A DNA stretch of 64,000 nt from IMG/VR virus record IMGVR_UViG_2778261638_000005, positions 6,684 through 70,683 of that record; one strand, given 5' to 3'. Positions 1 through 64,000 of this stretch are shown one piece after another. Source of the DNA: a virus (Duplodnaviria; Heunggongvirae; Uroviricota; Caudoviricetes). Each line of letters opens with the position of its first letter. Position 1 is the stretch's first letter. Below the pieces are notes generated by a model. That model saw nothing but the letters and a program-made list of their open reading frames with translations, was not told where the DNA came from and did no database searches. The position numbers were made by a program, and so were the translations under genes.

Positions 1-492
1 CTAATCCCGCTTCCTGCGCCGTCCTGAAATCAACACCCTGTGCTGTCAGCCGTTCAAACTCAGAAAAACCCTGTAGAGAAGTTACCGCCGCAGCACCTCC
101 GACCGGACCACCGAGCGTTGTACCGACAACAGCCTGCCCGCCCATATCGAACAACCCATAAAGAACCTGCCCGGCGGTTCCGGTTGTCGCGGCATCAGGC
201 GTCAGCCGCTTAACCTGCTGCTCTGCTAGTTTTCTCTGCTCAGCAATGTATGAAACTGAAGTGTCATTGAGCGAGGTGTTTTCGTTAACAAACTGAGCAA
301 TCGGGGATACGATTTTATCCATCCCTGCCCATAGCAACTGATCTGGCTTTGCCACCAGCCCGGAGTACAAACCAGACAATGCCGCTCCTACAGCGTTGTC
401 GAAAAAACCAACATCGCTGTTAAAGCCAGCTGGATTTGATGCTGCTTCGTCAAGCTGCTGATTCTGGTTTACTGGATTAAGGCCAAAGTAAC
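1..492 (-). CDS. phage virion protein, N-terminal part (gene runs off the window start)
   Basis: ATG at 492 on minus strand, open to position 1; absent from ORF track because there is no in-window stop; Gly/Ala-rich; immediately follows the 837-aa virion protein. Confidence 0.4.
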
Positions 493-3006
493 TCATTGCG
501 GAATATCTCCGGAGAATCTCTGACGCTTCTGTGTCAGATTAAGAACAACGGGAGAACCATCATCTTTCAGCAGATAACCAGTACCAAGTTTCACCAGGTA
601 CTGACTATCGCCGTAACTTTGCAAACCATACTGACCAGGCGGTGTTTTTATCCCGGTGCCGACAACTTGTTCATTCCAAGCCTGATTAACCTGCTTATCG
701 AATTGCTCTGCAGACATTCCCCACGGCAAAAGGACATTCCCCATTCCGTTATAGTCATGCACGCCACCTGTAGCTACGTTAACAGCCTGTTTCCAGATAT
801 CAGTGTCAATTTCGCCTGATATCACGCCTTTTTTCGCCATCACACCAGCGTAATAGTCCTTTGCGATCTCGTATGCCATTGATGCCCCCTGAGCATCACC
901 AGCAAATGCATCCTTCACCATGTCAGAAAACTCAAGGCGAAGATCAGCATCTTTAGGCATCGGAATACCTTTCGCATCATCAGTACCTTTACGAGCCGCC
1001 GCGCCAGCAAGAATTGTCTGCGCAGCGGTTTCAGGAGACACGGAAACATCCGGATTAAACCAGTTTGTTTCTGCCAAAATACCACCAGGCTTGTCCATCA
1101 GTATCCCGGCAACGGCAGCAGATGGAGCGTTGGCACTGATCTGCTGTAGTGCTGACATATACACCTGCCCACCACCAGTGCTCTGCCTGATGGTATCGAG
1201 ATATGCTGCCTGTTGGGAAACTGGAGCATCACGAAAGAAAACACCGATCTGATTGGCCTCGTCTTTGGAAAAGAACGTCAGTGGAGTGCCATATGACTTA
1301 GCAAGGTCACTGATCTGAGCGGCACGCAAGGCAACGCTCTGTCCAAAGTTATCCTTATTGCTCATGTCGATAGGCTTTGCCTGTCCGGAGGCAAGAGAGA
1401 ACTGCACAGGATCCGACTGCCGCTGCTTTATCACCTGATTTGCAGCCGAAACAACGTTGTCATAAAGAGCTGCGCGAGACGCATAACCCTCTCCTGTCTC
1501 ACCAGTATCCGGGCGTAATTGCTCAACATATGCGGTAATGCTGCTTGTCGGCATGTTGCGGAAAGAGCCTATATACTGTCCGGCGATCTGCGTATTTCTG
1601 AACTCGGTATATCGCAGGTTTCCTTCTCTGACGCCATAAGCTGCAATAAAATCATCCTCACCAGGTGGGTTAGGAAATTCAACGCCACGCATATACGCAG
1701 CCGTCGCATCGCGAACCTTGCTGTCAATTATCGTTTTATATTCAGCCTGCTGCTGCCGACGCAGTTGATCCGCCTGTCGCATAAAACTTGCCTGAGCCTC
1801 AGGAGATGCCGCATCGAATGCTGCATTACCGGTATAGCGTTTGGTGTTGGTTGGAATTGTTGATAAACCAAGTGCTGCACTGACACCAGCAGTTAACTGC
1901 TGATCACTGTATGGCTGGCTACCGTTCTCATGATGGATAATGGCTGCACAAAGCGCCTTCAGGGTATCAGGATTAGATGCATCGAGAGGATCATCAGCAG
2001 AAACGCCAAGTTGTTCGCACACTGCTTTGATATACGACATAGTATCATTTTTATCAGTAGGCGGTGCCCAGCGATTAATTATCTCGCTGACGGTATCAAT
2101 ACCCTGCCTCTGATACGACATCAGGTTTCGCCCTAATGCACGAATCCCGTGTTCAGGTGTTTCGAATTTAGCAAATCGACCATCATCACCGGTCTGGCCT
2201 ACCCACGGATTAGTTTTGCTGTATTCGAGATTTCCTGGGTTATTGTTGCGTATGCCACGGGCACGCTCGGAAGAGTCACTATCTGCTACAGCACGGCGAG
2301 CTCCAGCAGCAGTATCACTTAACTCGCCATTATTTTGGATGAATGCGGTCGCATTGTTTGCCGACCACTGGGACAATGCGGCATCAGCAACCTTCTCTTT
2401 AAACTCGATTTTCTTGGCCTGGATTTGCTCGTCGCTCCAGCCATGCGCAATGCCGTAATCCTCAATTTGCTGGAAAGTTTGCTTATTAGCCAATACATAT
2501 GCGGCATTGTCGCCATACAATGCTGCGGCATTTTTACCATTATTCAGCAGCGTCGCCTGAAACTGACCTTCTTCGTAGGCATTAATTTGCCCTATCTCGT
2601 GCCGCCCGGCCTGCGTAGTGAACTGAATGCGCTGCTGCTGCGCCTGCTGCATGAAAGCATTACGAGTCTGTTCATCCGGCAGCGACATAGCCAGTTGCTC
2701 GACCTGGGCATCAAACTGCTGCGTATACTCCTGACCTTTTCCAATAGCATTTTTCCCTTTCAGGTTAAGCAAACCTGTTTCAGGGTTATTCAGCAGATCG
2801 CTGCTTATCTGGCTTAAGCTAAGAGAAGCATCCTGAGCCATAGCAACATTCGCACGCTGTTTTGCCTGCGCAATAATACCTGCATATTGCTCTGCAACAT
2901 CGCCAAGTACATCACCGACATTTGGTGTCTGAAACGATGAGAATCCCTGCGTCGAAATCCCTCTGCTCTGAACCTGACGGCCCGATGTTGTTGGTACAAC
3001 TGGCAT
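493..3006 (-). CDS. large internal virion / ejection-type protein with possible muralytic motif
   Basis: 837 aa, Gln/Ala-rich; central NNNPGNLEY...GIRALG motif; distal position in a podovirus-like structural module. Confidence 0.45.
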   Translation of the reverse strand: MPVVPTTSGRQVQSRGISTQGFSSFQTPNVGDVLGDVAEQYAGIIAQAKQRANVAMAQDASLSLSQISSDLLNNPETGLLNLKGKNAIGKGQEYTQQFDAQVEQLAMSLPDEQTRNAFMQQAQQQRIQFTTQAGRHEIGQINAYEEGQFQATLLNNGKNAAALYGDNAAYVLANKQTFQQIEDYGIAHGWSDEQIQAKKIEFKEKVADAALSQWSANNATAFIQNNGELSDTAAGARRAVADSDSSERARGIRNNNPGNLEYSKTNPWVGQTGDDGRFAKFETPEHGIRALGRNLMSYQRQGIDTVSEIINRWAPPTDKNDTMSYIKAVCEQLGVSADDPLDASNPDTLKALCAAIIHHENGSQPYSDQQLTAGVSAALGLSTIPTNTKRYTGNAAFDAASPEAQASFMRQADQLRRQQQAEYKTIIDSKVRDATAAYMRGVEFPNPPGEDDFIAAYGVREGNLRYTEFRNTQIAGQYIGSFRNMPTSSITAYVEQLRPDTGETGEGYASRAALYDNVVSAANQVIKQRQSDPVQFSLASGQAKPIDMSNKDNFGQSVALRAAQISDLAKSYGTPLTFFSKDEANQIGVFFRDAPVSQQAAYLDTIRQSTGGGQVYMSALQQISANAPSAAVAGILMDKPGGILAETNWFNPDVSVSPETAAQTILAGAAARKGTDDAKGIPMPKDADLRLEFSDMVKDAFAGDAQGASMAYEIAKDYYAGVMAKKGVISGEIDTDIWKQAVNVATGGVHDYNGMGNVLLPWGMSAEQFDKQVNQAWNEQVVGTGIKTPPGQYGLQSYGDSQYLVKLGTGYLLKDDGSPVVLNLTQKRQRFSGDIPQ

Positions 3007-3018
3007 CTTATTATCCCC

Positions 3019-3558
3019 TTATCGACCGGTTGGAGTGCCAACAGCAGCAGAAATCGGCGCAGCCTTCTGAGAGAATGGGCTCCACGTTCCTCCGCCCATC
3101 TGGTATGCACCGTATGCTTTTAGTGGTGCCGTTAACAAAGTGCTGGTCATCGATGATTTAGCAGCCGACTGAGCAGCAGCCCCCTGTGCCTGAGCATTCA
3201 TTCCCTGAACCTGATACCCATATGCCTCACGCTGAGCATTATTCACTGTCGTTAACGCATCAAGAGTGCCGAACTGAGCATTATCCGCAAAAACGTCAAG
3301 AGCTGTTCCGCTACTTAATTCCGCACCGGTAGCCCCCATAGTGGCCGCCGCAGTGCCTGAGCGTTGACGCATTTCACGACGACGCTGATCCGCTTCAATA
3401 TTCCCACGATTGATTGAATCCTGTGCCTGAGCTTCAGCAATTTCAGTATTCCGATCAGCTATGGCTGACTGGTATTTTGCCTGCTTGCTCTGGCTGTACA
3501 TTGACGCGGCTGTGGATGCCACTGTGACGGCAACCAAAGCGATGGCTGGGTTACACAT
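3019..3558 (-). CDS. putative internal virion protein
   Basis: 179 aa, N-terminal hydrophobic segment then Ala/Gln-rich region; structural-module position. Confidence 0.35.
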   Translation of the reverse strand: MCNPAIALVAVTVASTAASMYSQSKQAKYQSAIADRNTEIAEAQAQDSINRGNIEADQRRREMRQRSGTAAATMGATGAELSSGTALDVFADNAQFGTLDALTTVNNAQREAYGYQVQGMNAQAQGAAAQSAAKSSMTSTLLTAPLKAYGAYQMGGGTWSPFSQKAAPISAAVGTPTGR

Positions 3559-4022
3559 TATTTTCTCTCCATGTGAAATCTGTGGAAATTAAGACCAAGA
3601 GCACCATAAGGCGCGGCTTCTTCAAGCCTGAATCCAAGCCAGTGCAGCCATGCTTTGGCAACATGGTTTCGCTCGTCGACGTAGTTTTCCAGGCGCGGAT
3701 AAACTGCCAGCATCTGCTGCAATACAGGGCGGCAGTGGCGAAGAAATGTCTTCTGATATTTTTCAATACGGCTGGTTCCGACCAGCCAGGGCGTACCATT
3801 GCCACCAATCATTGACGCCGGAGATACACCAAACATGGTTACCAGTTCTCCGTTTGCAAATCCTGACCAGGCCATGGTCGCAGTGCGCAGACCAACACGC
3901 AGCGCATCTTCGGTAGTCATCAGCGATACAGCATACAGTTCGTCAATATCAGCCTGACGAACATCCGGCAAAATCATCTGAAGATGCTCTTCGGTTGCGG
4001 GAATAATTTGAACATCGATCAT
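3558..4022 (-). CDS. hypothetical protein, structural module
   Basis: 154 aa ORF, translationally coupled to neighbours. Confidence 0.35.
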   Translation of the reverse strand: MIDVQIIPATEEHLQMILPDVRQADIDELYAVSLMTTEDALRVGLRTATMAWSGFANGELVTMFGVSPASMIGGNGTPWLVGTSRIEKYQKTFLRHCRPVLQQMLAVYPRLENYVDERNHVAKAWLHWLGFRLEEAAPYGALGLNFHRFHMERK

Positions 4023-6493
4023 CAGAATCCCCCAACAGTAAGGCGAGGAATAACGGCAAGAACAGACAGCGGCAACGGATCAAGCTGACGGATTTTTACA
4101 CGTCCGTTTTTGCCCCAGTTACTGTCCAGTTTCACTTCTACTTTTCCGGTAGCGTCATCAACAGGATCATCGTAGAACTCGAATTCACGCTGTGGATATT
4201 CGTACCATTTACCGCCGGGAGTAGTCGCCCAGATGCCGCGACTGGCATTCACAACCAGAGTAACGGACGGGATCACCTGTTTTTTGTCCAGCAGCGTTTC
4301 CTGTCCGTTAATGTTGATATCCAGTGTTTCGAATTCAGCAGTTATTGGCAGGCCGATGTGCACTACAGCCCCTGGTGATTCAAGCGTGACGGCACCTCCG
4401 GAAACTACTTTCTGTGGTTCCACGTTCGCATCAGAGAGGATGTTTACGGTCTGACCTTCAAGATGAGACAAGCCGCCAAATGCCCGGCGCGCCATCTGCC
4501 AGTTCGTGGTGGCCACATTCCTGAGGGATGGCGGGACGTTCCTGTTAGCACGAACCACTACAGCGGTGTTGCTGGTTACAGAAATAATGTCGCAACGTAA
4601 TTCTTTTGACACTTCATCGCCAGTATCAGGATCAGTTCCGGTATAAGGGAACTGTAGTTGCGCACCGACATCACTACTGGTGAAGTACGCACCACCAGAA
4701 ATACTGATTGTATATTCCGCGCGGTAATCCCATTCGCCAGAACCACCAGTGATGGTCATCGTTCTGTCAGACGTATTTCTTCCATCATAGCTAAGGCCAG
4801 AATCAACAAAGAAAGCATCTTCATCGCTGGTAAATAAACGGCTGGACAGCCGCTCGATGTATCTCACTGTTTGCCCGTTAACGGTTCGGTTAACGACGAA
4901 ATACACCGCATCTTCATTGCCTTCGCTGATACTGCATGTGCTTTCATATTTTCCGGTACTGGATTGTGGTGCCCATGCAAAAACCTGCTGATCACGCAAA
5001 TAGGTCATCACCAGTAATTTACCGTCATCACGAATGCAGAAGGCGCTGGAGTAAGGGACAATAGAGAAGCACCAGTCAACAATGCTGTGCTTCTGAAAAA
5101 GATGATTGGCAAGGATGGTCAGGTCGTTCCCCTGATAGCCGTCAACATCGAATGAGTAGGCCAAATCACGGACAACACTGCCTTTCTCCTGGACGAACAG
5201 AGCAATATTCGCCACGGCAATTGGTGGGACATTGCTCGAGCCATTTGATCCCTGAGAGCTGAATGCAAATGATGATGGGGTTAACACTTTGTTCTGGTCG
5301 CCGGTGATGACGTACTCACCTCCGGAAGTCAGTGCCACCAGCGAACCGACATCAATCAGGTGGCGGATCTCATTAACCTGACGCCCGGCATAGGTGTAGA
5401 TAATTCTGTCGTCATCCTGCGTAGGATTGCTTTTGCCAAAATCCTTATAATCCCCGGTACGGCTGGCCCAGATAGTCTGAGGGAACGCAGTCGATGCGGC
5501 GAAGTAAAGACGTTGTTGATAATAAACAACAGTGCCAGGATAACCATTAACACTGTTCCAGGTATATTTAGCCCATTTATAGCTGGCATTATCCTCGCCA
5601 ACTACCTGCGAAGGGATATAGGAAATCACCTCGGCAGTTGCAGTAGTTCCATTTGCAGCAGTGATACGGGCAATGCCAAAACCACTGTGCAGATATTCCC
5701 ACTCAATGCCAGTATCATCATCACCGGATCCGCCCCAGCCATCCCATGATGTGCCTTCTGTATGCGAAGGGCGCAAAGTACCTGTTTTGCCTGCTGTAAC
5801 GGCGCGATAGTAGTTACTGTCTGCACGGCGAATATCGCCAATCGACGTACTCTTACTGGTTTCCCATACCGGCACTGAATCCACTGCAGGCTGTTCCAGA
5901 TAGAACAATTTTCCTACCTGCTCCGCGCCAAAAATAGAGGCGCTTGCCGTTAACGTAATTGTCCCGGTGCTGGCGCTGGCATAAACCGTCACTGACTCGT
6001 CAATATTGATATCTTCAAATGGCCCGTTCTTCGTTACCACATCAACCAGTTGCCAGTTGTCATGAGCATATCGGCGCAACTCTTTCGGCGGGTATGCCGG
6101 GTGAACCAGCGTAAGCACGTCGGCGCTTTGCGTGAATTTAATTCGGAACAGATCGGCTTCAGTATATGGCGTGGCAATTTCATAAATAACATTGCTGCTG
6201 TTCAGCACCAACGCACCATCTTTGATAACGCGCATGTACTGGTGTCCGAACTCCAGAGCATAGGTCTGAACCGTCGAGAACTGGAACGGGATCAGGCGGC
6301 ATTTCCGATTTGGGTATTTGGCGGCACCGACAAAACGCGTACCAGGTCGATTCTCAACGCCGCCATACTGCCGCACGATAAAGTTATCGCACTTGCGCAA
6401 TGCCACCTGGTACTTCGCCATGTCAATACGCCCGTACAACGACGGTCCAATCTCACCACCGGCAAAGCTGGGCTGGATCCAACTGATAGCCAT
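4022..6493 (-). CDS. tail tubular protein B-like (nozzle) protein
   Basis: 823 aa, directly after a tail tubular A-like gene; size and order as in T7-like gp11-gp12. Confidence 0.45.
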   Translation of the reverse strand: MAISWIQPSFAGGEIGPSLYGRIDMAKYQVALRKCDNFIVRQYGGVENRPGTRFVGAAKYPNRKCRLIPFQFSTVQTYALEFGHQYMRVIKDGALVLNSSNVIYEIATPYTEADLFRIKFTQSADVLTLVHPAYPPKELRRYAHDNWQLVDVVTKNGPFEDINIDESVTVYASASTGTITLTASASIFGAEQVGKLFYLEQPAVDSVPVWETSKSTSIGDIRRADSNYYRAVTAGKTGTLRPSHTEGTSWDGWGGSGDDDTGIEWEYLHSGFGIARITAANGTTATAEVISYIPSQVVGEDNASYKWAKYTWNSVNGYPGTVVYYQQRLYFAASTAFPQTIWASRTGDYKDFGKSNPTQDDDRIIYTYAGRQVNEIRHLIDVGSLVALTSGGEYVITGDQNKVLTPSSFAFSSQGSNGSSNVPPIAVANIALFVQEKGSVVRDLAYSFDVDGYQGNDLTILANHLFQKHSIVDWCFSIVPYSSAFCIRDDGKLLVMTYLRDQQVFAWAPQSSTGKYESTCSISEGNEDAVYFVVNRTVNGQTVRYIERLSSRLFTSDEDAFFVDSGLSYDGRNTSDRTMTITGGSGEWDYRAEYTISISGGAYFTSSDVGAQLQFPYTGTDPDTGDEVSKELRCDIISVTSNTAVVVRANRNVPPSLRNVATTNWQMARRAFGGLSHLEGQTVNILSDANVEPQKVVSGGAVTLESPGAVVHIGLPITAEFETLDININGQETLLDKKQVIPSVTLVVNASRGIWATTPGGKWYEYPQREFEFYDDPVDDATGKVEVKLDSNWGKNGRVKIRQLDPLPLSVLAVIPRLTVGGF

Positions 6494-7098
6494 CAGGACA
6501 ACCTCGCAATGGTAAACTCATCAACCGGTGGCTGTGGTTCCTGTGATTCATTCTGGCTATGCGAGCCAGCACTAAGAATCACGCGATTGTACATATTGAG
6601 GGCAAACGTACCGAGGTCTGCATTCCCAGTCAGCGCCATGTTAATAGCTGCCGCAAGACGCCAGGCCAACGCCTCCATAAAAATGGCATCAAACATGTTC
6701 ACATCTGTAACGCGAGAGACATACTTGAGCCATGCCTGAGGCTGGTCTGTGTAGATCAACTTTCCTGTTCCGTTGGTGTCTGCACCAACTTCGTACTGAA
6801 CGCGCATTGCTGCTGTTGGATTGCGTACACCAGGAAGCATAATTTCAGTAATGCGCAGACAATCGGACGGGTACTGATACGCATATTCCCAGTCAGGCGG
6901 TGGATTGCTCGTATCTGCAAGCGACACGCGTTTGGTAGCAAAGTTCCAGTCAAAATCAGAAAGCACAGCATCACGGCAGGCCTCAAAGTGCAGCGAACAT
7001 TCCCCCGCTTCCTTGCTGGCTTCCGTCAGGCTGTTAATGCTGCGGCTATTGCCAATATTGGACAGCGCACGATTGCAGATCTCTACTACAGAGGCCAT
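6493..7098 (-). CDS. tail tubular protein A-like (adaptor) protein
   Basis: 201 aa; N-terminal LSNIG...SL pattern recalls T7 gp11; follows the capsid genes. Confidence 0.4.
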   Translation of the reverse strand: MASVVEICNRALSNIGNSRSINSLTEASKEAGECSLHFEACRDAVLSDFDWNFATKRVSLADTSNPPPDWEYAYQYPSDCLRITEIMLPGVRNPTAAMRVQYEVGADTNGTGKLIYTDQPQAWLKYVSRVTDVNMFDAIFMEALAWRLAAAINMALTGNADLGTFALNMYNRVILSAGSHSQNESQEPQPPVDEFTIARLS

Positions 7099-7427
7099 TA
7101 CTCACCCCCATTGCCGTACAGGGTTTCAGCCGCTGATTTTTCTACATCCCCGGAAACAGGAGCGATCGCCATATCAGTGATCTGCAGATCGGCGCTGCGA
7201 TTAACACCATCGTCAGTTTCTCTGGCAGACAGGCCTCGAATAACAGCCTTTGCAGTTATCATCACTTCTGTTCCGACGCCCTGAGGTTGCGCCTTCAGCT
7301 TATTCAATGTGTCGTTATTAAGAGTGATGCACAGCCCCCACGGGTATTCATCGCGAGTTCTGGTTTCTCCGCTCTCATCCTGGTAGCTGTCAGTGCCGGT
7401 TTTGAGGTTTACGAGTTCCATATACAC
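7098..7427 (-). CDS. hypothetical protein
   Basis: 109 aa ORF in structural module. Confidence 0.35.
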   Translation of the reverse strand: MYMELVNLKTGTDSYQDESGETRTRDEYPWGLCITLNNDTLNKLKAQPQGVGTEVMITAKAVIRGLSARETDDGVNRSADLQITDMAIAPVSGDVEKSAAETLYGNGGE

Positions 7428-7436
7428 TCCTGCAAT

Positions 7437-7455
7437 AAAGGGGCCGAAGCCCCTT
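7437..7455 (-). terminator. candidate stem-loop terminator after capsid-proximal genes
   Basis: GGGGC-N4-GCCCC hairpin followed by TTTATT on the minus strand, intergenic between two minus-strand genes. Confidence 0.3.
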
Positions 7456-7471
7456 ATCTGATTCGCGAGGC

Positions 7472-7816
7472 TTACACGCCCAGTTCTTTACGCTTATCTG
7501 CGATCTTCTCGCGGAGCGTTTCGGCTTTGGCGTTATGGTGTGGCTTCTCGTTAAAGAGCAATTCGTACTCTTCACGGAGCTTATCCAGTTCACCATCATC
7601 TGACACATCGTTGATGATTTTGGTGCTGGTTGCTGCCATAGACACCTTTCCTGCTACCTTTGCTTTTGCCTGTCTGGCTGCATCGTTAACAGGTTCCAGT
7701 GCGCTACCAGGCTCACCTTCGTATTCGATTTCTGCCCCCTCCGGCCACAGTGTGTTATGGATATGAGAGAGGCGCAGAACGCGGTATCTTGGTTTCTCAC
7801 CTGACATCGATATCAC
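7472..7816 (-). CDS. hypothetical protein
   Basis: 114 aa ORF, charged C-terminus. Confidence 0.35.
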   Translation of the reverse strand: MISMSGEKPRYRVLRLSHIHNTLWPEGAEIEYEGEPGSALEPVNDAARQAKAKVAGKVSMAATSTKIINDVSDDGELDKLREEYELLFNEKPHHNAKAETLREKIADKRKELGV

Positions 7817-7817
7817 C

Positions 7818-8255
7818 TTAACCAGTTACTTTTGAGCGGATCGGATACGGCGTATTGGCATCAACATCAAGACTGATACCAGCAGTGAATTCGCCAGCCG
7901 TTAGTGGGCCAGTTGCGACGGAGTAGTTAACACGCAGATATCGCTTAACACCGGCAGGCACCTTTGCAGAAACAATTCGTTTACCTGCTGTCAGGGCGGT
8001 CTTTGCCAGTGCGCCACTATCATAAATAGTGGTCCATGAGCTGTTATTCTCACTCGTCTGCAACTGGATGTTTACAGTTGCATCACCGCTTGCCGCGGCG
8101 GCTGTGTTAACCAGCGCCCAAAACTCAAGCGGGTAACCCACGCCGATATCACGATGTTTTCCGTCAATTGGACCGAGATCGATTACGTCAGTAGAAGCCG
8201 CGGTATTCGTAACCGCCTGAGCTTCGGAGAACATCAACAGTTTGTCGGTGATCAT
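7818..8255 (-). CDS. putative head decoration / accessory capsid protein
   Basis: 145 aa, Thr/Ala/Ser-rich beta-type composition, immediately downstream of major capsid gene. Confidence 0.3.
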   Translation of the reverse strand: MITDKLLMFSEAQAVTNTAASTDVIDLGPIDGKHRDIGVGYPLEFWALVNTAAAASGDATVNIQLQTSENNSSWTTIYDSGALAKTALTAGKRIVSAKVPAGVKRYLRVNYSVATGPLTAGEFTAGISLDVDANTPYPIRSKVTG

Positions 8256-8306
8256 CTTCTTTCTCCATTAGTGGGTCTGTTACGACCCACAGGTTAATAA
8301 CAGGCG

Positions 8307-9299
8307 TTACACCACGCGGGCTTCTGTTTCCAGAAGCGCATCAGTTTCACGGATTGGTACACCACGGAATGAAGTCCACCACTCGCCTTCTGTCTCTTTT
8401 ACGCTGATCGCCAGAGATGTTTTCTCCAGAGATTGCAGATCAAGAGCCTGGCCTACAGTGCGGTTCATGTAGAACACTGGGCGCCCCATGCCACGGTTTG
8501 GAATGCGATGCAGTGCTTTAACCATCAACTTCGCAATATTTGCGGCAGAGGAAGGTTCTGAAAGATTGCTGACATCGATGTTTGCAATGCGAACGACATA
8601 ACGCCAGTCACGCAGAGCAAGTCCGTTATCCCATTTGTAATGGGTACGGTAGCCTTCGTACTTGCCGCCATTAGCATCTTCCAGTGTCACTTGGCCTTTA
8701 TCTTCCATCTGAATGCCAGCCTTCTGCCCTTTCGGGAAGATGCCATGCACGGTGTTTTCGCCCCACACCACTAACCAGATTGAGGTGTTATCTGTACCCG
8801 TGCCACCAGCATCAATGATGTTCTGAGCATTACCCGCAGACAGGCTGGAATAGCGGGAGGACAGTCCCATAAACTGCTGAGGGTTAACGCTGGAATCACC
8901 ATAAAACAGCGTCTGCGCCATCTGCTGATTCATCGCTTCAATAAATGCTCGGTCTTCAGACAGGCGGAATTCGGCGGTATTGCCGTTCAGATCAGCCAGT
9001 GACTTATCGACCTCAGCATAGGTTTCCAGCATGCCAACGGAATCGGTGACCTGCACTGTGGTTGATTTGCTTGGCTGTACGCCATAGTTCAGCAAACGCC
9101 AGGTAGCTGAAGGTAAACCAGAACGAATGGTGGTTCGGTGTCCGGTAGGAAGGTTCCCTTCGACAAAAGGCATATCCTGAAGGATCGGGTTAGTTTGACC
9201 GAGAAGCTCGATAATCTTATCGACTTTCCCGTTTGGATCGACGCGCTTACCCCAGTCAGCCAGCGTTAGCGCAGTTAAGCCTTTAACAGCCATTGTCAT
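8307..9299 (-). CDS. major capsid protein
   Basis: 330 aa ORF between scaffold and tail genes; typical size and position. Confidence 0.65.
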   Translation of the reverse strand: MTMAVKGLTALTLADWGKRVDPNGKVDKIIELLGQTNPILQDMPFVEGNLPTGHRTTIRSGLPSATWRLLNYGVQPSKSTTVQVTDSVGMLETYAEVDKSLADLNGNTAEFRLSEDRAFIEAMNQQMAQTLFYGDSSVNPQQFMGLSSRYSSLSAGNAQNIIDAGGTGTDNTSIWLVVWGENTVHGIFPKGQKAGIQMEDKGQVTLEDANGGKYEGYRTHYKWDNGLALRDWRYVVRIANIDVSNLSEPSSAANIAKLMVKALHRIPNRGMGRPVFYMNRTVGQALDLQSLEKTSLAISVKETEGEWWTSFRGVPIRETDALLETEARVV

Positions 9300-9307
9300 T
9301 TCCTCTC

Positions 9308-10009
9308 TTATTTGCCATAGAGCACTTCGGCCGCACTACGCTGGCCTTCATTACCACCGGTGACCATGCCATCTTCAGACATCGCCTTTCCGATTTTCAC
9401 GAACGTTTTGACCAGATCAGGGTGATTACCCAGCCCGGTGGCGTTCAGATACTCTTTGAGTTCAGGTGTCCCGAACTGGTCAAGCGCACGCTGTGCGGCG
9501 CTAAGGTTAGAAATCAACTTGTCGCCACCGATTTCTTTGTCAGCTTTTACATCCGCAGCCCACTGCTCGGTTGTTTTCTGCCAGGCTTCTGCCTGGCGCT
9601 GCTGAACACCTGCCAGAATCTTCGGATAAGCATCAACCAGCTTTTGCGCTTGCTCGTTGGTCAGGTTAAGTTCTCGCGCCACCGGCTCGAATTCCTTCAA
9701 CGCTTCTGTATCCAGCTCTACGCCTTCGGCAGCCTGAAACTCGTACTTCTCAGGCGCACCCTCCGGTTTATCGCCGTCCTTTTTTTCACCCTGCTTATCG
9801 CTTTCAGGCTTTTTGTCATCAGCAGGTTTATCGCCATCAGCAACAGGTTGTGTCTTATCACCTTCCTGTTGTGATGGATCACCAACTGGAGCAGGGTTAT
9901 CACCTGCAGGCGCTGACGGTTCTGACGCAGCCGGAGCTGCTCCACCATCGACTGGTTGCTCATTGCAAAGACGGCGATACAGCAAACGCTCAAATAAATT
10001 CATGATCAC
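9308..10009 (-). CDS. scaffolding protein
   Basis: 233 aa, highly acidic low-complexity N-terminal half (D/E/K/P-rich), between portal and capsid. Confidence 0.55.
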   Translation of the reverse strand: MIMNLFERLLYRRLCNEQPVDGGAAPAASEPSAPAGDNPAPVGDPSQQEGDKTQPVADGDKPADDKKPESDKQGEKKDGDKPEGAPEKYEFQAAEGVELDTEALKEFEPVARELNLTNEQAQKLVDAYPKILAGVQQRQAEAWQKTTEQWAADVKADKEIGGDKLISNLSAAQRALDQFGTPELKEYLNATGLGNHPDLVKTFVKIGKAMSEDGMVTGGNEGQRSAAEVLYGK

Positions 10010-10302
10010 TCCTGTTCACTGGCCTCTTTGGCCATCTTCAAATACTGTTCAGGGCAATGCGCCATAACGCGCTGAAACAGTTCCAGCGCCAGATTGCGTT
10101 GCCCCTCATTAAATGCCATTGCCATAGCGTCCATCGGTGAGATAGCGGAAAACACACGGCCTTTCTCCAGCACCGACCAGACAACGCGACGCCCCTGTTC
10201 ACTGCTCATGACAAAGCGAATGTCATCAATTTCACGCTGCGCCATGTCACGTTGCTTACGGGCGTTTTCTTCTTTCAGTTGATCGTCTTCGTAATCTGTC
10301 AT
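10006..10302 (-). CDS. hypothetical head-module protein
   Basis: 98 aa ORF overlapping portal stop and scaffold start. Confidence 0.4.
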   Translation of the reverse strand: MTDYEDDQLKEENARKQRDMAQREIDDIRFVMSSEQGRRVVWSVLEKGRVFSAISPMDAMAMAFNEGQRNLALELFQRVMAHCPEQYLKMAKEASEQE

Positions 10303-11978
10303 TGTGATTGCCCACCCTGACCACTAACTGCATTCGCCATAGCTGACAAAACACTCGGATCCGAAGTTTTAGCTTCGCTTAGCGTCTTGGCACCCTGTGC
10401 CGCCGCCATCCCCATCGCCATCATTTGTTGCTGCTGTTGTTGCTGTGCCCGTTGCTGGCGAGTCTGCTCAACCTGTTCCTGCGGAACAATGACGGTTGGA
10501 GACACTCCGGACATATCAGCGAATGCATCGATCGCCTGATCAACGTTGAGTTTGTCGAGAGCTTCTGGTTTCGCTTGCGCAAGTTGACCAATGAAGTTGA
10601 CCGTAGACGCCAGACTGGACAGGCCGATAGACTTCTGCGCCTGAGCCATGACGGAAATGTATTCGACCTTCAGGGGCATACCTTCCATCGCGTCAGGCGG
10701 TGGCGGCAGCATTTTTTTACGCACCATCATCGAGAAAGCGCGGTCAATGAGAGGATTAAGACATTCGTCGTTCAGACGCTCCAGAACCGGCCCCAACATC
10801 AGAAGTTTTTCTTCTTTCATTTCGATCACCGCTTCAACAGGCATCGAGCGGGTATTGATGTTCTGCAACATCATGAACAGATCGACAAAGTAGGCGCTGT
10901 TAATGATTTGGCGAGTGTCCTGAATGTCTGCTACCAGATCTGCTGTACTGGGGTTAACCAGATAAGCAGGCCTGAAACCATCCTGACCAGTAATCTGATC
11001 GATATACGTGATGTCGCCAGGAAGAAGGGAGGCGCGCTGATTCTTGAGGGAAGTCGGAGCAACCATCGGCGGATTGGTGGCTTTATCAATCAACTGCGAC
11101 TTGCGCTTCTGGAGAAGCTGCAATGCCTTAACAGGTCCAAGCGCCAGCATACCCGGGCATGATGATCCATAAACATCTTCGCCGTTAACTTCCCAGCGCG
11201 GAGCCATAATTGGAAACTCATCGAATCCGGACTCACGCAACAACTTGTCGTTATCGCCACCAACCTCGTAATAAACCGATTTGAATGGCTTGTTCTTGCT
11301 ATCCAGCTTCGATGTATCGCGGTCAATGTTCGGGTAAACCGAATGCATCACTTCAATCCACTTCTCGTAGGTGCCGCTTTCCCACATGCTTTTTACGGAT
11401 TCGCTGACGTTATTTAGCCCGAACTCCTGAACAAGCTGACGAACAGTCATAGAGAACTTGCGAAAACAGGTGTCCACACTGCCACGAGGTGAGTTAGCCA
11501 GGTAGTAACTGCCTATCGGGAATGGCATTGTGCGAATGATGTCCTCGTCATCCTCCAGCACTGCCATTGCACCAGTGCTGTATGTGCCGAGGCTTCCGTA
11601 TAACTGCGGCAGAGACTGATAGAGATTCGACTTATTGAACATATCGTTCATGCGGTTCTGCACCGCCTCAAGCCACAACTTAACAGGGCCATAATCCATC
11701 ATTTCAGGATCTGGCGTAGCCAGGCGAAACCACGGACGCGCGGGGCTTGTGATGCCTGACATCATGCCGCTGGCGAGAGTGCGCGCCGCCATAGTCCCGG
11801 TCGAATCAATAATGCGTGTATTGCGTCGATCGTTACGGTTGACCTCAGAAGTCAGAAAGCGGGAACCACGCGGGTTGATGTAATCACTCAACTCGCGCCA
11901 GTGCGGCTCGAACGACTGACGCTCGCTTTCAAGTTGTGCGAACTGTTTGTTCAATCGCTCTTTAGTTGTTTCCGCCAT
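10299..11978 (-). CDS. portal (head-to-tail connector) protein, podovirus/T7-like
   Basis: 559 aa; Gln/Ala/Met-rich C-terminal tail (QQRAQQQQQQQMMAMGMAAAQG...) like the T7 gp8 C-terminus as recalled; sits between terminase and scaffold. Confidence 0.8.
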   Translation of the reverse strand: MAETTKERLNKQFAQLESERQSFEPHWRELSDYINPRGSRFLTSEVNRNDRRNTRIIDSTGTMAARTLASGMMSGITSPARPWFRLATPDPEMMDYGPVKLWLEAVQNRMNDMFNKSNLYQSLPQLYGSLGTYSTGAMAVLEDDEDIIRTMPFPIGSYYLANSPRGSVDTCFRKFSMTVRQLVQEFGLNNVSESVKSMWESGTYEKWIEVMHSVYPNIDRDTSKLDSKNKPFKSVYYEVGGDNDKLLRESGFDEFPIMAPRWEVNGEDVYGSSCPGMLALGPVKALQLLQKRKSQLIDKATNPPMVAPTSLKNQRASLLPGDITYIDQITGQDGFRPAYLVNPSTADLVADIQDTRQIINSAYFVDLFMMLQNINTRSMPVEAVIEMKEEKLLMLGPVLERLNDECLNPLIDRAFSMMVRKKMLPPPPDAMEGMPLKVEYISVMAQAQKSIGLSSLASTVNFIGQLAQAKPEALDKLNVDQAIDAFADMSGVSPTVIVPQEQVEQTRQQRAQQQQQQQMMAMGMAAAQGAKTLSEAKTSDPSVLSAMANAVSGQGGQSQ

Positions 11979-11992
11979 TTCAATGACTCCGG

Positions 11993-12199
11993 TTACTGAC
12001 CAAGTAGCGTTTTACCGCTGGTATTAGCGGTTGATGTGTCGCCCTGAGAACCGGTAAGCAGCGTAGAACTACGACCAGCAGCAGCGCGACGGCGACGAGT
12101 TTCTTCGTCGCGGGCATCAACAACGGCGGCATCCTGCTCCTGTGGTGCTGCCTGAACTTCTGGTGTTGCAGGCACTGATGGTGAGCTACCCATGCACAT
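11993..12199 (-). CDS. small Ser/Thr/Ala-rich protein (putative)
   Basis: 68 aa ORF with GGAG RBS 8 nt upstream, just upstream of portal. Confidence 0.25.
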   Translation of the reverse strand: MCMGSSPSVPATPEVQAAPQEQDAAVVDARDEETRRRRAAAGRSSTLLTGSQGDTSTANTSGKTLLGQ

Positions 12200-12626
12200 A
12201 TCAATGACTCCGTACGCAATTAAATTATTACCAATTTAACCACATATGATTTATTTATCGTAGTCGGTTGACATTTAACGCACGAATTATTACCTTTCAG
12301 GTAACCAAAAAGTTCATTCCGGTTACTAACCTGACTGGCTTGTCGTTAAATTGAACAGGTGGAGTGAGCTTTTATTTTGAGCAGTACGGCGTATGGCACA
12401 TGCGCCGATAGCGGCCTGGATACGTTTAAGGGGCACCCTCCCTTGCTCGGGCAAACGAACCAGGTAGCCGGAATGTGCAAGTCGAGCGGTTTTATTCCGC
12501 GCACGGGGATTCACCATCCCGGCGATTCGGTGTGACGCCTCGGAAGAGACGAGGGTACAACGATGAGAGCATTTATGGAGCCGCGACAAAGTGTGGTGCC
12601 TTAACAGGCTAAGTGCTCTCAGCGTT

Positions 12627-12703
12627 GTGGCATTAGCTCAGTCGGACAGAGCAACCGCCTTCTAAGCGGTTGGTCGCAGGTTCGAATCCTGCATGCCACG
12701 CCA
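12627..12703 (+). tRNA. tRNA-Arg (anticodon TCT)
   Basis: Cloverleaf read from sequence: acceptor GTGGCAT/ATGCCAC, D-arm GCTC-AGTCGGACA-GAGC, anticodon stem ACCGC/GCGGT with loop CTTCTAA, T-arm GCAGG-TTCGAAT-CCTGC, discriminator G, CCA. Confidence 0.85.
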
Positions 12704-12864
12704 GAATCACGCCTAAGGACCGTGATGCCAGAAGTTCCAGTGCTTGGCGGTGATGGTTTCCCTTGAAGGACTATCACCGCACTTTTTACAGCAGGACGCC
12801 ATTGCGATGACTTCATGCTGTAAACCCGTACAGCCACGGAAGGAAGAACTCATTGCTTCCAGTT

Positions 12865-12889
12865 CGCCCGGTTCGCCGGGCATTTTTTT
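12865..12889 (+). terminator. rho-independent terminator-like hairpin
   Basis: GCCCGG-ttcg-CCGGGC stem followed by ATTTTTTT, downstream of the tRNA. Confidence 0.5.
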
Positions 12890-12900
12890 AAGGTGAGATT

Positions 12901-13257
12901 ATGAACGACCAGCAAATCGAAAAAGAAATCGTTGAGAAAGGCAAAACGGCACCGCGAGTTACGCCTCAATATATCGAAAGCATCATTCTTGAAGAGCATT
13001 TCTTTACTGCTTATGACGGCATTCGTGCCGCCAATATGGGCGTTGGCGATTCATGGACAGCGCATAACTCTACAGACCTCCTGACTTTCTGCGTACTGGT
13101 GCTGAAGAATGGCTTCACCGTCACCGGAGAGAGTGCCTGTGCAAGCCAGGAAAACTTTGATGCAGAAATTGGTCGGAAGATTGCCCGGCAGAATGCTGTA
13201 AACAAAATCTGGATGCTCGAAGGTTACTTGCTGAAGCAGAAGCTAAGCGAGCAATAA
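12901..13257 (+). CDS. hypothetical protein (opposite-strand moron-like gene)
   Basis: 118 aa ORF with AAGGTGAG RBS; only plus-strand gene in an otherwise minus-strand morphogenesis block. Confidence 0.5.
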   Translation: MNDQQIEKEIVEKGKTAPRVTPQYIESIILEEHFFTAYDGIRAANMGVGDSWTAHNSTDLLTFCVLVLKNGFTVTGESACASQENFDAEIGRKIARQNAVNKIWMLEGYLLKQKLSEQ

Positions 13258-13347
13258 CACCGTGACATGTCACAAACAGCCAGCCGATGAGCTGGCTTTG
13301 TTTTATCCTCACCAGAGGATATCAGCAGCATTATCCCCTCCAACGGA

Positions 13348-14823
13348 TTAAGCATAGGGATCGTAATCTGTGATGGCCTTGCCTTGCTGGTTCTGCTGCC
13401 CGGGAATTCGCAGACGCTTCGACACAGGGAACGCAAACGTCAGCAGTAGCGCATCGCCTTTACCCGGCGAACGCCCAAGCCGCTCCTTGATATCTTCCTT
13501 CGGTTCGATAACGATTTTACCGTCCACTCGAACTTTGTACTCAGCCGCCGACAGGTCGTCCGCTGTTTCCTGGTCATCAAGCATGCCACCCAGCCTCAGC
13601 CATGTCTTGCATGAGTTGAACATCTCCCCACGCTTGTTGAGCATCTGCGGGTCAGTAGACGCGCCACCGAACGGAACAAGTTGCCATGTACGACCCCAGC
13701 CGTCACCGATTGACTTCAGACCAGTTCCGTAACCGAAGTCGATGAACACTGCGTCAGCCTGGTACTGGTCTTCAAAGTCAGCGATACGCTTCGCCATAAT
13801 CAGATCGTCAGTGGTCTTGTTGCCAGTCCACAGCACCTTACTGTGCAGCCCCTGCCGCAGGTATATCACAGCGTCATCAACGCCGGAGTATGCCGGGTCA
13901 ACGCCGATTATCACCGGAGCATGTGCAACCTGCGCAGCGGTTACCACCCGTTTCATTGCCTCGTCAGTAAGGCCAGTAGGGATAAACTGCAATTCAGATG
14001 CATCCGGGAATATGCCGCGCACACGGATTTTAACGAAGTCGCTGTCTTCCCCGTAGTCATCAACCCATTTCTGCAACTGCTGTTTGTTAGTGCCTTCCAC
14101 CGTCCGGCTGTCAATCTGCGCACACTTCCAGCGGTGTTTGTACTTGCGGAAACATTCACGGAAACGCCCGGTGTTACGCGTCGGGTTTCCGAACGCCACC
14201 CAGATAATCTCAGTGTCTTCGTCCGTTAGCGCACCCTCGGCAACTTCCCACACCAGATCCGCAATGTTCGACGCTTCATCGAATACCACGATGATGCGTT
14301 TGCGCTCGTTGTGTAGTCCGGCGAATGCCTCAGTGTTGTGCTCAGACCAGGGGATTGCGTCAGCTCGCCACCGCTTGTCGTGCCCAGGGTCATTGCTGTA
14401 CATCGCGGTAGCGGTACAGGTAAACCAGTCTTTCGTGATAGCAAGGTTCGACCACTTGATAATTTCCGGCCAAGTCTTCGTTCGTAGCTGGTTGTCGGTG
14501 TTGGCGGTCACCACGACCTTACAATCCTCGCAAGTGGACATGCCCCAGTTGATCAGCATTGAGATGAATGCGGATTTACCAATACCGTGACCCGAAGCAC
14601 GTGCCAGCATAAGCGGCTGATAGCGCGTCTCTGGATTCTGCAGGTGATCACGTATCTCTCGGAACGCATCAGCCTGCCACTGACGTGGACCGGTGGCATG
14701 TGCTAATTCAGTCCCCTCTTCCCCCCACGGGAACGCATAGAGGGCATAGCCAAGCGGATCGTGAGTGAACCCTGCAATATCCTCGATCAACTGCTCTTCA
14801 GGAGATAACGCTGTATCTGTCAC
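13348..14823 (-). CDS. terminase large subunit
   Basis: 491 aa; Walker A-like SGHGIGKS and Walker B-like IIVVFDEAS; nuclease-type C-terminal half. Confidence 0.85.
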   Translation of the reverse strand: MTDTALSPEEQLIEDIAGFTHDPLGYALYAFPWGEEGTELAHATGPRQWQADAFREIRDHLQNPETRYQPLMLARASGHGIGKSAFISMLINWGMSTCEDCKVVVTANTDNQLRTKTWPEIIKWSNLAITKDWFTCTATAMYSNDPGHDKRWRADAIPWSEHNTEAFAGLHNERKRIIVVFDEASNIADLVWEVAEGALTDEDTEIIWVAFGNPTRNTGRFRECFRKYKHRWKCAQIDSRTVEGTNKQQLQKWVDDYGEDSDFVKIRVRGIFPDASELQFIPTGLTDEAMKRVVTAAQVAHAPVIIGVDPAYSGVDDAVIYLRQGLHSKVLWTGNKTTDDLIMAKRIADFEDQYQADAVFIDFGYGTGLKSIGDGWGRTWQLVPFGGASTDPQMLNKRGEMFNSCKTWLRLGGMLDDQETADDLSAAEYKVRVDGKIVIEPKEDIKERLGRSPGKGDALLLTFAFPVSKRLRIPGQQNQQGKAITDYDPYA

Positions 14824-15494
14824 TGATTACCATCCTGACGTTCTTTGAGTCGCTTCCTGGCTGCTGCTATGCGATCAGCAATTGTCACATTCACATTAAC
14901 ATCCAGACGTTCTTTGAACGCGTTGACATCAACATGCTTACCAATCAGCTCAAGGTTCTTCACCTTGTCAGGCCATTTAATTTTTTTGAGGATTGTCTCT
15001 ATCGAATCCTCGTTCATGTTCATGATGGTCGATGACAGATCAAAGCCACTAAGCGTAGTGCGCCAAATTTTCGGCCACTCACGGATTGGTTTAAGGCTCC
15101 CATCGTCGTTGAGGATGTCGATCACGTCCATCTGGTCGATCTCCACCAGGCGCATGAGAACGTAATCAGCACTGACGCGCATTCGTTTGTTGCGCTCCTC
15201 CATCAACTCGGCAATCCGTTTTTGAATGCGTTCATCGCGCATCATGACACTGGCTTTAACTGCCGCTGTATTTGGGGAGAATCCTGCGTTAATCGCTGCC
15301 TGAGTCTGGTTTTCAGGCGTTTTGATGTATGACTGGCAATAAGCCTCCTGCATTGCTGTTAGTGGCTTAAATTGCGTTGATTTGCGTTTATAGGTTTTAG
15401 GTTCAGCAGGCATCATAACCACCGTGGTAATAGTTACCGTTGTGGTAATAGTATCATGCAAAATAAAGCCGCCATAGTTGGCGGCAGTATTCAA
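14820..15494 (-). CDS. terminase small subunit
   Basis: TPENQTQAAINAGFS HTH motif typical of terminase small subunits; probable true start at MMPAEP (15416); coupled to large subunit. Confidence 0.7.
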   Translation of the reverse strand: MNTAANYGGFILHDTITTTVTITTVVMMPAEPKTYKRKSTQFKPLTAMQEAYCQSYIKTPENQTQAAINAGFSPNTAAVKASVMMRDERIQKRIAELMEERNKRMRVSADYVLMRLVEIDQMDVIDILNDDGSLKPIREWPKIWRTTLSGFDLSSTIMNMNEDSIETILKKIKWPDKVKNLELIGKHVDVNAFKERLDVNVNVTIADRIAAARKRLKERQDGNQ

Positions 15495-15534
15495 AACCCA
15501 TCAAATTCATCATGCATAATCTACTCGTGACATG

Positions 15535-15873
15535 TCACACTATTAATTTCGTTTCATGCCAGCCTTTAGTCACCCAGCATTGCGAGTCACCATTACACGG
15601 GCATGAATTAACTGGAACTCTCTCGCCGCACTTACCGCAACGTTTTCTGCTGATCGATTTTATACGCCCGCGCACGCGTGCATCATCCTGGCGGATCAGT
15701 AACGCTATATACTCACCAAATTCGTAAGGCGCACGCCCGGGGCGACGCGTGGCACAGTTACGCTCCAGCATTTCAATTTCCTGAGCATCAAGCACAATTT
15801 CCAGCTTACGCACACCAGATGCAGCTTGTCTGGCTCTCTGAGCGGCTTTGCGCTCTGCTGATGATTTAGCCAT
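15535..15873 (-). CDS. hypothetical protein, Cys-rich C-terminus
   Basis: 112 aa, CGKCG...CPC motif. Confidence 0.4.
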   Translation of the reverse strand: MAKSSAERKAAQRARQAASGVRKLEIVLDAQEIEMLERNCATRRPGRAPYEFGEYIALLIRQDDARVRGRIKSISRKRCGKCGERVPVNSCPCNGDSQCWVTKGWHETKLIV

Positions 15874-16288
15874 TCTGATTTTCCTGCATCATGAGAAATA
15901 CAATCATGGCGGCGCGGAGTGGGTTGTTGTCTATGGTAATAAATTCACAAAATCTATCCGCCTCCCACCAATATTCATTCTTCATTCCAGGATTATTTCT
16001 TTCGTATGCACATATGCTGATCTGATGTTTTGCGATTACAGGCCATGAGGCGCTCGGATCATTGCAGTAGTCAGGTAAAGGGTTTAATGGCTCAAAAGTT
16101 GTATCAGCATTTCCGTAATACCATTTGTTGGTGTTATTCCCTGATGTTTCCGGTTTACATGCCCAAAGGCCTTTAAAAATTATGTCTCCTACCATTCTGT
16201 TAATTTCAAAATCACTTAACTGTGAATAGTCCATTACTTCACCTCCTGCGGCGGTTCTGGTAGCGGCATCCAATTGATTACATCGCAT
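15866..16288 (-). CDS. hypothetical prophage protein
   Basis: 140 aa ORF, probable start at internal MDYSQL. Confidence 0.4.
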   Translation of the reverse strand: MRCNQLDAATRTAAGGEVMDYSQLSDFEINRMVGDIIFKGLWACKPETSGNNTNKWYYGNADTTFEPLNPLPDYCNDPSASWPVIAKHQISICAYERNNPGMKNEYWWEADRFCEFITIDNNPLRAAMIVFLMMQENQNG

Positions 16289-16617
16289 TCAGGGATGCTG
16301 ATATCATCACCAAGCCACCCTTGACCTTCAGACCAGCATTGCACGTAATACCCGTATTCTGTGTTCACTACGCACCACTGCGCGTCGTCCGGCATTTGCT
16401 CACTACAGCTTATCCAATCATCCGGAGTTACCGGAGAGTTGCCCGATAGCTGGTTCAACTTGTAAGTTTGGCTTACAGGTTCTGCTTCCAGCGATGCCAG
16501 TGCAATTCGTGCCAGCTCTTCCGCTTCTTCTGCTGGCAGTACAACGTTGCTACCAGGTCCGTATGTTTCGCGCCACTGCTTGATTGTCAGCAGTCGCTCT
16601 TTGGTTATAGTGGTCAT
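16234..16617 (-). CDS. DUF551-like prophage protein
   Basis: 127 aa, acidic Trp/Cys-containing C-terminal half typical of DUF551 proteins in enterobacterial prophages. Confidence 0.45.
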   Translation of the reverse strand: MTTITKERLLTIKQWRETYGPGSNVVLPAEEAEELARIALASLEAEPVSQTYKLNQLSGNSPVTPDDWISCSEQMPDDAQWCVVNTEYGYYVQCWSEGQGWLGDDISIPECDVINWMPLPEPPQEVK

Positions 16618-16874
16618 TTGTTAATCCTCAAAACTTTATGCCCGGGCGCAAAAGCACGCGTTTTGTCTTTGCTTATTCGCCAGCCATCCTTGCGCGCCTC
16701 TTTTGCACAGCCAGCCCATGACGTACCTATATACTCACCGAAGTCTGGCGACTTATATTTGCCATCTGTACATTGGAGGCAATCACAATAGAGATGCATG
16801 GTGTAACTTGCAGCGATAGCCATATCACTCTCCTTTAGTGCGCAAGTGGTTTTTCCAGCGGTTTTGCGCCGCAC
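16614..16874 (-). CDS. hypothetical protein
   Basis: 86 aa ORF, Cys-rich. Confidence 0.3.
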   Translation of the reverse strand: MRRKTAGKTTCALKESDMAIAASYTMHLYCDCLQCTDGKYKSPDFGEYIGTSWAGCAKEARKDGWRISKDKTRAFAPGHKVLRINK

Positions 16875-17182
16875 TGGGCTTTTTGCAACAGCTGTGACCC
16901 ATCACCCCGCAACACCCCGTCAACCTCACTCGTCTGTTACTAATCCTCAACCATCGCCAGACCCCAACACCGTTTCTGCTAGCTAACAGAATTTTTGCCT
17001 TACGGTTTTTCATCGTTTTGTTCTCCTGCGTTTCCTTGCTGCTCGTTTCGCCGCTGCAACGCCTGTACGGCGTTTCGGTGCCGGAATGATGCTGTCAGCC
17101 ATCAGGACATACGGCTTTGCAATTAGCGCAGAAGCCCAAAAACGAGTCGGGTACGGTAACAAGCCGATACATGCCACACGCA

Positions 17183-17854
17183 TTACTCACCTCCTTTGAT
17201 GCGAATGCCTGCGGCGCGTGGCACATTAACTTCCACGATGCGCACTGTTGGTTTGTACATCTCAATCGCTGTCAGCCAGTCAGCTCCTGTCATGCGCTTT
17301 TCCGCATCGCCATTAGTCCACTGAACCGGTACACCAATAGCCTTCATCGCAATTTCTATTTCCCCGGCAATGGCGCTTTTCCCGCAACCAGTAAAACCAG
17401 ATACAACGACAAGAACTTCGCCTTTGGCTGGTTTTATTTCCCGAGCTTCCAGTTCTGCTATGCGCTTACTTCCATCCGCGATTACTCCCTCGTAATACTC
17501 ACGCTGCTCGTTGAGTTTTGATTTTGCTTCCTCAAGCTCAACACGCAGTTCCCTTACCGTTAGCGCAATTTCCTCGTTCTCCTGGTCACGGCTTTTGATG
17601 TATTGCTGGTTTCTTTCCCGTTCATCCAGCAGCGCCTGCACTACTTCAGGGTTGAAATCTGCGATATAACGAGCGTTGTTCTCTGCGTTTTTCTGCCCAT
17701 CAAAGCCGGGCCATTTGATAACGTCTTCACATCGTTTATCACCAGGTGTATGCACCGCATATGTACCAGTACCAGACGAAATAAATGCGACCCATTCACC
17801 CTGTGTTGCCAGTTGCGCCGCTTCACGCAGTGCCTGATAGTCAATCTTGCTCAC
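17183..17854 (-). CDS. Ead/Ea22-like protein
   Basis: 223 aa; N-terminal MSKIDYQALREAAQLATQGEW and central coiled coil typical of the Ea22-like family. Confidence 0.5.
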   Translation of the reverse strand: MSKIDYQALREAAQLATQGEWVAFISSGTGTYAVHTPGDKRCEDVIKWPGFDGQKNAENNARYIADFNPEVVQALLDERERNQQYIKSRDQENEEIALTVRELRVELEEAKSKLNEQREYYEGVIADGSKRIAELEAREIKPAKGEVLVVVSGFTGCGKSAIAGEIEIAMKAIGVPVQWTNGDAEKRMTGADWLTAIEMYKPTVRIVEVNVPRAAGIRIKGGE

Positions 17855-18471
17855 TGGTTGCCTCCTTTGCGAAGCTGGGCGGCGATATCTTCGAGAACGC
17901 CATCAGAGAATGAACGGTCAAAATCGCCTTCCGGCGCATTAGCCATAAACTCAGTAGAGGTAAGAATCATCCGGGCAATATCAGCGGCGTTCTTCGCAGT
18001 ATCATCAATAAAACCAGCTTCCCAGGCAGCCAGCATTCTGTTCGCCACAAAGTAAGCGCCCTCCTTGCGTGCTTCAGTCTTCACTTCAGCCAAGAAAGCG
18101 TCGGTGGCTGGGGTTTTTATTTCGTTAAGTGCATCACTGAATCCACCTCTCTCCATACCTAGCTCTGCTTCGTAATCGGCATCGAATGCAGCGTCTTTGC
18201 AGAACTTCTTCAGCTTTGCATTCTCCGCTGCCAGCGCCGAAAACTTCTCGTGTGCCAACTTAACAGCTGCATCAGCCTGCTTAATTGACTCAATCGCTCT
18301 CTGGTGGTCTTCGGCCAGCGCATTAGCACGCACCAGTTGCACTTCCAATTGCGTTGCCAAATTGCTGATCAGCTTTGCCACACTACGCATATCAACGGCC
18401 CCACATTCTGCTTTCAGTTCCGAAGCCATCTCATGCCCGGCGGAAACTAACCCTTTGATATTACTTTCCAT
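17851..18471 (-). CDS. hypothetical protein
   Basis: 206 aa helical protein, overlaps neighbour by 4 nt. Confidence 0.4.
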   Translation of the reverse strand: MESNIKGLVSAGHEMASELKAECGAVDMRSVAKLISNLATQLEVQLVRANALAEDHQRAIESIKQADAAVKLAHEKFSALAAENAKLKKFCKDAAFDADYEAELGMERGGFSDALNEIKTPATDAFLAEVKTEARKEGAYFVANRMLAAWEAGFIDDTAKNAADIARMILTSTEFMANAPEGDFDRSFSDGVLEDIAAQLRKGGNQ

Positions 18472-18532
18472 CTTTACCCTCGCTTATCCACATAACTTAT
18501 TGATTACATTGATAACTAAAAAGATCGTCGAT

Positions 18533-18877
18533 TCAGAACTCTTCGATATTCCAGCCGCCACCTGCTTTCTTTGGCTTAACCGTTACCCCGATGATTCGGA
18601 ACGGATACTGATCTGCGGCGACTTTGGTTTTCACCCTGGCGTCGTCGGTCCAGAAACCTTTCACTTCATGCAGTTCCATCTCACCAGTGGCGAGCATCAC
18701 AGCGAAATCTGGCGTATAGAACGTGTTGTCAGCCAGCCGCAGCTTGATACCCTCGAACCGATACCAGGCGATTTCCCCTGCACGTTTACGCTGCTCAAGG
18801 TGCTGGCAATACGCAGATTCTGTTTTGTTCATCTGGCCTGTTTTGAGTCGACCAAGAGCCTGTATCTGCTTTCTCAT
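18533..18877 (-). CDS. putative PD-(D/E)XK-type nuclease family protein
   Basis: 114 aa; TPDF...GEMELHEVKG resembles a PD..ExK motif; first gene downstream of P in the resident phage. Confidence 0.4.
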   Translation of the reverse strand: MRKQIQALGRLKTGQMNKTESAYCQHLEQRKRAGEIAWYRFEGIKLRLADNTFYTPDFAVMLATGEMELHEVKGFWTDDARVKTKVAADQYPFRIIGVTVKPKKAGGGWNIEEF

Positions 18878-18880
18878 GAT

Positions 18881-18957
18881 TTACCCCTGAGGTAATTAAA
18901 AACCACATAAGACACGAAATCAATAGATTTTAGAATATTTCATTACCCAGAAGGTAA
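18881..18957. promoter_or_regulatory. two TTACC-N5-GGTAA palindromic operator-like sites
   Basis: Perfect copies at 18881-18895 and 18943-18957, same motif as at 58187-58201 and 58899-58913 in the immunity region. Confidence 0.45.
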
Positions 18958-18994
18958 TTATTGAGGCGTAAAAAAATGCGCTATCGCGCTGGTA

Positions 18995-19091
18995 TTACTT
19001 GATAAATCCTGCCGCCTTTCCCCGCCTGTATTCCTCCATCAGCCACTGCGCCGGTGTTATTCCCCCCAGGGTGGCGGCGTTAGGCATGCAC
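18995..19091 (-). pseudogene. displaced 3' end of replication gene P (separated from its 5' part by the Mu-like insertion)
   Basis: Joining host sequence at 56001-56004 to 19091 downwards with one GCAC copy gives an in-frame continuation of P for about 30 codons ending at TAA 18995-18997. Confidence 0.35.
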
Positions 19092-19100
19092 TAAAGCGCG

Positions 19101-19175
19101 CAAAATCATTTGATACCGTTTTGAATTTTTTTTGATACCACCCAAAACGGCACAACGAAAAATTATTTGATACTA
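19101..19175. repeat. right-end transposase-binding repeats (three TTTGATAC cores, attR-like)
   Basis: Cores at 19109-19116, 19131-19138, 19166-19173; 22-bp spacing of the first two as for Mu R1-R2. Confidence 0.6.
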
Positions 19176-19910
19176 ATCGGGAGTGCTTTTAGGGTATGGC
19201 TGAACCCTGAATAGCTTAGTATTTAGCCGCTTCCTTGCTCGCTTGTTCAGGAACCTGATGTAGCGATACTGATTAAATTTGTGCACCACGGCACGCTCTT
19301 TATTAGCCCGTAAATACACGCCTCGTTGTCCACCGCGCTTAATTGCGTTCATCGTTATCTCGTGATACCACTCACCATCCAGCTCGTAGAACGTGCTTTC
19401 ATGGCTGCCAATAAAATCAAAATTCGACGCCTGATACACAACGCCTGCGCGTCCGCAGCGTTCGTCAGCAAAGGACTGAACCCACTCCACTGACGGATAC
19501 AGTAATCTGATAACTTTCAGCGCGTAGCTGATGGCCCGTGATTCAGAGTTGCGGGGCATGTCGTCGTGTAGCCACATGCGATTCAACTCCATATAGCCCC
19601 GGTTATCCGTTTCAAGCACGACACGACGACCTGAGTTGGGGTTAAGGGCATATCCCCACTGGAGAACGCCAACCAGATCGCGTCCGCTGAATACTCCCAG
19701 GTGGAGGTAAGAGTTATTCACAAAACGGCGGGAATAGTGCTTTGTCTGAATAATTGTGCGGGCCAGCCAGCAGGATATGGTTTCAACGCGCAGCTCCTTT
19801 GAACCATAGCCAACAATCTGGCCTTCATACTCAATAACGCACGGTTTCGTCAGAATGCGTGATTTTTTCTCTTTTCCCACAATGTTTCTCCGTGGGATGC
19901 TCGCAGGCAT
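19173..19910 (-). CDS. mom: Mom DNA-modification protein
   Basis: Last gene before the right end, overlapping com as in Mu; start codon uncertain (ATG at 19910 or GTG near 19880). Confidence 0.7.
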
Positions 19911-20019
19911 TCAGCATTATGATGTGACGTTTGCAACGCGGACACCTGATTTCAATGTGATCAAAGGAATCCGCCTTAAATAACAGTTTGTTGCAGTTTT
20001 TACAGCGAATTGATTTCAT
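19831..20019 (-). CDS. com: Com zinc-finger translational activator of mom
   Basis: 62 aa with Cys at 6, 9, 26 and 29; directly upstream of and overlapping mom. Confidence 0.8.
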
Positions 20020-20130
20020 CTCACCTCCTTTGCATCAATTCGCCACTATCTTAAAAAACATCATGGGTTGAGTGTGGTTATTGGGGCATAATCGATCTGT
20101 ATTACCGATCGATTTAATTGATTCGATCGT
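20020..20130 (-). promoter_or_regulatory. mom operon regulatory region with three clustered GATC sites
   Basis: GATC at 20094-20097, 20107-20110, 20125-20128 within about 35 bp between gin and com, as in the Dam/OxyR-controlled Mu Pmom region. Confidence 0.55.
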
Positions 20131-20695
20131 CGTTTTCTATATGCGCTCGTTTCGCGGGGTGTTTTTTATACAGAGTTGACAGGGCCACATCGTAGATCAA
20201 TGCAACCTGCTTGCGGGGGATTCCTTGTGCTAATAAACGCCCGGCCTGCTCCCATTCCGCTTTGGTTAGTTTAGGTGGTCGCCCACCAATACGGCCTTTA
20301 TTTCTGGCGGCAGCAAGTCCAGCCATCGTTCGCTCGATGATTAGTTCTCGTTCCATTTCAGCCAGGGCACCCATAACGTGGAAGAAAAAACGCCCCATTG
20401 GAGAAGATGTGTCTATGCTGTCGGTCAGACTGCGAAAATTAATCCCTCGCTCCCGTAGTTCCCCGACGAGAGAAATCAGATGTTTCATGCTTCGCCCGAG
20501 GCGATCCAGTTTCCAGACAACCAGCGTGTCACCTTTTTGAAGGCGCTTTAAAGCGCGTTTTAATCCCGGTCGGTCTGTCTTTGTCCCGCTTAATTTATCT
20601 TCAAATATTTGTTCACATCCTGCACAAACAAGAGCGTTTCGTTGCAGGTCTGTATTCTGGTCATTTGTTGATACCCTTACATAGCCAATCAGCAC
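20114..20695 (-). CDS. gin: Gin-type serine DNA invertase
   Basis: 193 aa; N-terminal YVRVSTNDQ catalytic serine motif of resolvase/invertase family; C-terminal HTH; adjacent to invertible segment. Confidence 0.9.
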   Translation of the reverse strand: MLIGYVRVSTNDQNTDLQRNALVCAGCEQIFEDKLSGTKTDRPGLKRALKRLQKGDTLVVWKLDRLGRSMKHLISLVGELRERGINFRSLTDSIDTSSPMGRFFFHVMGALAEMERELIIERTMAGLAAARNKGRIGGRPPKLTKAEWEQAGRLLAQGIPRKQVALIYDVALSTLYKKHPAKRAHIENDDRIN

Positions 20696-20749
20696 TCTGG
20701 ATCTCCCGTTTAAAAGCGCAAATCATGCCATGCAGGCCGGAAACAACCA

Positions 20750-20777
20750 TTATCTAAAACCTCGGTTTACAGGAAAC
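20750..20777. repeat. gix recombination site (gin-proximal copy)
   Basis: TTATCTAAAACCTCGGTTTACAGGAAAC; inverted copy at 23813-23840 with 2 mismatches; matches the Mu gix sequence as recalled. Confidence 0.8.
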
Positions 20778-20931
20778 GGTAAACAGGGCTGGTAACGCCG
20801 TTCAAAAGACAGGCGATACCTTATCCGGTGGGCTTACTTTTGAAAACGACTCAATCCTTGCCTGGATTCGAAATACTGACTGGGCAAAGATTGGATTTAA
20901 AAATGATGCCGACAGCGACACAGATTCATAC

Positions 20932-21780
20932 ATGTGGTTTGAAACAGGCGACAACGGCAATGAATATTTCAAATGGAGAAGCAAACAAAGCACCACAACA
21001 AAAGACCTGATGAATCTTAAATGGGATGCTTTGTCTGTTCTTGTTAAAGCCCTTTTCAGCAGTGAAGTAAAAATATCGACAGTCAATGCACTGAGGATAT
21101 TTAATTCATCTTTTGGTGCCATTTTTCGCCGTTCTGAAGAATGCCTGCATATCATCCCTACACGAGAGAATGAGGGGGAAAATGGTGATATAGGGCCACT
21201 ACGTCCCTTTACGCTTAATCTCAGAACTGGCCGCATAACTATGGGGCATGGTCTGGATGTTACAGGAGATATAACAACTAACGCCTGGGTGTATGCAAAC
21301 AGGTTTGCTATTAATAGTGGCTCAACCTCATGGATTGATATGCGAAACCAGAATGTCATTTTTGGTAGAAACGCAGTATCAACAAGTTCTGCGCAGGCTT
21401 TGTTAAGACAAGACCATGCAGAACGCAAATTTTTTGTCGGTGGACTTGGTAACTACCAGTTTGGTTTTTACATGATTAATAACTCAAGGACAGCCAATGG
21501 CACCGATGGTCAGGCGTACATGGATAATAACGGTAACTGGCTTTGTGGCTCGCAAGTTATTCCTGGCAACTATGGCAATTTTGATTCCAGATATGTGAGA
21601 GATGTTCGCCTGGGTACGCGAGTTGTTCAATTGATGGCGCGTGGTGGTCGTTATGAAAAAGCCGGACACGCAATTACCGGATTAAGAATCATTGGTGAAG
21701 TAGATGGCGATGATGAAGCCATCTTCAGGCCAATACAAAAATACATCAATGGCACATGGTATAACGTCGCACAGGTGTAA
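20932..21780 (+). CDS. alternative tail-fibre variable domain Sv' (silent orientation)
   Basis: Open frame continues upstream to the gix site at about 20779; C-terminus INGTWYNVAQV parallels the S C-terminus INGTWYNAGSI; would fuse to the constant S part after inversion. Confidence 0.7.
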   Translation: MWFETGDNGNEYFKWRSKQSTTTKDLMNLKWDALSVLVKALFSSEVKISTVNALRIFNSSFGAIFRRSEECLHIIPTRENEGENGDIGPLRPFTLNLRTGRITMGHGLDVTGDITTNAWVYANRFAINSGSTSWIDMRNQNVIFGRNAVSTSSAQALLRQDHAERKFFVGGLGNYQFGFYMINNSRTANGTDGQAYMDNNGNWLCGSQVIPGNYGNFDSRYVRDVRLGTRVVQLMARGGRYEKAGHAITGLRIIGEVDGDDEAIFRPIQKYINGTWYNVAQV

Positions 21781-22311
21781 ATGATGCAGCATTTAAAAAA
21801 TATTAAGTCTGGAAATCCTAAAACGAAAGAACAATATCAGCTAACAAAGAATTTTGATGTTATCTGGTTATGGTCCGAAGACGATAAAAACTGGTATGAG
21901 GAAGTGAAAAACTTTCAGCCAGACACAATAAAGATTGTTTACGATGCAAATAATATTATTGTCGCCATCACTAAAGATGCCTCCACGCTTAACCCTGAAG
22001 GTTTTAGCGTCGTTGAGGTTCCTGATATTACAGCCAACCGCCGCGCTGATGATTCAGGAAAGTGGATGTTTAAGGATGGAGCTGTAGTTAAACGGATTTA
22101 TACGGCAGACGAACAGCAACAACAGGCCGAATCACAAAAGGCCGCATTGCTTTCCGAAGCTGAATCAGTCATCCAGCCGCTGGAACGCGCTGTCAGGCTG
22201 AATATGGCAACAGACGAGGAACGCACACGACTGGAAGCATGGGAACGCTACAGTGTTCTGGTCAGCCGTGTGGATACGGCAAATCCTGAATGGCCACAAA
22301 AGCCTGAATAA
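21781..22311 (+). CDS. alternative tail-fibre assembly protein U'
   Basis: 176 aa; N-terminus near-identical in pattern to U ([18 protein letters not shown]); convergent with U. Confidence 0.75.
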
Positions 22312-22316
22312 AAATT

Positions 22317-22338
22317 AAGGCCCGCTATCGGGCCTTGT
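22317..22338. terminator. bidirectional stem-loop between convergent U and U'
   Basis: GGCCCG-ctat-CGGGCC hairpin between the two stop codons at 22309-22311 and 22340-22342. Confidence 0.5.
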
Positions 22339-22339
22339 C

Positions 22340-22873
22340 TCATTCAGGTTGTTCGGGAAATGTTACTGGCAGGCTGGAGGTGTCTGTAGATTCGACTTTC
22401 TGCGCATAGAGCATCCACTCAGTTAATTTTTGTTTATTCTCGTCGGAAATGATGCCCAGCCGTAGCTGTGAGTCCCATAGCTGGGTTTTATCCCTGACAA
22501 GTTGCAACAGGCTTTGTTTTTCATTCTCTGCCTGCTGCCTTTGTTCCTCCTCGGTATAAGTTCGCTTTATCACTACGCCATCTTTGAACATCCATTTACC
22601 CGAAATATCAGCCCGGCGATTTGCTGTAATATCAGGAACCTCAACGACGCTTGCGCCTTCTGGATTAATTGCTGAAACATCCTTTTCAATACAAATAATA
22701 ACGTCGTTGTGGTCATAGACCATTTTCAACGTATCAGGCTGAAAGTTCTTTTGTTCCTCATACCAGTTTTTCCCATCCTCTGTATAAAGCCATTTGATGT
22801 TAAATTGTTTCGTTAGCTGGTATTGCTCTTTTGTTTTAGGGTTGCCAGCAGTAATGTTTTTTAAGTGCATCAT
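22340..22873 (-). CDS. tail-fibre assembly protein U
   Basis: 177 aa, paralogue of U', immediately after S. Confidence 0.8.
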   Translation of the reverse strand: MMHLKNITAGNPKTKEQYQLTKQFNIKWLYTEDGKNWYEEQKNFQPDTLKMVYDHNDVIICIEKDVSAINPEGASVVEVPDITANRRADISGKWMFKDGVVIKRTYTEEEQRQQAENEKQSLLQLVRDKTQLWDSQLRLGIISDENKQKLTEWMLYAQKVESTDTSSLPVTFPEQPE

Positions 22874-22875
22874 CG

Positions 22876-24336
22876 TTAAATACTCCCCGCGTTATACCAC
22901 GTCCCATTAATGCAATACTGAATTGGCCTTGCCTGAGTTGTATCAATTAATTCATCACGGTTTCCGTTAACTGAACCTGTAACGACATAACCTGACCTGT
23001 CAGACCAGCCGGGACCATTCCATGTCTGAACAGATGACAGACCGCCCAGGCGAATACCTGTAATAAACCTTGAGTTACATTCTGCCTGCGTATATGCACC
23101 AACATCCCCCGCAGAGGGTTTGCGGGTTGTGGTGTAAAACTCTGACCAGTTAGCTTCAAAGCCATAACCATCACGCGCTGAACGATAAAAGATACCGCCG
23201 TTCTTATAATTCACGCGGAACTGTACAGCAGGGCAACTCCCCGCATTCATATTGAAGTGGAGGATTAATGTCGATGCGCCACTGATATCTGCATCATAAA
23301 CGCCGCTATTCCAGTTCCAGCCAACAGCTTTATCATTTGCAACCCTGCTTCCTGTTTGCCCTAAAGCAAATGCAGGCTGCTGGTTTTTCGTGTTGTAGTC
23401 TCTTCGCCAGCCAGGAGCATAAGCATCACCATGATTAATATAAGTGAATTGAGCGTTAGTAATTCCGCCACCGCTGGACGTGCTCGGGGTGGTTACACGG
23501 ATGGTCATGGCTCCTTTATTACCCATAACCTCAATAACGCAACCTGCAAGATGAATAGTTCCACAGCCAGTATCGGTAATAATTTTATTATTGCCGTATG
23601 ACCATGAACATTTGCACATCCAGTATGGGTGATTGAATGCCCCTTGAGAATCCAGCCATTCAATCAATTGTGCCGTCGTCCAGTTTCCTGCACCTGTGCT
23701 AATAGCACTGTGAAAAGCGCGACATGCACCAATATTTTTTGTGAAAGTATCTTTTCCTGGAATATCTGCGCCGTTCTGGTTTTTCTGTAATGCGCCAGAA
23801 GCCTGATTTACCGTTTCCTGTAAACCGACGTTTTGGATAAACAGCGGCTTATTGGGAATATCTGCTCCGTTCCGGTCTTTTGCCAGACGGGCATTGGCAT
23901 TATCCATCGCAATTTTCACCGCTTTTGCGGTGGCTGCCAGCGTTTCACTGGGGCTGTCAGTGGCACTGGTTAGCTGAACGAGTCCTTTTTTGTTCAGGCT
24001 GGCATCATAGATATCCAGATTTTCACGTGCTGTACGCTGTGCTGATGCCCCGGCAGTTTTAATTTCACTGAGGTTATTTTTTATCAGCAGCGCGTTATTG
24101 CTCATAATGGCTTTAATGGACAGTGCAAGCTGGTTTAATTTTGTTTTATCCGGTTGAATACCGGCTTCTTCCAGCGTGTTTAATAACTCCGCCTGCACAA
24201 TATTAAACCAGTCCATGCCGGGCCATGTGATAACATTATTCCCGTCACCTTCTGAAAACCAGCGAACGATAGCACTACGCTGGGCGGATACGGGCGGCAT
24301 GACGGTTACGCCGCTGTCGTTATCAATATAAAACAT
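22876..24336 (-). CDS. tail-fibre protein S (constant N-terminal part plus variable Sv part inside the invertible segment)
   Basis: 486 aa; gix site lies inside the gene at 23813-23840; internal NGADIP repeat. Confidence 0.8.
   Translation of the reverse strand: MFYIDNDSGVTVMPPVSAQRSAIVRWFSEGDGNNVITWPGMDWFNIVQAELLNTLEEAGIQPDKTKLNQLALSIKAIMSNNALLIKNNLSEIKTAGASAQRTARENLDIYDASLNKKGLVQLTSATDSPSETLAATAKAVKIAMDNANARLAKDRNGADIPNKPLFIQNVGLQETVNQASGALQKNQNGADIPGKDTFTKNIGACRAFHSAISTGAGNWTTAQLIEWLDSQGAFNHPYWMCKCSWSYGNNKIITDTGCGTIHLAGCVIEVMGNKGAMTIRVTTPSTSSGGGITNAQFTYINHGDAYAPGWRRDYNTKNQQPAFALGQTGSRVANDKAVGWNWNSGVYDADISGASTLILHFNMNAGSCPAVQFRVNYKNGGIFYRSARDGYGFEANWSEFYTTTRKPSAGDVGAYTQAECNSRFITGIRLGGLSSVQTWNGPGWSDRSGYVVTGSVNGNRDELIDTTQARPIQYCINGTWYNAGSI
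23813..23840. repeat. gix recombination site (copy inside S gene)
   Basis: GTTTCCTGTAAACCGACGTTTTGGATAA, reverse complement of the 20750-20777 site with 2 mismatches. Confidence 0.8.
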
Positions 24337-24878
24337 TAGTTATCTCCGTCATGGTAAACAAATTTATAAATCTGATGTGCGGGTTTATATTTCTCCAGTA
24401 AACATTCCAGCGCACCCGATTCATAAACACGTAACGGCGTCAGAACATTATCCAGCACCGTTGCGTTGCGATAATTTTTAATACCGTAAATATTGACCTG
24501 CGTAACCCACTGGCCTTCTGTGGAATCCGTCAGCCTGACGGTAAAACCGTACTGTGCAGCCAGCCATTCATAAAAGCGCCGACTCAGATTGCCGGTCATA
24601 CGCATTTTATTCGCGGCAGCCCGCTGGCGTTCGGACAAGGTGCCGTTTTCGCTGGTACAGTCCGGCAACCCCAGAAATGATTCCCACTCCCCCAGATACC
24701 AGCGGGATGTGGACGGGAAACGCTCCCGCAGCATTTGCCGCGCATCATCCGCCGCAGTGGCAATCACGTCGCTGATGGCCTGCGCCAGCGCAGATAATTT
24801 GCTGTCGGGGCTTTTATTCCAGGCAAGCCCTGACGGCAGTAATTGCAGAAAGGCCGTCTGATAGGGTGTTACAGCCAT
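24336..24878 (-). CDS. baseplate/tail protein (Mu gp48 position)
   Basis: 180 aa; position and size in conserved Mu tail order. Confidence 0.6.
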   Translation of the reverse strand: MAVTPYQTAFLQLLPSGLAWNKSPDSKLSALAQAISDVIATAADDARQMLRERFPSTSRWYLGEWESFLGLPDCTSENGTLSERQRAAANKMRMTGNLSRRFYEWLAAQYGFTVRLTDSTEGQWVTQVNIYGIKNYRNATVLDNVLTPLRVYESGALECLLEKYKPAHQIYKFVYHDGDN

Positions 24879-25951
24879 TCAATTGTCCCCGGTGTTAACA
24901 GTTCCGTATTCTCCGAACGCTGGATCTCTGTCGGGAAACGCACTTCAAAATCATCCAGACCGGTAACACCTGCCACCGCACGGATAATACGGGAGGGGGC
25001 AAGTGCGCCGCCCGGCGTCACCTCATTAAAAAACATGGTATTAATGGCGTGGGTAATAGCCTGTTTCAGTTCGGCTGTCTTCGGTGATATATAAATCCGT
25101 GGATTTACCGGCTTTGCCTTTGGCGCAAATACAGTGACATTTACACCGTCAGGCTGTCCGACAATCAGACCGGTGATCGGGTCAGTATGACCGGCGATAT
25201 AATCTGCCACGCGTTCCACGTCTGCCGGTTGTGGAAAAATATTGCTCCGGTTATCCATAACAAACGTCACCCCGACTGTGCCACCGCCTTTCCATGTCGG
25301 AAAACACCAGGCACGGGTAACGCCGCTGACTTCACGTGCCCAGCGGACGTAATCAAACTGATTACCGCCGAACGGAGGATACTGGACACGATATTCCAGC
25401 CGTGACAGCAGCTCCGCTGCACTCTCAATATCAGCCCCACCGGAAAACCCTTTTACAGTGATGGCATCGGAAACAACACAGGCAACCGGGGTGATCAACG
25501 TTAAAAGGGTATTCTCACCGGTATTTCCTGCTTCACCGGCAGCCAGTGCGGTAACGGTAATTTCCGTCGTTCCTGCACGGTCAATCACAATGGCATCAGC
25601 CAGGCTGTAAACCACACCATCAGCACGCTGCCAGCGTGTACCGGCAGGAATGGTGGTCGCTGCCGATGTGGTGACAGTCAGCGGGCCGCTGGCGGCTGTC
25701 GCCTGTTTGCGGCGCACGCCCCAGAACCGGCAGTGCTCCAGCAACTCATCTTCATCTGCTGTCGACGGGATAATCTGCCGTCCAACCCATGAAATATGCT
25801 CGTGACAACCGGCAGCAAGGCCCGCCTGAGCATAAGCAATGGCACTCAGCGTTTTTTCACGGGCCTGAGGCCAGCTACCCGGCAGGCGCTGTTCAATATT
25901 CTGTTCTGTACGGGCAATCAGCGATGATAATGTCGGTGGTGAATAAGCCAT
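24869..25951 (-). CDS. baseplate J-like protein (Mu gp47 position)
   Basis: 360 aa; baseplate wedge position. Confidence 0.65.
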   Translation of the reverse strand: MAYSPPTLSSLIARTEQNIEQRLPGSWPQAREKTLSAIAYAQAGLAAGCHEHISWVGRQIIPSTADEDELLEHCRFWGVRRKQATAASGPLTVTTSAATTIPAGTRWQRADGVVYSLADAIVIDRAGTTEITVTALAAGEAGNTGENTLLTLITPVACVVSDAITVKGFSGGADIESAAELLSRLEYRVQYPPFGGNQFDYVRWAREVSGVTRAWCFPTWKGGGTVGVTFVMDNRSNIFPQPADVERVADYIAGHTDPITGLIVGQPDGVNVTVFAPKAKPVNPRIYISPKTAELKQAITHAINTMFFNEVTPGGALAPSRIIRAVAGVTGLDDFEVRFPTEIQRSENTELLTPGTIEWL

Positions 25952-26389
25952 TTAAACCCCGTTAAATGCTGCTTTAAACTCATAAGGAATAACGGAACCA
26001 TCCGGTAATGTCAGTGCAATGTAGAGGTATAACCAGCCCTGATGTAACTGTTCCGCTCTGATGTTAATCGCACTTACCCGGCCCGCTGTTTTCAGCCATT
26101 CCAGCGCCTCTTCGGCATACCCTCTGGCGCGTTCCAGCGTATCCGGTGTGGCTTTTTCACGTGATAACAGCCATAACCGCGAACCGATGGGGCGGTCGCG
26201 GTAACTGTCACCCCACCATCCACGGCGATCATCTGAACCATCCGGCAGCGTGTCAGAATCCAGCGCGCGCCGGTCTGTAAACAGGGAGATTGTCACATCG
26301 GTTGTCAGGCTGTCGTCGGTCAGCATATCAATGCCATCCTGTGCAATATCGCCGCGTCCGTTCGTCCAGATAATGGCTAAATCGGTCAT
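25952..26389 (-). CDS. baseplate wedge protein, GPW/gp25-like (Mu gp46 position)
   Basis: 145 aa, conserved order. Confidence 0.6.
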   Translation of the reverse strand: MTDLAIIWTNGRGDIAQDGIDMLTDDSLTTDVTISLFTDRRALDSDTLPDGSDDRRGWWGDSYRDRPIGSRLWLLSREKATPDTLERARGYAEEALEWLKTAGRVSAINIRAEQLHQGWLYLYIALTLPDGSVIPYEFKAAFNGV

Positions 26390-26979
26390 TGCATTGGCCC
26401 CGTGGTTCCGCCGCTGTCGCCACGGTGGATATGCTTATCCGTCGATTTGCCATTGATGATGGCATCCGGGGCAGTAATATTGCTGTCGAACTGGCTTTTA
26501 CCTTTAACGCCCAGACCTTTCTGGATCTCAACGTCGCCGGTAAACGTGGTTCTGGGTGTGTCAACGGTCATACTTTCATCAGCGTAAACCTCAACCGTTT
26601 TACAGGTAATGATGCAGCGTCCGTCCTTTGTCAGCCTGATACGATGCCCCTCGTGGTGGTAAATGCCTGCATCACCCGGTTCAAGATTTGTCGGGCGGTA
26701 GCGGCGGTCTTCCACCACAACGGCAATCCCCTGATCACGTTGTGCGCCTACACAGGCAATCAGCGCCTCTGCGCCCGGCAGGGGAACGCTGAAATGCCCG
26801 TAATTTTGCAGGCGCTCCACTTCATCAGATTCCTCATCATCCAGCAGGCCGACCTGCAGGTTCTGAACCTTTCGCCCGTCGTTAATCACGTTAACAACAG
26901 CGCGCGCAAGCATCAGGCGCACACGACGCATCAGCGGCGTCAGCAGGCGGTTCAGGGCGGAATCATTTACTCTTTCCAC
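26386..26979 (-). CDS. baseplate spike/assembly protein V-like (Mu gp45 position)
   Basis: 197 aa, conserved order. Confidence 0.6.
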   Translation of the reverse strand: MERVNDSALNRLLTPLMRRVRLMLARAVVNVINDGRKVQNLQVGLLDDEESDEVERLQNYGHFSVPLPGAEALIACVGAQRDQGIAVVVEDRRYRPTNLEPGDAGIYHHEGHRIRLTKDGRCIITCKTVEVYADESMTVDTPRTTFTGDVEIQKGLGVKGKSQFDSNITAPDAIINGKSTDKHIHRGDSGGTTGPMQ

Positions 26980-28106
26980 GGCGGCGTTTTCTCCGGGTGT
27001 CTGCGATAATAATCTTCAACCAGCGCATCAATACCGCCGTTACTGTCGCCGCCTTTCCTGTTTTTACGGTCGCTTTCAACCGGCACCAGAAAGCCTTCGC
27101 GTGGTGCAAGGCTGACGCGGGTTTTCAGCCCGTCCTGGTCATTCAGTATCAGGGTGACTTTGCTGACCAGTAATTCCGTGGTTTTGATGGCATATTTCGA
27201 GGCATCAATAGTGACCAGCAGGTTCGGCATCCAGAGTTGCCCGTCCTTGCGAGTCCATCCGTCAATTTCAGCCTCAAAGGTGATGGATTTTGCCAGTCTG
27301 CGGCGTTGCTCACGCAGGGCGCGGGCCTGTGCATCCTTCGCCGTAATTTTGCTGTCAGCAATGATGATCATCGGTCTGTAACGGGTTACATCACTGTCAG
27401 TGGCGGTCCCTTTCCGGGAGACGATACTTTTCGCATCAATATCATCACCCTCAGCACCGTTTGCGCGGGCATACCCCTTGACGGTGTATTCGCTGAACCG
27501 GTCGCGGAAGTCTTCCTCAAAATCCAGTGTCAGCAGATTTTCTCCGAGAACCAGCTCATCAGTGGCTGTGCTGGCAGCCCGGCTGAATACCAGCTCTCCT
27601 GCGGCATTGCTGGTCATCAGTACACCGCGTGCGCGGGAGGCACGCACCAGCGCCTCATAAACGGTTTCTGAATGGTCCAGCGTGAAGCCGGGAAAAGCTG
27701 CCGAACTTTCCTTATCGGAAAGCTCCCAGCGAACGGTAACGCCATAAGGAGCGCACAGGTCACGCGCAATCTGCTCCAGTGTGCGGTTTTTCCACTGTCC
27801 GCCACTGTAAACGGCAGCACAGTCAATCAGGTCAGCCGTTTTGTCACGTCCGGCGATAGTGATTTTCATGCTGTCAGCGGTCATCTGGCGTCGCCGCGAA
27901 TCGATATAACCGGTGCAGACAATCTGCCCGTCGATTTCCAGCGTGAACGCCTTCCCCGGTGCCAGCCCGGATAAATCTGTACCCGGTGGCACATTCACCC
28001 CCAGCTCAAAATATCCGGCTACGGATTCAATGGAGCGGGTGACAGAGACTGACGTCCAGCCGGTAAAAAGCCTGCCATCCGTTCGCAGCGTGACGGTATT
28101 ACTCAT
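26967..28106 (-). CDS. baseplate hub protein (Mu P position)
   Basis: 379 aa, matches Mu P size and order. Confidence 0.65.
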
Positions 28107-29586
28107 TAATCACCTCAATACTGACACCACCGGGAACAAACAACGGGTTGCTGATACCGTTCCTGCGGGCCAGCCGTTGCCAGTTCCGGCTGTTTCCTGT
28201 GTAACGGTACAGAGCCACCATTGCAGGCATCGTCTCCGGCAGGCGGTGCGTTTCACTGCCCGCCAGTTGCAGCCCGCGTTTTTCCAGGTCGGCAACAACC
28301 AGCAGACGCAGTTGCGTAAGCTGAACGCTGTCTGTCGAAAAGCCCTGCTCAGATGCCGTCAGAATGACGGTATCCAGCGCTGCCCCCAGCATGGTGGCTG
28401 TTTTTCCGATATCGGACACACTTTCAAATACCGGGGGCGTGGCTGTACCACTGTCTGAAAAGGATACCTGTGAAAAGCCGCCGTCCGGGGTTATGGCAGT
28501 TAACTGTAACTGTCCCTGTGTGACGGTAGCAGATGTGCTGCTGGCCCCGCTGGCTGTGCCGGTTGTGGTGGACGGAGCATCCAGTACAGGTGCACGGGCG
28601 GCATTATCCATCCGGCGACTGAAATCCAGTGCCGCAGTCAGTGCCTGGCTTGCTGCCTCCGCCCGGTATGTCTGCGCCGCTGCCAGCATGACGTAGTTCA
28701 GTGTGGCAATATTTTTTTCTGCAACCGGACTGTTGTACGAGGTTGTGATTGTCCCCTGTCTGCCTGTGGTGGCGGCATGGCGACGTTCGAATCGCTGCGC
28801 CAGACGGTTCCAGGTGGAAAATGCTGTCCGGGTATCGCATAACGATGAAACGCCGGACAGCGCCCCCATCAGCGAGGAGGCCAGCATGGCAGGCTGGTTA
28901 ATCAGGCTGGTCACAGAGCCTTTCATCGCAGAAAGCGATCCCATCAGACCGCTGACAGTCTGCGTAACCCCCAGATTGTCCACCGCATCACTGATATCAT
29001 CGATGACACCGGTTACAGCTTCCATCACGGCGGTTGCCGCCGCAGTGCCATCTTTTACGGTCTGCCAGACAGAGGACAGCGTATCTCCCAGAGAACCGGT
29101 TACAGCAACGGCCTGTGCCGGTACGGCTGCACTGGTGTCTGTCTCTGAGTCCGGGGCAGTATCCTGCAACGACGGATAAACGGTAACGGTGAACGCGTAA
29201 TAATTCAGTTCATCCGCTTTAGTGCGGCATTCCCATGAATCCACCATGACGTCCACAGTGCCGAAATCAGGATGTACCAGCTCACCGCTACCCGGAGCAT
29301 CAAGAGCATCCATCAGCGCACCCGCTTCATCTCTGGCTGTTTCTGCGTTGCTGTTCAGAATGCAGGCGCTGAATGTACGGGAGCGAAGCTTTTTCCCCAG
29401 GTCATTGACGCCGCCGGTATCACGTAACGGGTACTCGCGTTTAACCAGGCGACGTCCGCCAGCCTGTTTTTGCTCCTCGATGACGAGAAACGGCACGTTA
29501 CGAAACGTGCCTTTGCCGGTTGTTTTCTTACCACCGCTGATTTTATCCCGGACAGCATTAACGGCATTTAAAGCATCTTCAAACAT
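28099..29586 (-). CDS. DNA circularisation protein N-like
   Basis: 495 aa directly after tape measure, as Mu N. Confidence 0.65.
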
Positions 29587-29590
29587 GGTT

Positions 29591-31663
29591 TTACCAGCCT
29601 GTAATGTAGTTATCGCCCGCGTAAATATTCAGCCCCATACCGTCCTCGGTGACGCGGGAACTGGTCAGACGTAACCCCTCGCCAAGTTCGACGCGCAGCG
29701 AGGCTTCCGCATTCACTTTTTGTTCCTGCGGTTCCTTATCCGGGGCCGTCCATTTCTGATACAGGTCGGTTACAAAACCGCCCAGATACTCCCCGGCGAC
29801 ACTGCCCAGCGTGGCACCGGCAACCGTACCCAGCGGTCCGGCAAGGCTGCCAACGGCACCGCCGAGCCATGCACCGGCTGTACTGCCAATTGCGCCTGCT
29901 TTTTCATGGGTTGACGCCTGCTCATCCATCAGGACGGGGGCAAGCTGGAGTGCCCCCATTACCGGGCCACCCAGACGTGACAACGCACGACCGGCACCTT
30001 TCCCCATCCAGCCCAGCGCCCCGGCACCTTTTGTCACAACCCGACCGATCGCACTGCCTGCAAGTTTGTTTCCGATACCGGAAAACCACCCGCCAACAGC
30101 ACGCCCGGCATCAGCCAGCTTTCCGACCGTTCCCGTAACCAGTTGCCCGGCAGCACTGCCTGCAAGCCTGCTCAGAAGACCGGATTTACCGGGTAAAGGT
30201 AATGGTGCAGGCCGTGCTGTTACCGGTACGCCGGGTGGGGGTAATGCCAGTACAGGGCGTGGTGCAGGTAATGCCAGCGGCTGTGGCCCGGACAGCAATA
30301 ACGGCTGGCGGGGTAACAGCGGGGCCATTCTTCCGCCGCTCCGTCCGCGACGACCGCCGCCACTCCCGTAGCCACCAAATCCACGGGGCCAGTTGATGAC
30401 AAACACACGCTGAATGCCAATACCCTGCAACAGCGTCTCAGACGTCATGGCATCCGGGACCGGCAGACCTGCCTGCCCACGTTTGCGGTTTCGCATCCAG
30501 CGCCACATACGACGCCCGGTTTTAAACGGATAACTGGCAACCTGCCATGAGGGTTTTGCCACGGCCCAGCCTGCTCTCAGGGCTTTATTGGCAAGCCAGA
30601 CAGACACCAGAACAGCAGCCAGTTTTTTCAGGCTGACAATATTCTGGTCAACCCATGCCAGCGCATCTTTACCCGGTTTCAGCCAGCGCCATAATTCCTG
30701 CGCCGCGATTTTTACCGTTCTGAACGTGGTCAGAAATTTCTGACCAATGTTTTCTGCCAGTGCATCAAGTTCCCCGGATTTATCCGCCATGTCGTGCCAG
30801 TTAAGCACCCGGCGCATCTCGTTCTTGATTTCTTCAAAGGGGCCGCTGTTTGCCACCTTTATGCGAAATTCAAGCAGGTTGGCTTCCATCTGGGCGAACA
30901 TCCCGTCCCAGGAGTTCATCGCACTGGCCTGTGCACCTTTTGACTGTTCTGACAGCGTACTGAATACCGTCAGAATGGATTTCATGCCCAGCTTGCCCTT
31001 TGTACCCAGATCACGGATTTTTTTAACGTCCGTTCCCGTTGCATCCGCCAGCGCCTGATAAACGTTGATACCGTAACCGGTCAGCAGGTTGGCATCCGCC
31101 GCTGTGATTTGCTGGCGGGCAAACATCTGTTTCAGTTGCAGTGAGGCACCCTGTGCAGTGGGTAAATCCCAGCCGTGCATGGCCCCCTGATCCTGCAACA
31201 TGGTGATGAACTGTTTCGTCTGTTCATCCGTCATGCCGAAGCCTTTCGACGAACGGATCTCATCAAGAACACCACTCAGCCCCCACGTGGTGTCCTTCGC
31301 GTTCTGCTTCGCCCAGGCCATCATGGCCTGCGCTCTGACCTTATCGCCGTGATACAGCGAGTTCATGGCGATGATCTGCTGCTCACGCTGGGCGGCTGCA
31401 CCAATAAACAGTTTATTGGCGGTGTAACCCACGCCAGCGATACCCAGCGCCCCGGCTGACAGCATTCGGAATGTACGGGTTGACAGTGAACCCATTCTGT
31501 CAATGGCACCAGAAACGCGCACAACCTCCATACGCAGGGCACGAAGGGAACTTTGCCCGCTACGGGACAGGGCGTTTATCTGGTTCGAATACTGGCGGGA
31601 ACGCCGGGAAAGATTGCCATTAAGATCAATAATGACAGACGCCTTTAAGCGTTTCCCGGTCAT
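29591..31663 (-). CDS. tail tape measure protein
   Basis: 690 aa, long helical N-terminal part, Pro/Gly-rich repetitive C-terminal part. Confidence 0.8.
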
Positions 31664-31807
31664 AGAGATTTCCTGATTTAACGGTGATATTGAGAGAGGG
31701 TTTTAGCCTGCTGGCAGTGCCGGAAAAAGCGGGACAGCGGGAGAGACAAGGCCCATTCCGGGCCACTTTTCAGAATAACGCCAATCGCTGTCGCCGCTTT
31801 CTCAATA

Positions 31808-32242
31808 TCATTCCGGCACCGCAGCCACTCGCCCCCGTTCTTGTGTCAGCGATGCTGCCACAGCCATGTCGTACATTTCTGTAGCCAGCGACAGACGCTG
31901 GAAGTCATCAACAGACAGCTTGCGCATCAGCGCCAGCGATAACGGGCCTTTGATGCAACCCACGCTGGCAATCTGTCGGCGCAGCATTTCCAGTCCCATC
32001 CGGGACGGGGAACTGACCAGCACCGGGCCTTCCTTGCTCATTACCAGCTTTTCAGCAGCCGCCTGGGCATCAATCAGATCGCCTGCGGTCAGTTCACGCA
32101 GCGTCACGTCATACTGCATTTCAGTCTCGTCACCGGTGCCGAACGGCAGGCCGTCTTTCAGTTTCAGCACGCCGGACTGAATTTCTGCCACAATGCTGTC
32201 ATGCAGTTCCTGTGCTTCAGGACCTAAATTCATTTCGTCCAT
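31808..32242 (-). CDS. tail assembly chaperone (Mu gp41 position)
   Basis: 144 aa between tube and tape measure. Confidence 0.55.
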   Translation of the reverse strand: MDEMNLGPEAQELHDSIVAEIQSGVLKLKDGLPFGTGDETEMQYDVTLRELTAGDLIDAQAAAEKLVMSKEGPVLVSSPSRMGLEMLRRQIASVGCIKGPLSLALMRKLSVDDFQRLSLATEMYDMAVAASLTQERGRVAAVPE

Positions 32243-32251
32243 TGTTTCCCC

Positions 32252-32608
32252 TTATGCAATGCGTTTGCTTTGTTTTGCCATCAGTACCAGCGAAATTTCG
32301 CCGCCGTCGTTTTTCGGTTCATCTGCCTGCCAGGCATTCGCCATCATCCAGGTTTCACCGGTGTCTGCCTGAAACTCTGCCGTGATGTTTTCCCAGCCGA
32401 TGATTTCATCCAGACCGATATCACCACCGCCCGGAATTTTGCATTCCAGCTTTGCGGCACGTGGTTTACCTTTCCAGCCATAAACCCGCGAGCCGGTCAC
32501 TTCTTCACGGGTGATACCGGAAGGCGTGAAGGAGGCACCTTCCATCGTTTCAAGCTCCATGCCATTGACACGGATGAACGCCACCCCCTGACGCTGATTT
32601 CCAGCCAT
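32252..32608 (-). CDS. tail tube protein (Mu M position)
   Basis: 118 aa directly after sheath. Confidence 0.7.
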   Translation of the reverse strand: MAGNQRQGVAFIRVNGMELETMEGASFTPSGITREEVTGSRVYGWKGKPRAAKLECKIPGGGDIGLDEIIGWENITAEFQADTGETWMMANAWQADEPKNDGGEISLVLMAKQSKRIA

Positions 32609-32617
32609 AAATGCTCC

Positions 32618-34105
32618 TTACAGAATGAACTGAACTTGTGCCGCGAAAATGCGGAACTGGTTAATCAGATTCGGGCCGCACAGCACATCAAGACGGTCTT
32701 TGTCGTCCTTGTTACGTGCCACATACAGCTCCTCTTTGAACGTGTCGAAATCCTCGACCAGTCCGGCGTTTTCCCATTCTTCAAACAGTGCCAGCAGCTC
32801 CGTTTTGATCACGGATGGCGTCACCACGGCCTGACCGGTGGCAAAGCGGGTGCCATCACTTGCCAGCTTGTAGTTCGGGAATTTCTGCGTGATGCGGGTT
32901 CGCAGTGAATAACGCAGATAACTCAGCGTGGCGATGGTATTCACGTTCAGATAAGACGGATCACTGTCACCGTACTTGTTTGTGCGGTACATCGTGATCA
33001 TGCGTTCAATCTGCATTTCACCACCATCATTCACGTTAAACGTGGAGATGCCGTCAAACAGCAGCGCATTACGTTCTGACCAGGTGAAACGATCCCCCAC
33101 CGCAGGCGGCATTCTTCCGGGCAACGTCAGCGTCTGGAGAGGACGCGCCGGGTCGATGGAAAGCGCCTGGCTGGCAACGGCACACAGTGTGGCGGCGTAC
33201 AGATATGACGGTTCCGGTGCACCGGCAATCCCCATACAGGAGATCAGATGATCATTACGACTGACACCAAACGTGGAAATATCCCCATACGTGCCGGACA
33301 GCACTGTCACGGCAAAGCCATCAGCCTGATTGACCGGTCCCCAGCGTTCCTGCAATTCAGTGCGTAACAGATTCAGGTTCGGTTCATCGGTATAGGGCAT
33401 CACAATATATTTGTATTGCAGATCGCCCATTCCCGCGATACTTGCGCTGATATCCGGGTTGCCATTTTTCCCGGAGGCGGCTTTGAATGCCGTGATAATC
33501 CCGTAAGGGGTGGTTTCACCCGCGTAATAGTTCCAGCGCACATCCACGGCAGATAATGCACCCGTAAATTTTGCACTCAGAACCACATCTGCATGGGTGT
33601 CATCATCCCCGCTGTCTGCGCGAACTTCTGCCGTCACCGGTAAATCCGGCTGGCCTTTGATTCGGGCAACCAGCAGGTCAGCCAGCGCCGCTCCCGTTGC
33701 ACCTGCTGCGACAGATACCGCCAGTCGCTGACCGGCAATGTAAGTCACAAGCGAGCCGTTTTCGCCTGCCGTTCCTGACAGTGAAATTTCACCGACAGCA
33801 GCATTACCGGTGCCGTTCCCCTGCGGAATACACCACAGCTCCGCCACGCGGTTAGCGTTCAGGAATGCATCTGCCATCAGTGCCAGCATGGAACCCTGAC
33901 CAAACGCCGCACTGGCCTGTGAGCCGGAACGGATACGGACAGGCACGTCTGGTGCCGCACTGGCTTTACTTCCGCTTTGCCCGAACATCAGCACGCGCTG
34001 ACGGGGTGCCGGTGTTCCGCTGACGGCATTACTGTTATCAAATTCGATATACGTCAGAGGAACGCGAACATCTGACGGGATCGCGTTAAATGAAATATCG
34101 CTCAT
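32618..34105 (-). CDS. contractile tail sheath protein (Mu L position)
   Basis: 495 aa, size and order. Confidence 0.8.
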
Positions 34106-34308
34106 TTCGATTTACTCCGTTTTTTCGGCGCAGCGTCGGTATCATCCGCCGTGTTTTCGGTGCTCCCGACTTCAACCACATCACCGGCTGCAAGGCGACG
34201 TATCCAGAAACTGTTACGGGGCTTTTCTTCTCCCTCCGGAGCCAGTAATTTCATCGTGAGCGGGTCACGGATGGCTTTTCCCGCTGCGGGTTTAATTTTC
34301 AGCATCAT
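34102..34308 (-). CDS. small Mu-type tail/head completion protein (gp38 position)
   Basis: 68 aa coupled ORF. Confidence 0.5.
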
Positions 34309-34840
34309 GATCCTTTTCCTGATTCACATTGATATGTGCGGCAAATTCCGGGGTTTCGTCCGGGAATTTCCAGGTCTGCCAGTGACGCTCGTAATCATCC
34401 AGCGAATCCATGTCCACCACGGACGGCAGCGGGGTAGTGCCACTGAACAGAACGCCGTAAAGCACCACACCGGCATTGATACGGTTGTCGTCACAAAGAT
34501 TTCTGACCTGCGTCAGGCTCATCCCGGTGGTCGGGCCAAACGTCTGACCGTTAACGCCGGCAATCAGTCGCTCCACAATCTGATAAATACCGGGCCGGTT
34601 TACCGGTTCCCCGTTCAGCAACTCCGCCACGACAAAAAATGCCCAGCGACTTTCAACTTCCCGACGCGTACGCCCCTCACCACAGCCCATCCATGCCAGA
34701 AATACCGATGGCGGGGCCAGAAAGAGACGGTGCACATCCTCGTTAGTCCATGTGCCGGTAAGGGGTTCCACCTGCCGCAGGGTTGCCCCAAACGACTCAC
34801 GAACGCGCGCCAGCAGTGCGGCTTCGGTTTCTTCCAGCAT
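34292..34840 (-). CDS. Mu gp37-like virion protein
   Basis: 182 aa, conserved order. Confidence 0.55.
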   Translation of the reverse strand: MLEETEAALLARVRESFGATLRQVEPLTGTWTNEDVHRLFLAPPSVFLAWMGCGEGRTRREVESRWAFFVVAELLNGEPVNRPGIYQIVERLIAGVNGQTFGPTTGMSLTQVRNLCDDNRINAGVVLYGVLFSGTTPLPSVVDMDSLDDYERHWQTWKFPDETPEFAAHINVNQEKDHDAEN

Positions 34841-35265
34841 CAGATAAACCCCTTCTGTTTTCGTGAAAAAACAGGCGGATCAGACTGAACCTGCACAAGA
34901 TCCTCTCCCTCCGGCGACGCTGCCGTTCTGCTTTCCACGCCGGGATCTGTTTTGCCATCGCGCACCTGTTCCAGCCAGCGCACCGTGTCCCTGTAAGTTG
35001 CGGTGATCTGCTCGGTGGGTTGTGATTCATTCAGATAAAACCAGGCCACCACGCAACACTGCCGTTTCAGCAGTGAGGGGACGACGGTAAGCGGCAGAAC
35101 AAAGCGCGCGGCGAGATAGCCATCAATAAAAGCCGAAGCATCTGCCAGTGCCTGTTCTGCCACGGCATCATCCGGCTGCCCGTCCGCTGTTTTAGGGCGG
35201 GTGAGAATATCCAGCCGCGTACGTGTATAGCGGGCGCACAGGTCATTTACCGTCGCGTAATTCAT
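34840..35265 (-). CDS. Mu gp36-like head-tail joining protein
   Basis: 141 aa, conserved order. Confidence 0.55.
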   Translation of the reverse strand: MNYATVNDLCARYTRTRLDILTRPKTADGQPDDAVAEQALADASAFIDGYLAARFVLPLTVVPSLLKRQCCVVAWFYLNESQPTEQITATYRDTVRWLEQVRDGKTDPGVESRTAASPEGEDLVQVQSDPPVFSRKQKGFI

Positions 35266-35672
35266 GCATCCGCCTCAGCCAGCGCCGCTTTGATTTGCGC
35301 ACTGCTCACCGGTTCCCCCAGCGCCGCACTGACGGCTTTCACTTTGGGTTCTCCCCCTGCGGTAAAGTGCTCCGGGTTTGCCTTATCCAGACCGGCAACG
35401 GTCGCACGGATACGGGTATTCAGATCGCCCACACCCAGAACGTCCAGCCCCCCAGCCTCAGCGAGCGTTTCTGCTGACGATGCAGATACCACAGACAGCA
35501 CGCTGTCGGCACGAATGATCGCCAGTTGTTCTTCGGTGACTTCCACGGTGTTTTCGCCACGCGTAAAGGCGATTCCGGCGCGGCGGTAGACCGGACGAAG
35601 GCATTTAATAATCGCCGTGCAAGTGATGCGAGAAGTGTCCAGCCGTTGTGAATTAAGCGAAGTGCCTGACAT
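35262..35672 (-). CDS. Mu gp35-like protein
   Basis: 136 aa, downstream of major head gene. Confidence 0.5.
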   Translation of the reverse strand: MSGTSLNSQRLDTSRITCTAIIKCLRPVYRRAGIAFTRGENTVEVTEEQLAIIRADSVLSVVSASSAETLAEAGGLDVLGVGDLNTRIRATVAGLDKANPEHFTAGGEPKVKAVSAALGEPVSSAQIKAALAEADA

Positions 35673-35738
35673 AACACATGCTCCTCCTTTTCCTTTAAAT
35701 CAGGTTAAAAGGCGGTCTGAACCGCCTTTTAATGACGG

Positions 35739-36656
35739 TTACAGGTAGTCAGCGACAACCAGTTGCAGCTTGCCCTTCATCTCGTTGGAGACGGTGGTAT
35801 TGCCATCCGCGAACAGTTCACGGTTAAGCAGTTGCTCTGCGGCTTTTTCCAGCCCGACCGGTACAACGATATGCGTCGGCTTCAGGCCCAGCTTCTTACC
35901 GCCATCACCTTCAAAAGATCGCATCAGTTGCCAGCCCTTCCAGAGGTTATCCAGCGTCAGATCGCCTTTTACCGCGACAGCCATCTGCCAGAAGCCGTAA
36001 CCGGCAGCACGGCGGGCGCTGGCACCAAACAGGAACTCGTTATCCATAAAAACGTGGTCGTCATCGATACGGGTACGTGCGACCAGCTCCGGTTTGCGGC
36101 GCTCCTGGAAAATCAGCGGTTTGACTGCGCGGGAGCAGTCCAGCAGATAGAACGGCAGACCGCTGAAGCTGTCCTGCTCAACGATGTTGGAGGTATTAAC
36201 CGCGCTGCCCGTGCCGTCCACATTCGGATATACCGGATGCTCCTTGTCGAAGAAGTTCTGACCGTCATAGCACGGCTGGGTAAAGCCATCTTTCAGAAGT
36301 TTAAAAATCAGCTCATCCGGCTGAACTGCCGCAGAACGGCCCATCTCCTGAAAAATCGGCGCATAAATACCCAAATTGTCATCGTCAAAGTCATCGCGGG
36401 AAATACCCACGGTGCCTTCAAACGTTTTATTGGCGATGGAGTAGCCATGCGCTTCCATTTGCTGAATGGTTCGCTTACCCACCCATTCTTTCAGGGTCGG
36501 GAATTTACCCAGCCAGCCATAGGTATTACTGCGGGTGGAAGAGTTCACCACCATTGCAATTTTGCTGTACTGCGACGGGGCGTCTTCAAGACCGCCCTGA
36601 AAATCCTTACGCCAGGAGGTCATCAGGGCTTTAATGGATGCCGGGGTGACAATCAT
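35739..36656 (-). CDS. Mu-type major head subunit (T)
   Basis: 305 aa after protease/scaffold gene; matches Mu T size. Confidence 0.8.
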   Translation of the reverse strand: MIVTPASIKALMTSWRKDFQGGLEDAPSQYSKIAMVVNSSTRSNTYGWLGKFPTLKEWVGKRTIQQMEAHGYSIANKTFEGTVGISRDDFDDDNLGIYAPIFQEMGRSAAVQPDELIFKLLKDGFTQPCYDGQNFFDKEHPVYPNVDGTGSAVNTSNIVEQDSFSGLPFYLLDCSRAVKPLIFQERRKPELVARTRIDDDHVFMDNEFLFGASARRAAGYGFWQMAVAVKGDLTLDNLWKGWQLMRSFEGDGGKKLGLKPTHIVVPVGLEKAAEQLLNRELFADGNTTVSNEMKGKLQLVVADYL

Positions 36657-37738
36657 TTTTCTTGTTCCTGTTTCATTTTCAGATACTCAGCCTCAGTAAT
36701 GCCGAGCGCCTTCACTGCTGCCTGTTCATCAGCAGACAGCACCGCCACCGCCGGTTTTTCCTGCGACGGGATTTTCGCTGTGGTGGTCTGCATGGCAGAT
36801 AACGCAGCGATGGGCTGTTTTTTCTCAAGCTGTGCCGACAGTGCCGCCACGCCAATCTGACCGCCAAGCTGTTCCAGATAGGTACGTTCGCTTTTGAAAA
36901 TGCGGCCTTCCTGTTCCGCCTTGTCCAGAACGGCGCTCAGGCTGGCTGTGGCGCTTTGTGCAGTCGCCTGTGCCAGTTCATCACGCAGGGCGTTGTAGCT
37001 TTCCACAGGGACGTATTTCGTCAGGTCAACGGCGGCTTTCTGTGCCTTTTCCAGTTCGGCGGATAACGACGCCACTTTTCCGGCATCTGTTTCGAGCGCA
37101 TCAAGCGCACTCAGGGCCGCGCTGGCCTGTTCATCGGTGATGTCTGCATTTTCGGGGACAGTCACCCCAAGACGCGCAAGCAGCTTGCGCAGCGTTTCAT
37201 TCATGGGTTTGTTCTCCTGTTGAAGGATGTCGGGAAGGTCTGCCGCCAGTGCGGTCAGCTTTTTCATGCCGGTGGCACCGGGGTCATTGGTCAGCGCAGC
37301 AAGGCGGATTTGCAGCACCGCACCGGAGGCGGTGTCATACGGAAAAACAGCAGAGAGATAACCAAATTCGCCGTCATCGATGCGCTGCTGGGCCGCCGCC
37401 GTCCAGCGTGGGTGGATAAATAACCCTTCACCTTCACGCCACTGCATTTCATCGGCGTTAAACCAGCCAGCCGCGACGAGTTGTTCCGGGGGTAATCCTT
37501 TGTCCTTACGTAGCTGGTTATGCTCGTAATCAATCAGCACGTCCTGGTTGAGCGCGCGAACGCCTTCAACCAGACGCCCGGCAATCTCACCGTCGATGAA
37601 CCACCCCTGACCACCTGTCACATCAAACGGGCGACCATCACGGGCACTGAAATGACCGGCAGGCAATAGCTGGCACCAGCCGTCATCGTCAATGGACAGC
37701 GCATTCAGTGCGGCAATGCCAATCGCGTGTTTTTTCAT
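36653..37738 (-). CDS. Mu I-like head protease/scaffold
   Basis: 361 aa; N-terminal protease-like domain and Ala-rich coiled-coil C-terminal scaffold domain. Confidence 0.75.
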   Translation of the reverse strand: MKKHAIGIAALNALSIDDDGWCQLLPAGHFSARDGRPFDVTGGQGWFIDGEIAGRLVEGVRALNQDVLIDYEHNQLRKDKGLPPEQLVAAGWFNADEMQWREGEGLFIHPRWTAAAQQRIDDGEFGYLSAVFPYDTASGAVLQIRLAALTNDPGATGMKKLTALAADLPDILQQENKPMNETLRKLLARLGVTVPENADITDEQASAALSALDALETDAGKVASLSAELEKAQKAAVDLTKYVPVESYNALRDELAQATAQSATASLSAVLDKAEQEGRIFKSERTYLEQLGGQIGVAALSAQLEKKQPIAALSAMQTTTAKIPSQEKPAVAVLSADEQAAVKALGITEAEYLKMKQEQEK

Positions 37739-37934
37739 GTCCTGCTGCTCATCATGGTTTGTGAGCAGTCAGTTTGCGGGAGGTGCGGGAAAATCTGGGG
37801 TTATGCTATTTGAGTACTGGAGAAAGAAAGTGGAAGGAAGATAAAACGGGATTCATACACCGTTAAATACCGGTTTAAAAATCCCGTGGCGCGTTTTAAA
37901 AAATCTGTGCGGCTGATTTCATGTCTGATTCCGT
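37739..37934 (-). promoter_or_regulatory. central intergenic region between G and I: candidate strong gyrase site and/or C-dependent late promoter
   Basis: 196-bp non-coding gap about 18.1 kb from the left end, the position where Mu carries its SGS. Confidence 0.4.
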
Positions 37935-38405
37935 TTATTGCCTCAGAGCGGCGCTGACGCGTTTTCTGATGGCATCAAAAATTTCCTGTTCCCCGGTCTT
38001 ATCCAGCCCCATATAAGGACGCGCAGGAACGCCTGCCGGGCGGGGTGCCATATCGGGTGTACCGCCCCACTGATGAATGGCAGCATAAATTTTTGGCGAA
38101 CCAATCAGGGCATAATCCTGTCCATAATCGGTGGTAATGCTGCGCGCCAGATCGCCATGCAGGGTAAGAATACTGCCCGGAACAAATCCATGATCCTGAC
38201 GCCATGCCTGCCACGAATCGCTCCATGCTTCCCAGCCTTTCCCTGTATCCGGGTCTGCCTGCCGTTCAAATGCCTGTTCCGTGGATGACAGCAGCGCCGC
38301 AGCCATCACACGGGGAATGGCGCGGTCACGTGTAACGGTTCCCAGTTCATCCAGTGCAAGCTGAATACGTCGCACATCCACGGCAACGTTCATATCAAGA
38401 CTCAC
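37935..38405 (-). CDS. Mu G-like virion morphogenesis protein
   Basis: 156 aa, between F and I. Confidence 0.7.
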   Translation of the reverse strand: MSLDMNVAVDVRRIQLALDELGTVTRDRAIPRVMAAALLSSTEQAFERQADPDTGKGWEAWSDSWQAWRQDHGFVPGSILTLHGDLARSITTDYGQDYALIGSPKIYAAIHQWGGTPDMAPRPAGVPARPYMGLDKTGEQEIFDAIRKRVSAALRQ

Positions 38406-39757
38406 TTATTCACCTCCACATGCCCCTCCAGTACGTCAATCATCCCGTCAGCAATCGCGGCTTCAAGCGACTGTGCAGATACGCGGCTGATACTGACCAG
38501 CACATCCGCACGGTCATTCTGCCTGCCGACTGTCTGTGATGTTCTGACCACAATCCGGGCCATGCCGTCACGGGTTGCCACAACATACAGCAACTGGTGG
38601 TTCTCCCTGTCCCACAATACCGCCTGTGGTTTTGCCATCAACGACGGCAGACGCTGTAAATCCTCCGGTTTCAGGGCGGCATCAGCAGTGGTCGCCAGAC
38701 TTTTTCCATTCATTACAAGCAGACGGGCGGGCATATTCCCGGTGCGCTGATATACGGCCTTCGCCACGGATCCCGTCATAAACCCCAGCGCCCGGATTTC
38801 ATGTCCGGCCCGGCGTGATTTCGCCAGACGTTTAAGCCAGAGGGAAAAAGCAAGCTGACGCTCCCGGCTGTTATTCAGTGTCTGCACAACCTGCTCACGC
38901 AGCTGCGCGTCGTGAATTTCCACCAGTTTTCGAATCAGTGCCTGATCCGTACCAAACGCCGCCGAACCCGGGTTATATGACCAGCCCACATCCGGCGTCA
39001 TTTTTACCCGACCGTTGTCAAACGTGGTTGACGATGTGCGGAAAATCTCTCCGGTGCTTTCATCCGTACCGGCATCCACTTCGCGGGTATTCATGAATGA
39101 TGCACCATAACTGACCTGTAGCCCTGGTTCTTTCATGCGGGCCGCAGACAGCGCCCGGACGCGACAGCGGCAGTTCCAGCCATTGGGCGGGTAATGCGTC
39201 TGCCAGAAAATGTCGTCATACCGGAAAACCATATTGTGCAGCCGCGCATGTTCCGGGCGTGTTCTGCCATCCATAACGGCAACGTACTGCCAGTACGGAT
39301 ACAAATCTGCGGTATTCATCATCTGTGCATAACGTCCCGCCCCGTACGCTGTACGGGTATTGACGTTATAAATGGTTGCCAGACGACGCGGACTGCCCAG
39401 TTCGATTTCCTTCGCGTTTCCCTCTGCATCCACGATGATTTGTTTTCCCCACCATCCGAGTTTTTGCAGCCGGGGGGCCAGTGTGCGGGTAAATTCCTCA
39501 CGGGTGATGCCTTCACTGACAGCCCGCTCCACTTCCTCACGGATTGTGGTCAGGACATCCATCCGGGTGGCTTTGGCAACGGTAAAGGCGCGGGCGTGCG
39601 CGTCTGCCAGTTGTTCGTACCAGTTCCAGGTGATGTTGTAGCCTTTGGCGCGGAAATACGCGACAGCCTCCTTTGGCGGGAGGCGTGCGGCATACGCCAG
39701 ATCAATGGTCTGCTGCGGCATCCAGACGCCCCCATATATCGGCAACAAAAATGGCAC
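38402..39757 (-). CDS. Mu F-like head morphogenesis protein
   Basis: 451 aa, follows portal. Confidence 0.75.
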   Translation of the reverse strand: MPFLLPIYGGVWMPQQTIDLAYAARLPPKEAVAYFRAKGYNITWNWYEQLADAHARAFTVAKATRMDVLTTIREEVERAVSEGITREEFTRTLAPRLQKLGWWGKQIIVDAEGNAKEIELGSPRRLATIYNVNTRTAYGAGRYAQMMNTADLYPYWQYVAVMDGRTRPEHARLHNMVFRYDDIFWQTHYPPNGWNCRCRVRALSAARMKEPGLQVSYGASFMNTREVDAGTDESTGEIFRTSSTTFDNGRVKMTPDVGWSYNPGSAAFGTDQALIRKLVEIHDAQLREQVVQTLNNSRERQLAFSLWLKRLAKSRRAGHEIRALGFMTGSVAKAVYQRTGNMPARLLVMNGKSLATTADAALKPEDLQRLPSLMAKPQAVLWDRENHQLLYVVATRDGMARIVVRTSQTVGRQNDRADVLVSISRVSAQSLEAAIADGMIDVLEGHVEVNK

Positions 39758-41240
39758 GGGTCAGCATGTCGATAAGTTCTGCATCATCCATCTGCGGATA
39801 TAATGAAGCGGCTTTGTTCATGGCGGCTTCCGGGCCATCTTTCAGCACAGAAAAAATGACGGGTTTCAGCAGGGGATCAACCGAACGCTGCCAGTCTTCC
39901 GGTGAGACGCCCATCCGGTCGATATCATCCTCCTGCGGGATATCTTCAGCGGATAATGCGGCCTCTTTCTGCGGACCGTTATCCATGACGACCGGTTGAG
40001 CAGTAAACACGGCTTCATCACCGACCGGTTGTGGAATATGGAGTTTTTCCTGTATCCAGGAGACCGGAATACGCATTCCCGCCGCCAGTTTCGGAATGGC
40101 GTCAGACAGTGCCGTAATATCACCCGCTTCACTGGTATCAAATACAATGCCCGGCAGGCGGTTAATATCAATGGTGCTGTCACTGTTCAGTGCCAGCAGG
40201 GGATAAATCAGGTCACGGTTAATACTGCGGGCAAGCTGGCCCACATCCGCATTACGGATTTCCCGGCGAACCTCATCATGCACTTCACCCAGCGACCGCG
40301 CACCTTTATCGCCAGCCTCTGTGGTCAGGGTGCCGCCCAGAATGGCTTTTGAAATCGCTTTTTCTGCCCAGCCAATCATCGCCATAAAAGGGTCTGACTG
40401 ACCATCTGCGGCGCTCTGAAAATCCAGCGTCATCCCCATCGGAATAATGCCACCGGCACGTCGCCCGATATCCATCACGGCCTGCATCAGCGTGGCTTTC
40501 TCGCGGTTCGTTGAGCCGGTCGGATATTTACCGACGCGCATGGGGAGTCCGTAAATTTCCAGAAACTCTGCAAAATCACGCACGGAATAGTTTTTAAAAA
40601 TAAAAGGCCAGATAAGCGTGCGCACAAGGCCATTGGTGCCGACATACCCGGTGCGGGATTTGGCCCGGTGCATAAACCAGCCGAACGGTTGCAGCTCCAG
40701 CCCGTGATAAGACGCATCACGCAGGCGTAATTCGTTCAGATTGTCGGGGTTCGCGCAGAACAGCGCCGGATCGCGATGATGCAGCGCCACCGGCACGCGC
40801 ATTTTCCCCAGCCAGCCCCATTCAATCTCCTGCATGGAATAGCCCTTGAGAATGGCATCACCGGCATCAAACAGGGCATCTTCAAACCACGCCGCATCAT
40901 GCAGATATTCATTCAGCATGTCGGCGTCTTTTTTCTCCTGTGCGCTGGCATCACGTGCCGGAGCGATGCGCCATTCCAGCGCCTGAATGGCAAGGCGGCG
41001 TTTGCTCAGTTCGGAAAAAAGGTGGGTGTCCTTTTCTTCCATATCAAAGGCCAGGTCAGCCTGTGCTGTCAGATCACCGCGTTCGGCATCACGCAGCATC
41101 TGCGCGGCCCGGTTCGGCGTCACACCACTGGAAGGATGCTCCTGCGTACGCTTCATGACCATTGCCAGCTCATCGCTGCGGGTCTGCATTTCATCGTCAA
41201 AATCAAACGGCTGCCCGGAAATATCCAGAATACGGCCCAT
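39702..41240 (-). CDS. Mu-type portal protein (gp29-like)
   Basis: 512 aa immediately after terminase large subunit. Confidence 0.8.
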   Translation of the reverse strand: MGRILDISGQPFDFDDEMQTRSDELAMVMKRTQEHPSSGVTPNRAAQMLRDAERGDLTAQADLAFDMEEKDTHLFSELSKRRLAIQALEWRIAPARDASAQEKKDADMLNEYLHDAAWFEDALFDAGDAILKGYSMQEIEWGWLGKMRVPVALHHRDPALFCANPDNLNELRLRDASYHGLELQPFGWFMHRAKSRTGYVGTNGLVRTLIWPFIFKNYSVRDFAEFLEIYGLPMRVGKYPTGSTNREKATLMQAVMDIGRRAGGIIPMGMTLDFQSAADGQSDPFMAMIGWAEKAISKAILGGTLTTEAGDKGARSLGEVHDEVRREIRNADVGQLARSINRDLIYPLLALNSDSTIDINRLPGIVFDTSEAGDITALSDAIPKLAAGMRIPVSWIQEKLHIPQPVGDEAVFTAQPVVMDNGPQKEAALSAEDIPQEDDIDRMGVSPEDWQRSVDPLLKPVIFSVLKDGPEAAMNKAASLYPQMDDAELIDMLTRAIFVADIWGRLDAAADH

Positions 41241-42895
41241 TACCAGCCCCCTCGTTCAAACTGGTGATAATCATCAAAATCATCGTTATCAACATCATCA
41301 CCACGGTGGCGTGGTGGCAGCGCCTGTATGCTGTCCTCGTCGATAACAAAACCATTCATATAAGACGCTCTGACAGCCATACAGAGCGCCACGGCAAAGT
41401 CGCCATGTCGTCGGCCTTTACCGCCTTCATCTTTTGTGCGCCCCTTATCAATCTGCGGAATACCTTTGTCCACCTTGATATGAAGCAGGTCATCAAGTGT
41501 GGTCTGGTGCCGGGCAATCGTGATGTTCTGCGCTTCAAACTCGCCTTTCAGTTTTGGCATCCACTCCTGATACCAGGATGCGGTCAGATTCACACAGTCG
41601 ATCATCTCCGGGCCATAAATCAGACGGGCGGCTTCTGCCAGATAACCGCCGTTACCGGTGGCATCAAATGCAGCGCCGGTAAAACGGGGCAAACGGGACA
41701 GAATGAATAAAAGGATTTGTCGCTGCTGGTCATAGGTCACATTACGCAGCTCCACGCGGAAACATTCGCGTTTGCGTAAGTCAGGCGTGATGGCAAGTGG
41801 CACAAACACCGTCAGGTCGCCACGGCGTGCAAAGTCTTCGCCCAGTACGTGTTTATTGAGCGGCGACAGCGCATCGAGCAACGGGAGCAGCTCCTGTTCA
41901 CACCAGTCCTGAACGATGCCGTGGCGCATTTGTGGTGTCAGCGATTCAAAATCGTCCGGTGCTTCAAAACGCAGAATCGGGATATCCCGCGCTGGCGTCA
42001 TGGCGGCTTCAATCAGCACGCGTGACAGATAAGCGCCCCCGGATTTTTTAGGAATGCAGCCGTATTCCTCGTCGGCACTCTCTTTATTCGGCGCATTCCG
42101 GTACAGGCCATCACGCCAGGCTTTTTCCGCTTCCGGCGACCACGGCTGATTCGTGACGTAACAGATACGTCGGTACAACCCGTCAGCGATGGCATCATCC
42201 AGCGTGATGCGGTGAACGCTGTAATCCTTGCGCCCCTCGCGCGCATCCTGAATGTACTGATTAAACAGATTATCGACGCCGTTATGTGTCGATATGATCC
42301 GCACGCGGGCACCCCACATGGTGAGAGCAAAAGCCGCTTTCAGGAGTTCGTCCAGGGCTTCATGAAATGCCGCCTCATCAATCACCACGTCCCCCTGCAA
42401 ACCACGCAGGTTAGACGGACGGCTTGACAGCGCCTGCACCTTAAATCCGCTGTTAGGGAAACGGATCATATAAGTGAGGATTTCTTCTTTTTTGTCGCTG
42501 TCCCAGAAGGTCTGCTCCCATACGTCAGCCTTTGCCAGTTGGTTAAAGGCGCGGGCAAACAGGGCACAGGCGGCAATGTATTCCAGCGCCATTTCCTGAC
42601 GGGACCCCACATAAAAGACGTTGCGACCACCGCGACGCCTCGGCTTTGCGGCCGTCATGACATTGCGGCCCGCTTCGGCCCATGTCAGACCGGTACGACG
42701 GGATTTTTCAGCAATACAAATCTGGCTTTCATCCTCAAACCAGCGGCGCTGATAACCCAGAAAAACCGGTTCATTGCGAGGCTGTGCTTCCCCGATATCG
42801 GTAACGATATTCACGCCCAGCAGTTCGGCTTCCTCACGCAGGTCGATTTTTCGGGGGGCATGAAGGGCTTTAAGATTGTTTTCTCTGGTGTTCAT
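41240..42895 (-). CDS. Mu-type terminase large subunit (gp28-like)
   Basis: Track ORF extends to 43087 but probable start is MNTREN at 42895; about 551 aa. Confidence 0.8.
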   Translation of the reverse strand: MNTRENNLKALHAPRKIDLREEAELLGVNIVTDIGEAQPRNEPVFLGYQRRWFEDESQICIAEKSRRTGLTWAEAGRNVMTAAKPRRRGGRNVFYVGSRQEMALEYIAACALFARAFNQLAKADVWEQTFWDSDKKEEILTYMIRFPNSGFKVQALSSRPSNLRGLQGDVVIDEAAFHEALDELLKAAFALTMWGARVRIISTHNGVDNLFNQYIQDAREGRKDYSVHRITLDDAIADGLYRRICYVTNQPWSPEAEKAWRDGLYRNAPNKESADEEYGCIPKKSGGAYLSRVLIEAAMTPARDIPILRFEAPDDFESLTPQMRHGIVQDWCEQELLPLLDALSPLNKHVLGEDFARRGDLTVFVPLAITPDLRKRECFRVELRNVTYDQQRQILLFILSRLPRFTGAAFDATGNGGYLAEAARLIYGPEMIDCVNLTASWYQEWMPKLKGEFEAQNITIARHQTTLDDLLHIKVDKGIPQIDKGRTKDEGGKGRRHGDFAVALCMAVRASYMNGFVIDEDSIQALPPRHRGDDVDNDDFDDYHQFERGGW

Positions 42896-42902
42896 AACCC
42901 TC

Positions 42903-43493
42903 TCATGCCTTACCCAGCAGCACATCACGGATACGCTGCTCCAGCTCTTCGCTGATGCCATCCTGCCCGCGCAGTTCTTCACTGACGGCGTTTGCCGCTT
43001 CTTCTGCGAATGCCTGGCGGATTTCTTTCTCGCGCCGGTGGCTGGACATTGCCGTGGATTCCAGACGCTGTGCCGCCAGCATGGCATTTTTCAGCAGGTC
43101 AATATCCACGTCAGATTCCGGGTTTTCGATTTGCCGCATCATGGCCTTAAAAAGCTGGCTGCGGGCCATTTCCAGAATCAGCTTTGTGGTTTCTCCCATT
43201 GGCTTGTCACCAAGTTCTGCGGTCAGTGCTGACGTCATTTCACGCATCTGTCGCAGGTTATGGCCTACCTGCTCGACGTTCGTCGCGTAACGGTTCAGAC
43301 CGGAACGGGAGAGTTTCATCTCATCCGGCAGGCCAGCGTCTTCAATCAGTACGTTAATTTCTTCCAGAATGCGGGCCTGTGGGATCGCTTTATCACGCAG
43401 CATTTCATGCAGCGTTTTACGTACGTTTTCCGGCAGTAAATCCACTTTTGAAGCCCGGCCCCGTGTTTTCCTGTCCATCACGCCTCCTGTCAT
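42903..43493 (-). CDS. Mu gp27-like protein (putative terminase small subunit)
   Basis: 196 aa directly upstream of the large terminase. Confidence 0.6.
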   Translation of the reverse strand: MTGGVMDRKTRGRASKVDLLPENVRKTLHEMLRDKAIPQARILEEINVLIEDAGLPDEMKLSRSGLNRYATNVEQVGHNLRQMREMTSALTAELGDKPMGETTKLILEMARSQLFKAMMRQIENPESDVDIDLLKNAMLAAQRLESTAMSSHRREKEIRQAFAEEAANAVSEELRGQDGISEELEQRIRDVLLGKA

Positions 43494-43780
43494 GCACGGG
43501 GACGAGGACGCTTGACACCGGCAACGCGGGCACGACCTTCCGCCACATCCTGACCTCGGGAGGTCAGCGTTACGACATAAAAGCCGCGCAGGTTTTCCAC
43601 GGTGACCAGTTGCTGCTCTGCCAGCCAGTCAATCTGGCCGCGAACCACATCGCGGGAAACGTTGTGTCCGTATGCATCCAGACAGTCCTGAAGGATGGAT
43701 TCGTTTGCTTCGTTATTGCAGTCCATCAGGGAACGCAGGATGACCAGACGACGGTCTTCGGTCAGAATATCGTTAATCAT
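43490..43780 (-). CDS. Mu gp26-like protein
   Basis: 96 aa, conserved position. Confidence 0.45.
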   Translation of the reverse strand: MINDILTEDRRLVILRSLMDCNNEANESILQDCLDAYGHNVSRDVVRGQIDWLAEQQLVTVENLRGFYVVTLTSRGQDVAEGRARVAGVKRPRPRA

Positions 43781-44094
43781 GAATTACTCCGGTTTACTGC
43801 GTTTTCAAGCAGCAGCTCCAGTTGATGGGAAAATGACTGCACCCGCTGGGACAGCACCCGGATATCGCCGGACAGCTCTGCAATTCGCAGGCGCATTTCG
43901 TGTACATCTTCTGTGCCAGGGATGCTGGCGTAGCGGGTTTCCATTTCGGTCATCCGGTTTTCAAGACGCTCCACACGCTCAGTGCTGGCAAAACTACGAC
44001 GCATTGCCCAGACGGCCCCACCGGCCACAACAGGCAACAGGTAAGGCCATAACGCTAAAACTGAAATCAAATCCATTATTCTGCTCCACGGCAC
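43777..44094 (-). CDS. membrane/coiled-coil protein (lysis-region)
   Basis: 105 aa with N-terminal hydrophobic helix then coiled coil. Confidence 0.4.
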   Translation of the reverse strand: MPWSRIMDLISVLALWPYLLPVVAGGAVWAMRRSFASTERVERLENRMTEMETRYASIPGTEDVHEMRLRIAELSGDIRVLSQRVQSFSHQLELLLENAVNRSNS

Positions 44095-44270
44095 CAGTGG
44101 CAGTAGTTCGCCATCGGCTGCTGTCTCAGCACATCAGGCCGCAGCTCACGACCGCAACCGGCACACAATACAGGCGGGTCATACGCCGCCGGGCGGGGAA
44201 TATCACGGGTATCCCCCTGCCAGAGTTCAGCGAGCAGCAGCGCCACCGCCCGGTTCTGGTCTTCGTTCAT
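44076..44270 (-). CDS. small Cys-pair protein (lysis-region)
   Basis: 64 aa with CAGCG...CHWC. Confidence 0.4.
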   Translation of the reverse strand: MNEDQNRAVALLLAELWQGDTRDIPRPAAYDPPVLCAGCGRELRPDVLRQQPMANYCHWCRGAE

Positions 44271-44568
44271 AAATTTCTTTCCTTCGGGTCTCCTGTTCCC
44301 GGACTGATGCCTTGTCGCGGTTGCACTGCCCGAGCGCCATCAACAGGTCAGCATTCCAGAGAAGGGATGCTCCCCACGTCAGGGGCTGTGGCATGGGCGG
44401 AACGGGCGTTGCTTCCGTCAGTTCTGCATCAGTTTCGGGCAGGATCACCACCGATGGCACGGGTGCGTTTTTCGAGTTCCCGCAACCTGTCAGCAGCAAC
44501 GGCAGGCACAGGACGAGTGCTGCAATTGTCACCGGTAATGGCGGTTGTAATTTTTTGTTTTGCATCAT
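44227..44568 (-). CDS. o-spanin (outer-membrane lipoprotein)
   Basis: Probable start MMQNKK at 44568; signal peptide with lipobox LLLTGC; partly embedded in the i-spanin gene in another frame. Confidence 0.6.
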   Translation of the reverse strand: MMQNKKLQPPLPVTIAALVLCLPLLLTGCGNSKNAPVPSVVILPETDAELTEATPVPPMPQPLTWGASLLWNADLLMALGQCNRDKASVREQETRRKEIYERRPEPGGGAAAR

Positions 44569-44815
44569 GATGTTCTGTCTCGTCTGCCAGCCGCGCGGCA
44601 CGATTTGCGGCACGGATAGCGGAAAATACCTGCATCGTCTGTTCCTGACCGTGTAACAACCATTCAGCCGTGTTGCGGGCCTGTTGCTCCGTCTGTAATT
44701 CACGGCGCAGCGTCTGGTTATCGTGGCGGGTGCTGTCCAGCCTGTGCCACAACACCCCGGACAGAACGGCGGCAAACACGGCTGCCAGCAGTAAACTTTT
44801 ACTGGCGAAGGTCAT
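44429..44815 (-). CDS. i-spanin (inner-membrane spanin subunit)
   Basis: 128 aa, N-terminal transmembrane helix and coiled-coil periplasmic domain; overlaps o-spanin and endolysin. Confidence 0.6.
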   Translation of the reverse strand: MTFASKSLLLAAVFAAVLSGVLWHRLDSTRHDNQTLRRELQTEQQARNTAEWLLHGQEQTMQVFSAIRAANRAARLADETEHHDAKQKITTAITGDNCSTRPVPAVAADRLRELEKRTRAIGGDPARN

Positions 44816-45317
44816 CCGCCCCCCTGATATTCCAGATAGCCATTTCCACTTCGCGACGGTTCATCAGTCCTTTCCATTTATGGCCTGCGGCAAACACCCA
44901 GCGGGCCATCTGGTCACGCGCTCCGGCGTAATCACCGGCATTGAGTTTTTTCAGCAGCGTTGATTTACTGAATGCGGTAACACCGGTGTTGAAAATAAAC
45001 GTTGCCAGCGCCGTTTTCTGATATGGCGTCAGCGGCACCCTGACAAGACGATCGATTGCCGCATAAACCGGTTTTAAATCACTGTCGAGAAGAGCCATAC
45101 ACTCCGCATGGCTGTAACGGCGCATTTCGATATCCGGCCCGGTATGTCCCACACAGACCGTAAGCACACCGGCAATATCGCGGTAAGGCATATAAGCGAT
45201 ATTTTCCAGATGGATCAGAGACTGACGGGTCATTTCCTGATAACCACCCACACCGCCACCGGCAATCGTTGCCGCCAGCAGTGCGGCTTTCAGTTTTTTT
45301 GGTATCCCCGCCATCAT
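44799..45317 (-). CDS. SAR endolysin, T4-lysozyme-like (Mu lys position)
   Basis: 172 aa; N-terminal signal-anchor-release type hydrophobic segment (LKAALLAATIAGGGVGG) followed by lysozyme-like domain; downstream of C. Confidence 0.75.
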   Translation of the reverse strand: MMAGIPKKLKAALLAATIAGGGVGGYQEMTRQSLIHLENIAYMPYRDIAGVLTVCVGHTGPDIEMRRYSHAECMALLDSDLKPVYAAIDRLVRVPLTPYQKTALATFIFNTGVTAFSKSTLLKKLNAGDYAGARDQMARWVFAAGHKWKGLMNRREVEMAIWNIRGADDLRQ

Positions 45318-45408
45318 GCTTCCCTGAAAAAATGCGCTGATGGCAGTCTAAAAAATCAGATGGCAGGTGCGGGATTATGGTGACAGGAAATAACCGGCAG
45401 GATGCCGG

Positions 45409-45831
45409 TTATTTTGGGCTTTCAGGTGAGAACAGATCAGGCTGATGACGTCGTGTATGCAGCTTTCTCTGGCGGGCAATAATCTGGTAGATCTGCGGCT
45501 GGGACAGGCGGTACTGGCGACGCAGTTCTTCCATGTTACGACCATTAAACTGGCAGTAAAGCAAATCGTCACGTAACGCGGTCAGGATCGTATCGCCGCA
45601 GGGGATGTAAAACTGCCGTCCGCCCAGAAAACAGGACAGGGCAACGGCCTGTTTACGGGCAAGCTCACGGGGATTGCTGACGTTCTGGCGTTTCAGTTCG
45701 TTTTCCAGAACATCAATCAGATCAACCACCGAACGGGGCCAGCGTGATTCCAGTTCCGGGGCCGGGATGTTATCAATATGTCCGATTAACTGGCGAATTG
45801 CCGGATCGTGTTCAAATAAATCATGCTGCAT
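45409..45831 (-). CDS. late transcription activator C (Mor/C family)
   Basis: 140 aa; paralogue of mor product at 46810-47199 with shared C-terminal HTH pattern (FNGRN...ELRRQY). Confidence 0.8.
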   Translation of the reverse strand: MQHDLFEHDPAIRQLIGHIDNIPAPELESRWPRSVVDLIDVLENELKRQNVSNPRELARKQAVALSCFLGGRQFYIPCGDTILTALRDDLLYCQFNGRNMEELRRQYRLSQPQIYQIIARQRKLHTRRHQPDLFSPESPK

Positions 45832-45843
45832 ATTTTCCCCCGG

Positions 45844-45963
45844 TTAACAGACAGAAAGATACACCACGGCACTGATGGTTATCAGAACCACAAGGGCAAT
45901 CACTTTTATCGCACTCATCAGCGTGGACGGCCCGAAACATTCATCACTGAATTTTCTGTACAT
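45844..45963 (-). CDS. small single-pass membrane peptide (not in ORF track)
   Basis: 39 aa MYRKFSDECFGPSTLMSAIKVIALVVLITISAVVYLSVC; sits between 76-aa gene and C. Confidence 0.35.
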   Translation of the reverse strand: MYRKFSDECFGPSTLMSAIKVIALVVLITISAVVYLSVC

Positions 45964-46174
45964 GGTATTTTTCTCTGTAGCGCCGGCAATGGTGGATAAT
46001 TTCTGGCATATCAACGGACTGCCAGCCTTTCATGTAATAGCTCCCGTGGGTGCCATCGTGCCCTGTGTAATCCATTGGCTTTGGTGGCGGGCCTCCGGCC
46101 TCCCGATGTAATACCTCCTGTTGTAAACGTTCGCGCCTGCCGAACTGAAAGGACGCATCCCACCCTTTACCCAT
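45944..46174 (-). CDS. hypothetical small protein
   Basis: Probable start MGKGWD at 46174, ATG overlapping upstream stop (ATGGGTAA). Confidence 0.4.
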   Translation of the reverse strand: MGKGWDASFQFGRRERLQQEVLHREAGGPPPKPMDYTGHDGTHGSYYMKGWQSVDMPEIIHHCRRYREKYHVQKIQ

Positions 46175-46727
46175 GCAGAACCTCCCGACAGGCGCTGGCG
46201 AGCAGATCCAGACGGTTAAACCAGCCATTCAGATATTTCCCCTGCGAGGCACTGGATTTGATAATCCCTGCGTAATAGCGGGAACGACGCAGGAAGCACT
46301 GCAACAGCAGCCAGTCAGTATCGGCACGCAGAACGGCTGCGCGTGTGTTTTTACCGACGATGCCATCATCATCAACACCTGCTGCCGCCTGGAGGATCTG
46401 AATCGCGCGTTTAACACCGAGCTGAACGGCAGCATCAAAAACGAATAAGGAAACGCCATCAGGCCATTCGTTACACTTTGCCGCCAGCCAGTAATCACGC
46501 CAGTAGATCTGCGCCGCCTGCTCGCGGGTTAAATCCTTAATGCGGGTATCAGGTTTTCCGTCACCGTTAACATCGGTTTTGCCATCAATAACGCCGTCGC
46601 GACGGTCAGAGATACCGTATTTCGTTTCGCCGCCACGGTCAGTGGGATCATCAACATATCCACCTTCAACATCAGGTCGTATAACGAAATTCAGCGAATG
46701 AAGGAATGCAGGGGAAAACTCAGGCAT
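46167..46727 (-). CDS. GH108-type muramidase with peptidoglycan-binding domain
   Basis: 186 aa; GYVDDPTDRGGETKYGIS motif characteristic of glycoside hydrolase family 108; C-terminal PG-binding-like region. Confidence 0.65.
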   Translation of the reverse strand: MPEFSPAFLHSLNFVIRPDVEGGYVDDPTDRGGETKYGISDRRDGVIDGKTDVNGDGKPDTRIKDLTREQAAQIYWRDYWLAAKCNEWPDGVSLFVFDAAVQLGVKRAIQILQAAAGVDDDGIVGKNTRAAVLRADTDWLLLQCFLRRSRYYAGIIKSSASQGKYLNGWFNRLDLLASACREVLHG

Positions 46728-46809
46728 GTTGCCCTCCAGTCATGAACGTTTTGTCGTCACAACAGAATATTGAGGGCGTAAAAAAAGCCGGATTAACCGG
46801 CTTTACTGT

Positions 46810-47199
46810 TTACAGAAGTGAAGGCTGGTACTGGCGGTATTTCAGCCGTCGCATCCGGCGAATGGCCTTGTAAACCGTATTGAAAGTGACACCATAACGG
46901 GTGGTCAGTTCGCTGACGTTGCGACCGTTAAAATCATTCCAGATACGCAAATCCCGAATCAGCGAGTCCAGAACCTGACCGCGCGGAATGTAGACCTGAC
47001 CGCCCCCCAGATGCTTACAGATAGCCACAACAATCTCCAGTGAATGAGCAGGATCAACACCCAGCCGGGACAATTCCCCGCGCAGTAAATCGTTCAGCTC
47101 CGCCAGCAGTGCCGGAAAGCGTGACGTATCCTCTGCGGGATTGTCAAGATGTGCCAGGATGGTGTCATCCTGCAAATCACCAAATAAATCTTCCGTCAT
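46810..47199 (-). CDS. mor: middle operon regulator Mor
   Basis: 129 aa Mor/C family; upstream of C and lysis genes. Confidence 0.8.
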   Translation of the reverse strand: MTEDLFGDLQDDTILAHLDNPAEDTSRFPALLAELNDLLRGELSRLGVDPAHSLEIVVAICKHLGGGQVYIPRGQVLDSLIRDLRIWNDFNGRNVSELTTRYGVTFNTVYKAIRRMRRLKYRQYQPSLL

Positions 47200-47747
47200 T
47201 GTGCCATCCTCCGCGTCTTTCTGGCATGGGCATAAGCCGCCGTCATGGCATCATAGCCGCGCAGTTCACGACCGGACGGACTGACCGGCAATGGAAGCCC
47301 GTGACGGGAAAAGGCTTCACGAATACAGCGGATGTGCCACTGCTTGAGTGTTTCGAGGACTGTCAGCAGCGTGTCGCCATGACACCACGCCAGTGTGGAA
47401 ACGCCCTGTCCGCCGTTGCGTTTCGCGGTCAGGCGTTGAACATATCTGTCCAGCGCCACATCACCGCCATCGGTAATAAAACCGTCTTCTGCCATCTGCT
47501 GCCAGATTTTATACACCTTCTCGCGGGGTGTGACATGCCCCTTAAACCGACGGCGTGGGTGTTTATTCTGCTTCTTAAAGCCGCGTTCTTTCATGGCATC
47601 GAGCACCTGTTTCAGTTGCGTAACCGTAAGCTCGCGGCAACTGATTTTGCCCGTTTTCTGCATCAGAAAAGCGCGGTAAGTGTCGTCGTCGAGTTGTAGA
47701 TCACGACGGGCGACATGAATTAATTTAATCAGGGATGTGCGACTCAT
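47196..47747 (-). CDS. Mu gp16-like protein (DUF1018-type)
   Basis: Probable start MSRTSLIKLIHVARRDL at 47747 with GGAGG RBS; track ORF extends further upstream. Confidence 0.65.
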   Translation of the reverse strand: MSRTSLIKLIHVARRDLQLDDDTYRAFLMQKTGKISCRELTVTQLKQVLDAMKERGFKKQNKHPRRRFKGHVTPREKVYKIWQQMAEDGFITDGGDVALDRYVQRLTAKRNGGQGVSTLAWCHGDTLLTVLETLKQWHIRCIREAFSRHGLPLPVSPSGRELRGYDAMTAAYAHARKTRRMAQ

Positions 47748-47820
47748 GATCGTACCTCCGGAAAGGGGGCGGTGCTGCAACACCGCCTGTACTATTGATA
47801 ACACTGAAAATGGAGACAAC

Positions 47821-48060
47821 ATGTCTGTAGAAAACAATGCGTCAATCACTTTTAACCTGGTTTCAGGTCTGATGGTGAAACTTGTTCGTAACAAGATTCT
47901 GACAAAGTGGGAAGCTCAATCCATACTGGCCTCTGCAATTCTTGAAAACGTTCAGAACCAGGAGGGGGTTACTGATTCGGATCTTGATGCACTTCGTCTG
48001 AAACTTGCTATGTCGGATTTCAGCGTTGAAAAAGAGCCTCCACAAGACGATCAGGCGTAA
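47821..48060 (+). CDS. hypothetical protein, opposite-strand gene inside Mu early region
   Basis: 79 aa from ATG 47821 with GGAG RBS 5 nt upstream; fills the only gap in the minus-strand early gene array. Confidence 0.4.
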   Translation: MSVENNASITFNLVSGLMVKLVRNKILTKWEAQSILASAILENVQNQEGVTDSDLDALRLKLAMSDFSVEKEPPQDDQA

Positions 48061-48316
48061 TCACGTCTGATGGTTTAAGTCCCAGCCTGCGGCGAATAAA
48101 TGCGTCGCGGGCTTTTTTGTTATCCAGTGAAACTTCATCTGCAATAATATTAATTTCATGCTGGATAATATTCACAGTAACACGAGCAGAAAGCCCTTCA
48201 CGGATAGCAATATCAATAATATCGCGCATACGCTCAAGCATTTTAGCTTTCACCAGTTCTTCATCCAGGTCTTTAGGCGTAAATTTAGTTTCATTATTCA
48301 TATTATTCACCTTCAC
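48020..48316 (-). CDS. hypothetical early protein
   Basis: 98 aa ORF. Confidence 0.45.
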   Translation of the reverse strand: MKVNNMNNETKFTPKDLDEELVKAKMLERMRDIIDIAIREGLSARVTVNIIQHEINIIADEVSLDNKKARDAFIRRRLGLKPSDVITPDRLVEALFQR

Positions 48317-48485
48317 AATTCATGCACGCCGTGTCATCGCCCATATCGCAGTGGTTGCATTTCAGCCCGCCACAATGAGGGCACTCTTTCAGATATTCAG
48401 GGGCTTCATTACCGCAGGTCGGACATGCCTGTTTCACCGTGGTAAATTTCCCCAGCCACGAATACGATGTTTCATTGTTTTCCAT
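48303..48485 (-). CDS. small zinc-ribbon protein
   Basis: 60 aa with CPTCG...CPHCG...CNHC...CMNC. Confidence 0.45.
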   Translation of the reverse strand: MENNETSYSWLGKFTTVKQACPTCGNEAPEYLKECPHCGGLKCNHCDMGDDTACMNCEGE

Positions 48486-49023
48486 TGTTTACCCCCGCCT
48501 GTTCCAGTGCCATAACTGGTGCGTCAGAACAGTCAAGAATGAGATAGCGCAGTACATGGTCGGTGATATTCCATGCGTTTGAGCTGCAAATAAAACGCCC
48601 TGGCCGGATATCAATATAAGCCATCACAAAACGGGGCATTCCCTGTTCGCACATCCTGTTATCCACTTCTGCAACGATGTGAACGGATTCACAGGTCAGC
48701 ACGCCCGTTGCAAACTCTTTTGCCAGCGCGGGGATGGTATTACCTTCCACCCAGGGTAATGAGCGACGCCAGTTGCACCACACCGCATCATCAACAGCAG
48801 GCTGCTCAGTTGCGTTTCGTCTTACAGGCGGCGTCGGACGTGGGCGCGGAACGTCATAAAATCCGTTGCATTCGGTGAGAACACCGGCATCAACCGCATC
48901 ACGCAGGAAATACACCATTGACGAGGGCAGCATATTCATTTTTTCAGCCAGAACCCCGCAGGTCAGACGCCCGTAAGCCCGTAATAATGTGCTGACACCA
49001 TTCAGAACTTTTGCATCAATCAC
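48472..49023 (-). CDS. hypothetical early protein
   Basis: 183 aa ORF. Confidence 0.45.
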   Translation of the reverse strand: MIDAKVLNGVSTLLRAYGRLTCGVLAEKMNMLPSSMVYFLRDAVDAGVLTECNGFYDVPRPRPTPPVRRNATEQPAVDDAVWCNWRRSLPWVEGNTIPALAKEFATGVLTCESVHIVAEVDNRMCEQGMPRFVMAYIDIRPGRFICSSNAWNITDHVLRYLILDCSDAPVMALEQAGVNNGKQ

Positions 49024-49026
49024 CGG

Positions 49027-49581
49027 TTATTCCTCCGTCAGCGCCACAAATTCAGAATGTTTAATGCGCTGGCATTCGGCGGGAACCGGTCCCTTCACTT
49101 CGCCAGCCAGAAGGTACACCGCAAACAAAATGCTGAATCCGTCACGGCTGTGGTGCATTTTCCACACGGACCTGATGTCAAACAGGTCAACGTCGGTAGC
49201 CACGTTAAGTTCATTGCACAGCCAGCGCGGAAAATCCGGGTTTTTTTCGAGCTGATTTTCACAGTCCCGGATGAGCTTCCCGTACTCACGGCCTGCCGGT
49301 ATTGTCATATCCGGCATTGCGCCCCATAACTGAATATCACCAATGAAAAGTGTCCTTGATTTAATCTCCCATCCTTCCGGTGGTAAGTAGCTAAACCAGA
49401 CATGCGTAACCCTCTCAGGCCCTTTGTCACCAGACAAAGACACACCGATTGCTTTCACTGATTGCTGTAATGACTCAATAATCTCACCACGCTTAACAGA
49501 AACCTCTTTCAGCCAGCGAATCGTATAACCGTTAGCGGCTGTGTCACTCAGTTTAAAATAAGCACATGCTTTCATTTTCAT
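49027..49581 (-). CDS. hypothetical early protein
   Basis: 184 aa ORF. Confidence 0.45.
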   Translation of the reverse strand: MKMKACAYFKLSDTAANGYTIRWLKEVSVKRGEIIESLQQSVKAIGVSLSGDKGPERVTHVWFSYLPPEGWEIKSRTLFIGDIQLWGAMPDMTIPAGREYGKLIRDCENQLEKNPDFPRWLCNELNVATDVDLFDIRSVWKMHHSRDGFSILFAVYLLAGEVKGPVPAECQRIKHSEFVALTEE

Positions 49582-49672
49582 TCTCTCCGGTTCTGATTAA
49601 GGCGCGAGTAGTCCTCTGACGCATCGCGCCATAATTAAACGAATGTGAATTAATTAAATATTAATGGTGGTA

Positions 49673-50197
49673 TTAAATACCGGCTTCCTGTTCAAACGGA
49701 ATAATGGAAAAATCTTCAATTCCCGATTTAACCGTAATTCCGGCAACACCTGCGACGGCTTTTGGTTCCAGTAAAATCGCCTCCTTGTTGATTTCCTGCT
49801 TCGTGCGAATAAAGCGTTGCAGGCCAAGACGCTCCAGCGTTTCCATCACTGCATCCATACCACGAATACTTACTGATGGTGGACGGACCCGCCACGATAC
49901 ATCACCGGTGACAAGATTCGCCGTCTTCACTTTGCCGCCGTTCGTCAGTTCGTCGCGGTTCGCTTCACACCATCCCTGAACGCCTTTTGAAAGGGTTTCA
50001 ATATCGGTTTTAATCGGTGCAATTCGGGCCGCAAATTTCTCCGTAATTTCCGCGATGGCATCATTCATTTCCGTTTCCAGACGTGATGCTTCGCGCTGTA
50101 AATCCCCGATGCGTTTAATATCGGTAATCACCGCATCGCGGTTTTGTGGCACATAAGCCGCTGCGGCACTCTTGATACGTTTTGCTGGTTTAGCCAT
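49673..50197 (-). CDS. gam: Gam, Ku-like DNA-end-binding host-nuclease inhibitor
   Basis: 174 aa; N-terminus MAKPAKRIKSAAAAYVPQNRDAV matches Mu Gam as recalled. Confidence 0.8.
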   Translation of the reverse strand: MAKPAKRIKSAAAAYVPQNRDAVITDIKRIGDLQREASRLETEMNDAIAEITEKFAARIAPIKTDIETLSKGVQGWCEANRDELTNGGKVKTANLVTGDVSWRVRPPSVSIRGMDAVMETLERLGLQRFIRTKQEINKEAILLEPKAVAGVAGITVKSGIEDFSIIPFEQEAGI

Positions 50198-50216
50198 AAA
50201 TTAAAGCTCCTGTTAA

Positions 50217-50516
50217 TTAATATCCGCTGTATACAATGCTGGATACAGCTCGATTGCTTAATTCCATCTTTCGGGCAATGACATGAATATCCAGTCCTTC
50301 TTTATAAAGTTCACGACATAAATATTTGTCGTGTTCACTGATTCGGTATACACACAATGATATTCCGTGCCTTCTGGCATGTGCCCGGAGGGCGGTTGTG
50401 GCGACTTTCAGTTTTTCCGCCATTTCTTCAACGGTCATTTTCCCGACGTTGGCTTCGATAAATTCCCGGTCTTCGCGTGACCAGCGCTTACGATTATACT
50501 TCATGTCAGCCACCAT
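50217..50516 (-). CDS. putative DNA-binding early protein
   Basis: 99 aa, HTH-like MTVEEMAEKLKVATTALRAHARRHG. Confidence 0.4.
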   Translation of the reverse strand: MVADMKYNRKRWSREDREFIEANVGKMTVEEMAEKLKVATTALRAHARRHGISLCVYRISEHDKYLCRELYKEGLDIHVIARKMELSNRAVSSIVYSGY

Positions 50517-50936
50517 TCAGTACAGCAGAGGCTCGCGCAGTGATGCCGGAATATGCCGCAGCGATAACTGAACCGCTTTCAGGGCAAGCGAGGAATAACA
50601 GCAGCGCGCCCAGCCTTTTGCCATTAACCGGTAATCGCGCCAGATACGCTGCCACATTTCACGGGCTTCAGGGTCTGATGCGCAGATGTATTCCCGGTCC
50701 ATGACGTACTCCCATAAATCCACGTTGAACGCACCGCCAAATGCAATGGCGCGGGATATGCTTTCGCCGCAATAACGCGCACAGATGCTGTAATGGTCGA
50801 AAGCAATCAGGTAAGTCTTTTCACCACAATCATCAACTTTTCGGGCGCAAATAAACTCGCGTAATTCACCACCGTTGTTATTGCGTTCCTGAATTCGGAT
50901 TAATGCCTGAATTTCATTTCGGATTTTGACGTTCAT
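50517..50936 (-). CDS. hypothetical early protein
   Basis: 139 aa, Cys-containing. Confidence 0.4.
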   Translation of the reverse strand: MNVKIRNEIQALIRIQERNNNGGELREFICARKVDDCGEKTYLIAFDHYSICARYCGESISRAIAFGGAFNVDLWEYVMDREYICASDPEAREMWQRIWRDYRLMAKGWARCCYSSLALKAVQLSLRHIPASLREPLLY

Positions 50937-50956
50937 TGTCAGCGTTCCTTTGCGAA

Positions 50957-51226
50957 TTAATGTTTAACCACATTCACCGGACGTGGTACTAAATCACATT
51001 CAGCTTCCATACCCACTTTCTTCATAGTGGTCAGCATCTCATCTTTGGCCTTTTTAATAATTTCAGGAGCCATAGTCAGGACTATATTTGCCAGTAAATC
51101 ATGAGGCCCGGTATTTTCCGTTGGCGAGATATCTGCAAGACATGCTTTTGCATCCAGAACTTCTCTGCGCCCATTGCAACTGTCACTACTTTCCAGCCAT
51201 GTAAACTCAAAGATAACCTTTGCCAT
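50957..51226 (-). CDS. hypothetical early protein
   Basis: 89 aa ORF. Confidence 0.4.
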   Translation of the reverse strand: MAKVIFEFTWLESSDSCNGRREVLDAKACLADISPTENTGPHDLLANIVLTMAPEIIKKAKDEMLTTMKKVGMEAECDLVPRPVNVVKH

Positions 51227-51246
51227 TTTTCTTCTCCTTATTGATT

Positions 51247-51492
51247 CTAAATAACTGCGCTGGCTTTTACCTTCGCGCCTTTTACCTGCTTAAAGAAAAC
51301 TGCGCTGCACCACGGACAACATGTCAGGGAATCCCGAATTTCCTTTTCGGGTGAGCATTGCGTCATAATCTGTTCACCGCATCCTGGGCATTTATATGTC
51401 GTCAGCGGCACCCCGTGGCACTGACAGTGTTTAACCCATTCAATATATTTTTCAGCTTTAATACACATCGTTATCTCCAGATAATCTGGCAA
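51247..51492 (-). CDS. small zinc-ribbon protein
   Basis: 81 aa, CQCH...CPGCG...CCPWC. Confidence 0.4.
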
Positions 51493-51698
51493 CCATTAAG
51501 ACGGGCCGTCCATACAGAACGGGCCACCCCGGACTTATGCTCCATAATTCTGACCGCGTTTTTTACCAGTTCCACCGGTGGGTAAGTGATTTCAAGAATC
51601 GGACGCGCCACGCCGAGATATGATTCATTTACATGACTCCCGCGCGCCTGTAACCAGTTCTGCGCATCCGTTGCCATTTTTATATTTCGTGACATCAT
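51471..51698 (-). CDS. small early protein at the Mu kil position
   Basis: 75 aa, first gene downstream of B. Confidence 0.4.
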
Positions 51699-51709
51699 TA
51701 TTTATCCCC

Positions 51710-52642
51710 TTACCACCAGTTCAGTAATTTCGGGTTGCTGTAAACCTCTTTAAAAGCTGCTTTAATGTAGCCTTTGGATAGAGGAACGCCTTTCCCGCTG
51801 GCAGCCAGCCACGCCTGATTCAGCGTATGAGTTAATACACGTAATGCACCTGGTTTTTCCGCGATGCTCTGCATGAGTGATAATTCATCTTCGCCCTCAA
51901 TGCCCCAGGCTTTCGCAATTGCCACCACGTCAGCCTTTTTGGCTTTACGTAGTTGCTTTGTTCTGGCGAAACGACTGAACAAACGTGCAAGGTCATCTGT
52001 TCCCCGGTGTGTGGCTTTGGCTAACTGGTGTGGGTTGCCAATCAATACCATCCCGACGCCGGTTGCATCCTGAATGGCGCGTAACTGCTCCAGCCCGTCC
52101 ATGCTCAGGTGGTCAGCTTCATCCACAATAACCAGACCGCGTGTGCCATTCAGTTTTTTGCGAATGGCGCGGGTCAATGCGCCTTTATTCCTTTGCGGAT
52201 TATCAATTCCCAGCGCGTCTGCCAGCTCCAGCAGACACTCAGTCACTGTTGAGTGTGCAGGGGAAAGGGTCACCATCCAGGTATTAGATACACGGTTACT
52301 GTATTCACGGGCCGCAACGGTTTTACCAACACCCGGCACACCAACCAGAACGCTGATACAGCCCATAACACGCACGGTCTGAAACAGCTCGCGCAAATCA
52401 CGGAGGGTTTGTGTTTCCACAAGTTGTGGTGCGCCAGGTAACTCCAGACTTTTTTGCCAGCTCTGATGCCACATCAGTAATTTGTCATGCATCCCTTCGG
52501 TATCACCTTTGTAACGGCCTTTGCGAAGTTCAGAAAGAGTGGCCTCCGACACCCCCGCTTCTTTAGCAATAGCGCTTTGTGTTTTTACGCCGTCAGTAAT
52601 AAGTGTGTTAATCGTGTTGAAAACATCATTAATATCGGTCAT
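51710..52642 (-). CDS. B: transposition ATPase B (target DNA activator)
   Basis: 310 aa; Walker A GVPGVGKT, Walker B LVIVDEADHL; N-terminal HTH; downstream of transposase. Confidence 0.9.
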   Translation of the reverse strand: MTDINDVFNTINTLITDGVKTQSAIAKEAGVSEATLSELRKGRYKGDTEGMHDKLLMWHQSWQKSLELPGAPQLVETQTLRDLRELFQTVRVMGCISVLVGVPGVGKTVAAREYSNRVSNTWMVTLSPAHSTVTECLLELADALGIDNPQRNKGALTRAIRKKLNGTRGLVIVDEADHLSMDGLEQLRAIQDATGVGMVLIGNPHQLAKATHRGTDDLARLFSRFARTKQLRKAKKADVVAIAKAWGIEGEDELSLMQSIAEKPGALRVLTHTLNQAWLAASGKGVPLSKGYIKAAFKEVYSNPKLLNWW

Positions 52643-52715
52643 ATTATTCTCCGTTTATTCAAATCAGCTTTGTTTCCTTCGTTTAACAGTCCGTTCCCGC
52701 GGACTGTTTTTTTAT

Positions 52716-54803
52716 TCAGGCCAGCGGATCATCCTGTTCCTGTATGGCTACAAGCTTCTGCAAACCCAGCCTGAAATCGCGTTCATAATCTTCGTCGTAA
52801 TCCTCCTCATAATCCTGTTGCTGGATGGTTACCGTATTGCCAACCGGGCGATAAACATTATCCAGCCAGGGTTCAGCCTGTTTGTGCTCCAGTATCTGAA
52901 TGCCTTCATCCTCAGCATCACGAATTTTTTCCTCAGCACGTTTGCGCATTCCTTTAATACGCTGCTGTTGTTTGTGATATTCAGCACTGACAGCAAAGGC
53001 TGCGCGTTTATTGCCGTTCCATATCGCCTCACAGATAAAGCTGCCGTCCTTGCGACGTACCGTAATTCGCTCGGCGTCATGAATGTCATAACTGATAAGT
53101 ACTTTGCGACCGTGTTCGTCACGCAACTCCGGCGCGTAGTAAATATTGTTCAGCCACTGAATTTCGCACCGTCTTACCGGGCGTTCCACCATCGGGCGGA
53201 ACATGTCGCGCAGCTCAAGATCACTCAGCCACTCAATTTCGGTGCCTTCTTCTGCCAGGCGTTTTTTTCTGAACTCTGCCGGGCTGTAATGCCGCCCGTT
53301 CGGTTTCATTGGCAGCTCAGAATGCGGGCGGTTGTTGTACCATTCCACGCCTTCACGAATAGCCTCAATAAGCTCCGCCCACGATGGTAGCTCGCGCATT
53401 GCAGCTTTCTGGCGGTCGTTCAGAGGCTTGTCCTGTTGCATGGCGTTAAACGCTGAACGCAGATCACGGTTAAGTACACGCAACGATTCCCGGTCAGCAC
53501 CCTTGCCAAAATAGGTGCGATACCTCCTGGCTATACGCATCGGCAGTGTCCGGTTCAGGCGTTCAATAATGCCGCGCCCCTGTGGATTACCGGCAATACC
53601 GGTAGGGTGTTTAATCCCCAGGCGGGGCAGAATACCCACGATCTCTTTGTCCAGTATGTCAGCCGTTTCACCAGAACCATTATCCGAGTAATACAGAAAC
53701 GGTTTTCCGTGGTTGCGAATGCCGTGCTGTATCGCACCGGCAACGGCGAACACGTTCTCGGCAAGGTCAAGACTCCAGCCAACAACAAACCGGGTTCCAC
53801 CGTCGATCACAAATGTAACTTCCGGTGAGAATGGACGCCCGTGGATCGGATGTGCACATTTCAGCTTCATACCGTGACCGTCACCAATCCAGACATAATT
53901 CACCGGCATAGCTGTCCAGTCGCGGCGGGTGAATCCTTCAAGCTGACGGTATTCACTGCCGGTAACGCGCCCTTTTTGTTTCACCACTTCCGGCAGTTTT
54001 TTCATGGCATACCGGACAACATCATAGGAAGGCATCACCTCCAGCATGTATGGTTCGTCCGCATGGCGACGCTGCCAATCAGCGACAAAATCCTCATAGG
54101 CTTCAGACATAGGCCTGCCGTTAGCCTGACGATACTGCGCCAGAAATTCAGGCAGCCAGCTAATTTCTTCCGGTTTTATTTCGTCGCGCTTTCCTGGTGC
54201 CAGTAACAGCAGTCGTTCTGCGGCATTCTGTGCTTTGTTAAACGCAGCTATCCAACGTTTGAGCGTAATTGCGCTCAGAGTTCGCTCTTTTCCTTTACGG
54301 GCATTAGCAGTAATGACCAAAGATTCCAGGCGTTCTTCCAGGTTACCCTGCGCTAACCGCGACACAATAAAACGTATAGCGCTGGCACAACTGAATCCCG
54401 GCTCCTGGCTAATTCGTAGAACTTCACAGACAAGAGCAATGCGCGCTTCTGCAACTTTACGTTGATTTTCCGTAAGCGCATTCAGACGCTCTTCTACCAA
54501 TTGTGGCGAACCGCGATATGCCTCAACAGGCTGTACAACATTTTGTTTGCGTTCACGCTTTACAGGAGGCTGGGTAGTTATCTCCCGCGGGGCGCTTGCC
54601 ATCAGTTGAGCTACATGTCGCTCACGTAACGCCCGTTGTGTAACCGGAGGGAGGCAGTCGATGCTGTATTCAATGGTTTTTGAACCCGCACGTTTGCGCC
54701 TGAAATGCTCAGATGAGGCCAGTTTCCTTATGGAATACCGCACCCCTTGCGCAGTTCCCGGCATACCTGGTAACCCTACAAGCTCATTAACTGATACAAA
54801 CAT
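52716..54803 (-). CDS. A: DDE transposase A
   Basis: 695 aa; Mu-A-like catalytic core; N-terminal end-binding domain diverged from Mu A as recalled. Confidence 0.9.
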   Translation of the reverse strand: MFVSVNELVGLPGMPGTAQGVRYSIRKLASSEHFRRKRAGSKTIEYSIDCLPPVTQRALRERHVAQLMASAPREITTQPPVKRERKQNVVQPVEAYRGSPQLVEERLNALTENQRKVAEARIALVCEVLRISQEPGFSCASAIRFIVSRLAQGNLEERLESLVITANARKGKERTLSAITLKRWIAAFNKAQNAAERLLLLAPGKRDEIKPEEISWLPEFLAQYRQANGRPMSEAYEDFVADWQRRHADEPYMLEVMPSYDVVRYAMKKLPEVVKQKGRVTGSEYRQLEGFTRRDWTAMPVNYVWIGDGHGMKLKCAHPIHGRPFSPEVTFVIDGGTRFVVGWSLDLAENVFAVAGAIQHGIRNHGKPFLYYSDNGSGETADILDKEIVGILPRLGIKHPTGIAGNPQGRGIIERLNRTLPMRIARRYRTYFGKGADRESLRVLNRDLRSAFNAMQQDKPLNDRQKAAMRELPSWAELIEAIREGVEWYNNRPHSELPMKPNGRHYSPAEFRKKRLAEEGTEIEWLSDLELRDMFRPMVERPVRRCEIQWLNNIYYAPELRDEHGRKVLISYDIHDAERITVRRKDGSFICEAIWNGNKRAAFAVSAEYHKQQQRIKGMRKRAEEKIRDAEDEGIQILEHKQAEPWLDNVYRPVGNTVTIQQQDYEEDYDEDYERDFRLGLQKLVAIQEQDDPLA

Positions 54804-54805
54804 TT

Positions 54806-55042
54806 TTATGCCACCTTACGAGCGTAACGGCTGGGCCAGATCTCCTCCGGCGCAACACCAATAGCATCAGCAATAATGCGCTCATATTTTGGGCATTTGC
54901 GGTACAGGGCATTCTTTAAAGAATCCTGGTTTAAACCGGCTTCAATGGACAGAGAGCGTAAAGTAAAACCTTTTACATGCACCGCCGCGACAACATGCGC
55001 GGGGTGCCAGTCCTGTTTAACAACTTCATTTATAGACATCAT
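54806..55042 (-). CDS. ner: Ner-like DNA-binding regulator
   Basis: Probable start MMSINEV at 55042 with AAGGA RBS; C-terminal EEIWPSRY matches Ner family. Confidence 0.8.
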   Translation of the reverse strand: MMSINEVVKQDWHPAHVVAAVHVKGFTLRSLSIEAGLNQDSLKNALYRKCPKYERIIADAIGVAPEEIWPSRYARKVA

Positions 55043-55182
55043 TCGTTTATCCTTAAAAGTTATCTGCGCGGATAACACCGCCGGATAATCTCTACAGATA
55101 AATATTTGATCACTACAAAAGAAAAGTAAAGGTGTTTTATCTCTTTCTTTGGTTGTTTTTATCTACAAAAGGATATTTCTTT
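55043..55182. promoter_or_regulatory. divergent early promoter/operator region between ner and c
   Basis: 140-bp AT-rich intergenic region between divergent repressor and ner genes. Confidence 0.5.
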
Positions 55183-55767
55183 ATGAATCATATGGTTAAC
55201 AGAAAAGAAAGAAGCACTGAAAAAGAAAGTGATTTTTCTTTTCCTGTGTTTCAAAAAGAAAGCATTAAAGAGCGCCTAGCCATGCTAATGCGCGGGCGCT
55301 CCAAGACTGCCGTGGCGAAGGCGTGGGGGCTACCGTTCTCAACACTTAACAACTACTTTGAGAAAGATGCGACACCATCTCTACAAGTAGCTAGTCAGAT
55401 TGCTTTTGCAGAAGGGGTGAGCATTGATTGGCTTGTTTTTGGCAAGGAGGATATAGAACCAATATCACCTAAAATAGATGAAAACGTCCAATTGCCCCTA
55501 GATATAACGCTACAGCGCCTTCTTGCTATACTAAGTGCTTTAGAAGCATCAGAGGCAGAGCGATTATCAAAAATCCTCGCGCTAAATGGAGCTAAGTACT
55601 TGTCACGGTTACTTGAACCAGAGAATCAAGAACTAATCCAACTTGAAGGACGAAAACGTGCAGCAGCTCTACTTTTAGATCATTTATCGGATGAAAGAGT
55701 TAGAGAGATTTTGGCAGAAATTGAAAGCGATAAACTCTCAAGTAGTTTAGAATCGAAGGCGGGCTAA
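55183..55767 (+). CDS. Mu-type c repressor
   Basis: 194 aa from ATG 55183 (AAGGA RBS); divergent from ner, reads toward left end. Confidence 0.7.
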   Translation: MNHMVNRKERSTEKESDFSFPVFQKESIKERLAMLMRGRSKTAVAKAWGLPFSTLNNYFEKDATPSLQVASQIAFAEGVSIDWLVFGKEDIEPISPKIDENVQLPLDITLQRLLAILSALEASEAERLSKILALNGAKYLSRLLEPENQELIQLEGRKRAAALLLDHLSDERVREILAEIESDKLSSSLESKAG

Positions 55768-55794
55768 TTCCAATAGCCCGCGGCTGGTTTTTTA
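55760..55794 (+). terminator. terminator-like hairpin after repressor gene
   Basis: GCGGGCTA-N7-TAGCCCGC stem followed a few nt later by TTTTTT. Confidence 0.35.
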
Positions 55795-55829
55795 ACCTGT
55801 TTAAAACGTTAAAATCGCAGAAATCAGTA

Positions 55830-56000
55830 GTATCAAATATTTTTTCGTTTTTAGCTTTCTTTGCGACAGTAGTATCAAATCACATGTTGTGCGCATAACA
55901 CTGTTTTACGTCATAACTGTTTGTTTTATCCCATCAAATCCCGTTTGATCCACTTTCCTCCCGGATTTTTCAGCAGTATCAAATGATTTACCTCTCTATA
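55830..56000. repeat. left-end transposase-binding repeats (three GTATCAAA cores, attL-like)
   Basis: Cores at 55830-55837, 55872-55879, 55976-55983; spacing 42 and 104 bp mirrors Mu L3-L2-L1; adjacent sequence GAAAAATCCGGGAGG...GATGGGAT resembles the Mu left end. Confidence 0.6.
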
Positions 56001-56639
56001 GCACCCGAAACTTCGCCCTGGTGGATGGTAAACGTCTCTCCCTGTTTCCGGAGGCGTACTCATGGGTTCTGGCTTTGCCTGTATGCTGATCACCGGATCG
56101 GGTATCTGCTGTCCGGAAGCCACCTTTTTCGCCCAATCATCGAGCAGCCTGCGCGCGTGTTTCTCAACCTCAATCTCGCTAAGCTGGCGCTGATACATTG
56201 CACGGCGGGTATCACATACGACCCAGTACATAACCGGATGCCGCCACGGGAATCTTTCGGGACCACCAGGATATAAACTTTTTTCCTTGCTGTACCGGTG
56301 AAACTCCGTCATCACATCGTCAATGGTGACGCCAAGAACCATCTTGCTGTCTTTGCACCACTTGATGAATTGCCCTGGCGACGGCCAGAACGGAGAATCA
56401 CTGGCGCGGGCGTGGCGCATACCAGCAGAAACCTGTTCACGGGTTCGGATCCCCCCTTCAGCAAACGCAGCAATCCACTGCTGTTTTGCAGCAACTTCCT
56501 GCTCTGGCGTCTTCAGGTTGGTTACCACTGCCGCCGGAAACAGTTGTTTCAACTGTTTGAAAAGGGCATCAACAAGCCTCTCTGCTGACATGTTCACTAC
56601 GTTGTCATTGTTGGTGTACTGATGCTCATAACCTGACAT
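55926..56639 (-). CDS. lambda P-like replication protein, 3' end interrupted by Mu-like insertion
   Basis: FAEGGIRTREQVSAGMRHARASDSPFWPSPGQFIKWCKD matches lambda P core; the last 24 codons are encoded by the Mu-like left end. Confidence 0.75.
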   Translation of the reverse strand: MSGYEHQYTNNDNVVNMSAERLVDALFKQLKQLFPAAVVTNLKTPEQEVAAKQQWIAAFAEGGIRTREQVSAGMRHARASDSPFWPSPGQFIKWCKDSKMVLGVTIDDVMTEFHRYSKEKSLYPGGPERFPWRHPVMYWVVCDTRRAMYQRQLSEIEVEKHARRLLDDWAKKVASGQQIPDPVISIQAKPEPMSTPPETGRDVYHPPGRSFGCYREVNHLILLKNPGGKWIKRDLMG

Positions 56640-56689
56640 GCGAGAAAGGGCCTCTCCGTCACGGTTTTGTATTGCGGTAAAAACGTTGT

Positions 56690-57505
56690 TCACAAGAAAT
56701 CCTCCCATGCTTCAGGGCTGTTCCAGTGCGGAACGTTGTTATCAGGTAATGTTGATTGCTTCTGTCTGCTAATCTGCAGCCGCCTTGCCAGCTTCTGCTC
56801 CCACTGTGCCTGATGGTATGCCTTACCCTCAGCCATCCAGTAAATTCTGAACTCTGCAAGTTCCTGTGCCGTTGGCAGACTGTCCAGGTAGATCCCCTGC
56901 AATGAGCTTTTCCGAAGAAAGTCATCTGATGGCTGCCATTGTTCATGCATGACAAATTTGCCTAATTGCCCTGGCCCACCAGGAGGAACAAAGTTATTCA
57001 TCACGGCGTTGTTTGCGCCGGGGTCATGAGGCACAGAATTCCCGTTTTTTGTCCTGCTCTCCCTCTCTTGGTTAAATGACTGGTTATATGACTGGTTCTG
57101 GATCCCGTTTTTGGGATCATTCAACATCCCGTTTTTGGGATCATTCAACATCCCGTTTTTGGTTATATTACCGTTTTCGGGAACATTACCGTTTTCGGGT
57201 TCATTCCCCCCTTCCCGGTTGCCTTTAATGTTCCCGTTTTTGGTTATATTAAGAGAGAAAACCCGCACTCTTTTCGTCGCTCCCTTTCTCTCTTCGGTAT
57301 CTGAAATAAGCCCCATTTTCATGAGCGATATAAGCCCGGCCTGCACGGTTTTTTTATTCAGGCAAGTGTCTTTAACGAGGCGTTCTATGCTGGGGTAGCA
57401 GAGGTTATATTCATCGGCTCTGTCAGCCATCGAGAGCAGTATGAGCTTTAATGATGAGCTACCTGGATCTGTCTCCCAGGCCCAATCTGTTGCATGTCTG
57501 CTCAT
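56690..57505 (-). CDS. lambda O-like replication initiator
   Basis: 271 aa; repetitive Asn/Gly-rich central region encoded by DNA iterons; precedes P. Confidence 0.75.
   Translation of the reverse strand: MSRHATDWAWETDPGSSSLKLILLSMADRADEYNLCYPSIERLVKDTCLNKKTVQAGLISLMKMGLISDTEERKGATKRVRVFSLNITKNGNIKGNREGGNEPENGNVPENGNITKNGMLNDPKNGMLNDPKNGIQNQSYNQSFNQERESRTKNGNSVPHDPGANNAVMNNFVPPGGPGQLGKFVMHEQWQPSDDFLRKSSLQGIYLDSLPTAQELAEFRIYWMAEGKAYHQAQWEQKLARRLQISRQKQSTLPDNNVPHWNSPEAWEDFL
57120..57270. repeat. replication origin iterons inside the O-like gene
   Basis: Tandem repeats such as ATCCCGTTTTTGGGATCATTCAAC (x2), CCCGTTTTTGGTTATATT, ACCGTTTTCGGG (x2). Confidence 0.7.
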
Positions 57506-57520
57506 GATTAATCTCCGCTA

Positions 57521-57784
57521 TCAGCTTGAATGTTGTGGGGAGGAATTAATCATGATCTGCTTAATTTCTGCCCTGATGCGACGGTTTGATTCCATGGTGC
57601 ACTCAACACAGTGTCCGTTGTAAACCCAGCGTTCACTGTCATGTCCGTGCTTACATGGTTTTCCGGTGTAGTAGCGTTTAAGTCCGCGCTTTGCGGCATC
57701 AATACGTGTAATGATTTCCATGGTAAGCCCTGTTATTAGTATTGGGATTACGGTTATTTTGTGCTGACACAAAAAAAAGATCAA
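57521..57784 (-). CDS. small Cys/His-containing regulator (cII-position gene)
   Basis: Probable start MEIITRIDAAKRG; CKHGH...GHCVEC. Confidence 0.35.
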   Translation of the reverse strand: MIFFLCQHKITVIPILITGLTMEIITRIDAAKRGLKRYYTGKPCKHGHDSERWVYNGHCVECTMESNRRIRAEIKQIMINSSPQHSS

Positions 57785-57871
57785 CCAGATTTGGTTTTTT
57801 ATTACCTTTAAGGTGCGAATAGATATGAAAAGACCGCCGGATGGCGGTCTACAGAGGTTTGTGGCTGGATA

Positions 57872-58102
57872 TCATGAGTAGAAGAAGTATGCCAGTTCTG
57901 CTTTTGAGCGCAGCCATTGTCTTGTTTTACAGGCTTTAAAAAGCCCATTCATCAATACTTTACCTGGCATTTTGCGCTTACCTGTTAAGTGAGTCTGGAT
58001 ATAGTGACTCGTCGTTCCGGCTTCCTGTGCGAAGGCTTCACGCTCATCCGGAGTAAGTGCAAGCCAGTGCTTTTTGAAATCGAAATGTCCGTTATCGCTC
58101 AT
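57872..58102 (-). CDS. Cro/YdaS-like HTH regulator
   Basis: 76 aa, divergent from repressor gene, HTH-like TPDEREAFAQEAGTTSHYIQ. Confidence 0.5.
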   Translation of the reverse strand: MSDNGHFDFKKHWLALTPDEREAFAQEAGTTSHYIQTHLTGKRKMPGKVLMNGLFKACKTRQWLRSKAELAYFFYS

Positions 58103-58256
58103 AGCTATTGCCTGATATTTATTTCAGATAATAAATATTCACCCATAAGGTAACAAAAATCAAGGATAGTTACCTATGGGGTGCATTTACCTGTTGGGTA
58201 ATATTGCTTTAAATTGAATCATCTACTGATTCATATATGAGGCGATTTTCCAGAAA
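58103..58256. promoter_or_regulatory. immunity-region divergent promoter/operator
   Basis: Between divergent repressor and cro-like genes; TTACC-tgttg-GGTAA at 58187-58201 and GGTAAC...GTTACC inverted repeat at 58149-58174. Confidence 0.55.
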
Positions 58257-58841
58257 ATGAAAAATATCCAGGACGTCCGCAGGCAAAATCTCAACGACTT
58301 GATCGACCGTGAATTCAATGGTGTTCAGACGCGGATGGCAGAAAAACTTGGAACTCAGGCAAATCTGGTAAACCGCTGGGCTCTTGGCAAGAAGGTTATC
58401 GGCGACCAGGTTGCGCGAAAAATTGAAGCTGCCGCCAATAAACCACGTAACTGGCTTGATATCGATCGCTCGCTTTCTCAGGAGGGTTTTCAGCCTGTTG
58501 GACCAAGCGACATTGGTCAGCTGGCGGCTCACAACCTGGAACGCTGGATGAGTGAAAGCCGCGACCTTTCAACTCAGGGAAAACTTCACCGCGCATCCGG
58601 CGTCGCCCAGGTGACAATCAGCCGCCTGTTAAACAATGAGGTCAGCGTTTCCATTTCCACTCTGGAGAATGTTGCATCTGCATTCGGGCGTCACGGATAT
58701 GAACTACTGATTCACCCGCACGACCCTGCAACTATCAACTATGACCGCTCGCGCTACGCATTGTTACCTGAAACCGAGAAAGCAAAGATCGAAAGTTACA
58801 TTGAATTTGTCATCAACCAGAACGAAAAAAACAAACAATAA
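58257..58841 (+). CDS. putative prophage repressor (two HTH-like segments, no peptidase domain)
   Basis: 194 aa; position and orientation of cI relative to cro-like and O/P. Confidence 0.5.
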   Translation: MKNIQDVRRQNLNDLIDREFNGVQTRMAEKLGTQANLVNRWALGKKVIGDQVARKIEAAANKPRNWLDIDRSLSQEGFQPVGPSDIGQLAAHNLERWMSESRDLSTQGKLHRASGVAQVTISRLLNNEVSVSISTLENVASAFGRHGYELLIHPHDPATINYDRSRYALLPETEKAKIESYIEFVINQNEKNKQ

Positions 58842-58863
58842 AATCATATTTTTCAGTAAGTAA

Positions 58864-58886
58864 GCCGCCATTTGGCGGCTTTTTTA
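58864..58886 (+). terminator. rho-independent terminator after repressor gene
   Basis: GCCGCC-attt-GGCGGC followed by TTTTTTT. Confidence 0.6.
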
Positions 58887-58896
58887 TTGTCTATCT

Positions 58897-58915
58897 AATT
58901 ACCTTGCAGGTAATT
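58897..58915. promoter_or_regulatory. operator palindrome AATTACC-N5-GGTAATT at leftward-type promoter
   Basis: Perfect palindrome with core 58899-58913, followed by TTGACA at 58934. Confidence 0.5.
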
Positions 58916-58994
58916 TTTTTAACTCATATCTATTGACATCAAACCAAATACGCATAATTATTACCTCAACGGTAACAAGCCGAGGTGACAAGTT

Positions 58995-59147
58995 ATGCAG
59001 TGGAAAATTATCAACGGTTGGTACTGTGTTACTGCATGCGGATTCATGAGCTGGAAGTTCCGCACCTTACAGGAAGGCATTAAGTGGGCTTTCGTCAGCA
59101 AAGAAGCTCGCGATGTGGCCAACGATAACGAGATATGGGAGGGCTGA
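58995..59147 (+). CDS. small protein, first gene of the early-left-type operon (not in ORF track)
   Basis: 50 aa from ATG 58995 with GAGG RBS; stop 2 nt before next gene start. Confidence 0.3.
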   Translation: MQWKIINGWYCVTACGFMSWKFRTLQEGIKWAFVSKEARDVANDNEIWEG

Positions 59148-59149
59148 TA

Positions 59150-59449
59150 ATGAACGTTAATCAGCAGAAAAATCTTCAAAAAATCATGCTGGCGTTCGAC
59201 AAGGACTACCGCCTGTCAGAACAGCTATATGACCGACAAGTTGAACTGATTGAGAGCATCCGACTTCATCAACTGGCCTCAACTTTCGACGTTGTAACAG
59301 GCAAAGGCGTTCGCCAGGAAGTACTGGAGGCCGCTAAAGACAGCCCTGAGTTCGAAGAACTAATGGATGCCTACCGGCGAGAGGCAATGGCAATTATCGC
59401 CAGCTGGGATCTGGCAGATCAGCTTGATGGGCAGAGGGACGCGGCATGA
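59150..59449 (+). CDS. hypothetical early protein
   Basis: Probable start MNVNQQKN at 59150; overlaps exonuclease start. Confidence 0.45.
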   Translation: MNVNQQKNLQKIMLAFDKDYRLSEQLYDRQVELIESIRLHQLASTFDVVTGKGVRQEVLEAAKDSPEFEELMDAYRREAMAIIASWDLADQLDGQRDAA

Positions 59450-60267
59450 AACCGGGAATTTATTTCGACATCAGCAACGAAGACTACCACGCCGGTGACG
59501 GCGTGAGTAAGTCGCAACTGGACATGGTTGCCAAGAATCCGGCGCTTCTTAAATGGGTTCAGGCAGCACCAGAAGACGAAGAGAAAAAGTCTGCACTGGA
59601 TATGGGAACCGCATTGCACTGCCTGCTTCTGGAACCTGGAGAATTCGACAAACGCTTCATCGTTTCACCGAAATTCGATCGTCGGACAAAACAAGGTAAA
59701 GCTGACGAAGAAGCATTTCTTCGTGATGTGACGGATATGGGTATTGCGGTACTTGATGTCGAGCAGTGGCGAAAACTGGAGCTGATGCGTGATAGCGCAA
59801 TGGCTCATCCGGCGGCACGCTGGATGTTGGAAGCACCTGGTTACTGCGAAGCATCAATGTACTGGAACGATGAAGAAACGGGTGAGTTGTGCCGAATTCG
59901 TCCAGACAAATGGCTGAACGAGCACAACGTGATCGTCGACGTGAAAAAGGTTGCGGATATGGACCGTTTTGCACGCCACATCGAGGAATTCCGCTACCAC
60001 GTGCAGGACGCAATGTACCGCGAAGGCGCAATGAGGGTTACTGGTCAGCCGCATGGTTTTTTCTTTCTTGCCGTGAGCGAAAGCATTGATTGTGGTCGGT
60101 ATCCGGTACGCGTGTTCGAGCTGGATGCGCAGGATGTCGATGCCGGGCACACTCTGTTCCGCCGGGATCTGAATACCTATCACGAATGCCGCATCAATGA
60201 TGAATGGGGCGGTGTGGAAATCATTAAACGCCCTGAGTGGGCACGCAAACAGGATATGTACATATGA
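59446..60267 (+). CDS. PD-(D/E)XK recombination exonuclease (YqaJ/RecE-type)
   Basis: 273 aa, upstream partner of the annealase; acidic/Lys motif IVDVKK. Confidence 0.6.
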   Translation: MKPGIYFDISNEDYHAGDGVSKSQLDMVAKNPALLKWVQAAPEDEEKKSALDMGTALHCLLLEPGEFDKRFIVSPKFDRRTKQGKADEEAFLRDVTDMGIAVLDVEQWRKLELMRDSAMAHPAARWMLEAPGYCEASMYWNDEETGELCRIRPDKWLNEHNVIVDVKKVADMDRFARHIEEFRYHVQDAMYREGAMRVTGQPHGFFFLAVSESIDCGRYPVRVFELDAQDVDAGHTLFRRDLNTYHECRINDEWGGVEIIKRPEWARKQDMYI

Positions 60268-61205
60268 GCAACGACATCGCAAACATCAACGCACCAGTAG
60301 ACACAGCAATCGCTGGAACTGCTGCAACTATTTTCAGCCCAGACGGCTTGAACCAACTGATGAAATTCGCCGAGGTAATGGCGCAAAGCCGCGTAACGGT
60401 ACCGGCGCACCTCGCCGGGAAACCAGCTGATTGCATGGCCGTGGCAATGCAGGCTGCGCAGTGGGGAATGAACCCGTTTGCCGTGGCTCAGAAAACCCAT
60501 GTTGTGAACGGCACGCTAGGTTATGAAGCCCAATTAGTAAACGCAGTTATCTCAACAATGTCGCCAACAAAAGATCGCATCAACTACGAGTGGTTCGGGC
60601 CGTGGGAACGCGTGATCGGTAAGTTTGTTGAGAAAACATCCAAAAACGGCAATCCGTATATCGCACCAGGCTGGACTCTAAAAGACGAAGAAGGTTGCGG
60701 TGTTCGCGTATGGGCAACCATGAAGGGCGAGGATCAACCTCGAGTGCTTGAGTTAATGCTGTCTCAAGCACAGGTAAGAAACTCCACACTTTGGGCCAGT
60801 GATCCGAAACAACAACTCGCATACCTTGCGACAAAACGCTGGTCTCGCTTGCACTGTCCTGACGTAATCATGGGCGTCTACACACCAGACGAATTACAGG
60901 AAACGGCACCGCGCGTTGAGCGAGACATTACTCCGCAAACGATCACTGCTGCGGGAATGAACAGTCTGATCAACGCTAAACAAGTGAAAAAGCCTGATGA
61001 GCAAACGCGTAAAGCGGATAGCCGTGCTCCAGAAGAAATGCTAATGGCCTTTACCAGCGCAGCGATGAATTACAGCACTGTCTCCGAACTGGATAAGGCT
61101 TACAAATACATTGCACAAAAACTTTCAGATGATGACGAACTGCTGGCAAAAGCCACCGACGTTTACAGCGTTCGTCGGGAAGAATTAAACGAAACATCTA
61201 TGTAA
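60264..61205 (+). CDS. RecT/Red-beta family single-strand annealing protein
   Basis: Start ATG overlaps exonuclease stop (ATGA); ERDITPQTI resembles lambda Bet ERDITPVND. Confidence 0.6.
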   Translation: MSNDIANINAPVDTAIAGTAATIFSPDGLNQLMKFAEVMAQSRVTVPAHLAGKPADCMAVAMQAAQWGMNPFAVAQKTHVVNGTLGYEAQLVNAVISTMSPTKDRINYEWFGPWERVIGKFVEKTSKNGNPYIAPGWTLKDEEGCGVRVWATMKGEDQPRVLELMLSQAQVRNSTLWASDPKQQLAYLATKRWSRLHCPDVIMGVYTPDELQETAPRVERDITPQTITAAGMNSLINAKQVKKPDEQTRKADSRAPEEMLMAFTSAAMNYSTVSELDKAYKYIAQKLSDDDELLAKATDVYSVRREELNETSM

Positions 61206-61254
61206 CCACCACCGCGGCGCCATACGCGCCGCACTGCAACCAAGAGAGGTATTT

Positions 61255-61503
61255 ATGAAAGGTGCATTAGGTAAGAAGGAACTCCTGGCGGTGGTGCCAC
61301 TGTCATGGAGCACTATCGACCGTATGGAGCGCGCAGGGGAATTTCCTAAACGCTGGTATATCACCGATAAACGCTGCGCCTGGAACCGTGATGAAGTTGA
61401 GCGTTGGCTTGATGAACGTCAGGCAGCAAGCCCGGCAGAGTTCCAGGGTAAAAAACCTCCTGTTCAGCAACGTGTATATCGTCCCGTGAGCAACGCGGCA
61501 TGA
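61255..61503 (+). CDS. AlpA/excisionase-like DNA-binding protein
   Basis: 82 aa, winged-helix type motif LSWSTIDRMERAGEFPKRW. Confidence 0.5.
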   Translation: MKGALGKKELLAVVPLSWSTIDRMERAGEFPKRWYITDKRCAWNRDEVERWLDERQAASPAEFQGKKPPVQQRVYRPVSNAA

Positions 61504-61612
61504 GTGCGCTGCTAAGGCACTGGAGCAAATGGTCAGGATGGTACTTATTCCTGGCTTCTGTTTCAGCATGGCTTTATCTGCTGGCATTAATTTTCAGAGA
61601 GGGTTGGATTAA

Positions 61613-61912
61613 GTGAGAAAGTTAAGCCGACTTGAAAAATATCACATGAACAAGGTTTCAATGCGCAGTCCGTCAAAGATTGTCGCAGTTACTCCTGCGG
61701 CGATAGAGTTCGAAAAACGCGCAATTGAAAGAGAGAAAAAAGGACAGTTCCGCATTGCCGCTCACCTTTGGCTTCAGTGTATGGATGTTGCTTCTGGTGA
61801 TGTTGAGCGTGCAAGGATCGCGGTTCGCAGGGACCAATGTATCACAAAAGGTAACGGCCTTCGCCGTGGCGACTATAGCGGCATAGGATGTTGTGGGGTG
61901 GTTTATGACTAA
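61613..61912 (+). CDS. small regulator, possibly ANR-like
   Basis: Probable start MNKVS; FRIAAHLWLQCMDVASGDVERARIAVRRDQC pattern. Confidence 0.3.
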   Translation: MRKLSRLEKYHMNKVSMRSPSKIVAVTPAAIEFEKRAIEREKKGQFRIAAHLWLQCMDVASGDVERARIAVRRDQCITKGNGLRRGDYSGIGCCGVVYD

Positions 61913-62555
61913 GAAATACACACTAATCTATGCAGATCCACCCTGGGTATACCGGGACAAAGCCGCAGATGGTAATCGCGGTGCCGGTTTTAAATATCCG
62001 GTTATGAGTGTGCTGGATATCTGCCGCCTTCCTGTGTGGGATTTGGCCGATGAAAACTGTCTGTTGGCCATGTGGTGGGTGCCAACACAACCACTCGAAG
62101 CACTAAAAGTTGTTGAAGCCTGGGGATTCCGTCTGATGACCATGAAGGGATTCACGTGGATAAAATGTGGTAGTCGACAACCAGATAAACTGGTTATGGG
62201 TATGGGTCACATGACTCGCGCCAATAGTGAAGATTGCCTGTTTGCAGTAAAGGGAAAACTACCTCCGCGCATTAATGCAGGGATCGTTCAGTCATTTACC
62301 GCACCGCGGCTTGAGCATTCAAGAAAACCAGATGTCGTTCGTGAAAAACTTGTGCAATTGTTAGGCGATGTTTCTCGCATTGAACTGTTCGCCCGCCAGT
62401 CGTCTCATGGCTTCGATGTTTGGGGTAATCAGTGCGAAGACCCGGCAGTGCAACTACACCCTGGATACGCGTTGGATATTGCCAGATTAACAAATGCATT
62501 CAGCAATGCTCCGCTGTCACCAACAGACAACCAGGGGCGGGAGCGTGCAGCATGA
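61893..62555 (+). CDS. MT-A70 family N6-adenine DNA methyltransferase (orphan)
   Basis: LIYADPPW catalytic motif near N-terminus; no adjacent restriction gene. Confidence 0.8.
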   Translation: MGWFMTKKYTLIYADPPWVYRDKAADGNRGAGFKYPVMSVLDICRLPVWDLADENCLLAMWWVPTQPLEALKVVEAWGFRLMTMKGFTWIKCGSRQPDKLVMGMGHMTRANSEDCLFAVKGKLPPRINAGIVQSFTAPRLEHSRKPDVVREKLVQLLGDVSRIELFARQSSHGFDVWGNQCEDPAVQLHPGYALDIARLTNAFSNAPLSPTDNQGRERAA

Positions 62556-62746
62556 ACCGGGCATCACCAGCAGATTTAAGGAAATGCCTTGAAACTGCAA
62601 ACATGCTTGCACACAGCGGGATCAGGTTTGTTCCAATTCCCGCTGTCACTGATGCTGAATTTGCAACACTGTCAGCAATATTCGCAGATAAAATTGAATC
62701 ACTGGCAGCAGAAGCCGAGATGGAAGAAAATCAGCAGAATAATTAA
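62552..62746 (+). CDS. small hypothetical protein
   Basis: 64 aa, ATG overlapping methyltransferase stop (ATGA). Confidence 0.4.
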   Translation: MNRASPADLRKCLETANMLAHSGIRFVPIPAVTDAEFATLSAIFADKIESLAAEAEMEENQQNN

Positions 62747-62749
62747 ACG

Positions 62750-64000
62750 TTATTCCCCCGCCATCCACTTCTCAAACTTCGACGGGGAGAACGGAATCAG
62801 ATCCGTATGCTCCCCGTTAATCCAGGAATCAATCATATCGGCCCACTGCTGCAACATGTAGGCGCGCTGTCTGGCATATTCCGCTTTGTTATATACGGCG
62901 CGCACACCTTTCTGCTCATGTGCCAGAGCCTTTTCAATCCAGTCTGAAGGATAACCAGCCTCATGCAACAACGTACTGGCTGTACGGCGCATATCATGTA
63001 CAGTGAAGTCCTGAATATGCTCACCATCTTCATTTATTATTTTCACCGTTCTGTCGATCAGAGAGTTCAGCGCGGCATTAGATAATGGCTTCCGGAAGTT
63101 GTAACGACCAGGAACCAGATATTCACTTCCACCAGCGCACATCTGCAACCCTACCAATATATCCTGTGCCTGTTTAGGCAGGTAAATAACGTGCGCCCGG
63201 CTTCCCTTCATGCGGTCTGAAGGAATTGTCCATGTCCATTTTTTAAAATCTATTTCATCCCACGTTGCATTGGTGAACTCGCCTTTACGAACCATAGTGA
63301 TAAGCACCAGCTTTAAAGCCATTTTCATAGTGCCCATAGCACCAATGGCATCCAGCGTACGGAAGAACAGGCCAATTTCTTCTGGTGTCAGTGTTCGCTC
63401 TCGTGGTTTAAATATGGCGATAGACGAAGGTTTAATGTCAGCCGCAGGATTAAACAAACCATGACCACGGTCATTGGCGTGACGGTATACGCTGCTGATG
63501 ATCTCCCTGGCCTGTACTGCTGTTGCCCGGCCACCGCGTTCGACAATCCGGTCACACAAATCACGAACCATCGATGTGGTAATTTCAGCCATCATTTTGT
63601 TGCCAAGAACCGGAAGTATGTCACGGTCTATCACTGCCTGCTTCATTGCGCGGGTACTTTCAGCCAGGATGACGTGTTTCATATAACTGTCGGTATGTAC
63701 CGAAAACGTCTCGGCACCACGAATCTTTTTGATACCGTCACGTTTAGCCGTAGCCGGTGACTGGCCTGCTTTAAGCAGCTTCTTTGCAGCAATCAGTTCT
63801 TCTCGAGCTTCTGCCAGGCTGATACCGTCACGCCCATACTGCCCGATTACCAGTGTTTCGCGGCGACCGTTGATACGGTAGTCATAGCGAAACGAGACCG
63901 TACCTGACGTAAGTACAGCTACATACAGCCCGTCACGATCGGAGACTTTGTATAGTTTGTCCTGCGGCTTGAGGTTTTTTAATTTTGTATCGGTAAGCAC
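62750..64000 (-). CDS. tyrosine integrase (P4-type family), start at or just beyond window end
   Basis: 416 aa; N-terminal LTDTKLKNLKP; C-terminal catalytic region with R...HDMRRT...Y motif pattern. Confidence 0.85.
   Translation of the reverse strand: MLTDTKLKNLKPQDKLYKVSDRDGLYVAVLTSGTVSFRYDYRINGRRETLVIGQYGRDGISLAEAREELIAAKKLLKAGQSPATAKRDGIKKIRGAETFSVHTDSYMKHVILAESTRAMKQAVIDRDILPVLGNKMMAEITTSMVRDLCDRIVERGGRATAVQAREIISSVYRHANDRGHGLFNPAADIKPSSIAIFKPRERTLTPEEIGLFFRTLDAIGAMGTMKMALKLVLITMVRKGEFTNATWDEIDFKKWTWTIPSDRMKGSRAHVIYLPKQAQDILVGLQMCAGGSEYLVPGRYNFRKPLSNAALNSLIDRTVKIINEDGEHIQDFTVHDMRRTASTLLHEAGYPSDWIEKALAHEQKGVRAVYNKAEYARQRAYMLQQWADMIDSWINGEHTDLIPFSPSKFEKWMAGE

Follow-up and report, generated by a model that had tools for sequence, protein, structure and literature searches.

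The window, by which we mean the whole stretch of 64,000 nucleotides analysed here, contains a Mu-like element of 36,909 bp that runs from 19092 to 56000, has 5'-TA...TA-3' ends and is flanked by a 4-bp target duplication (Table 1). The element interrupts the gene for a lambdoid replication protein, P, at 97 nt from the 3' end, so that the Mu-like prophage is nested within a lambdoid one; this interruption should disable replication of the lambdoid prophage. The junction of the window itself was found in none of the 5,426 complete E. coli genomes searched. At the 19092 end, mom is the last gene before attR, and this end is therefore the right end of the element, as the preliminary description of this DNA had proposed. 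The opposite end carries attL together with the repressor, ner, A, and B genes.

Table 1 Features of the Mu-like element and of its insertion site in the lambdoid P gene (positions are those of the window).
Feature	Position	Strand	Basis or remark
3' fragment of interrupted lambdoid replication gene P	18995..19091	-	Mapped from intact P (L001); 99.9% identical to NZ_AP022036.1
Left copy of the 4-bp target-site duplication (GCAC)	19088..19091	+	Part of interrupted gene P; empty site with single GCAC
attR module, non-Mu right-end DNA, 97 bp	19092..19188	+	Mu homology ends at 19189
R1 core (TTTGATAC)	19109..19116	+	18-25 nt from terminus; offset the same in Sp18-like relative
R2 core (TTTGATAC)	19131..19138	+	22 bp after R1
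R3 core (TTTGATAC)	19166..19173	+	75-82 nt from terminus; offset 75 kept in Sp18-like relative
mom (DNA modification gene), last gene before attR	19173..19910	-	Annotated Mom in near-identical copies; 97.5% identical to Mu from 19189 inward
B gene, MuB-like AAA+ target-delivery ATPase, 310 aa	51710..52642	-	Phage-MuB_C E = 5e-24; AAA_22
A gene, DDE transposase, 695 aa	52716..54803	-	Mu-transpos_C E = 1.8e-18; HTH_Tnp_Mu_1 E = 1.3e-6
ner-like early regulator, longest ORF	54806..55078	-	Pfam HTH_35 E = 4e-25
Repressor, CI/HTH_3 type, not Mu c type, longest ORF	55132..55767	+	Pfam Phage_CI_repr, HTH_3
attL	55801..56000	-	Terminus 56000; found in 10 E. coli genomes
L3 core (TTTGATAC)	55830..55837	-	164-171 nt from left terminus; Mu L3 core nt 167
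L2 core (TTTGATAC)	55872..55879	-	122-129 nt from left terminus; Mu L2 core nt 127
L1 core (TTTGATAC)	55976..55983	-	18-25 nt from left terminus
Right copy of the 4-bp target-site duplication (GCAC)	56001..56004	+	Flank alignments and insertion survey
5' fragment of interrupted lambdoid replication gene P	56001..56693	-	Mapped from intact P (L001); 99.9% identical to NZ_AP022036.1

Most of the element is Mu. Specifically, BLAST against Mu (NC_000929) gave 97-98% nucleotide identity over about 32 kb of the window, from 51703, immediately after B, to 19189, in the last codons of mom. The DNA without Mu homology was confined to 4.3 kb at the left (51704-56000) and 97 bp at the right (19092-19188). 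High nucleotide identity over most of the genome (about 32 of 36.9 kb) is what is expected of a member of the genus Muvirus. The invertible G segment with the tail-fibre genes (about 20750-23840) is inverted relative to the Mu reference and about 87% identical to it, and the tail-fibre genes in other copies of this phage type are markedly different, those of strains S6 and 1290, for example, encoding a 'pyocin knob domain' fibre. We also observed a group of mom-bearing E. coli prophages, represented by N61 (NZ_AP028880.1, L153), that match the window only from 19159 inward and have an extra gene between mom and the right end, giving another right-end variant. The mom coordinates were taken over from L002, whose sequence is collinear with this part of the window, and the position of the mom stop codon (TAG, - strand, 19173-19175) was inferred from the RefSeq mom annotation in L002. 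With this placement, the mom coding sequence runs into the predicted transposase-binding region, where the last base of the R3 core overlaps the stop codon.

By these homologies, the phage is a Mu in which the transposition module has been replaced, the predicted cis sites of both ends having been exchanged along with the proteins. Presumably, the joint swap of the two ends took place through two crossovers with a phage that shared homology in mom and in the early region.

The proteins of the swapped module are of the Mu kind, at some distance from those of Mu itself. The A protein is 22% identical to MuA and collinear with it (BLASTP E = 9e-14), and its catalytic DDE triad is intact, with D308 and D374 aligned to MuA D269 and D336, and E414 aligned to MuA E392. 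HTH_Tnp_Mu_1 and Mu-transpos_C scored above the Pfam cut-offs, and the match to rve was weak. When the A protein was compared with the PDB (phmmer), only its N-terminal domain reached MuA (1tns, domain I-alpha; E = 5e-5), and the core gave weak scores with retroviral integrases. The domain organisation of MuA (N-terminal enhancer-binding region, catalytic core, C-terminal beta-barrel) is recognisable in the A protein. The B protein is 44% identical to MuB, and its gene lies immediately downstream of A, as in the Mu family.

With regard to regulation, the repressor is annotated as a helix-turn-helix protein in other copies of the element. In Mu, the N-termini of the repressor and the transposase are homologous and have operator/enhancer sites in common. 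Here, the repressor is of the CI/HTH_3 type, while the transposase keeps a Mu I-alpha-type N-terminal domain. It is possible that the sharing of operator/enhancer sites by repressor and transposase, in the style of Mu, is absent from this element.

We then considered where exactly the element ends. The preliminary description had placed its termini at 19092 and 56000 on the basis of a gapless alignment of the two ends, and had noted flanking GCAC copies of 4 bp, instead of the 5 bp of Mu, and TA instead of TG/CA at the termini. In the window sequence, the + strand reads TAAAGCGCGCAAAATCATTTGATACCG... from 19092, directly preceded by GCAC, and at the other end it reads ...GTATCAAATGATTTACCTCTCTATA up to 56000, followed by GCAC again. 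Two 25-mers, one from each end, align without gaps and are identical at 20 of 25 positions. Read inward, the attR terminus is 5'-TAAAGCGCGC..., and the transferred strand hence ends ...GCGCGCTTTA-3'; the attL terminus is 5'-TATAGAGAGG..., and the + strand hence ends ...CCTCTCTATA-3'.

The comparison with an empty site that had been recommended for this locus was carried out by aligning both flanks to the 5,426 complete E. coli genomes. A lambdoid prophage region of NZ_AP022036.1 and NZ_CP067426.1 matched both the left flank (18300-19091) and the right flank (56001-56800), in each case at 99.9% identity. In NZ_AP022036.1, where P is uninterrupted, the left alignment ended at record base 1308565 and the right alignment started at 1308568, so that the two overlapped by exactly four bases, GCAC. 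Since the empty-site alignments of the left and right flanks overlap by GCAC only, GCAC is target DNA that was present in a single copy before insertion. The uninterrupted P genes thus fit the boundaries at 19092 and 56000. Queries that reached 40 bases into each flank of the junction gave 157 matching records; those without the attR were P-gene records, and the P-gene matches listed all stopped exactly at 19091. A target origin of the TA dinucleotide was ruled out, as TA is missing from the insertion point of the empty site.

The ends of the element have an ordered architecture. The motif TTTGATAC occurs in eight exact copies in the window against 1.9 expected, a number reached in none of 100 shuffles, and six of the eight copies lie within 171 bp of the termini, all pointing inward. 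The three right-end cores and the 22-bp spacing of the first two that had been described earlier hold at every coordinate. Measured from the termini, the cores start at 18, 40, and 75 nt on the right and at 18, 122, and 164 nt on the left. The CGAAA cores of Mu lie at 22, 127, and 167 nt on the left and at 22 and 44 nt on the right. The predicted transposase sites therefore have the layout of the Mu family, in which L1 stands apart from L2-L3 and R1 and R2 are adjacent, although Mu-type att sites with the CGAAA-containing 22-bp consensus are absent from these ends. The two isolated copies of TTTGATAC, at 40135-40142 (-) in the Mu head region and at 63728-63735 (+) outside the element, equal the chance expectation of about two.

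The position, orientation, and conservation of these repeats suggest that TTTGATAC is bound by the A protein. The repeats could instead have arisen by chance or could be regulatory motifs that serve mom/com control or repressor binding; the R3 core does overlap the mom stop codon, and the assignment as transposase sites is a prediction from sequence. We consider such an alternative role or origin very unlikely given the fourfold enrichment of TTTGATAC over shuffles and the inward direction of all six terminal copies. Furthermore, the offsets are nearly identical in a relative in which the intervening sequence has diverged, the layout mirrors L1-L3 and R1-R2 of Mu, and the presence of the motif follows that of the A gene, not that of mom, which is derived from Mu.

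To place the termini in a wider context, we surveyed 13 insertions, each at a different locus, that comprised the window, ten complete E. coli genomes, one IMG/VR genome, and one metagenome contig. When the sequence just outside both termini was compared by script, 12 of the 13 insertions gave a perfect direct repeat of 4 bp, and none gave one of 5 bp. The 12 repeats were GCAC, TTAA, TCAC, GGCT, CGCG, CGAC, CGCT, TATC, TTCG, TGCC, AACA, and CTTA. All 13 copies start with TA at both termini, even though bases 4-5 of the left end vary (TATAGAG, TATGAAG, TATGGAG). Among the complete E. coli genomes, the right end was found in 11 and the left end in 10, at unrelated loci. Seven of the 11 attR alignments start exactly at 19092 and four extend 1-9 bases into the flank; the attL alignments end at 56000 in most of the ten genomes. 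The insertion loci include ydcO, glpT, a ppsR-like kinase gene, rlmB, mscM, sslE, an epimerase gene, a monooxygenase gene, and the ydcV/patD spacer. As in the Mu family, insertion has thus occurred at many unrelated chromosomal sites (13 loci) with a short target duplication. For a Mu-type prophage in E. coli W, which served as the positive control, this script returned TG termini and a 5-bp repeat (GCGGC). E24377A was discarded as the Mu-type control in favour of E. coli W, as its element is truncated and ompA/sulA are already reached at +36 kb.

The sole copy without a duplication was that of FDAARGOS_1059 (NZ_CP066032.1; L003 positions 1000 and 38205), which is flanked by an SDR oxidoreductase pseudogene and, at the opposite end, by ycjO/ycjP. 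Because its two flanks come from different loci, this copy suggests a later rearrangement, namely a prophage-mediated deletion or inversion. We also scanned 596 Gb of contigs with the shared 14-mer AAATCATTTGATAC; this pattern is too short and returned only chance matches in unrelated taxa.

The A protein pointed to the relatives of the module. Its identity was 97% to vB_YpM_5 and vB_YpM_6, 78% to Mu-like phages residing in Stx phages (Sp18-like), 57% to Tongde and Kp4866-3, 49% to VW-6B, 43% to SuMu, and about 31% to D3112/DMS3-like Pseudomonas phages. The closest relatives, vB_YpM_5 and vB_YpM_6 (MT374853, MT374854; PMC10434027), are also members of Muvirus, and the match of their A protein extends over 95% of its length. 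Like the window element, vB_YpM_5 has ...GCGCGCTTTA at the right and TATGAAGAGG/TATAGAGAGG at the left, TTTGATAC at the same offsets, and a Mu-like remainder of the genome. The two Yersinia phages differ from the window copy in that they are virion isolates with circularised assemblies, whereas the window copy is a prophage inside a lambdoid prophage. In the vB_YpM_5 record, ...GCGCGCTTTA and TATGAAGAGG... are about 80 bp of non-phage DNA apart, so that the attR of the 'circular' genome (L152, MT374853.1, 4645-4731) is joined to the attL via non-phage DNA. This join is probably an assembly artefact of the variable host DNA that is packaged at Mu-type ends. Because vB_YpM_5 carries TA termini, they are used by a plaque-forming phage. 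The ends and the duplication length are not discussed in the report on these Yersinia phages (PMC10434027).

A module of the same kind, with a 4-bp duplication and TA at the right end, is present in Sp18 of O157 Sakai and in Sp18-like phages (LC727895, LC727881). These phages differ from the window element in that they are a separate species, with only 64-74% nucleotide identity across the genome, and in that their left end is TG and not TA. The 4-bp repeat of Sp18 in O157:H7 Sakai is TAAA. For LC727895, the depositors annotated a 4-bp 'duplication due to insertion of Mu'; its ends are TGTAACC (left) and TATAGCG (right), and its TTTGATAC cores lie at 18, 113, and 165 nt on the left and at 18, 40, and 75 nt on the right, in ends that are otherwise diverged. 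Mu-like phages within Stx phages have been described as Sp18-like (PMC10132054), and neither their ends nor their duplications are discussed in the Sp18 papers. The window element shares with the Sp18/vB_YpM_5 type the fixed offsets of TTTGATAC, the 4-bp duplication, and an A protein that is at least 75% identical.

Among the IMG/VR matches listed, the left termini were TGTAACCAGG (15 sites), TATAACCAGG (5), TATGAAGAGG, and TATGACGAGG, and the right termini were TATAGCGCGG (7), TATAGCGCGC (3), and TGTAGCGCG(C/T) (3). The left and right ends are unpaired by contig in these matches, which provide terminal sequences only. These terminal sequences indicate that, in the Sp18/vB_YpM_5-type family, the second base is A or G at either end and at different insertion sites.

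The survey and the relatives bear on whether the element might transpose in the manner of Mu, with a 5-bp stagger and TG/CA ends, its 4-bp repeat and TA ends being marks that mutation has left on a defunct prophage. If one mismatch is allowed, a 5-bp repeat can indeed be read at this locus (TGCAC/AGCAC or GCACT/GCACC). Decay is nevertheless extremely improbable, as all 12 intact insertions, at loci unrelated to one another, have a repeat of exactly 4 bp, with a mismatch at the fifth base every time. TA is moreover found at both ends in all copies and in the viable phage vB_YpM_5, Sp18-type relatives also have 4 bp, and the transposition genes are all intact. To canonical TG...CA termini at 19087 and 56003, the alternative raised in the preliminary description for an insertion without target duplication, we give practically no credence: a TG (19087-19088) and a CA (56002-56003) do exist in the sequence, and the transposable phages described so far, Mu included, end in TG...CA (PMC8705779), but 19087-19091 and 56001-56003 are host sequence aligned at 99.9-100% to uninterrupted P genes, 19092 and 56000 are the exact points at which homology to the other insertions and to the empty site breaks off, the bases outside these positions differ each time in the 12 other insertions while TA and the sequence inward of it are constant, and such termini would set the first binding sites unequally, at 22 and 20 nt from the ends.

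The boundary is therefore settled at 19092 and 56000 with a 4-bp duplication, and the empty-site alignments and the 12 independent insertions show that the termini and the repeat exceed chance. The expectation of 5 bp and TG/CA fails here because the ends and the A and B genes are not those of Mu: they belong to the vB_YpM_5/Sp18-type lineage, in which 4 bp is the rule. We are highly confident that 19092-56000 is an intact transposable prophage, a mosaic of Mu with a vB_YpM_5/6-type module, that transposed into the lambdoid P gene. Its intact genes and its relatives point to an active prophage.

The termini, the duplication length, the site layout, the intact DDE-triad transposase, and the MuB-like partner gene are established here, and the element most likely follows a pathway in which binding, cleavage chemistry, and stagger geometry would be analogous to those known for Mu. 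The A protein would bind the six TTTGATAC-containing sites and pair the two ends. It would then nick after the terminal A of each transferred strand (...TTTA-3' and ...TATA-3'). The B protein would deliver the target, and each 3'-OH end would be joined to a target phosphate, the two joining points being offset by 4 bp. The GCAC duplication would finally arise when the gaps are repaired or replicated. In the vB_YpM_5/Sp18-type lineage, the penultimate base of the transferred strand may be either T or C. Lee and Harshey reportedly found in 2001 that the terminal CA matters in Mu, and MuA itself would therefore probably act poorly on TA termini.

With regard to previous descriptions, a 2021 survey gives duplications of 5 bp (Mu) or 6 bp (B3) for transposable phages, and TG-CA ends were conserved in all Mu/B3-like phages described until then (PMC8705779). 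A shift of 5 bp likewise brings the forward and reverse insertion profiles of a D3112-like phage into coincidence (PMC5977238). TA-TA ends were reported as new in Leptospira prophages with a 6-bp duplication, and the authors asked whether they occur in other bacteria (PMC8705779). In the literature searched, we found no explicit statement of a 4-bp duplication in Mu-like phages, nor of its combination with TA ends. A 4-bp duplication combined with TA ends in an enterobacterial module of the MuA family is thus outside the published description. Sp18, the Sp18-like phages, and vB_YpM_5/6 are themselves already known, and one GenBank record (LC727895) annotates the 4-bp repeat. We regard it as an evenly balanced question whether the A-B module of the vB_YpM_5/Sp18 type constitutes a Mu-family transpososome lineage so far undescribed in print, with a 4-bp stagger and a second terminal base of A or G at either end.

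If this is the case, the 4-bp stagger would lie outside the range of 5-6 bp quoted for transposable phages, and TA-TA transposable prophages would extend from Leptospira to the Enterobacteriaceae. The question raised with the Leptospira prophages receives a positive answer from the present element, in that TA-TA transposable prophages exist outside that genus. For annotation, the boundaries of the prophage are fixed to the base, and criteria modelled on Mu, with its 5-bp repeat and TG/CA ends, will misplace the ends of this whole enterobacterial group of Mu-like prophages. The matched swap of attL-c-ner-A-B and of only 97 bp at the far end illustrates that a transposase has to be exchanged along with its cis sites at both ends. 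The 4-bp/TA behaviour of the vB_YpM_5/Sp18-type lineage is under-documented, and its near-isogenic contrast with Mu is experimentally convenient: outside the module, the element and Mu offer a natural comparison for cut spacing and for the reading of terminal dinucleotides by DDE transpososomes.

Compared with Mu (NC_000929), the element has the same three sites per end, a similar L1-L2 gap (about 104 bp), the same R1-R2 distance (22 bp), and a two-protein system of A plus B. The semi-essential early region, the lysis, head, and tail genes, the G segment with gin, and com/mom are the regions covered by the match to Mu. The element differs from Mu in its TTTGATAC motif in place of the CGAAA-containing consensus, in TA in place of TG/CA ends, in 4 bp in place of 5 bp, in its CI-type repressor, and in the low identity of its A and B proteins noted above. 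The TA-TA prophages of Leptospira likewise have TA at both ends of a transposable prophage (PMC8705779), but they reside in spirochaetes, encode a transposase of the B3/Tn552 family, and produce a 6-bp duplication, whereas the element described here has a MuA-family transposase, duplicates 4 bp, and resides in the Enterobacteriaceae.

Follow-up and report, generated by a model that had tools for sequence, protein, structure and literature searches.

The regulatory region described here is almost certainly the canonical com-mom operon of phage Mu with its promoter Pmom, carried on a Mu-like prophage, and it is a feature already known in every respect tested. The analysed stretch, hereafter the window, comprises 64,000 nt of the IMG/VR record IMGVR_UViG_2778261638_000005 (positions 6,684 to 70,683), and the minus strand of window positions 19780-20200 aligns with the Mu sequence AF083977 over ~420 bp at 100% identity, with zero differences. 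The identical stretch spans the three GATCs, the C-binding dyad, the -35 element, the T6 spacer, the -10 element, the com Shine-Dalgarno sequence, and all of com. A sequence-only reading had proposed a com-mom operon of the Mu type with the Dam/OxyR-controlled architecture of Mu, and had made the position of the GATCs relative to the Mu Pmom region the decisive point; this position is unchanged, and the GATC layout at Pmom is identical to that of Mu. The span it delimited, 19831-20130, includes com and the promoter but leaves most of mom outside. The region is an exact copy of a well-studied phage circuit that confirms annotation rather than revealing new biology, and the operon identifies the surrounding 37 kb as a Mu-like prophage with a DNA hypermodification enzyme that counters restriction. 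What is mildly new is comparative only, namely the conserved GATC spacing and the com-less mom genes with GATC triplets, which provide a modest lead on the evolution of the mom control layers.

Nucleotide identity with Mu (AF083977 / NC_000929) reaches 73 bp upstream of GATC site 1 and 100 nt into mom, and the gene order gin-com-mom at the right end is the same in Mu and the prophage. The annotation of AF083977 lists, in order, gin, a late promoter, the com ribosome-binding site, com ('translational activator'), the mom ribosome-binding site, and mom. Muvirus phages (Mu, D108, SfMu, and several Yersinia pestis phages) and E. coli prophages are 97-99% identical to a 1.8-kb query taken around the site, and 47 of 5426 complete E. 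coli genomes carry the Pmom-com segment. The operon and its three GATCs are common to D108, SfMu, the Yersinia phages vB_YpM_Tongde, vB_YpM_5, and vB_YpM_6, and the E. coli prophages. D108 and Tongde each show five differences from the window and Mu in the 19780-20200 alignment, none of them within a GATC; a few fall in the C dyad spacer and in the DNA separating the GATCs, and the Pmom region of the window is nearer to Mu than to either phage. In D108, the dyad spacer (window 20078-20091) reads GTCTCA in place of GCCCCA, and one base is changed between GATC sites 1 and 2, while Tongde carries two base changes in the promoter spacer; the dyad half-sites and every GATC are retained in both.

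Table 1. Features of the com-mom region and its regulators in the window; relative positions are counted from the inferred +1.
Feature	Window position	Strand	Relative position	Remarks
gin	20114-20695	-		193 aa, serine invertase of the G segment; Pfam Resolvase + HTH_7
GATC site 1 (promoter-distal Dam site)	20125-20128		-87/-84	within the last gin codons
GATC site 2	20107-20110		-69/-66	starts 3 nt past the gin stop codon
GATC site 3	20094-20097		-56/-53	directly abuts the C-binding dyad
Best match to the 37-bp OxyR tetramer consensus	20095-20131			13/20 specified positions
Dyad TTATgccccAATAA, putative binding site of activator C	20078-20091	-	-50 to -37	sequence identical to Mu
Poor -35, ACCACA	20073-20078	-	-37 to -32	
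T6 run	20053-20058	-		3' end of the 19-bp spacer; last T is the first -10 base
-10, TAAGAT	20048-20053	-	-12 to -7	
mom operon transcription start, inferred	20041	-	+1	two independent published anchors agree
com Shine-Dalgarno, AGGAGG	20024-20029	-		
com ATG	20019	-	+23	
com	19831-20019	-		62 aa, CCCC zinc-finger translational activator
Com-binding RNA hairpin, AUGC-CUGCGA-GCAU	19897-19910	-		predicted; CC(N)3GAG motif, six-nucleotide loop
Translation-inhibition hairpin	19875-19897	-		predicted; minimum-energy and centroid fold
mom GTG	19880	-	+162	
mom	19173-19880 (GTG start)	-		235 aa, GNAT-fold adenine-modifying enzyme
C	45409-45831	-		late-gene activator needed in trans for Pmom; Mor family

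Com is identical to Mu Com at 62/62 residues and Mom to Mu Mom at 230/231, with four extra C-terminal residues. The four-Cys zinc finger attributed to Com is present (Cys6, Cys9, Cys26, and Cys29, forming an N-terminal CxxC...CxxC), and the protein scores 36.8 bits against the Pfam family Zn_ribbon_Com (PF10122; cut-off 22.9). Mom matches PF25680 with 253 bits over profile positions 1-202 of 202, and the activator C (45412-45831, minus strand), which is identical to Mu C at 139/140 residues, matches Pfam Mor with 116 bits; the Mom, Zn_ribbon_Com, and Mor scores all exceed the curated cut-offs. The longest mom ORF covers 19173-19910, and the GTG at 19880 corresponds to the annotated start in Mu; with this GTG start, the two genes share 50 nt (19831-19880), read in different frames, in keeping with the earlier description of com as overlapping the mom start. 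Homology to Mu ends at ~19189, 16 nt ahead of the mom stop codon, so the C-terminus of Mom reads ...YPKSTPD and is four residues longer than that of Mu Mom. Mom has been described as a GNAT-fold enzyme that makes N6-carbamoylmethyl-dA with the help of Gly-tRNA(Gly) (PMC13219725; earlier model in PMC7261163). Database labels for these proteins vary: Com is named 'Com family DNA-binding transcriptional regulator' in RefSeq and is described in the literature as an RNA-binding translational activator (PMC6483171), and Mom appears in RefSeq as 'hypothetical protein', 'protein mom', 'adenine methylcarbamoylation protein', or 'tRNA(Gly)-dependent adenine aminoacyltransferase'.

Three GATC sites within 35 bp upstream of com had been pointed out, and they lie exactly there, together taking up 35 bp upstream of the C site (Table 1). 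Their described overlap with the 3' end of gin holds for site 1, which is contained in the Asp-Arg codons of the Gin C-terminus (...ENDDRIN*), but not for sites 2 and 3, which lie downstream of the gin stop codon; since only site 1 is inside gin, the cluster straddles the 3' end of the gene rather than lying within it. Site 2 belongs to the second PvuI site (CGATCG). By count alone, the cluster is within chance expectation: of simulations that spread the 183 GATCs uniformly over 64 kb, 45% produced one or more triplets within 35 bp (P about 0.45). The layout GATC-N13-15-GATC-N9-GATC is found once in the window, against 0.05 expected. Support for the cluster comes from its identity to Mu and its conservation in relatives, not from its count.

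GATCs are also grouped elsewhere in the window. Another triplet (7164-7190, three sites within 27 bp) lies inside a 109-aa minus-strand ORF (7098-7427) in the structural region of the flanking prophage; it has no apparent regulatory context and is probably due to chance. A looser third cluster at 57101-57142 (sites 57101, 57115, and 57139) sits in an iterated array (57085-57160) of three TCCCGTTTTTGG units, the last two of which belong to a perfect tandem repeat of 24 bp, CCCGTTTTTGGGATCATTCAACAT. The array is located inside an O-like replication gene of the lambdoid prophage (56690-57505; HTH_36 and DnaT domains) and looks like origin iterons. Over the whole Mu-like prophage, GATC is depleted, with 79 sites observed vs about 130 expected from the dinucleotide content, including GATC-free stretches of 4.2 kb in the G segment and tail-fibre genes (20700-24923; about 12 sites expected) and of 4.7 kb in the early region (48049-52727; about 15 expected); the lambdoid flanks show a normal GATC density. 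Avoidance of GATC is a general trend in enterobacterial phages.

The dyad TTATgccccAATAA, which we take to be the binding site of C, overlaps the -35 element of Pmom. This role has been assigned to the dyad in studies of Mu (PMC4461284, PMC3378877), in which C binds over the promoter, unwinds the DNA, and recruits RNA polymerase (PMC4461284). The start site was placed at 20041 by two anchors: a 78-mer Ptin7 fragment that spans -58 to +20 (PMC4461284 oligo table; PMC3378877), and a published primer annealing downstream of +56, which maps to +57..+76. Pmom has been described as having poor -35 and -10 elements with suboptimal spacing (PMC3378877) and a stretch of six T residues in its spacer (PMC4461284 Fig 1 legend; PMC3378877). 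The two PvuI sites, 18 bp apart, and a BstUI site at -115 both match the restriction map in PMC3378877. A generic scan for sigma-70 promoters and terminators did not find a promoter at Pmom, a result that fits an activator-dependent promoter and is not positive evidence for one.

Transcription from Pmom has been shown to be governed by Dam and OxyR (PMC3378877), and OxyR fails to bind once the three GATCs, which lie in a 43-bp region, are methylated (PMC7549136, citing Sun & Hattman 1996; PMC2909390). The host protein Fis adds repression through positions -123, -98, -49, -38, and +3 (PMC3378877), which correspond to window positions 20164, 20139, 20090, 20079, and 20039. The best match to the OxyR tetramer consensus includes the whole of GATC sites 1 and 2 and all of site 3 except its base at 20094; the match is not distinctive, as 12 places in the window, this one included, score 13 or more. 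OxyR would be expected to bind the cluster on the strength of the literature on identical Mu DNA.

Downstream of the promoter, a further layer of control is predicted at the RNA level. Folding of the transcript over 19925-19850 gave two adjacent hairpins with a modest z-score of -1.7, and the published 25-nt Com target, 5'-GAAUGCCUGCGAGCAUCCCACGGAG-3' (PMC6483171), is present exactly at 19888-19912. In the predicted translation-inhibition hairpin, the GUG start codon of mom (19880-19878) lies in the stem and the Shine-Dalgarno sequence GGAG (19891-19888) in the 5' arm. The two predicted hairpins match the description in PMC6483171, according to which the GUG start codon is held in a hairpin stem and Com binds a hairpin and frees the mom start. 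The Com hairpin is also the consensus structure that RNAalifold returned across nine diverged loci, with compensatory changes at all 4 pairs; in these nine relatives, only the Com hairpin was recovered, the translation-inhibition hairpin being misaligned by indels, and a CCCAC...GUGGG hairpin is visible by eye in five of the nine sequences. A search of Rfam gave no family at threshold for either hairpin, and the hits to IS102 and CcsR1, far below the gathering scores, were attributed to chance.

The observed elements (the Mu-identical sequence, the element positions, the predicted hairpins, an intact C gene, and GATCs conserved in relatives) suggest how the operon would operate, provided that the binding and effects of OxyR, Dam, C, Fis, and Com reported for the identical Mu sequence also hold here. 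Layered control would keep a toxic DNA-modifying enzyme silent until late lytic growth. In the methylation gate, OxyR would bind the unmethylated Dam sites (-87 to -53) and repress the promoter, and Dam methylation would prevent OxyR from binding. Pmom itself, with its poor -35, its T6-bearing spacer of 19 bp, and its -10, would be intrinsically dead and would fire only after C had bound the dyad (-50 to -37) and altered the shape of the DNA; repression by the host protein Fis would come on top. The transcript would encode Com first, and Com, by binding its small hairpin (19910-19897), would open the adjacent hairpin (19897-19875) that sequesters the mom Shine-Dalgarno sequence and GUG, allowing Mom to be translated. 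Mom would then, by means of Gly-tRNA(Gly), attach a carbamoylmethyl group to adenine N6, protecting the phage DNA from restriction.

A comparative survey places this layout in a wider context. Mom homologues gave 851 hits, and an alignment-based scan with one genome per species yielded 80 loci. Five Enterobacterales loci with com (L005, L007, L019, L039, and L022) carry the layout GATC-N14/15-GATC-N9-GATC upstream of mom; in loci with an uninterrupted com, the distance from the layout to the downstream com ATG is about 76-114 nt, and the com of L022 contains a stop codon. Among other loci with com, one from Edwardsiella (L008) shows a 27/9 GATC spacing and one from Scandinavium (L004) has lost the third site. 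GATC triplets also occur at com-less mom genes: two Symbiopectobacterium loci carry a triplet with 27/9 spacing directly upstream of mom (L009, about 1918-1965; L010, about 1924-1971), and in a metagenome-assembled Enterobacteriaceae genome (L006, 1884-1918), the 14/9 module is inverted directly upstream of mom and adjoins a gin-like gene. The Mom proteins of these three loci are 74-81% identical to that of the prophage. The com-less Serratia and Yersinia loci (L014-L018 and L028) have no GATC cluster, and the Oceanospirillales-type loci (L011-L013) have none or two GATC sites.

An alignment of eight promoter sequences with 64% mean column identity quantifies this conservation: 10 of the 12 GATC columns are invariant, compared with 15 of the 122 other columns (Fisher p = 5e-7), with sites 1 and 2 invariant throughout and site 3 kept in 7/8. 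This difference argues that the GATC cluster is under constraint in lineages whose hosts have Dam, which matches the published mechanism. About 40 alpha- and deltaproteobacterial loci (within L020-L083) have an ORF with a Com-like CxxC...CxxC pattern preceding mom, and these com-mom loci, together with a few from Pseudomonas, have no GATC cluster in the 160 bp upstream. Clusters of GANTC, the CcrM site, were considered as an analogue upstream of the alphaproteobacterial com-mom pairs, and none were found. The alpha- and deltaproteobacterial hosts of com-mom are not known to have Dam. As these loci have neither a GATC nor a GANTC cluster, the methylation gate appears to be specific to the enterobacterial lineage. 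The retention of the spacing at ~64% identity, the 27/9 variant in Edwardsiella, and the triplets at com-less mom genes have led us to a tentative and rather doubtful further proposal, that GATC-N14-GATC-N9-GATC could be an ancestral, semi-autonomous methylation gate of Enterobacterales mom genes that has outlived the Com layer. If this were true, Dam/OxyR control and Com control would be separable, lineage-specific layers and not one fixed circuit.

The operon is part of a reverse-oriented Mu-like prophage that extends from 19092 to 55999/56000 (about 36.9 kb), and its ORFs follow the Mu gene order without interruption. It is inserted inside a lambdoid 'replication protein P' gene adjoining a DUF1064 gene; once the flanks are joined, their sequence runs without a break in 533 complete E. 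coli genomes. The flanks share 99.4% identity with E. coli lambdoid prophage DNA, which suggests an E. coli-like host, whose dam and oxyR genes lie outside the window. Comparison with the empty site defined a target duplication (19087-19091 and 56000-56004, TGCAC / AGCAC) of either 4 bp (GCAC) or an imperfect 5 bp, and the same comparison led to the rejection of Mu-style TG...CA ends at 19087 and 56003. In contrast to the TG...CA ends of Mu, those of the prophage begin with TA(A/T)AG..AAATCATTTGATAC, and each end contains three ATTTGATAC-type repeats (19092-19173; 55824-56000). At the right end, the innermost repeat (19165-19173) shares a single base with the mom stop codon (19173-19175). The early region (repressor, 695-aa transposase, and B; about 51.7-56.0 kb, 51710-55767) matches only vB_YpM_5 and vB_YpM_6, whereas the remainder of the prophage is about 97% Mu-like. 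Both this early region and the right end beyond mom differ from those of Mu; the right end is shared with the Yersinia phages and E. coli A21, and vB_YpM_5 and vB_YpM_6 share the early region as well. The prophage is a mosaic, in which a different transposition module is joined to Mu-like late genes and mom.

Other explanations of the cluster and of the operon were weighed against a functional Mu circuit. That the triplet is a chance grouping with no regulatory role, for example, a by-product of the two CGATCG palindromes at the gin end, might seem plausible from the count, as triplets within 35 bp are expected in 45% of windows at equal GATC density and another lies inside the ORF at 7164-7190. 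The exact spacing, however, is expected only 0.05 times in the window; it is kept upstream of mom where the regulatory DNA is only about 64% identical, it is absent from the alpha- and deltaproteobacterial com-mom loci, and published work on the identical Mu sequence shows dependence on Dam and OxyR (PMC3378877, PMC7549136). Chance is, on this evidence, barely credible. The mosaic structure raises a different question, whether the prophage is defective and the Mu circuit an inert relic whose operon never meets C or lytic replication. The non-Mu ends and early genes, and a target duplication that is imperfect or merely 4 bp, point in this direction, but the element has its full length of about 36.9 kb and no broken ORF along the Mu gene order, its intact C, Com, Mom, and Gin match those of Mu at 99-100% identity, and isolated plaque-forming Yersinia phages share its early module and right end, all of which makes a relic improbable.

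A third possibility accepts a role for the GATCs and differs in how they act: the sites could act mainly through the binding of SeqA or Fis, or through heritable, phase-variable methylation of the agn43 type, instead of an OxyR gate. The Fis footprints at -107 to -84 and -60 to -22 do overlap sites 1 and 3 (PMC3378877), phase variation of mom is stated as unknown in PMC2909390, and the OxyR consensus match reaches just 13/20. Against this, Dam dependence has been attributed to OxyR in three sources (PMC3378877, PMC2909390, PMC7549136), and Fis repression has been reported as an added layer rather than as a methylation-dependent one; we regard a mechanism of this kind as very improbable. A Mu circuit gated by Dam and OxyR, with C and Com as further layers, remains the preferred reading.

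Parallels to this gate are found in the agn43 (Ag43) and gtr switches, in which, as reported for Mu mom, GATCs are embedded in an OxyR site and methylation and OxyR binding are mutually exclusive (PMC2909390). The agn43 and gtr systems control surface genes of the host or of a prophage by heritable phase variation, with the ON and OFF states of the agn43 type maintained as OxyR sequesters the GATCs from Dam, and the Pmom region is not filed under this agn43-type family. Unlike agn43 and gtr, mom has a promoter that additionally needs a phage activator and a product that needs a translational activator.

Follow-up and report, generated by a model that had tools for sequence, protein, structure and literature searches.

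The 64-kb window (the whole stretch of DNA analyzed, 64,000 nucleotides) contains an invertible segment which, by its composition, is the already known G segment type of phage Mu, and which very probably operates as a functional Gin/gix inversion switch on a Mu-like prophage. In phage Mu, Gin flips this piece of DNA and thereby exchanges the tip of the tail fibre (gene S), and with it the host range; the chaperones encoded in the two cassettes act in tail-fibre assembly. The value of this assignment is practical, not conceptual: The orientation found in an assembly is an arbitrary snapshot, and the host range of the phage would be twice that suggested by the annotated S gene. Annotation pipelines label the silent cassette an "incomplete" pseudogene, which is misleading for what is a stored alternative exon.

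Composition of the Invertible Segment

The region comprises the following features, with coordinates referring to the window:

20114..20695, minus strand: gin, serine DNA invertase; 193 aa, GTG start, Ser9 in VLIGYVRVSTNDQ
20610..20677, minus strand: putative recombinational enhancer (Fis sites), gin nt 19-86, inside the 5' end of gin
20750..20775, plus strand: gin-proximal gix, TTATCTAAAACC-TC-GGTTTACAGGAA; core TC at 20762-20763
20762..23828, no strand: invertible G segment, core to core; 3,067 bp, S remaining in frame upon in-silico inversion
20764..21780, plus strand: silent variable part (Mu Sv type); 338 codons, open from the left-hand gix core
21781..22311, plus strand: silent chaperone (Mu U type); 176 aa, 94.9% identity to Mu U, Pfam Caudo_TAP
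22317..22336, minus strand: terminator-like site between the convergent chaperone genes, a GC-rich hairpin with a T-run behind it; candidate, from a consensus scan only, for the S-U' transcript
22340..22873, minus strand: chaperone co-oriented with S (Mu U' type); 177 aa, 98.9% identity to Mu U', Pfam Caudo_TAP
22876..23826, minus strand: variable part fused in frame to Sc (Mu Sv' type); homology to Mu S'
22876-24336, minus strand: whole S ORF; 486 aa, unbroken across the right-hand gix
23815..23840, minus strand: Sc-proximal gix, within S; minus-strand sequence TTATCCAAAACG-TC-GGTTTACAGGAA; core 23827-23828
23829..24336, minus strand: Sc, the constant N-terminal part of S, outside the segment; codons 1-169 and the first base of codon 170

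The crossover point coincides with S codon 170, in agreement with the preliminary description, which had placed one gix copy inside S at the boundary between constant and variable part. Residues 1-198 of S share 93% identity with Mu S, while along its entire length the in-frame S shows 92.4% identity to Mu S' and matches PDB entry 8ju3, an S/S' chimera, end to end (residues 1-486). The silent variable part matches residues 171-503 of Mu S in PDB entry 5yvq (E=1e-139) and shares 95.7% identity with the alternative form of P7. Inversion at the cores in silico yields an in-frame alternative S of 508 aa, and the sequences of the two variable parts are unrelated except at their ends. The arrangement is that of a Mu-type G segment: Sc lies outside, and two opposed cassettes, each consisting of a variable part and a chaperone gene, lie inside and are both in frame with Sc after core exchange. 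Between the two chaperone genes there is, in addition, a 351-nt inverted repeat of 70% identity.

By homology, the window is in the G(-) orientation relative to Mu, because it is the Mu S'/U' counterpart that is in frame and the Mu S/U counterpart that is silent. The earlier assignment of Sv-U to the minus and Sv'-U' to the plus strand was consequently right with respect to the strands and to one cassette being in frame and the other silent, whereas its primed labels were swapped relative to Mu. The deposited SfMu genome is likewise G(-), and in the P7 record it is the homologue of the Mu S' cassette that bears the name "S".

The gix Sites

The segment is framed by a 34-bp inverted repeat (arms 20750-20783 and 23807-23840) whose two mismatches, counted from the outer end, are at offsets 6 and 12, the rest of the 34 bp being free of mismatches. 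The repeat had initially been delimited as 28 bp (20750-20777 and 23813-23840); these coordinates and the count of exactly two mismatches hold, but the full extent is the classical 34 bp. Past these 34 bp, the similarity fades into a 58-nt match at 78%, because both variable parts begin with homologous codons.

The 26-bp gix of Mu, TTATCCAAAACCTCGGTTTACAGGAA, has exactly two matches in the 64-kb window, one per strand and with one mismatch each, and none of 100 shuffled sequences gave two matches; this test and the precise gix match rule out a chance match or an ordinary duplication as the origin of the repeat. Both sites consist of two 12-bp half-sites flanking a 2-bp core, lie in inverted orientation and have identical cores, as is the case in the Gin/Hin/Cin/Pin systems. 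The supposition that gix sites bound the segment is thereby confirmed, and the feature whose lack had been named as a refuting sign, a conserved crossover core, is present as TC in both copies. Compared with Mu, each site carries a single change: On the gin side, position 6, in the outer half-site, has T for C, and on the Sc side, position 12, adjoining the core, has G for C, as a result of which S codon 170 encodes Val, not Leu.

The Invertase and Its Putative Enhancer

As had been noted before, gin adjoins the segment, at a distance of 54 bp from the left-hand gix. Its product shares 99.5% identity with Mu Gin, contains the Pfam domains Resolvase (E=2e-50) and HTH_7 (E=2e-17), and matches the PDB entries 3uj3/4m6f ("DNA-invertase") over its full length (E=2e-125). 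With about 190 aa, an N-terminal resolvase domain bearing the Ser nucleophile and a C-terminal HTH, it has the build of the Gin/Hin/Cin/Pin proteins.

The title of Kahmann et al. 1985 places the Mu enhancer "within the invertase gene". Because the literature on the Mu enhancer gave general descriptions only, we infer its coordinates in the window from homology: The putative interval corresponds to the putative enhancer annotated in P7 cin, and gin is identical to Mu gin in nt 1-110, with three differences in nt 1-216. The distance from the enhancer to the nearer gix core would be about 95 bp, which is similar to the native spacing of the Hin enhancer of about 100 bp. A scan for Fis sites of the form G-N13-C with an AT-rich centre pointed to gin nt 94-154 rather than to the region expected, and was not relied on. 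A sigma-70 promoter scan returned fewer sites than were obtained in shuffled sequences, and none upstream of gin.

Both Orientations in Public Genomes

Comparative data support real switching in this element family, as judged from the sequences of related elements. In E. coli W, assemblies NC_017635 and NC_017664 differ by nothing but an exact 3,016-bp reverse complement with breakpoints inside the 34-bp repeat. Moreover, FDAARGOS_1059 and O111:H2 12A carry the exact gix variants of the window in opposite orientations, and their segment interiors are identical as reverse complements at 3090 of 3092 positions. A further case is a metagenome contig, OHKB01000012.1, which was found by a pattern search of metagenome contigs: It matches the in-silico inverted window with 99.98% identity over 4,262 bp spanning the junction and encodes the predicted 508-aa S with zero mismatches. 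The same kind of search among species-representative genomes gave no matches, and the window sequence itself has a 100% match to one assembly contig, in one orientation (NMKE01000004.1 of GCA_002542025.1, identical to window positions 16876-30336). Among E. coli genomes at a coverage of at least 80%, the native arrangement occurs 18 times and the inverted arrangement 19 times; in prophages with an identical Mom protein (n=10), the chaperone in the expressed slot has 175 aa in five cases and 177 aa in the other five. Both orientations are hence found in the element family, and the inverted one in a copy with 99.98% identity. Whatever the orientation, the gin side always has the T variant and the Sc side the G variant, as an exchange at the core would predict.

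Possible Significance of the gix Substitutions

For SfMu, it has been proposed that inversion could be lowered or lost through the substitution adjoining the core, as one possible cause for the observation that induced and infection-grown lysates had the same host range (PMC4406740). Elements that are nearly identical and share these gix variants are known in both orientations, so this base change does not prevent inversion; the comparison thus argues against the suggestion that the C-to-G change abolishes inversion, while the inversion rate is not addressed by these comparative data. The point left open in the SfMu paper is settled to the extent that inversion survives the base change next to the crossover.

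Both substitutions are located in outer half-sites and are therefore never exchanged. We consider it possible, albeit rather doubtful, that they are not neutral but tune the switch by lowering or biasing the inversion rate. If so, the widespread SfMu-like lineage would have a host-range switch that is slower than that of Mu or asymmetric.

Very improbable, in contrast, is a frozen or very slow switch, in which the C-to-G change at position 12 and the C-to-T change at position 6 cripple binding or ligation by Gin and lock the element in G(-). The unchanged host range of the SfMu lysates would fit such a lock, and the contigs encoding the exact S protein (eight among the matches listed) all have one orientation, although a look-up by that very protein entails this outcome. 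The variant pair is, however, present in both orientations among near-identical prophages, and in public contigs with the G variant (n=12) Sc is joined to a Mu-Sv-type start in nine, to an Sv'-type start, like that of the window, in one and to a third type in two. Furthermore, the core dinucleotides are equal, so a core mismatch poses no bar to religation.

Even less credible, with hardly any probability left to it, is an origin of the orientation differences in homologous recombination by the host at short repeats, or in the choices of an assembler, rather than in Gin: While sequence alone cannot name the enzyme behind an inversion and assemblers can mis-orient segments bounded by repeats, 34 bp is a poor substrate for RecA, the longer repeat between the chaperone genes shows no sign of use given the position of the E. 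coli W breakpoints, an intact invertase is encoded beside the segment, and both orientations recur in many independent assemblies.

Proposed Mechanism

For the favored reading, a functional Gin/gix switch, we infer the dependence on Fis and the enhancer, the mode of strand exchange and the consequence for host range by analogy with the literature on Mu, Hin and Cin. Dimers of Gin would bind the two inverted 26-bp gix sites and, with host Fis bound to the enhancer in the 5' end of gin, would assemble a synaptic tetramer on supercoiled DNA. Staggered cuts, 2 nt apart, would then be made in the central TC of both sites, followed by rotation of one subunit pair by 180 degrees and religation, with a flip of the 3,067-bp segment as the expected outcome. 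Because S has its promoter and codons 1-169 outside the segment, each orientation joins Sc to a different C-terminal receptor-binding part; each would also set the matching chaperone gene downstream of the fused S. As described for Mu and SfMu, two virion types with different host ranges should result. As sequenced, the segment would express the Mu S'/U'-type cassette and keep the Mu S/U-type cassette silent.

Relationship to Known Inversion Systems

The closest match in organization is Mu itself (AF083977), which has the same order of Sc, gix, variable part and chaperone, inverted second cassette, gix, gin and com-mom, and likewise a 34-bp inverted repeat; the flanks are 97.7-98.8% identical to the window at the DNA level. 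The Mu reference record is G(+), whereas the window is G(-), one substitution distinguishes each gix of the window from that of Mu, and the two differ in the 12 bp that separate gix from the gin leader. The Mu-S-type variable part of the window is only 67% identical to Mu and closer to P7. Shigella phage SfMu (KP010268; PMC4406740) shares both gix variants, T on the gin side and G on the Sc side, and its deposited orientation, with 91-93% identity across the region; it differs in its alternative S (84.5% identity to that of the window) and in its Mu-type genome ends, which the prophage in the window does not have.

The P1/P7 C segment with its invertase Cin follows the same logic of alternative Sv/U cassettes, and the invertase enhancer is likewise located in the 5' end of the gene. 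In P7, the interior corresponding to 20793-23796 of the window is 96.9-97.2% identical; P1/P7, however, use Cin (about 71% DNA identity) and cix sites where the window has Gin and gix, and the constant part of P7 S is much longer (975 aa) than that of the window. Salmonella Hin/hix, e14 Pin and p15B Min are described as belonging with Gin to one subfamily of serine invertases, which depend on Fis and an enhancer and whose 26-bp sites contain a 2-bp core. Hin flips a promoter, not the 3' ends of genes, and hin is located inside its segment; Min acts on six sites.

The Surrounding Prophage

The segment is part of a Mu-like prophage of 36.9 kb (about 19092-55999), whose ends were set by comparing it with relatives and by excising it in silico. 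The excision restores an intact lambdoid P gene and reveals a 5-bp duplication with one mismatch; the relatives are inserted in many different host genes. A search for the attL/attR ends of Mu, with up to three mismatches allowed, gave no match, the right end of SfMu is absent as well, and the terminal sequences of the prophage differ from those of both phages. Pfam matches within the prophage comprise Mu-transpos_C, HTH_Tnp_Mu_1 (weak), Phage-MuB_C and Mom. In its early region, the prophage most resembles the Yersinia phages vB_YpM_5/6.

Architecture of the Invertible Segment

The components of the locus, a Mu-type G segment whose two 26-bp Gin recognition sites (gix) bracket alternative variable parts of the tail-fibre gene S, are as follows.

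Features of the G segment (window coordinates)
20114–20695, minus strand: gin, 193 aa, Pfam Resolvase and HTH_7
20750–20775, plus strand: gin-side (left-hand) gix
Left-hand gix core to 21780, plus strand: silent variable part, open frame
21781–22311, plus strand: silent chaperone, Pfam Caudo_TAP
22340–22873, minus strand: chaperone downstream of S, Pfam Caudo_TAP
22876–24336, minus strand: S, 486 aa, unbroken across the right-hand gix, Pfam Phage_fiber_2
23815–23840, minus strand: right-hand gix, on the side of Sc, the constant 5' part of S

The gin product is an intact invertase that hardly differs from Mu Gin, and a hairpin separates the two chaperone genes. The crossover position falls in codon 170 of S, which bears out the preliminary description in placing one site within this gene. 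In-silico inversion of 20762–23828 preserves the reading frame and yields an alternative S of 508 aa, the sequence of which differs after ...FIQNVGLQETVN. In RefSeq, the silent cassette of E. coli W (NC_017635, locus 1753–2769) is labelled a pseudogene, "incomplete; missing N-terminus": annotation of this kind systematically misdescribes the alternative exons that invertible segments keep in store.

A repeat finder returned inverted arms of 58 nt with 78% identity (20750–20807 and 23783–23840). Base-by-base comparison of the outer 34 bp (20750–20783 against the reverse complement of 23807–23840) gave two mismatches (offsets 6 and 12, counted from the outer end); inside these arms lie three differing bases and then a weaker match. 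The 34-bp arms are the classical Mu G-segment repeat; the 28 bp with two mismatches reported previously were therefore correctly counted but too short. Exactly two copies of the Mu gix 26-mer are present in the 64-kb window, one per strand, each differing at a single position; no shuffled sequence contained two such matches. Both copies keep the central TC, so that the conserved crossover core, whose absence was to count against the preliminary description, is present. Both substitutions fall in outer half-sites, parts that are never exchanged: the C-to-T change on the gin side introduces a TAA into the dead frame that precedes the silent cassette, and the C-to-G change on the Sc side converts Leu170 of S to Val.

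Orientation Relative to Mu

Against the Mu reference, which is in the G(+) orientation, the flanks align to the minus strand of the window (97.7–98.8% identity) and the segment interior to the plus strand. The encoded proteins were compared likewise.

Identity of the S and chaperone proteins to their counterparts
In-frame S to full-length Mu S': 92.4%
In-frame S to Mu S, residues 1–198 only: 93%
Chaperone downstream of S to Mu U': 98.9%
Silent chaperone to Mu U: 94.9%
Alternative S, full length, to Mu S: 77.6%
Alternative S, variable part, to the alternative form of P7: 95.7%

A PDB search independently agrees on cassette identity: the expressed-slot S matched 8ju3 ("Tail fiber protein S, Tail fiber protein S'") along its entire length, and the silent part matches residues 171–503 of 5yvq (Mu S). 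From the Mu alignment, the cassette homologies and the PDB matches, we therefore assign the window to G(-). Consequently, the preliminary description, which had Sv-U in frame and Sv'-U' silent, was right that one cassette is in frame and the other silent but swapped Sv and Sv' relative to Mu; except for these labels its reading is correct, and its finding is real.

The locus is a textbook system, already described, and has those defining features of the Gin/gix G-segment family that can be tested from sequence. Its nearest described elements are Mu, the Shigella phage SfMu, which shares the gix variants and the deposited G(-) orientation, and the P7 C segment, the interior of which is 97% identical. 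In the P7 record AF503408, compared with 20793–23796, the "S / C(+)" cassette is homologous to Mu S' and the "Sv prime" cassette to Mu S; owing to this reversed naming, primed and unprimed names cannot be carried over from Mu to AF503408 or back.

Occurrence of Both Orientations

We addressed inversion with public sequences in place of read-level data, using native 20000–24400 and its in-silico inverted version as queries against complete E. coli genomes: at a coverage of at least 80%, 18 genomes matched the native and 19 the inverted query. E. coli W is represented by two independent assemblies (NC_017635 and NC_017664), both with the homologous prophage at the same coordinates; their sole difference is an exact 3,016-bp reverse complement with breakpoints within the 34-bp repeat. 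FDAARGOS_1059 and O111:H2 12A possess the exact gix variant pair of the window in opposite orientations, their interiors being identical as reverse complements at 3090 of 3092 positions. Moreover, metagenome contig OHKB01000012.1 aligns across the Sc junction with the in-silico inverted window (99.98% over 4,262 bp), and the 508-aa protein that it encodes does not differ from the predicted alternative S. Among ten prophages with identical Mom, the expressed-slot chaperone has 175 aa in five and 177 aa in five. At the level of deposited sequences, both orientations are thus shown to occur in nature.

Whatever the orientation, the T variant accompanies the gin-side flank and the G variant the Sc-side one; exchange is therefore mapped to the stretch that runs from position 12 to the far end of the 22 identical bp, an interval consistent with core crossover. 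The SfMu authors noted the base change beside the core and suggested that it may reduce or abolish inversion (PMC4406740). The presence of both orientations in public sequences argues against abolition, a point that bears on occurrence, rate apart. E. coli ST18 (NZ_CP060709.1) carries two homologous prophage copies, 388271–392664 and 498258–502651, one per orientation.

Proposed Mechanism

The locus is shown to encode an invertase, two sites with matching cores and frame-compatible cassettes. Because nucleotides 1–110 of gin are identical to Mu gin and the homologous interval in P7 cin (nt 19–86) is annotated as enhancer, we place a putative recombinational enhancer at ~20610–20677; its distance to the closer gix core, ~95 bp, resembles the native spacing of ~100 bp in Hin. 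By analogy with the Hin and Gin literature, a Fis-dependent synaptic complex would form, followed by 2-nt staggered cleavage at the sites and 180-degree subunit rotation; as in Mu and SfMu (PMC4406740), inversion would change the host range.

Prophage Context

The Mu-like prophage (~19092–55999) interrupts P, a replication gene belonging to a lambdoid prophage; one prophage lies within another (19087–19091 and 55926–56708, with junctions at 19091/19092 and 55999–56004). When 19091 is joined to 56005, a 266-aa P open reading frame is restored, and the joined sequence is matched end to end in 536 E. coli records (best 99.8%); the target duplication comprises 5 bp with one mismatch (TGCAC/AGCAC). 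The prophage ends (19092–19190 and 55820–55999) read TAAAGCGCGCAAAATCATTTGATAC... and carry three TTTGATAC motifs each in inverted orientation; they differ from the ends of Mu and SfMu. The transposase (52716–54803) matched the Mu DNA-binding domain weakly, and the early region comes nearest to Yersinia phages vB_YpM_5/6 (96.5% identity). Positions 16876–30336 are 100% identical to contig NMKE01000004.1 of GCA_002542025.1.

The flanking lambdoid prophage (1–19091 and 56005–64000) contains GP7-type capsid, portal and small terminase genes, as well as Ead/Ea22, DUF1064, an O-like gene (DnaT/HTH_36) and RecT with a PDDEXK exonuclease; its large open reading frames 493–3006 (837 aa) and 4022–6493 (823 aa) had no Pfam match.

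Variation among Relatives

Judging from the sequences compared, the invertible module moves horizontally across phage families. One relative with identical Mom (GCA_001286025.1, CYCV01000001.1, locus 260–5661) contains three gix sites; it also carries, in inverted orientation, another complete S gene of 488 aa that includes a separate copy of Sc. This arrangement suggests a more complex, multi-site invertible region. In GCA_001012535.1 (LDCX01000006.1, locus 6190–6309), gin is cut to a 39-aa HTH fragment and both gix sites are kept; this is probably a frozen G segment. In some relatives (L012, L013 and L035) Sc is fused, downstream of the Sc-side gix, to a variable part whose start (ACGGTAAACCGGGCC...) is of a third type. 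Among prophages with identical Mom, S ranges from 405 to 517 aa; cassettes are thus exchanged frequently. Prophages without Mu flanks have the 3' part of the invertase gene and the whole segment in common at up to 97% identity (query 308–3841, window 20307–23840), and P2-like phages such as P88 match too.

Follow-up and report, generated by a model that had tools for sequence, protein, structure and literature searches.

What does it mean that the tail-fibre gene S of a Mu-like prophage carries, on either side of its internal crossover site gix, a short direct repeat encoding the peptide NGADIP(G/N)K? A sequence-only reading of the 64,000-nt stretch of viral DNA analysed here (the window) had noticed this arrangement and offered two explanations, namely slippage or duplication at the recombination hotspot, or a structural repeat of the fibre shaft. 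We conclude, with a probability of roughly 85 %, that each repeat forms the beginning (9-17 residues) of a conserved tail-fibre junction unit which occurs twice in succession. The repeat pair is real but ordinary, being already known and conserved in Mu S' and many other fibres; some novelty attaches only to two natural deletion alleles that used the repeats to remove gix.

The invertible segment and the repeat pair

The repeats are located at the G-segment end of a Mu-like prophage (minus strand, about 19.1 to 56 kb), for which the best DNA match over the whole region is SfMu (91 %). The features of this end are as follows.

23855-23880, minus strand: repeat copy 1, AAAGACCGGAACGGAGCAGATATTCC, encoding K153-P161; closes the constant part Sc and lies outside the invertible segment
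23815-23840: gix inside S, TTATCCAAAACGTCGGTTTACAGGAA, 26 bp, encoding (F)IQNVGLQE, with the central TC at 23827-23828
23759-23784, minus strand: repeat copy 2, AAAAACCAGAACGGCGCAGATATTCC, encoding K185-P193; within the invertible segment, start of the P2-H-type receptor-binding module
23776-23871, minus strand: complete 96-nt (32-residue) unit carrying gix, N156-Q187, NGADIPNKPLFIQNVGLQETVNQASGALQKNQ
23725-23775, minus strand: second unit, short form, N188-A204, NGADIPGKDTFTKNIGA, running directly into the distal domain
23878-24000, minus strand: PF03406 Phage_fiber_2 repeat (Pfam match aa 113-153), directly upstream of copy 1
22876-24336, minus strand: expressed tail-fibre gene of 486 aa, Mu S' type, Sc + Sv'
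22340-22873, minus strand: tail-fibre assembly gene, U' type (PF02413)
20763-21780, plus strand: silent alternative variable part, Mu S G(+) type, in frame with Sc after inversion
21781-22311, plus strand: silent alternative assembly gene, U type (PF02413)
20750-20775: partner gix, TTATCTAAAACCTCGGTTTACAGGAA, in inverted orientation
20114-20695, minus strand: gin-type serine invertase gene (PF00239, 2e-50; PF02796, 2e-17)

This layout is that of a Mu-type Gin/gix segment, with an adjacent invertase gene, inverted 26-bp sites and two in-frame sets of variable part and assembly gene. The two gix sites share a TC centre, with 2 mismatches over their 26 positions. Compared with the Mu reference, the segment is flipped into the G(-) orientation, and because of this the expressed gene is S' in Mu nomenclature. 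Furthermore, our repeat search returned a 58-nt inverted repeat (78 %) which reaches past gix because a homologous TVNxAxxAxQK follows in both alternative variable parts. Beyond this shared stretch the S'-type part starts the second NGADIP, whereas the S-type part goes on with GDTLSGG and has no second NGADIP, and the fibre formed after inversion therefore has one copy only. Accordingly, modelled inversion gave an open fibre of 508 aa with a single motif copy, the current fibre of 486 aa being open as well.

The same search resolved the pair into 26-nt direct repeats at 23759-23784 (GGAATATCTGCGCCGTTCTGGTTTTT) and 23855-23880 (GGAATATCTGCTCCGTTCCGGTCTTT), which are identical at 23 of 26 positions (88 %), lie 96 nt apart from start to start and flank gix. 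Coding is on the minus strand, where copy 1 reads AAAGACCGGAACGGAGCAGATATTCC and copy 2 AAAAACCAGAACGGCGCAGATATTCC, encoding K153-DRNGADIPNK-163 and K185-NQNGADIPGK-195, respectively; around the repeats and gix the 486-aa ORF reads ...AMDNANARLAKDRNGADIPNKPLFIQNVGLQETVNQASGALQKNQNGADIPGKDTFTKNIGACRAF..., and the peptide common to both copies is K-x-x-N-G-A-D-I-P-x-K-x-x-F-x-x-N-[VI]-G. In copy 1, gix itself encodes the second half of the motif, FIQNVGLQE, and the strand-exchange dinucleotide falls within codon V170. A direct repeat of NGADIP(G/N)K on either side of the crossover site is thus real. It had been described as tandem, of which the direct orientation and the two copies are borne out, but not a contiguous array: Tandem Repeats Finder found zero arrays in 22800-24400, and the pair consists of two dispersed direct copies with a period of 96 nt. 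The similarity spans about 26 nt (11 to 17 residues) and then fades; across the full period, identity between the 96-nt unit and the 96 nt that follow it is 48 %.

When the S protein was plotted against itself, aa 153-163 versus aa 185-195 emerged as the sole significant internal repeat, with a score of 45 where the maxima of shuffled sequences had a mean of 28 and reached 39 at most. At the DNA level, the 21-mer consensus of the repeat, allowing up to 3 mismatches, occurred at only two sites in the 64-kb window. An Rfam scan of 19000-26000 identified no family, and the RNA fold of 23740-23900 was not significant (z = -1.37).

Conservation of the pair in Mu-type fibres

The window encodes a normal Mu-type S' fibre, and NCBI already holds a 100 % identical 486-aa protein (P0001). 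Mu S' (Sc + gp52; PDB 8JU3, "Tail fiber protein S, S'") matches it over the full length with 1030 bits; the Sc parts do not differ, and the two motif copies, gix and the spacing of 32 residues coincide in position. The two proteins differ in length (486 aa in the window vs 488 in Mu), in residue 170, which is V in the window and L in Mu (the gix base beside the central TC being G and C, respectively), and in a variable patch after copy 2, AFHSAISTGAGN in the window vs AYSAWLNIGGDSQV in Mu. SfMu, by its ORF49 and G segment, shares with the window the orientation, the G variant of gix and the two copies, but the G-segment interior of the window is nearer to the C segment of P7 (97.2 %) than to SfMu.

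Both Mu S' (G(-)) and SfMu carry the two copies at the same residues as the window, whereas Mu S (G(+)) carries one; the pair is hence restricted to the S' isoform. Among the best 120 protein clusters, 85 begin with the Mu N-terminus, and 84 of these 85 carry both units: 83 match the motif twice at 32-residue spacing, and in one a G of copy 1 is replaced by R while both units are kept. The remaining cluster is without a unit. By its own account, the sequence-only reading would be refuted by a conserved structural motif present identically in all Mu-like S proteins, and this is essentially what Mu S', SfMu and 84 of the 85 clusters display.

The NGADIP unit in other tail fibres

Both copies fit the motif N-G-[AG]-D-I-P-x-K-x-x-F-x-x-N-[IVL]-G. 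Unit 1 (N156-Q187) has in addition the long form, which continues with L-x-E-T-[VI]-N-x-A-x-x-A-L-Q-K-x-Q and gives the 32-residue period, while unit 2 is a short form. We define this element of enterobacterial phage fibres here as the 32-residue NGADIP junction unit; it has no curated family. The units (aa 156-204) lie outside the only PF03406 match of S (aa 113-153), and a full-text literature search for "NGADIP" yielded unrelated matches only.

The copy number ranges from one to three. A single copy is present in P2 H, 186 K and Mu S, two copies in Mu S', ST64B and 9g, and three in two IMG/VR contigs. The motif is a junction element found generally in fibres of enterobacterial phages. For instance, the double motif at exactly 32 residues recurs in unrelated fibres such as those of siphovirus 9g (aa 492/524) and ST64B (aa 87/119), and its degenerate DNA pattern at exactly 96 nt was found in at least 57 IMG/VR contigs. 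A scan of IMG/VR for the single motif gave, among the matches listed (n = 120), 116 one-copy and 4 two-copy contigs, proportions that are rough as the IMG/VR scans demanded exact degenerate patterns; in these listed matches the single motif precedes many unrelated distal domains. Three NGADIP units, spaced by 32 residues, are present in two IMG/VR fibre genes (L020, 1303-1590, and L064); units 1 and 2 share 97-99 % DNA identity, indicating a recent tandem duplication of the whole unit. In two others (L028 and L051), two full units are 70 % identical at the DNA level.

Three groups of relatives are particularly instructive. P2-type H proteins (P2, fiAA91-ss, vB_EcoM-12474III) resemble S in having a PF03406 repeat followed by NGADIPGKDTFTKNIGACRA and a similar distal domain, but their one motif copy comes directly after the PF03406 repeat, with no gix and no 32-residue unit, and aligns to copy 1 of S as well as to copy 2. 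Second, 186 K and Mu S (G+) share copy 1 with a gix or gix-like coding sequence, followed by TVxKAxNAVxK, but have GDTxxG next instead of a second NGADIP; phage 186 has no invertase, and the site in its K gene is annotated only as "Mu-like inversion crossover site". Third, Sb24 of ST64B and the side tail fibre of 9g have two copies 32 residues apart and a gix-like 26-mer (6-8 mismatches) in unit 1, but differ in their N-terminal and distal domains, and no invertase or inverted partner site was seen in their loci. Similarly, among 19 two-copy IMG/VR loci with at least 5 kb downstream, 17 were without an inverted partner site plus invertase, and 2 had both (by invertase signature).

As a separate observation, one 792-aa protein of E. 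coli (P0087) has two distal-domain-like modules in tandem with an NGxDI before each, and the full two-copy arrangement precedes the second of these modules.

Homology breakpoints at the repeat edges

Module seams were mapped by blastn of the S gene against its relatives. The H genes of 12474III and fiAA91 align to S in two pieces, nt 349-482 and nt 550-1293/1220, which overlap on the single motif copy of H; therefore, S' corresponds to a P2-type H junction plus exactly one extra 96-nt unit bounded by the repeats. Other alignments end at nt 482 (PSP3), at nt 578 (ST64B) and inside gix (186 K), and that of P7 starts at nt 541. The breakpoints at nt 482, 550 and 578 coincide with the repeat edges, and in complete E. 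coli genomes the matches stop at gix or shortly before copy 2. This is reminiscent of the mosaic fibre genes with host-range segments described by Sandmeier (Mol Microbiol 1994, PMID 8065255, as summarised in PMC4134206), whose segments, as PMC8986868 and PMC3945230 relay the 1994 work, are bounded by invertase sites or site-like sequences; in the form given by these citing papers, the general picture of module boundaries fits the fibre gene of the window.

A conserved junction unit as the best explanation

The conserved motif lies where the constant shaft meets the exchangeable distal module, and its own coding sequence serves as gix. As the peptide is conserved at this module seam, the DNA repeat is best regarded as a by-product of it and not as a scar of recent slippage or Gin activity. 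The unit follows N-G-A-D-I-P-x-K-x-x-F-x-x-N-[IVL]-G, with a long form running on through L-x-E-T-V-N-x-A-x-x-A-L-Q-K-x-Q. Unit 1 is complete and straddles the Sc/Sv boundary, each alternative variable part supplying the remainder (TVN..A..QK), and the short form of unit 2 constitutes the N-terminal edge of a receptor-binding module common to Mu S', P1/P7 S and P2 H. Within the window gene itself, units 1 and 2 are alike over only about 17 residues, and the notion of a unit repeat rests on relatives with full second units. A conserved unit of this kind would likely give fibre genes short patches of shared sequence for module exchange.

This conservation supports the proposal of a structural repeat in the fibre shaft, as does the 32-residue spacing kept in ST64B, 9g and at least 57 IMG/VR contigs, and we infer that the unit may be a structural element of the trimeric shaft. 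An AlphaFold2 monomer of S, built on a shallow alignment of 15 sequences, had a mean pLDDT of 34.7 and was unusable as a model.

Regarding its consequences, the window itself gains little from the repeat. The 32-residue NGADIP unit, which no Pfam model covers, is instead useful as a landmark of module boundaries in the annotation and engineering of tail fibres. In addition, gix appears in a different light, as the coding sequence of a conserved fibre motif and not as foreign DNA inserted in the gene.

Alternative origins of the two copies

The two-copy state may go back to an old duplication or to a module fusion at the shared motif. In a fusion, a constant part with a full unit (as in Mu S and 186 K) would have been joined at gix to a module bringing its own P2-H-type motif, with no duplication in place. 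We consider such a fusion a serious candidate, at slightly worse than even odds. The same Sv' module (TVNQASGALQKNQNGADIPGK...) is indeed joined at LGLQE to quite different constant parts without copy 1, as in P0088, P0099 and 33 of the best 120 clusters, and P7 S has copy 2 alone, after a divergent LEQTVELAAGALQKNQ; moreover, homology breaks at gix and at the repeat edges. However, ST64B and 9g, which have two copies and no inversion system, together with the full tandem units of other fibres, show that duplication in place also occurs. Both routes are compatible with each other, and both fit a conserved junction unit.

A recent slippage or tandem duplication made locally at the gix hotspot of this phage lineage seems, by comparison, highly improbable. 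The repeats are direct and in frame and bracket gix exactly, and recent duplications of the whole unit do occur in the motif family, as in the two genes with 97-99 % identical units (L020, L064). In the window, though, similarity is confined to the 26 nt, and neither a high identity of the whole unit (48 % with the following 96 nt, and no array by TRF) nor a restriction to a single lineage is found, the pair being kept in Mu, SfMu, 84 of the 85 Mu-type clusters and fibres without inversion systems. Furthermore, the copies are no more alike within a locus than between loci (0.73 vs 0.72), and third positions of invariant codons agree at 0.47 within vs 0.41 between loci; the copies are thus not homogenised. 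As an origin of the pair, slippage or duplication at a hotspot is hence disfavoured, also by the 17 of 19 two-copy loci that do without an inversion system. What survives of the hotspot idea comes from two relatives, in which crossing over between the repeats deleted exactly 96 nt and, with them, gix.

We give just as little credence to copy 2 as a vestigial or alternative crossover site (pseudo-gix) for Gin, in which case the repeat would reflect invertase-mediated module exchange. Such a role would agree with the invertase sites, or sequences resembling them, reported where host-range segments begin and end (Sandmeier 1994, in the account of PMC8986868 and PMC3945230), with the annotated crossover site of 186 K, present without an invertase, and with three relatives (L028, L030, L035) in which the 26-mer of the second unit is as gix-like as that of the first (6-8 mismatches). 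Against this, the equivalent 26-mer in unit 2 of the window, TCACAAAAAATATTGGTGCATGTCGC, departs from Mu gix at 15 of 26 positions and is centred on TT, the sole good inverted partner of gix is the site at 20750-20775, and the junctions of both deletion alleles (L184, L185) lie in the NGADIP codons, away from gix. Finally, chance similarity of two short stretches, suggested by a length of just 26 nt and by the fact that two-copy short families are often chance matches, is practically negligible with 2 sites observed where shuffles expect 0.01, a dot-plot score above every shuffle and a spacing conserved in many relatives.

Natural 96-nt deletion alleles

The deletion alleles are both Mu-type S' genes. 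P0083 (456 aa) reads ...AKDRNGADIP|GKDTF..., the 32-residue unit being deleted exactly. Its contig, GCA_002474875.1 (L184, allele at 6001-7371), holds a Mu-like prophage with full gin, a silent variable part and one gix; with one gix only, this prophage should no longer be able to invert. The second allele is found in the complete genome of APEC E19057 (L185, 4102-5472), at a different insertion site. In both, the deletion between the repeats is exact, in frame and 96 nt long, and removes the gix of S, while the other gix and gin remain. The crossover falls in the shared GCAGATAT(T/A)CC, with copy-1-specific sequence upstream and copy-2-specific sequence downstream. Thus, the stretch 23776-23871, or the equivalent 96 nt between matching repeat positions, is absent from the two alleles as well as from P2-type H genes; six other complete E. 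coli genomes have the normal 262-nt span. Judging from these junctions, the 26-nt repeats can recombine and thereby delete the 96-nt unit and gix in frame.

The two alleles differ from each other at 54 of 1371 nt, 2 of these in Sc and 52 in the variable part. The variable part of L184 is 98.3 % identical to that of Mu, and that of L185 is 96.7 % identical to that of P7, so that each is closest to a different two-copy relative, which suggests independent deletion events. Deletion within Mu-type genes has thus probably occurred twice. An exchange with a P2-type H gene was considered as the source and rejected, as both variable parts are just 66 % identical to that of P2. The junction pattern AAAGACCGGAAYGGNGCNGAYATHCCNGGNAARGA, validated on both alleles, had no match in IMG/VR or in the GTDB representative genomes, and the deletion allele is therefore rare.

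It is tempting to speculate, with the odds clearly against it in our estimate, that the repeats serve as a recurrent in-frame "exit" from phase variation via short-homology recombination, with duplication or acquisition of a unit as the reverse route. The product of such an exit would have a P2-H-type junction, leaving the phage fixed in its G(-) host range despite an intact gin. Conversely, gaining a unit by duplication or acquisition might turn a fixed fibre gene into an invertible one. The repeats offer a simple genetic route from a phase-variable to a fixed fibre, which bears on the prediction of host range for Mu-like prophages.

Genomic context of the prophage

Several minor observations concern the segment and its surroundings. 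The gix in S has a G beside the central TC (AACGTCGG), like SfMu; in the partner gix this base is C, and position 6 is T. The G change in the gix of SfMu has been discussed previously, with the speculation that it may reduce inversion (PMC4406740).

With the C segment of P7 and RCS47, the interior of the invertible segment (20810-23793) shares 97.2 % identity, as compared to about 91 % with Mu, D108 and SfMu, suggesting that the segment may have been exchanged recently with a P1-like plasmid prophage. At the other end of the prophage, the early region (51703-56000, the side of repressor, ner and transposase A/B) had no megablast match to SfMu 1-4245 and is therefore far more divergent than the late region.

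Beside the Mu right end, window positions 10000-19092 are likewise prophage DNA, with genes for a portal protein, a small terminase, NinX, an Ea22-like protein and a DUF551 protein, and match E. coli chromosomes at 97-99.9 % identity. The Mu-like prophage thus appears to sit inside another prophage.

Lastly, of the two E. coli W assemblies NC_017635.1 and NC_017664.1 (hits H143 and H154), one has the contiguous G(-) form. In the other, as well as in the derivatives LY180 and KO11FL, only the variable half matches, at the same chromosomal place. It looks like E. coli W stocks carry opposite G orientations within one strain.
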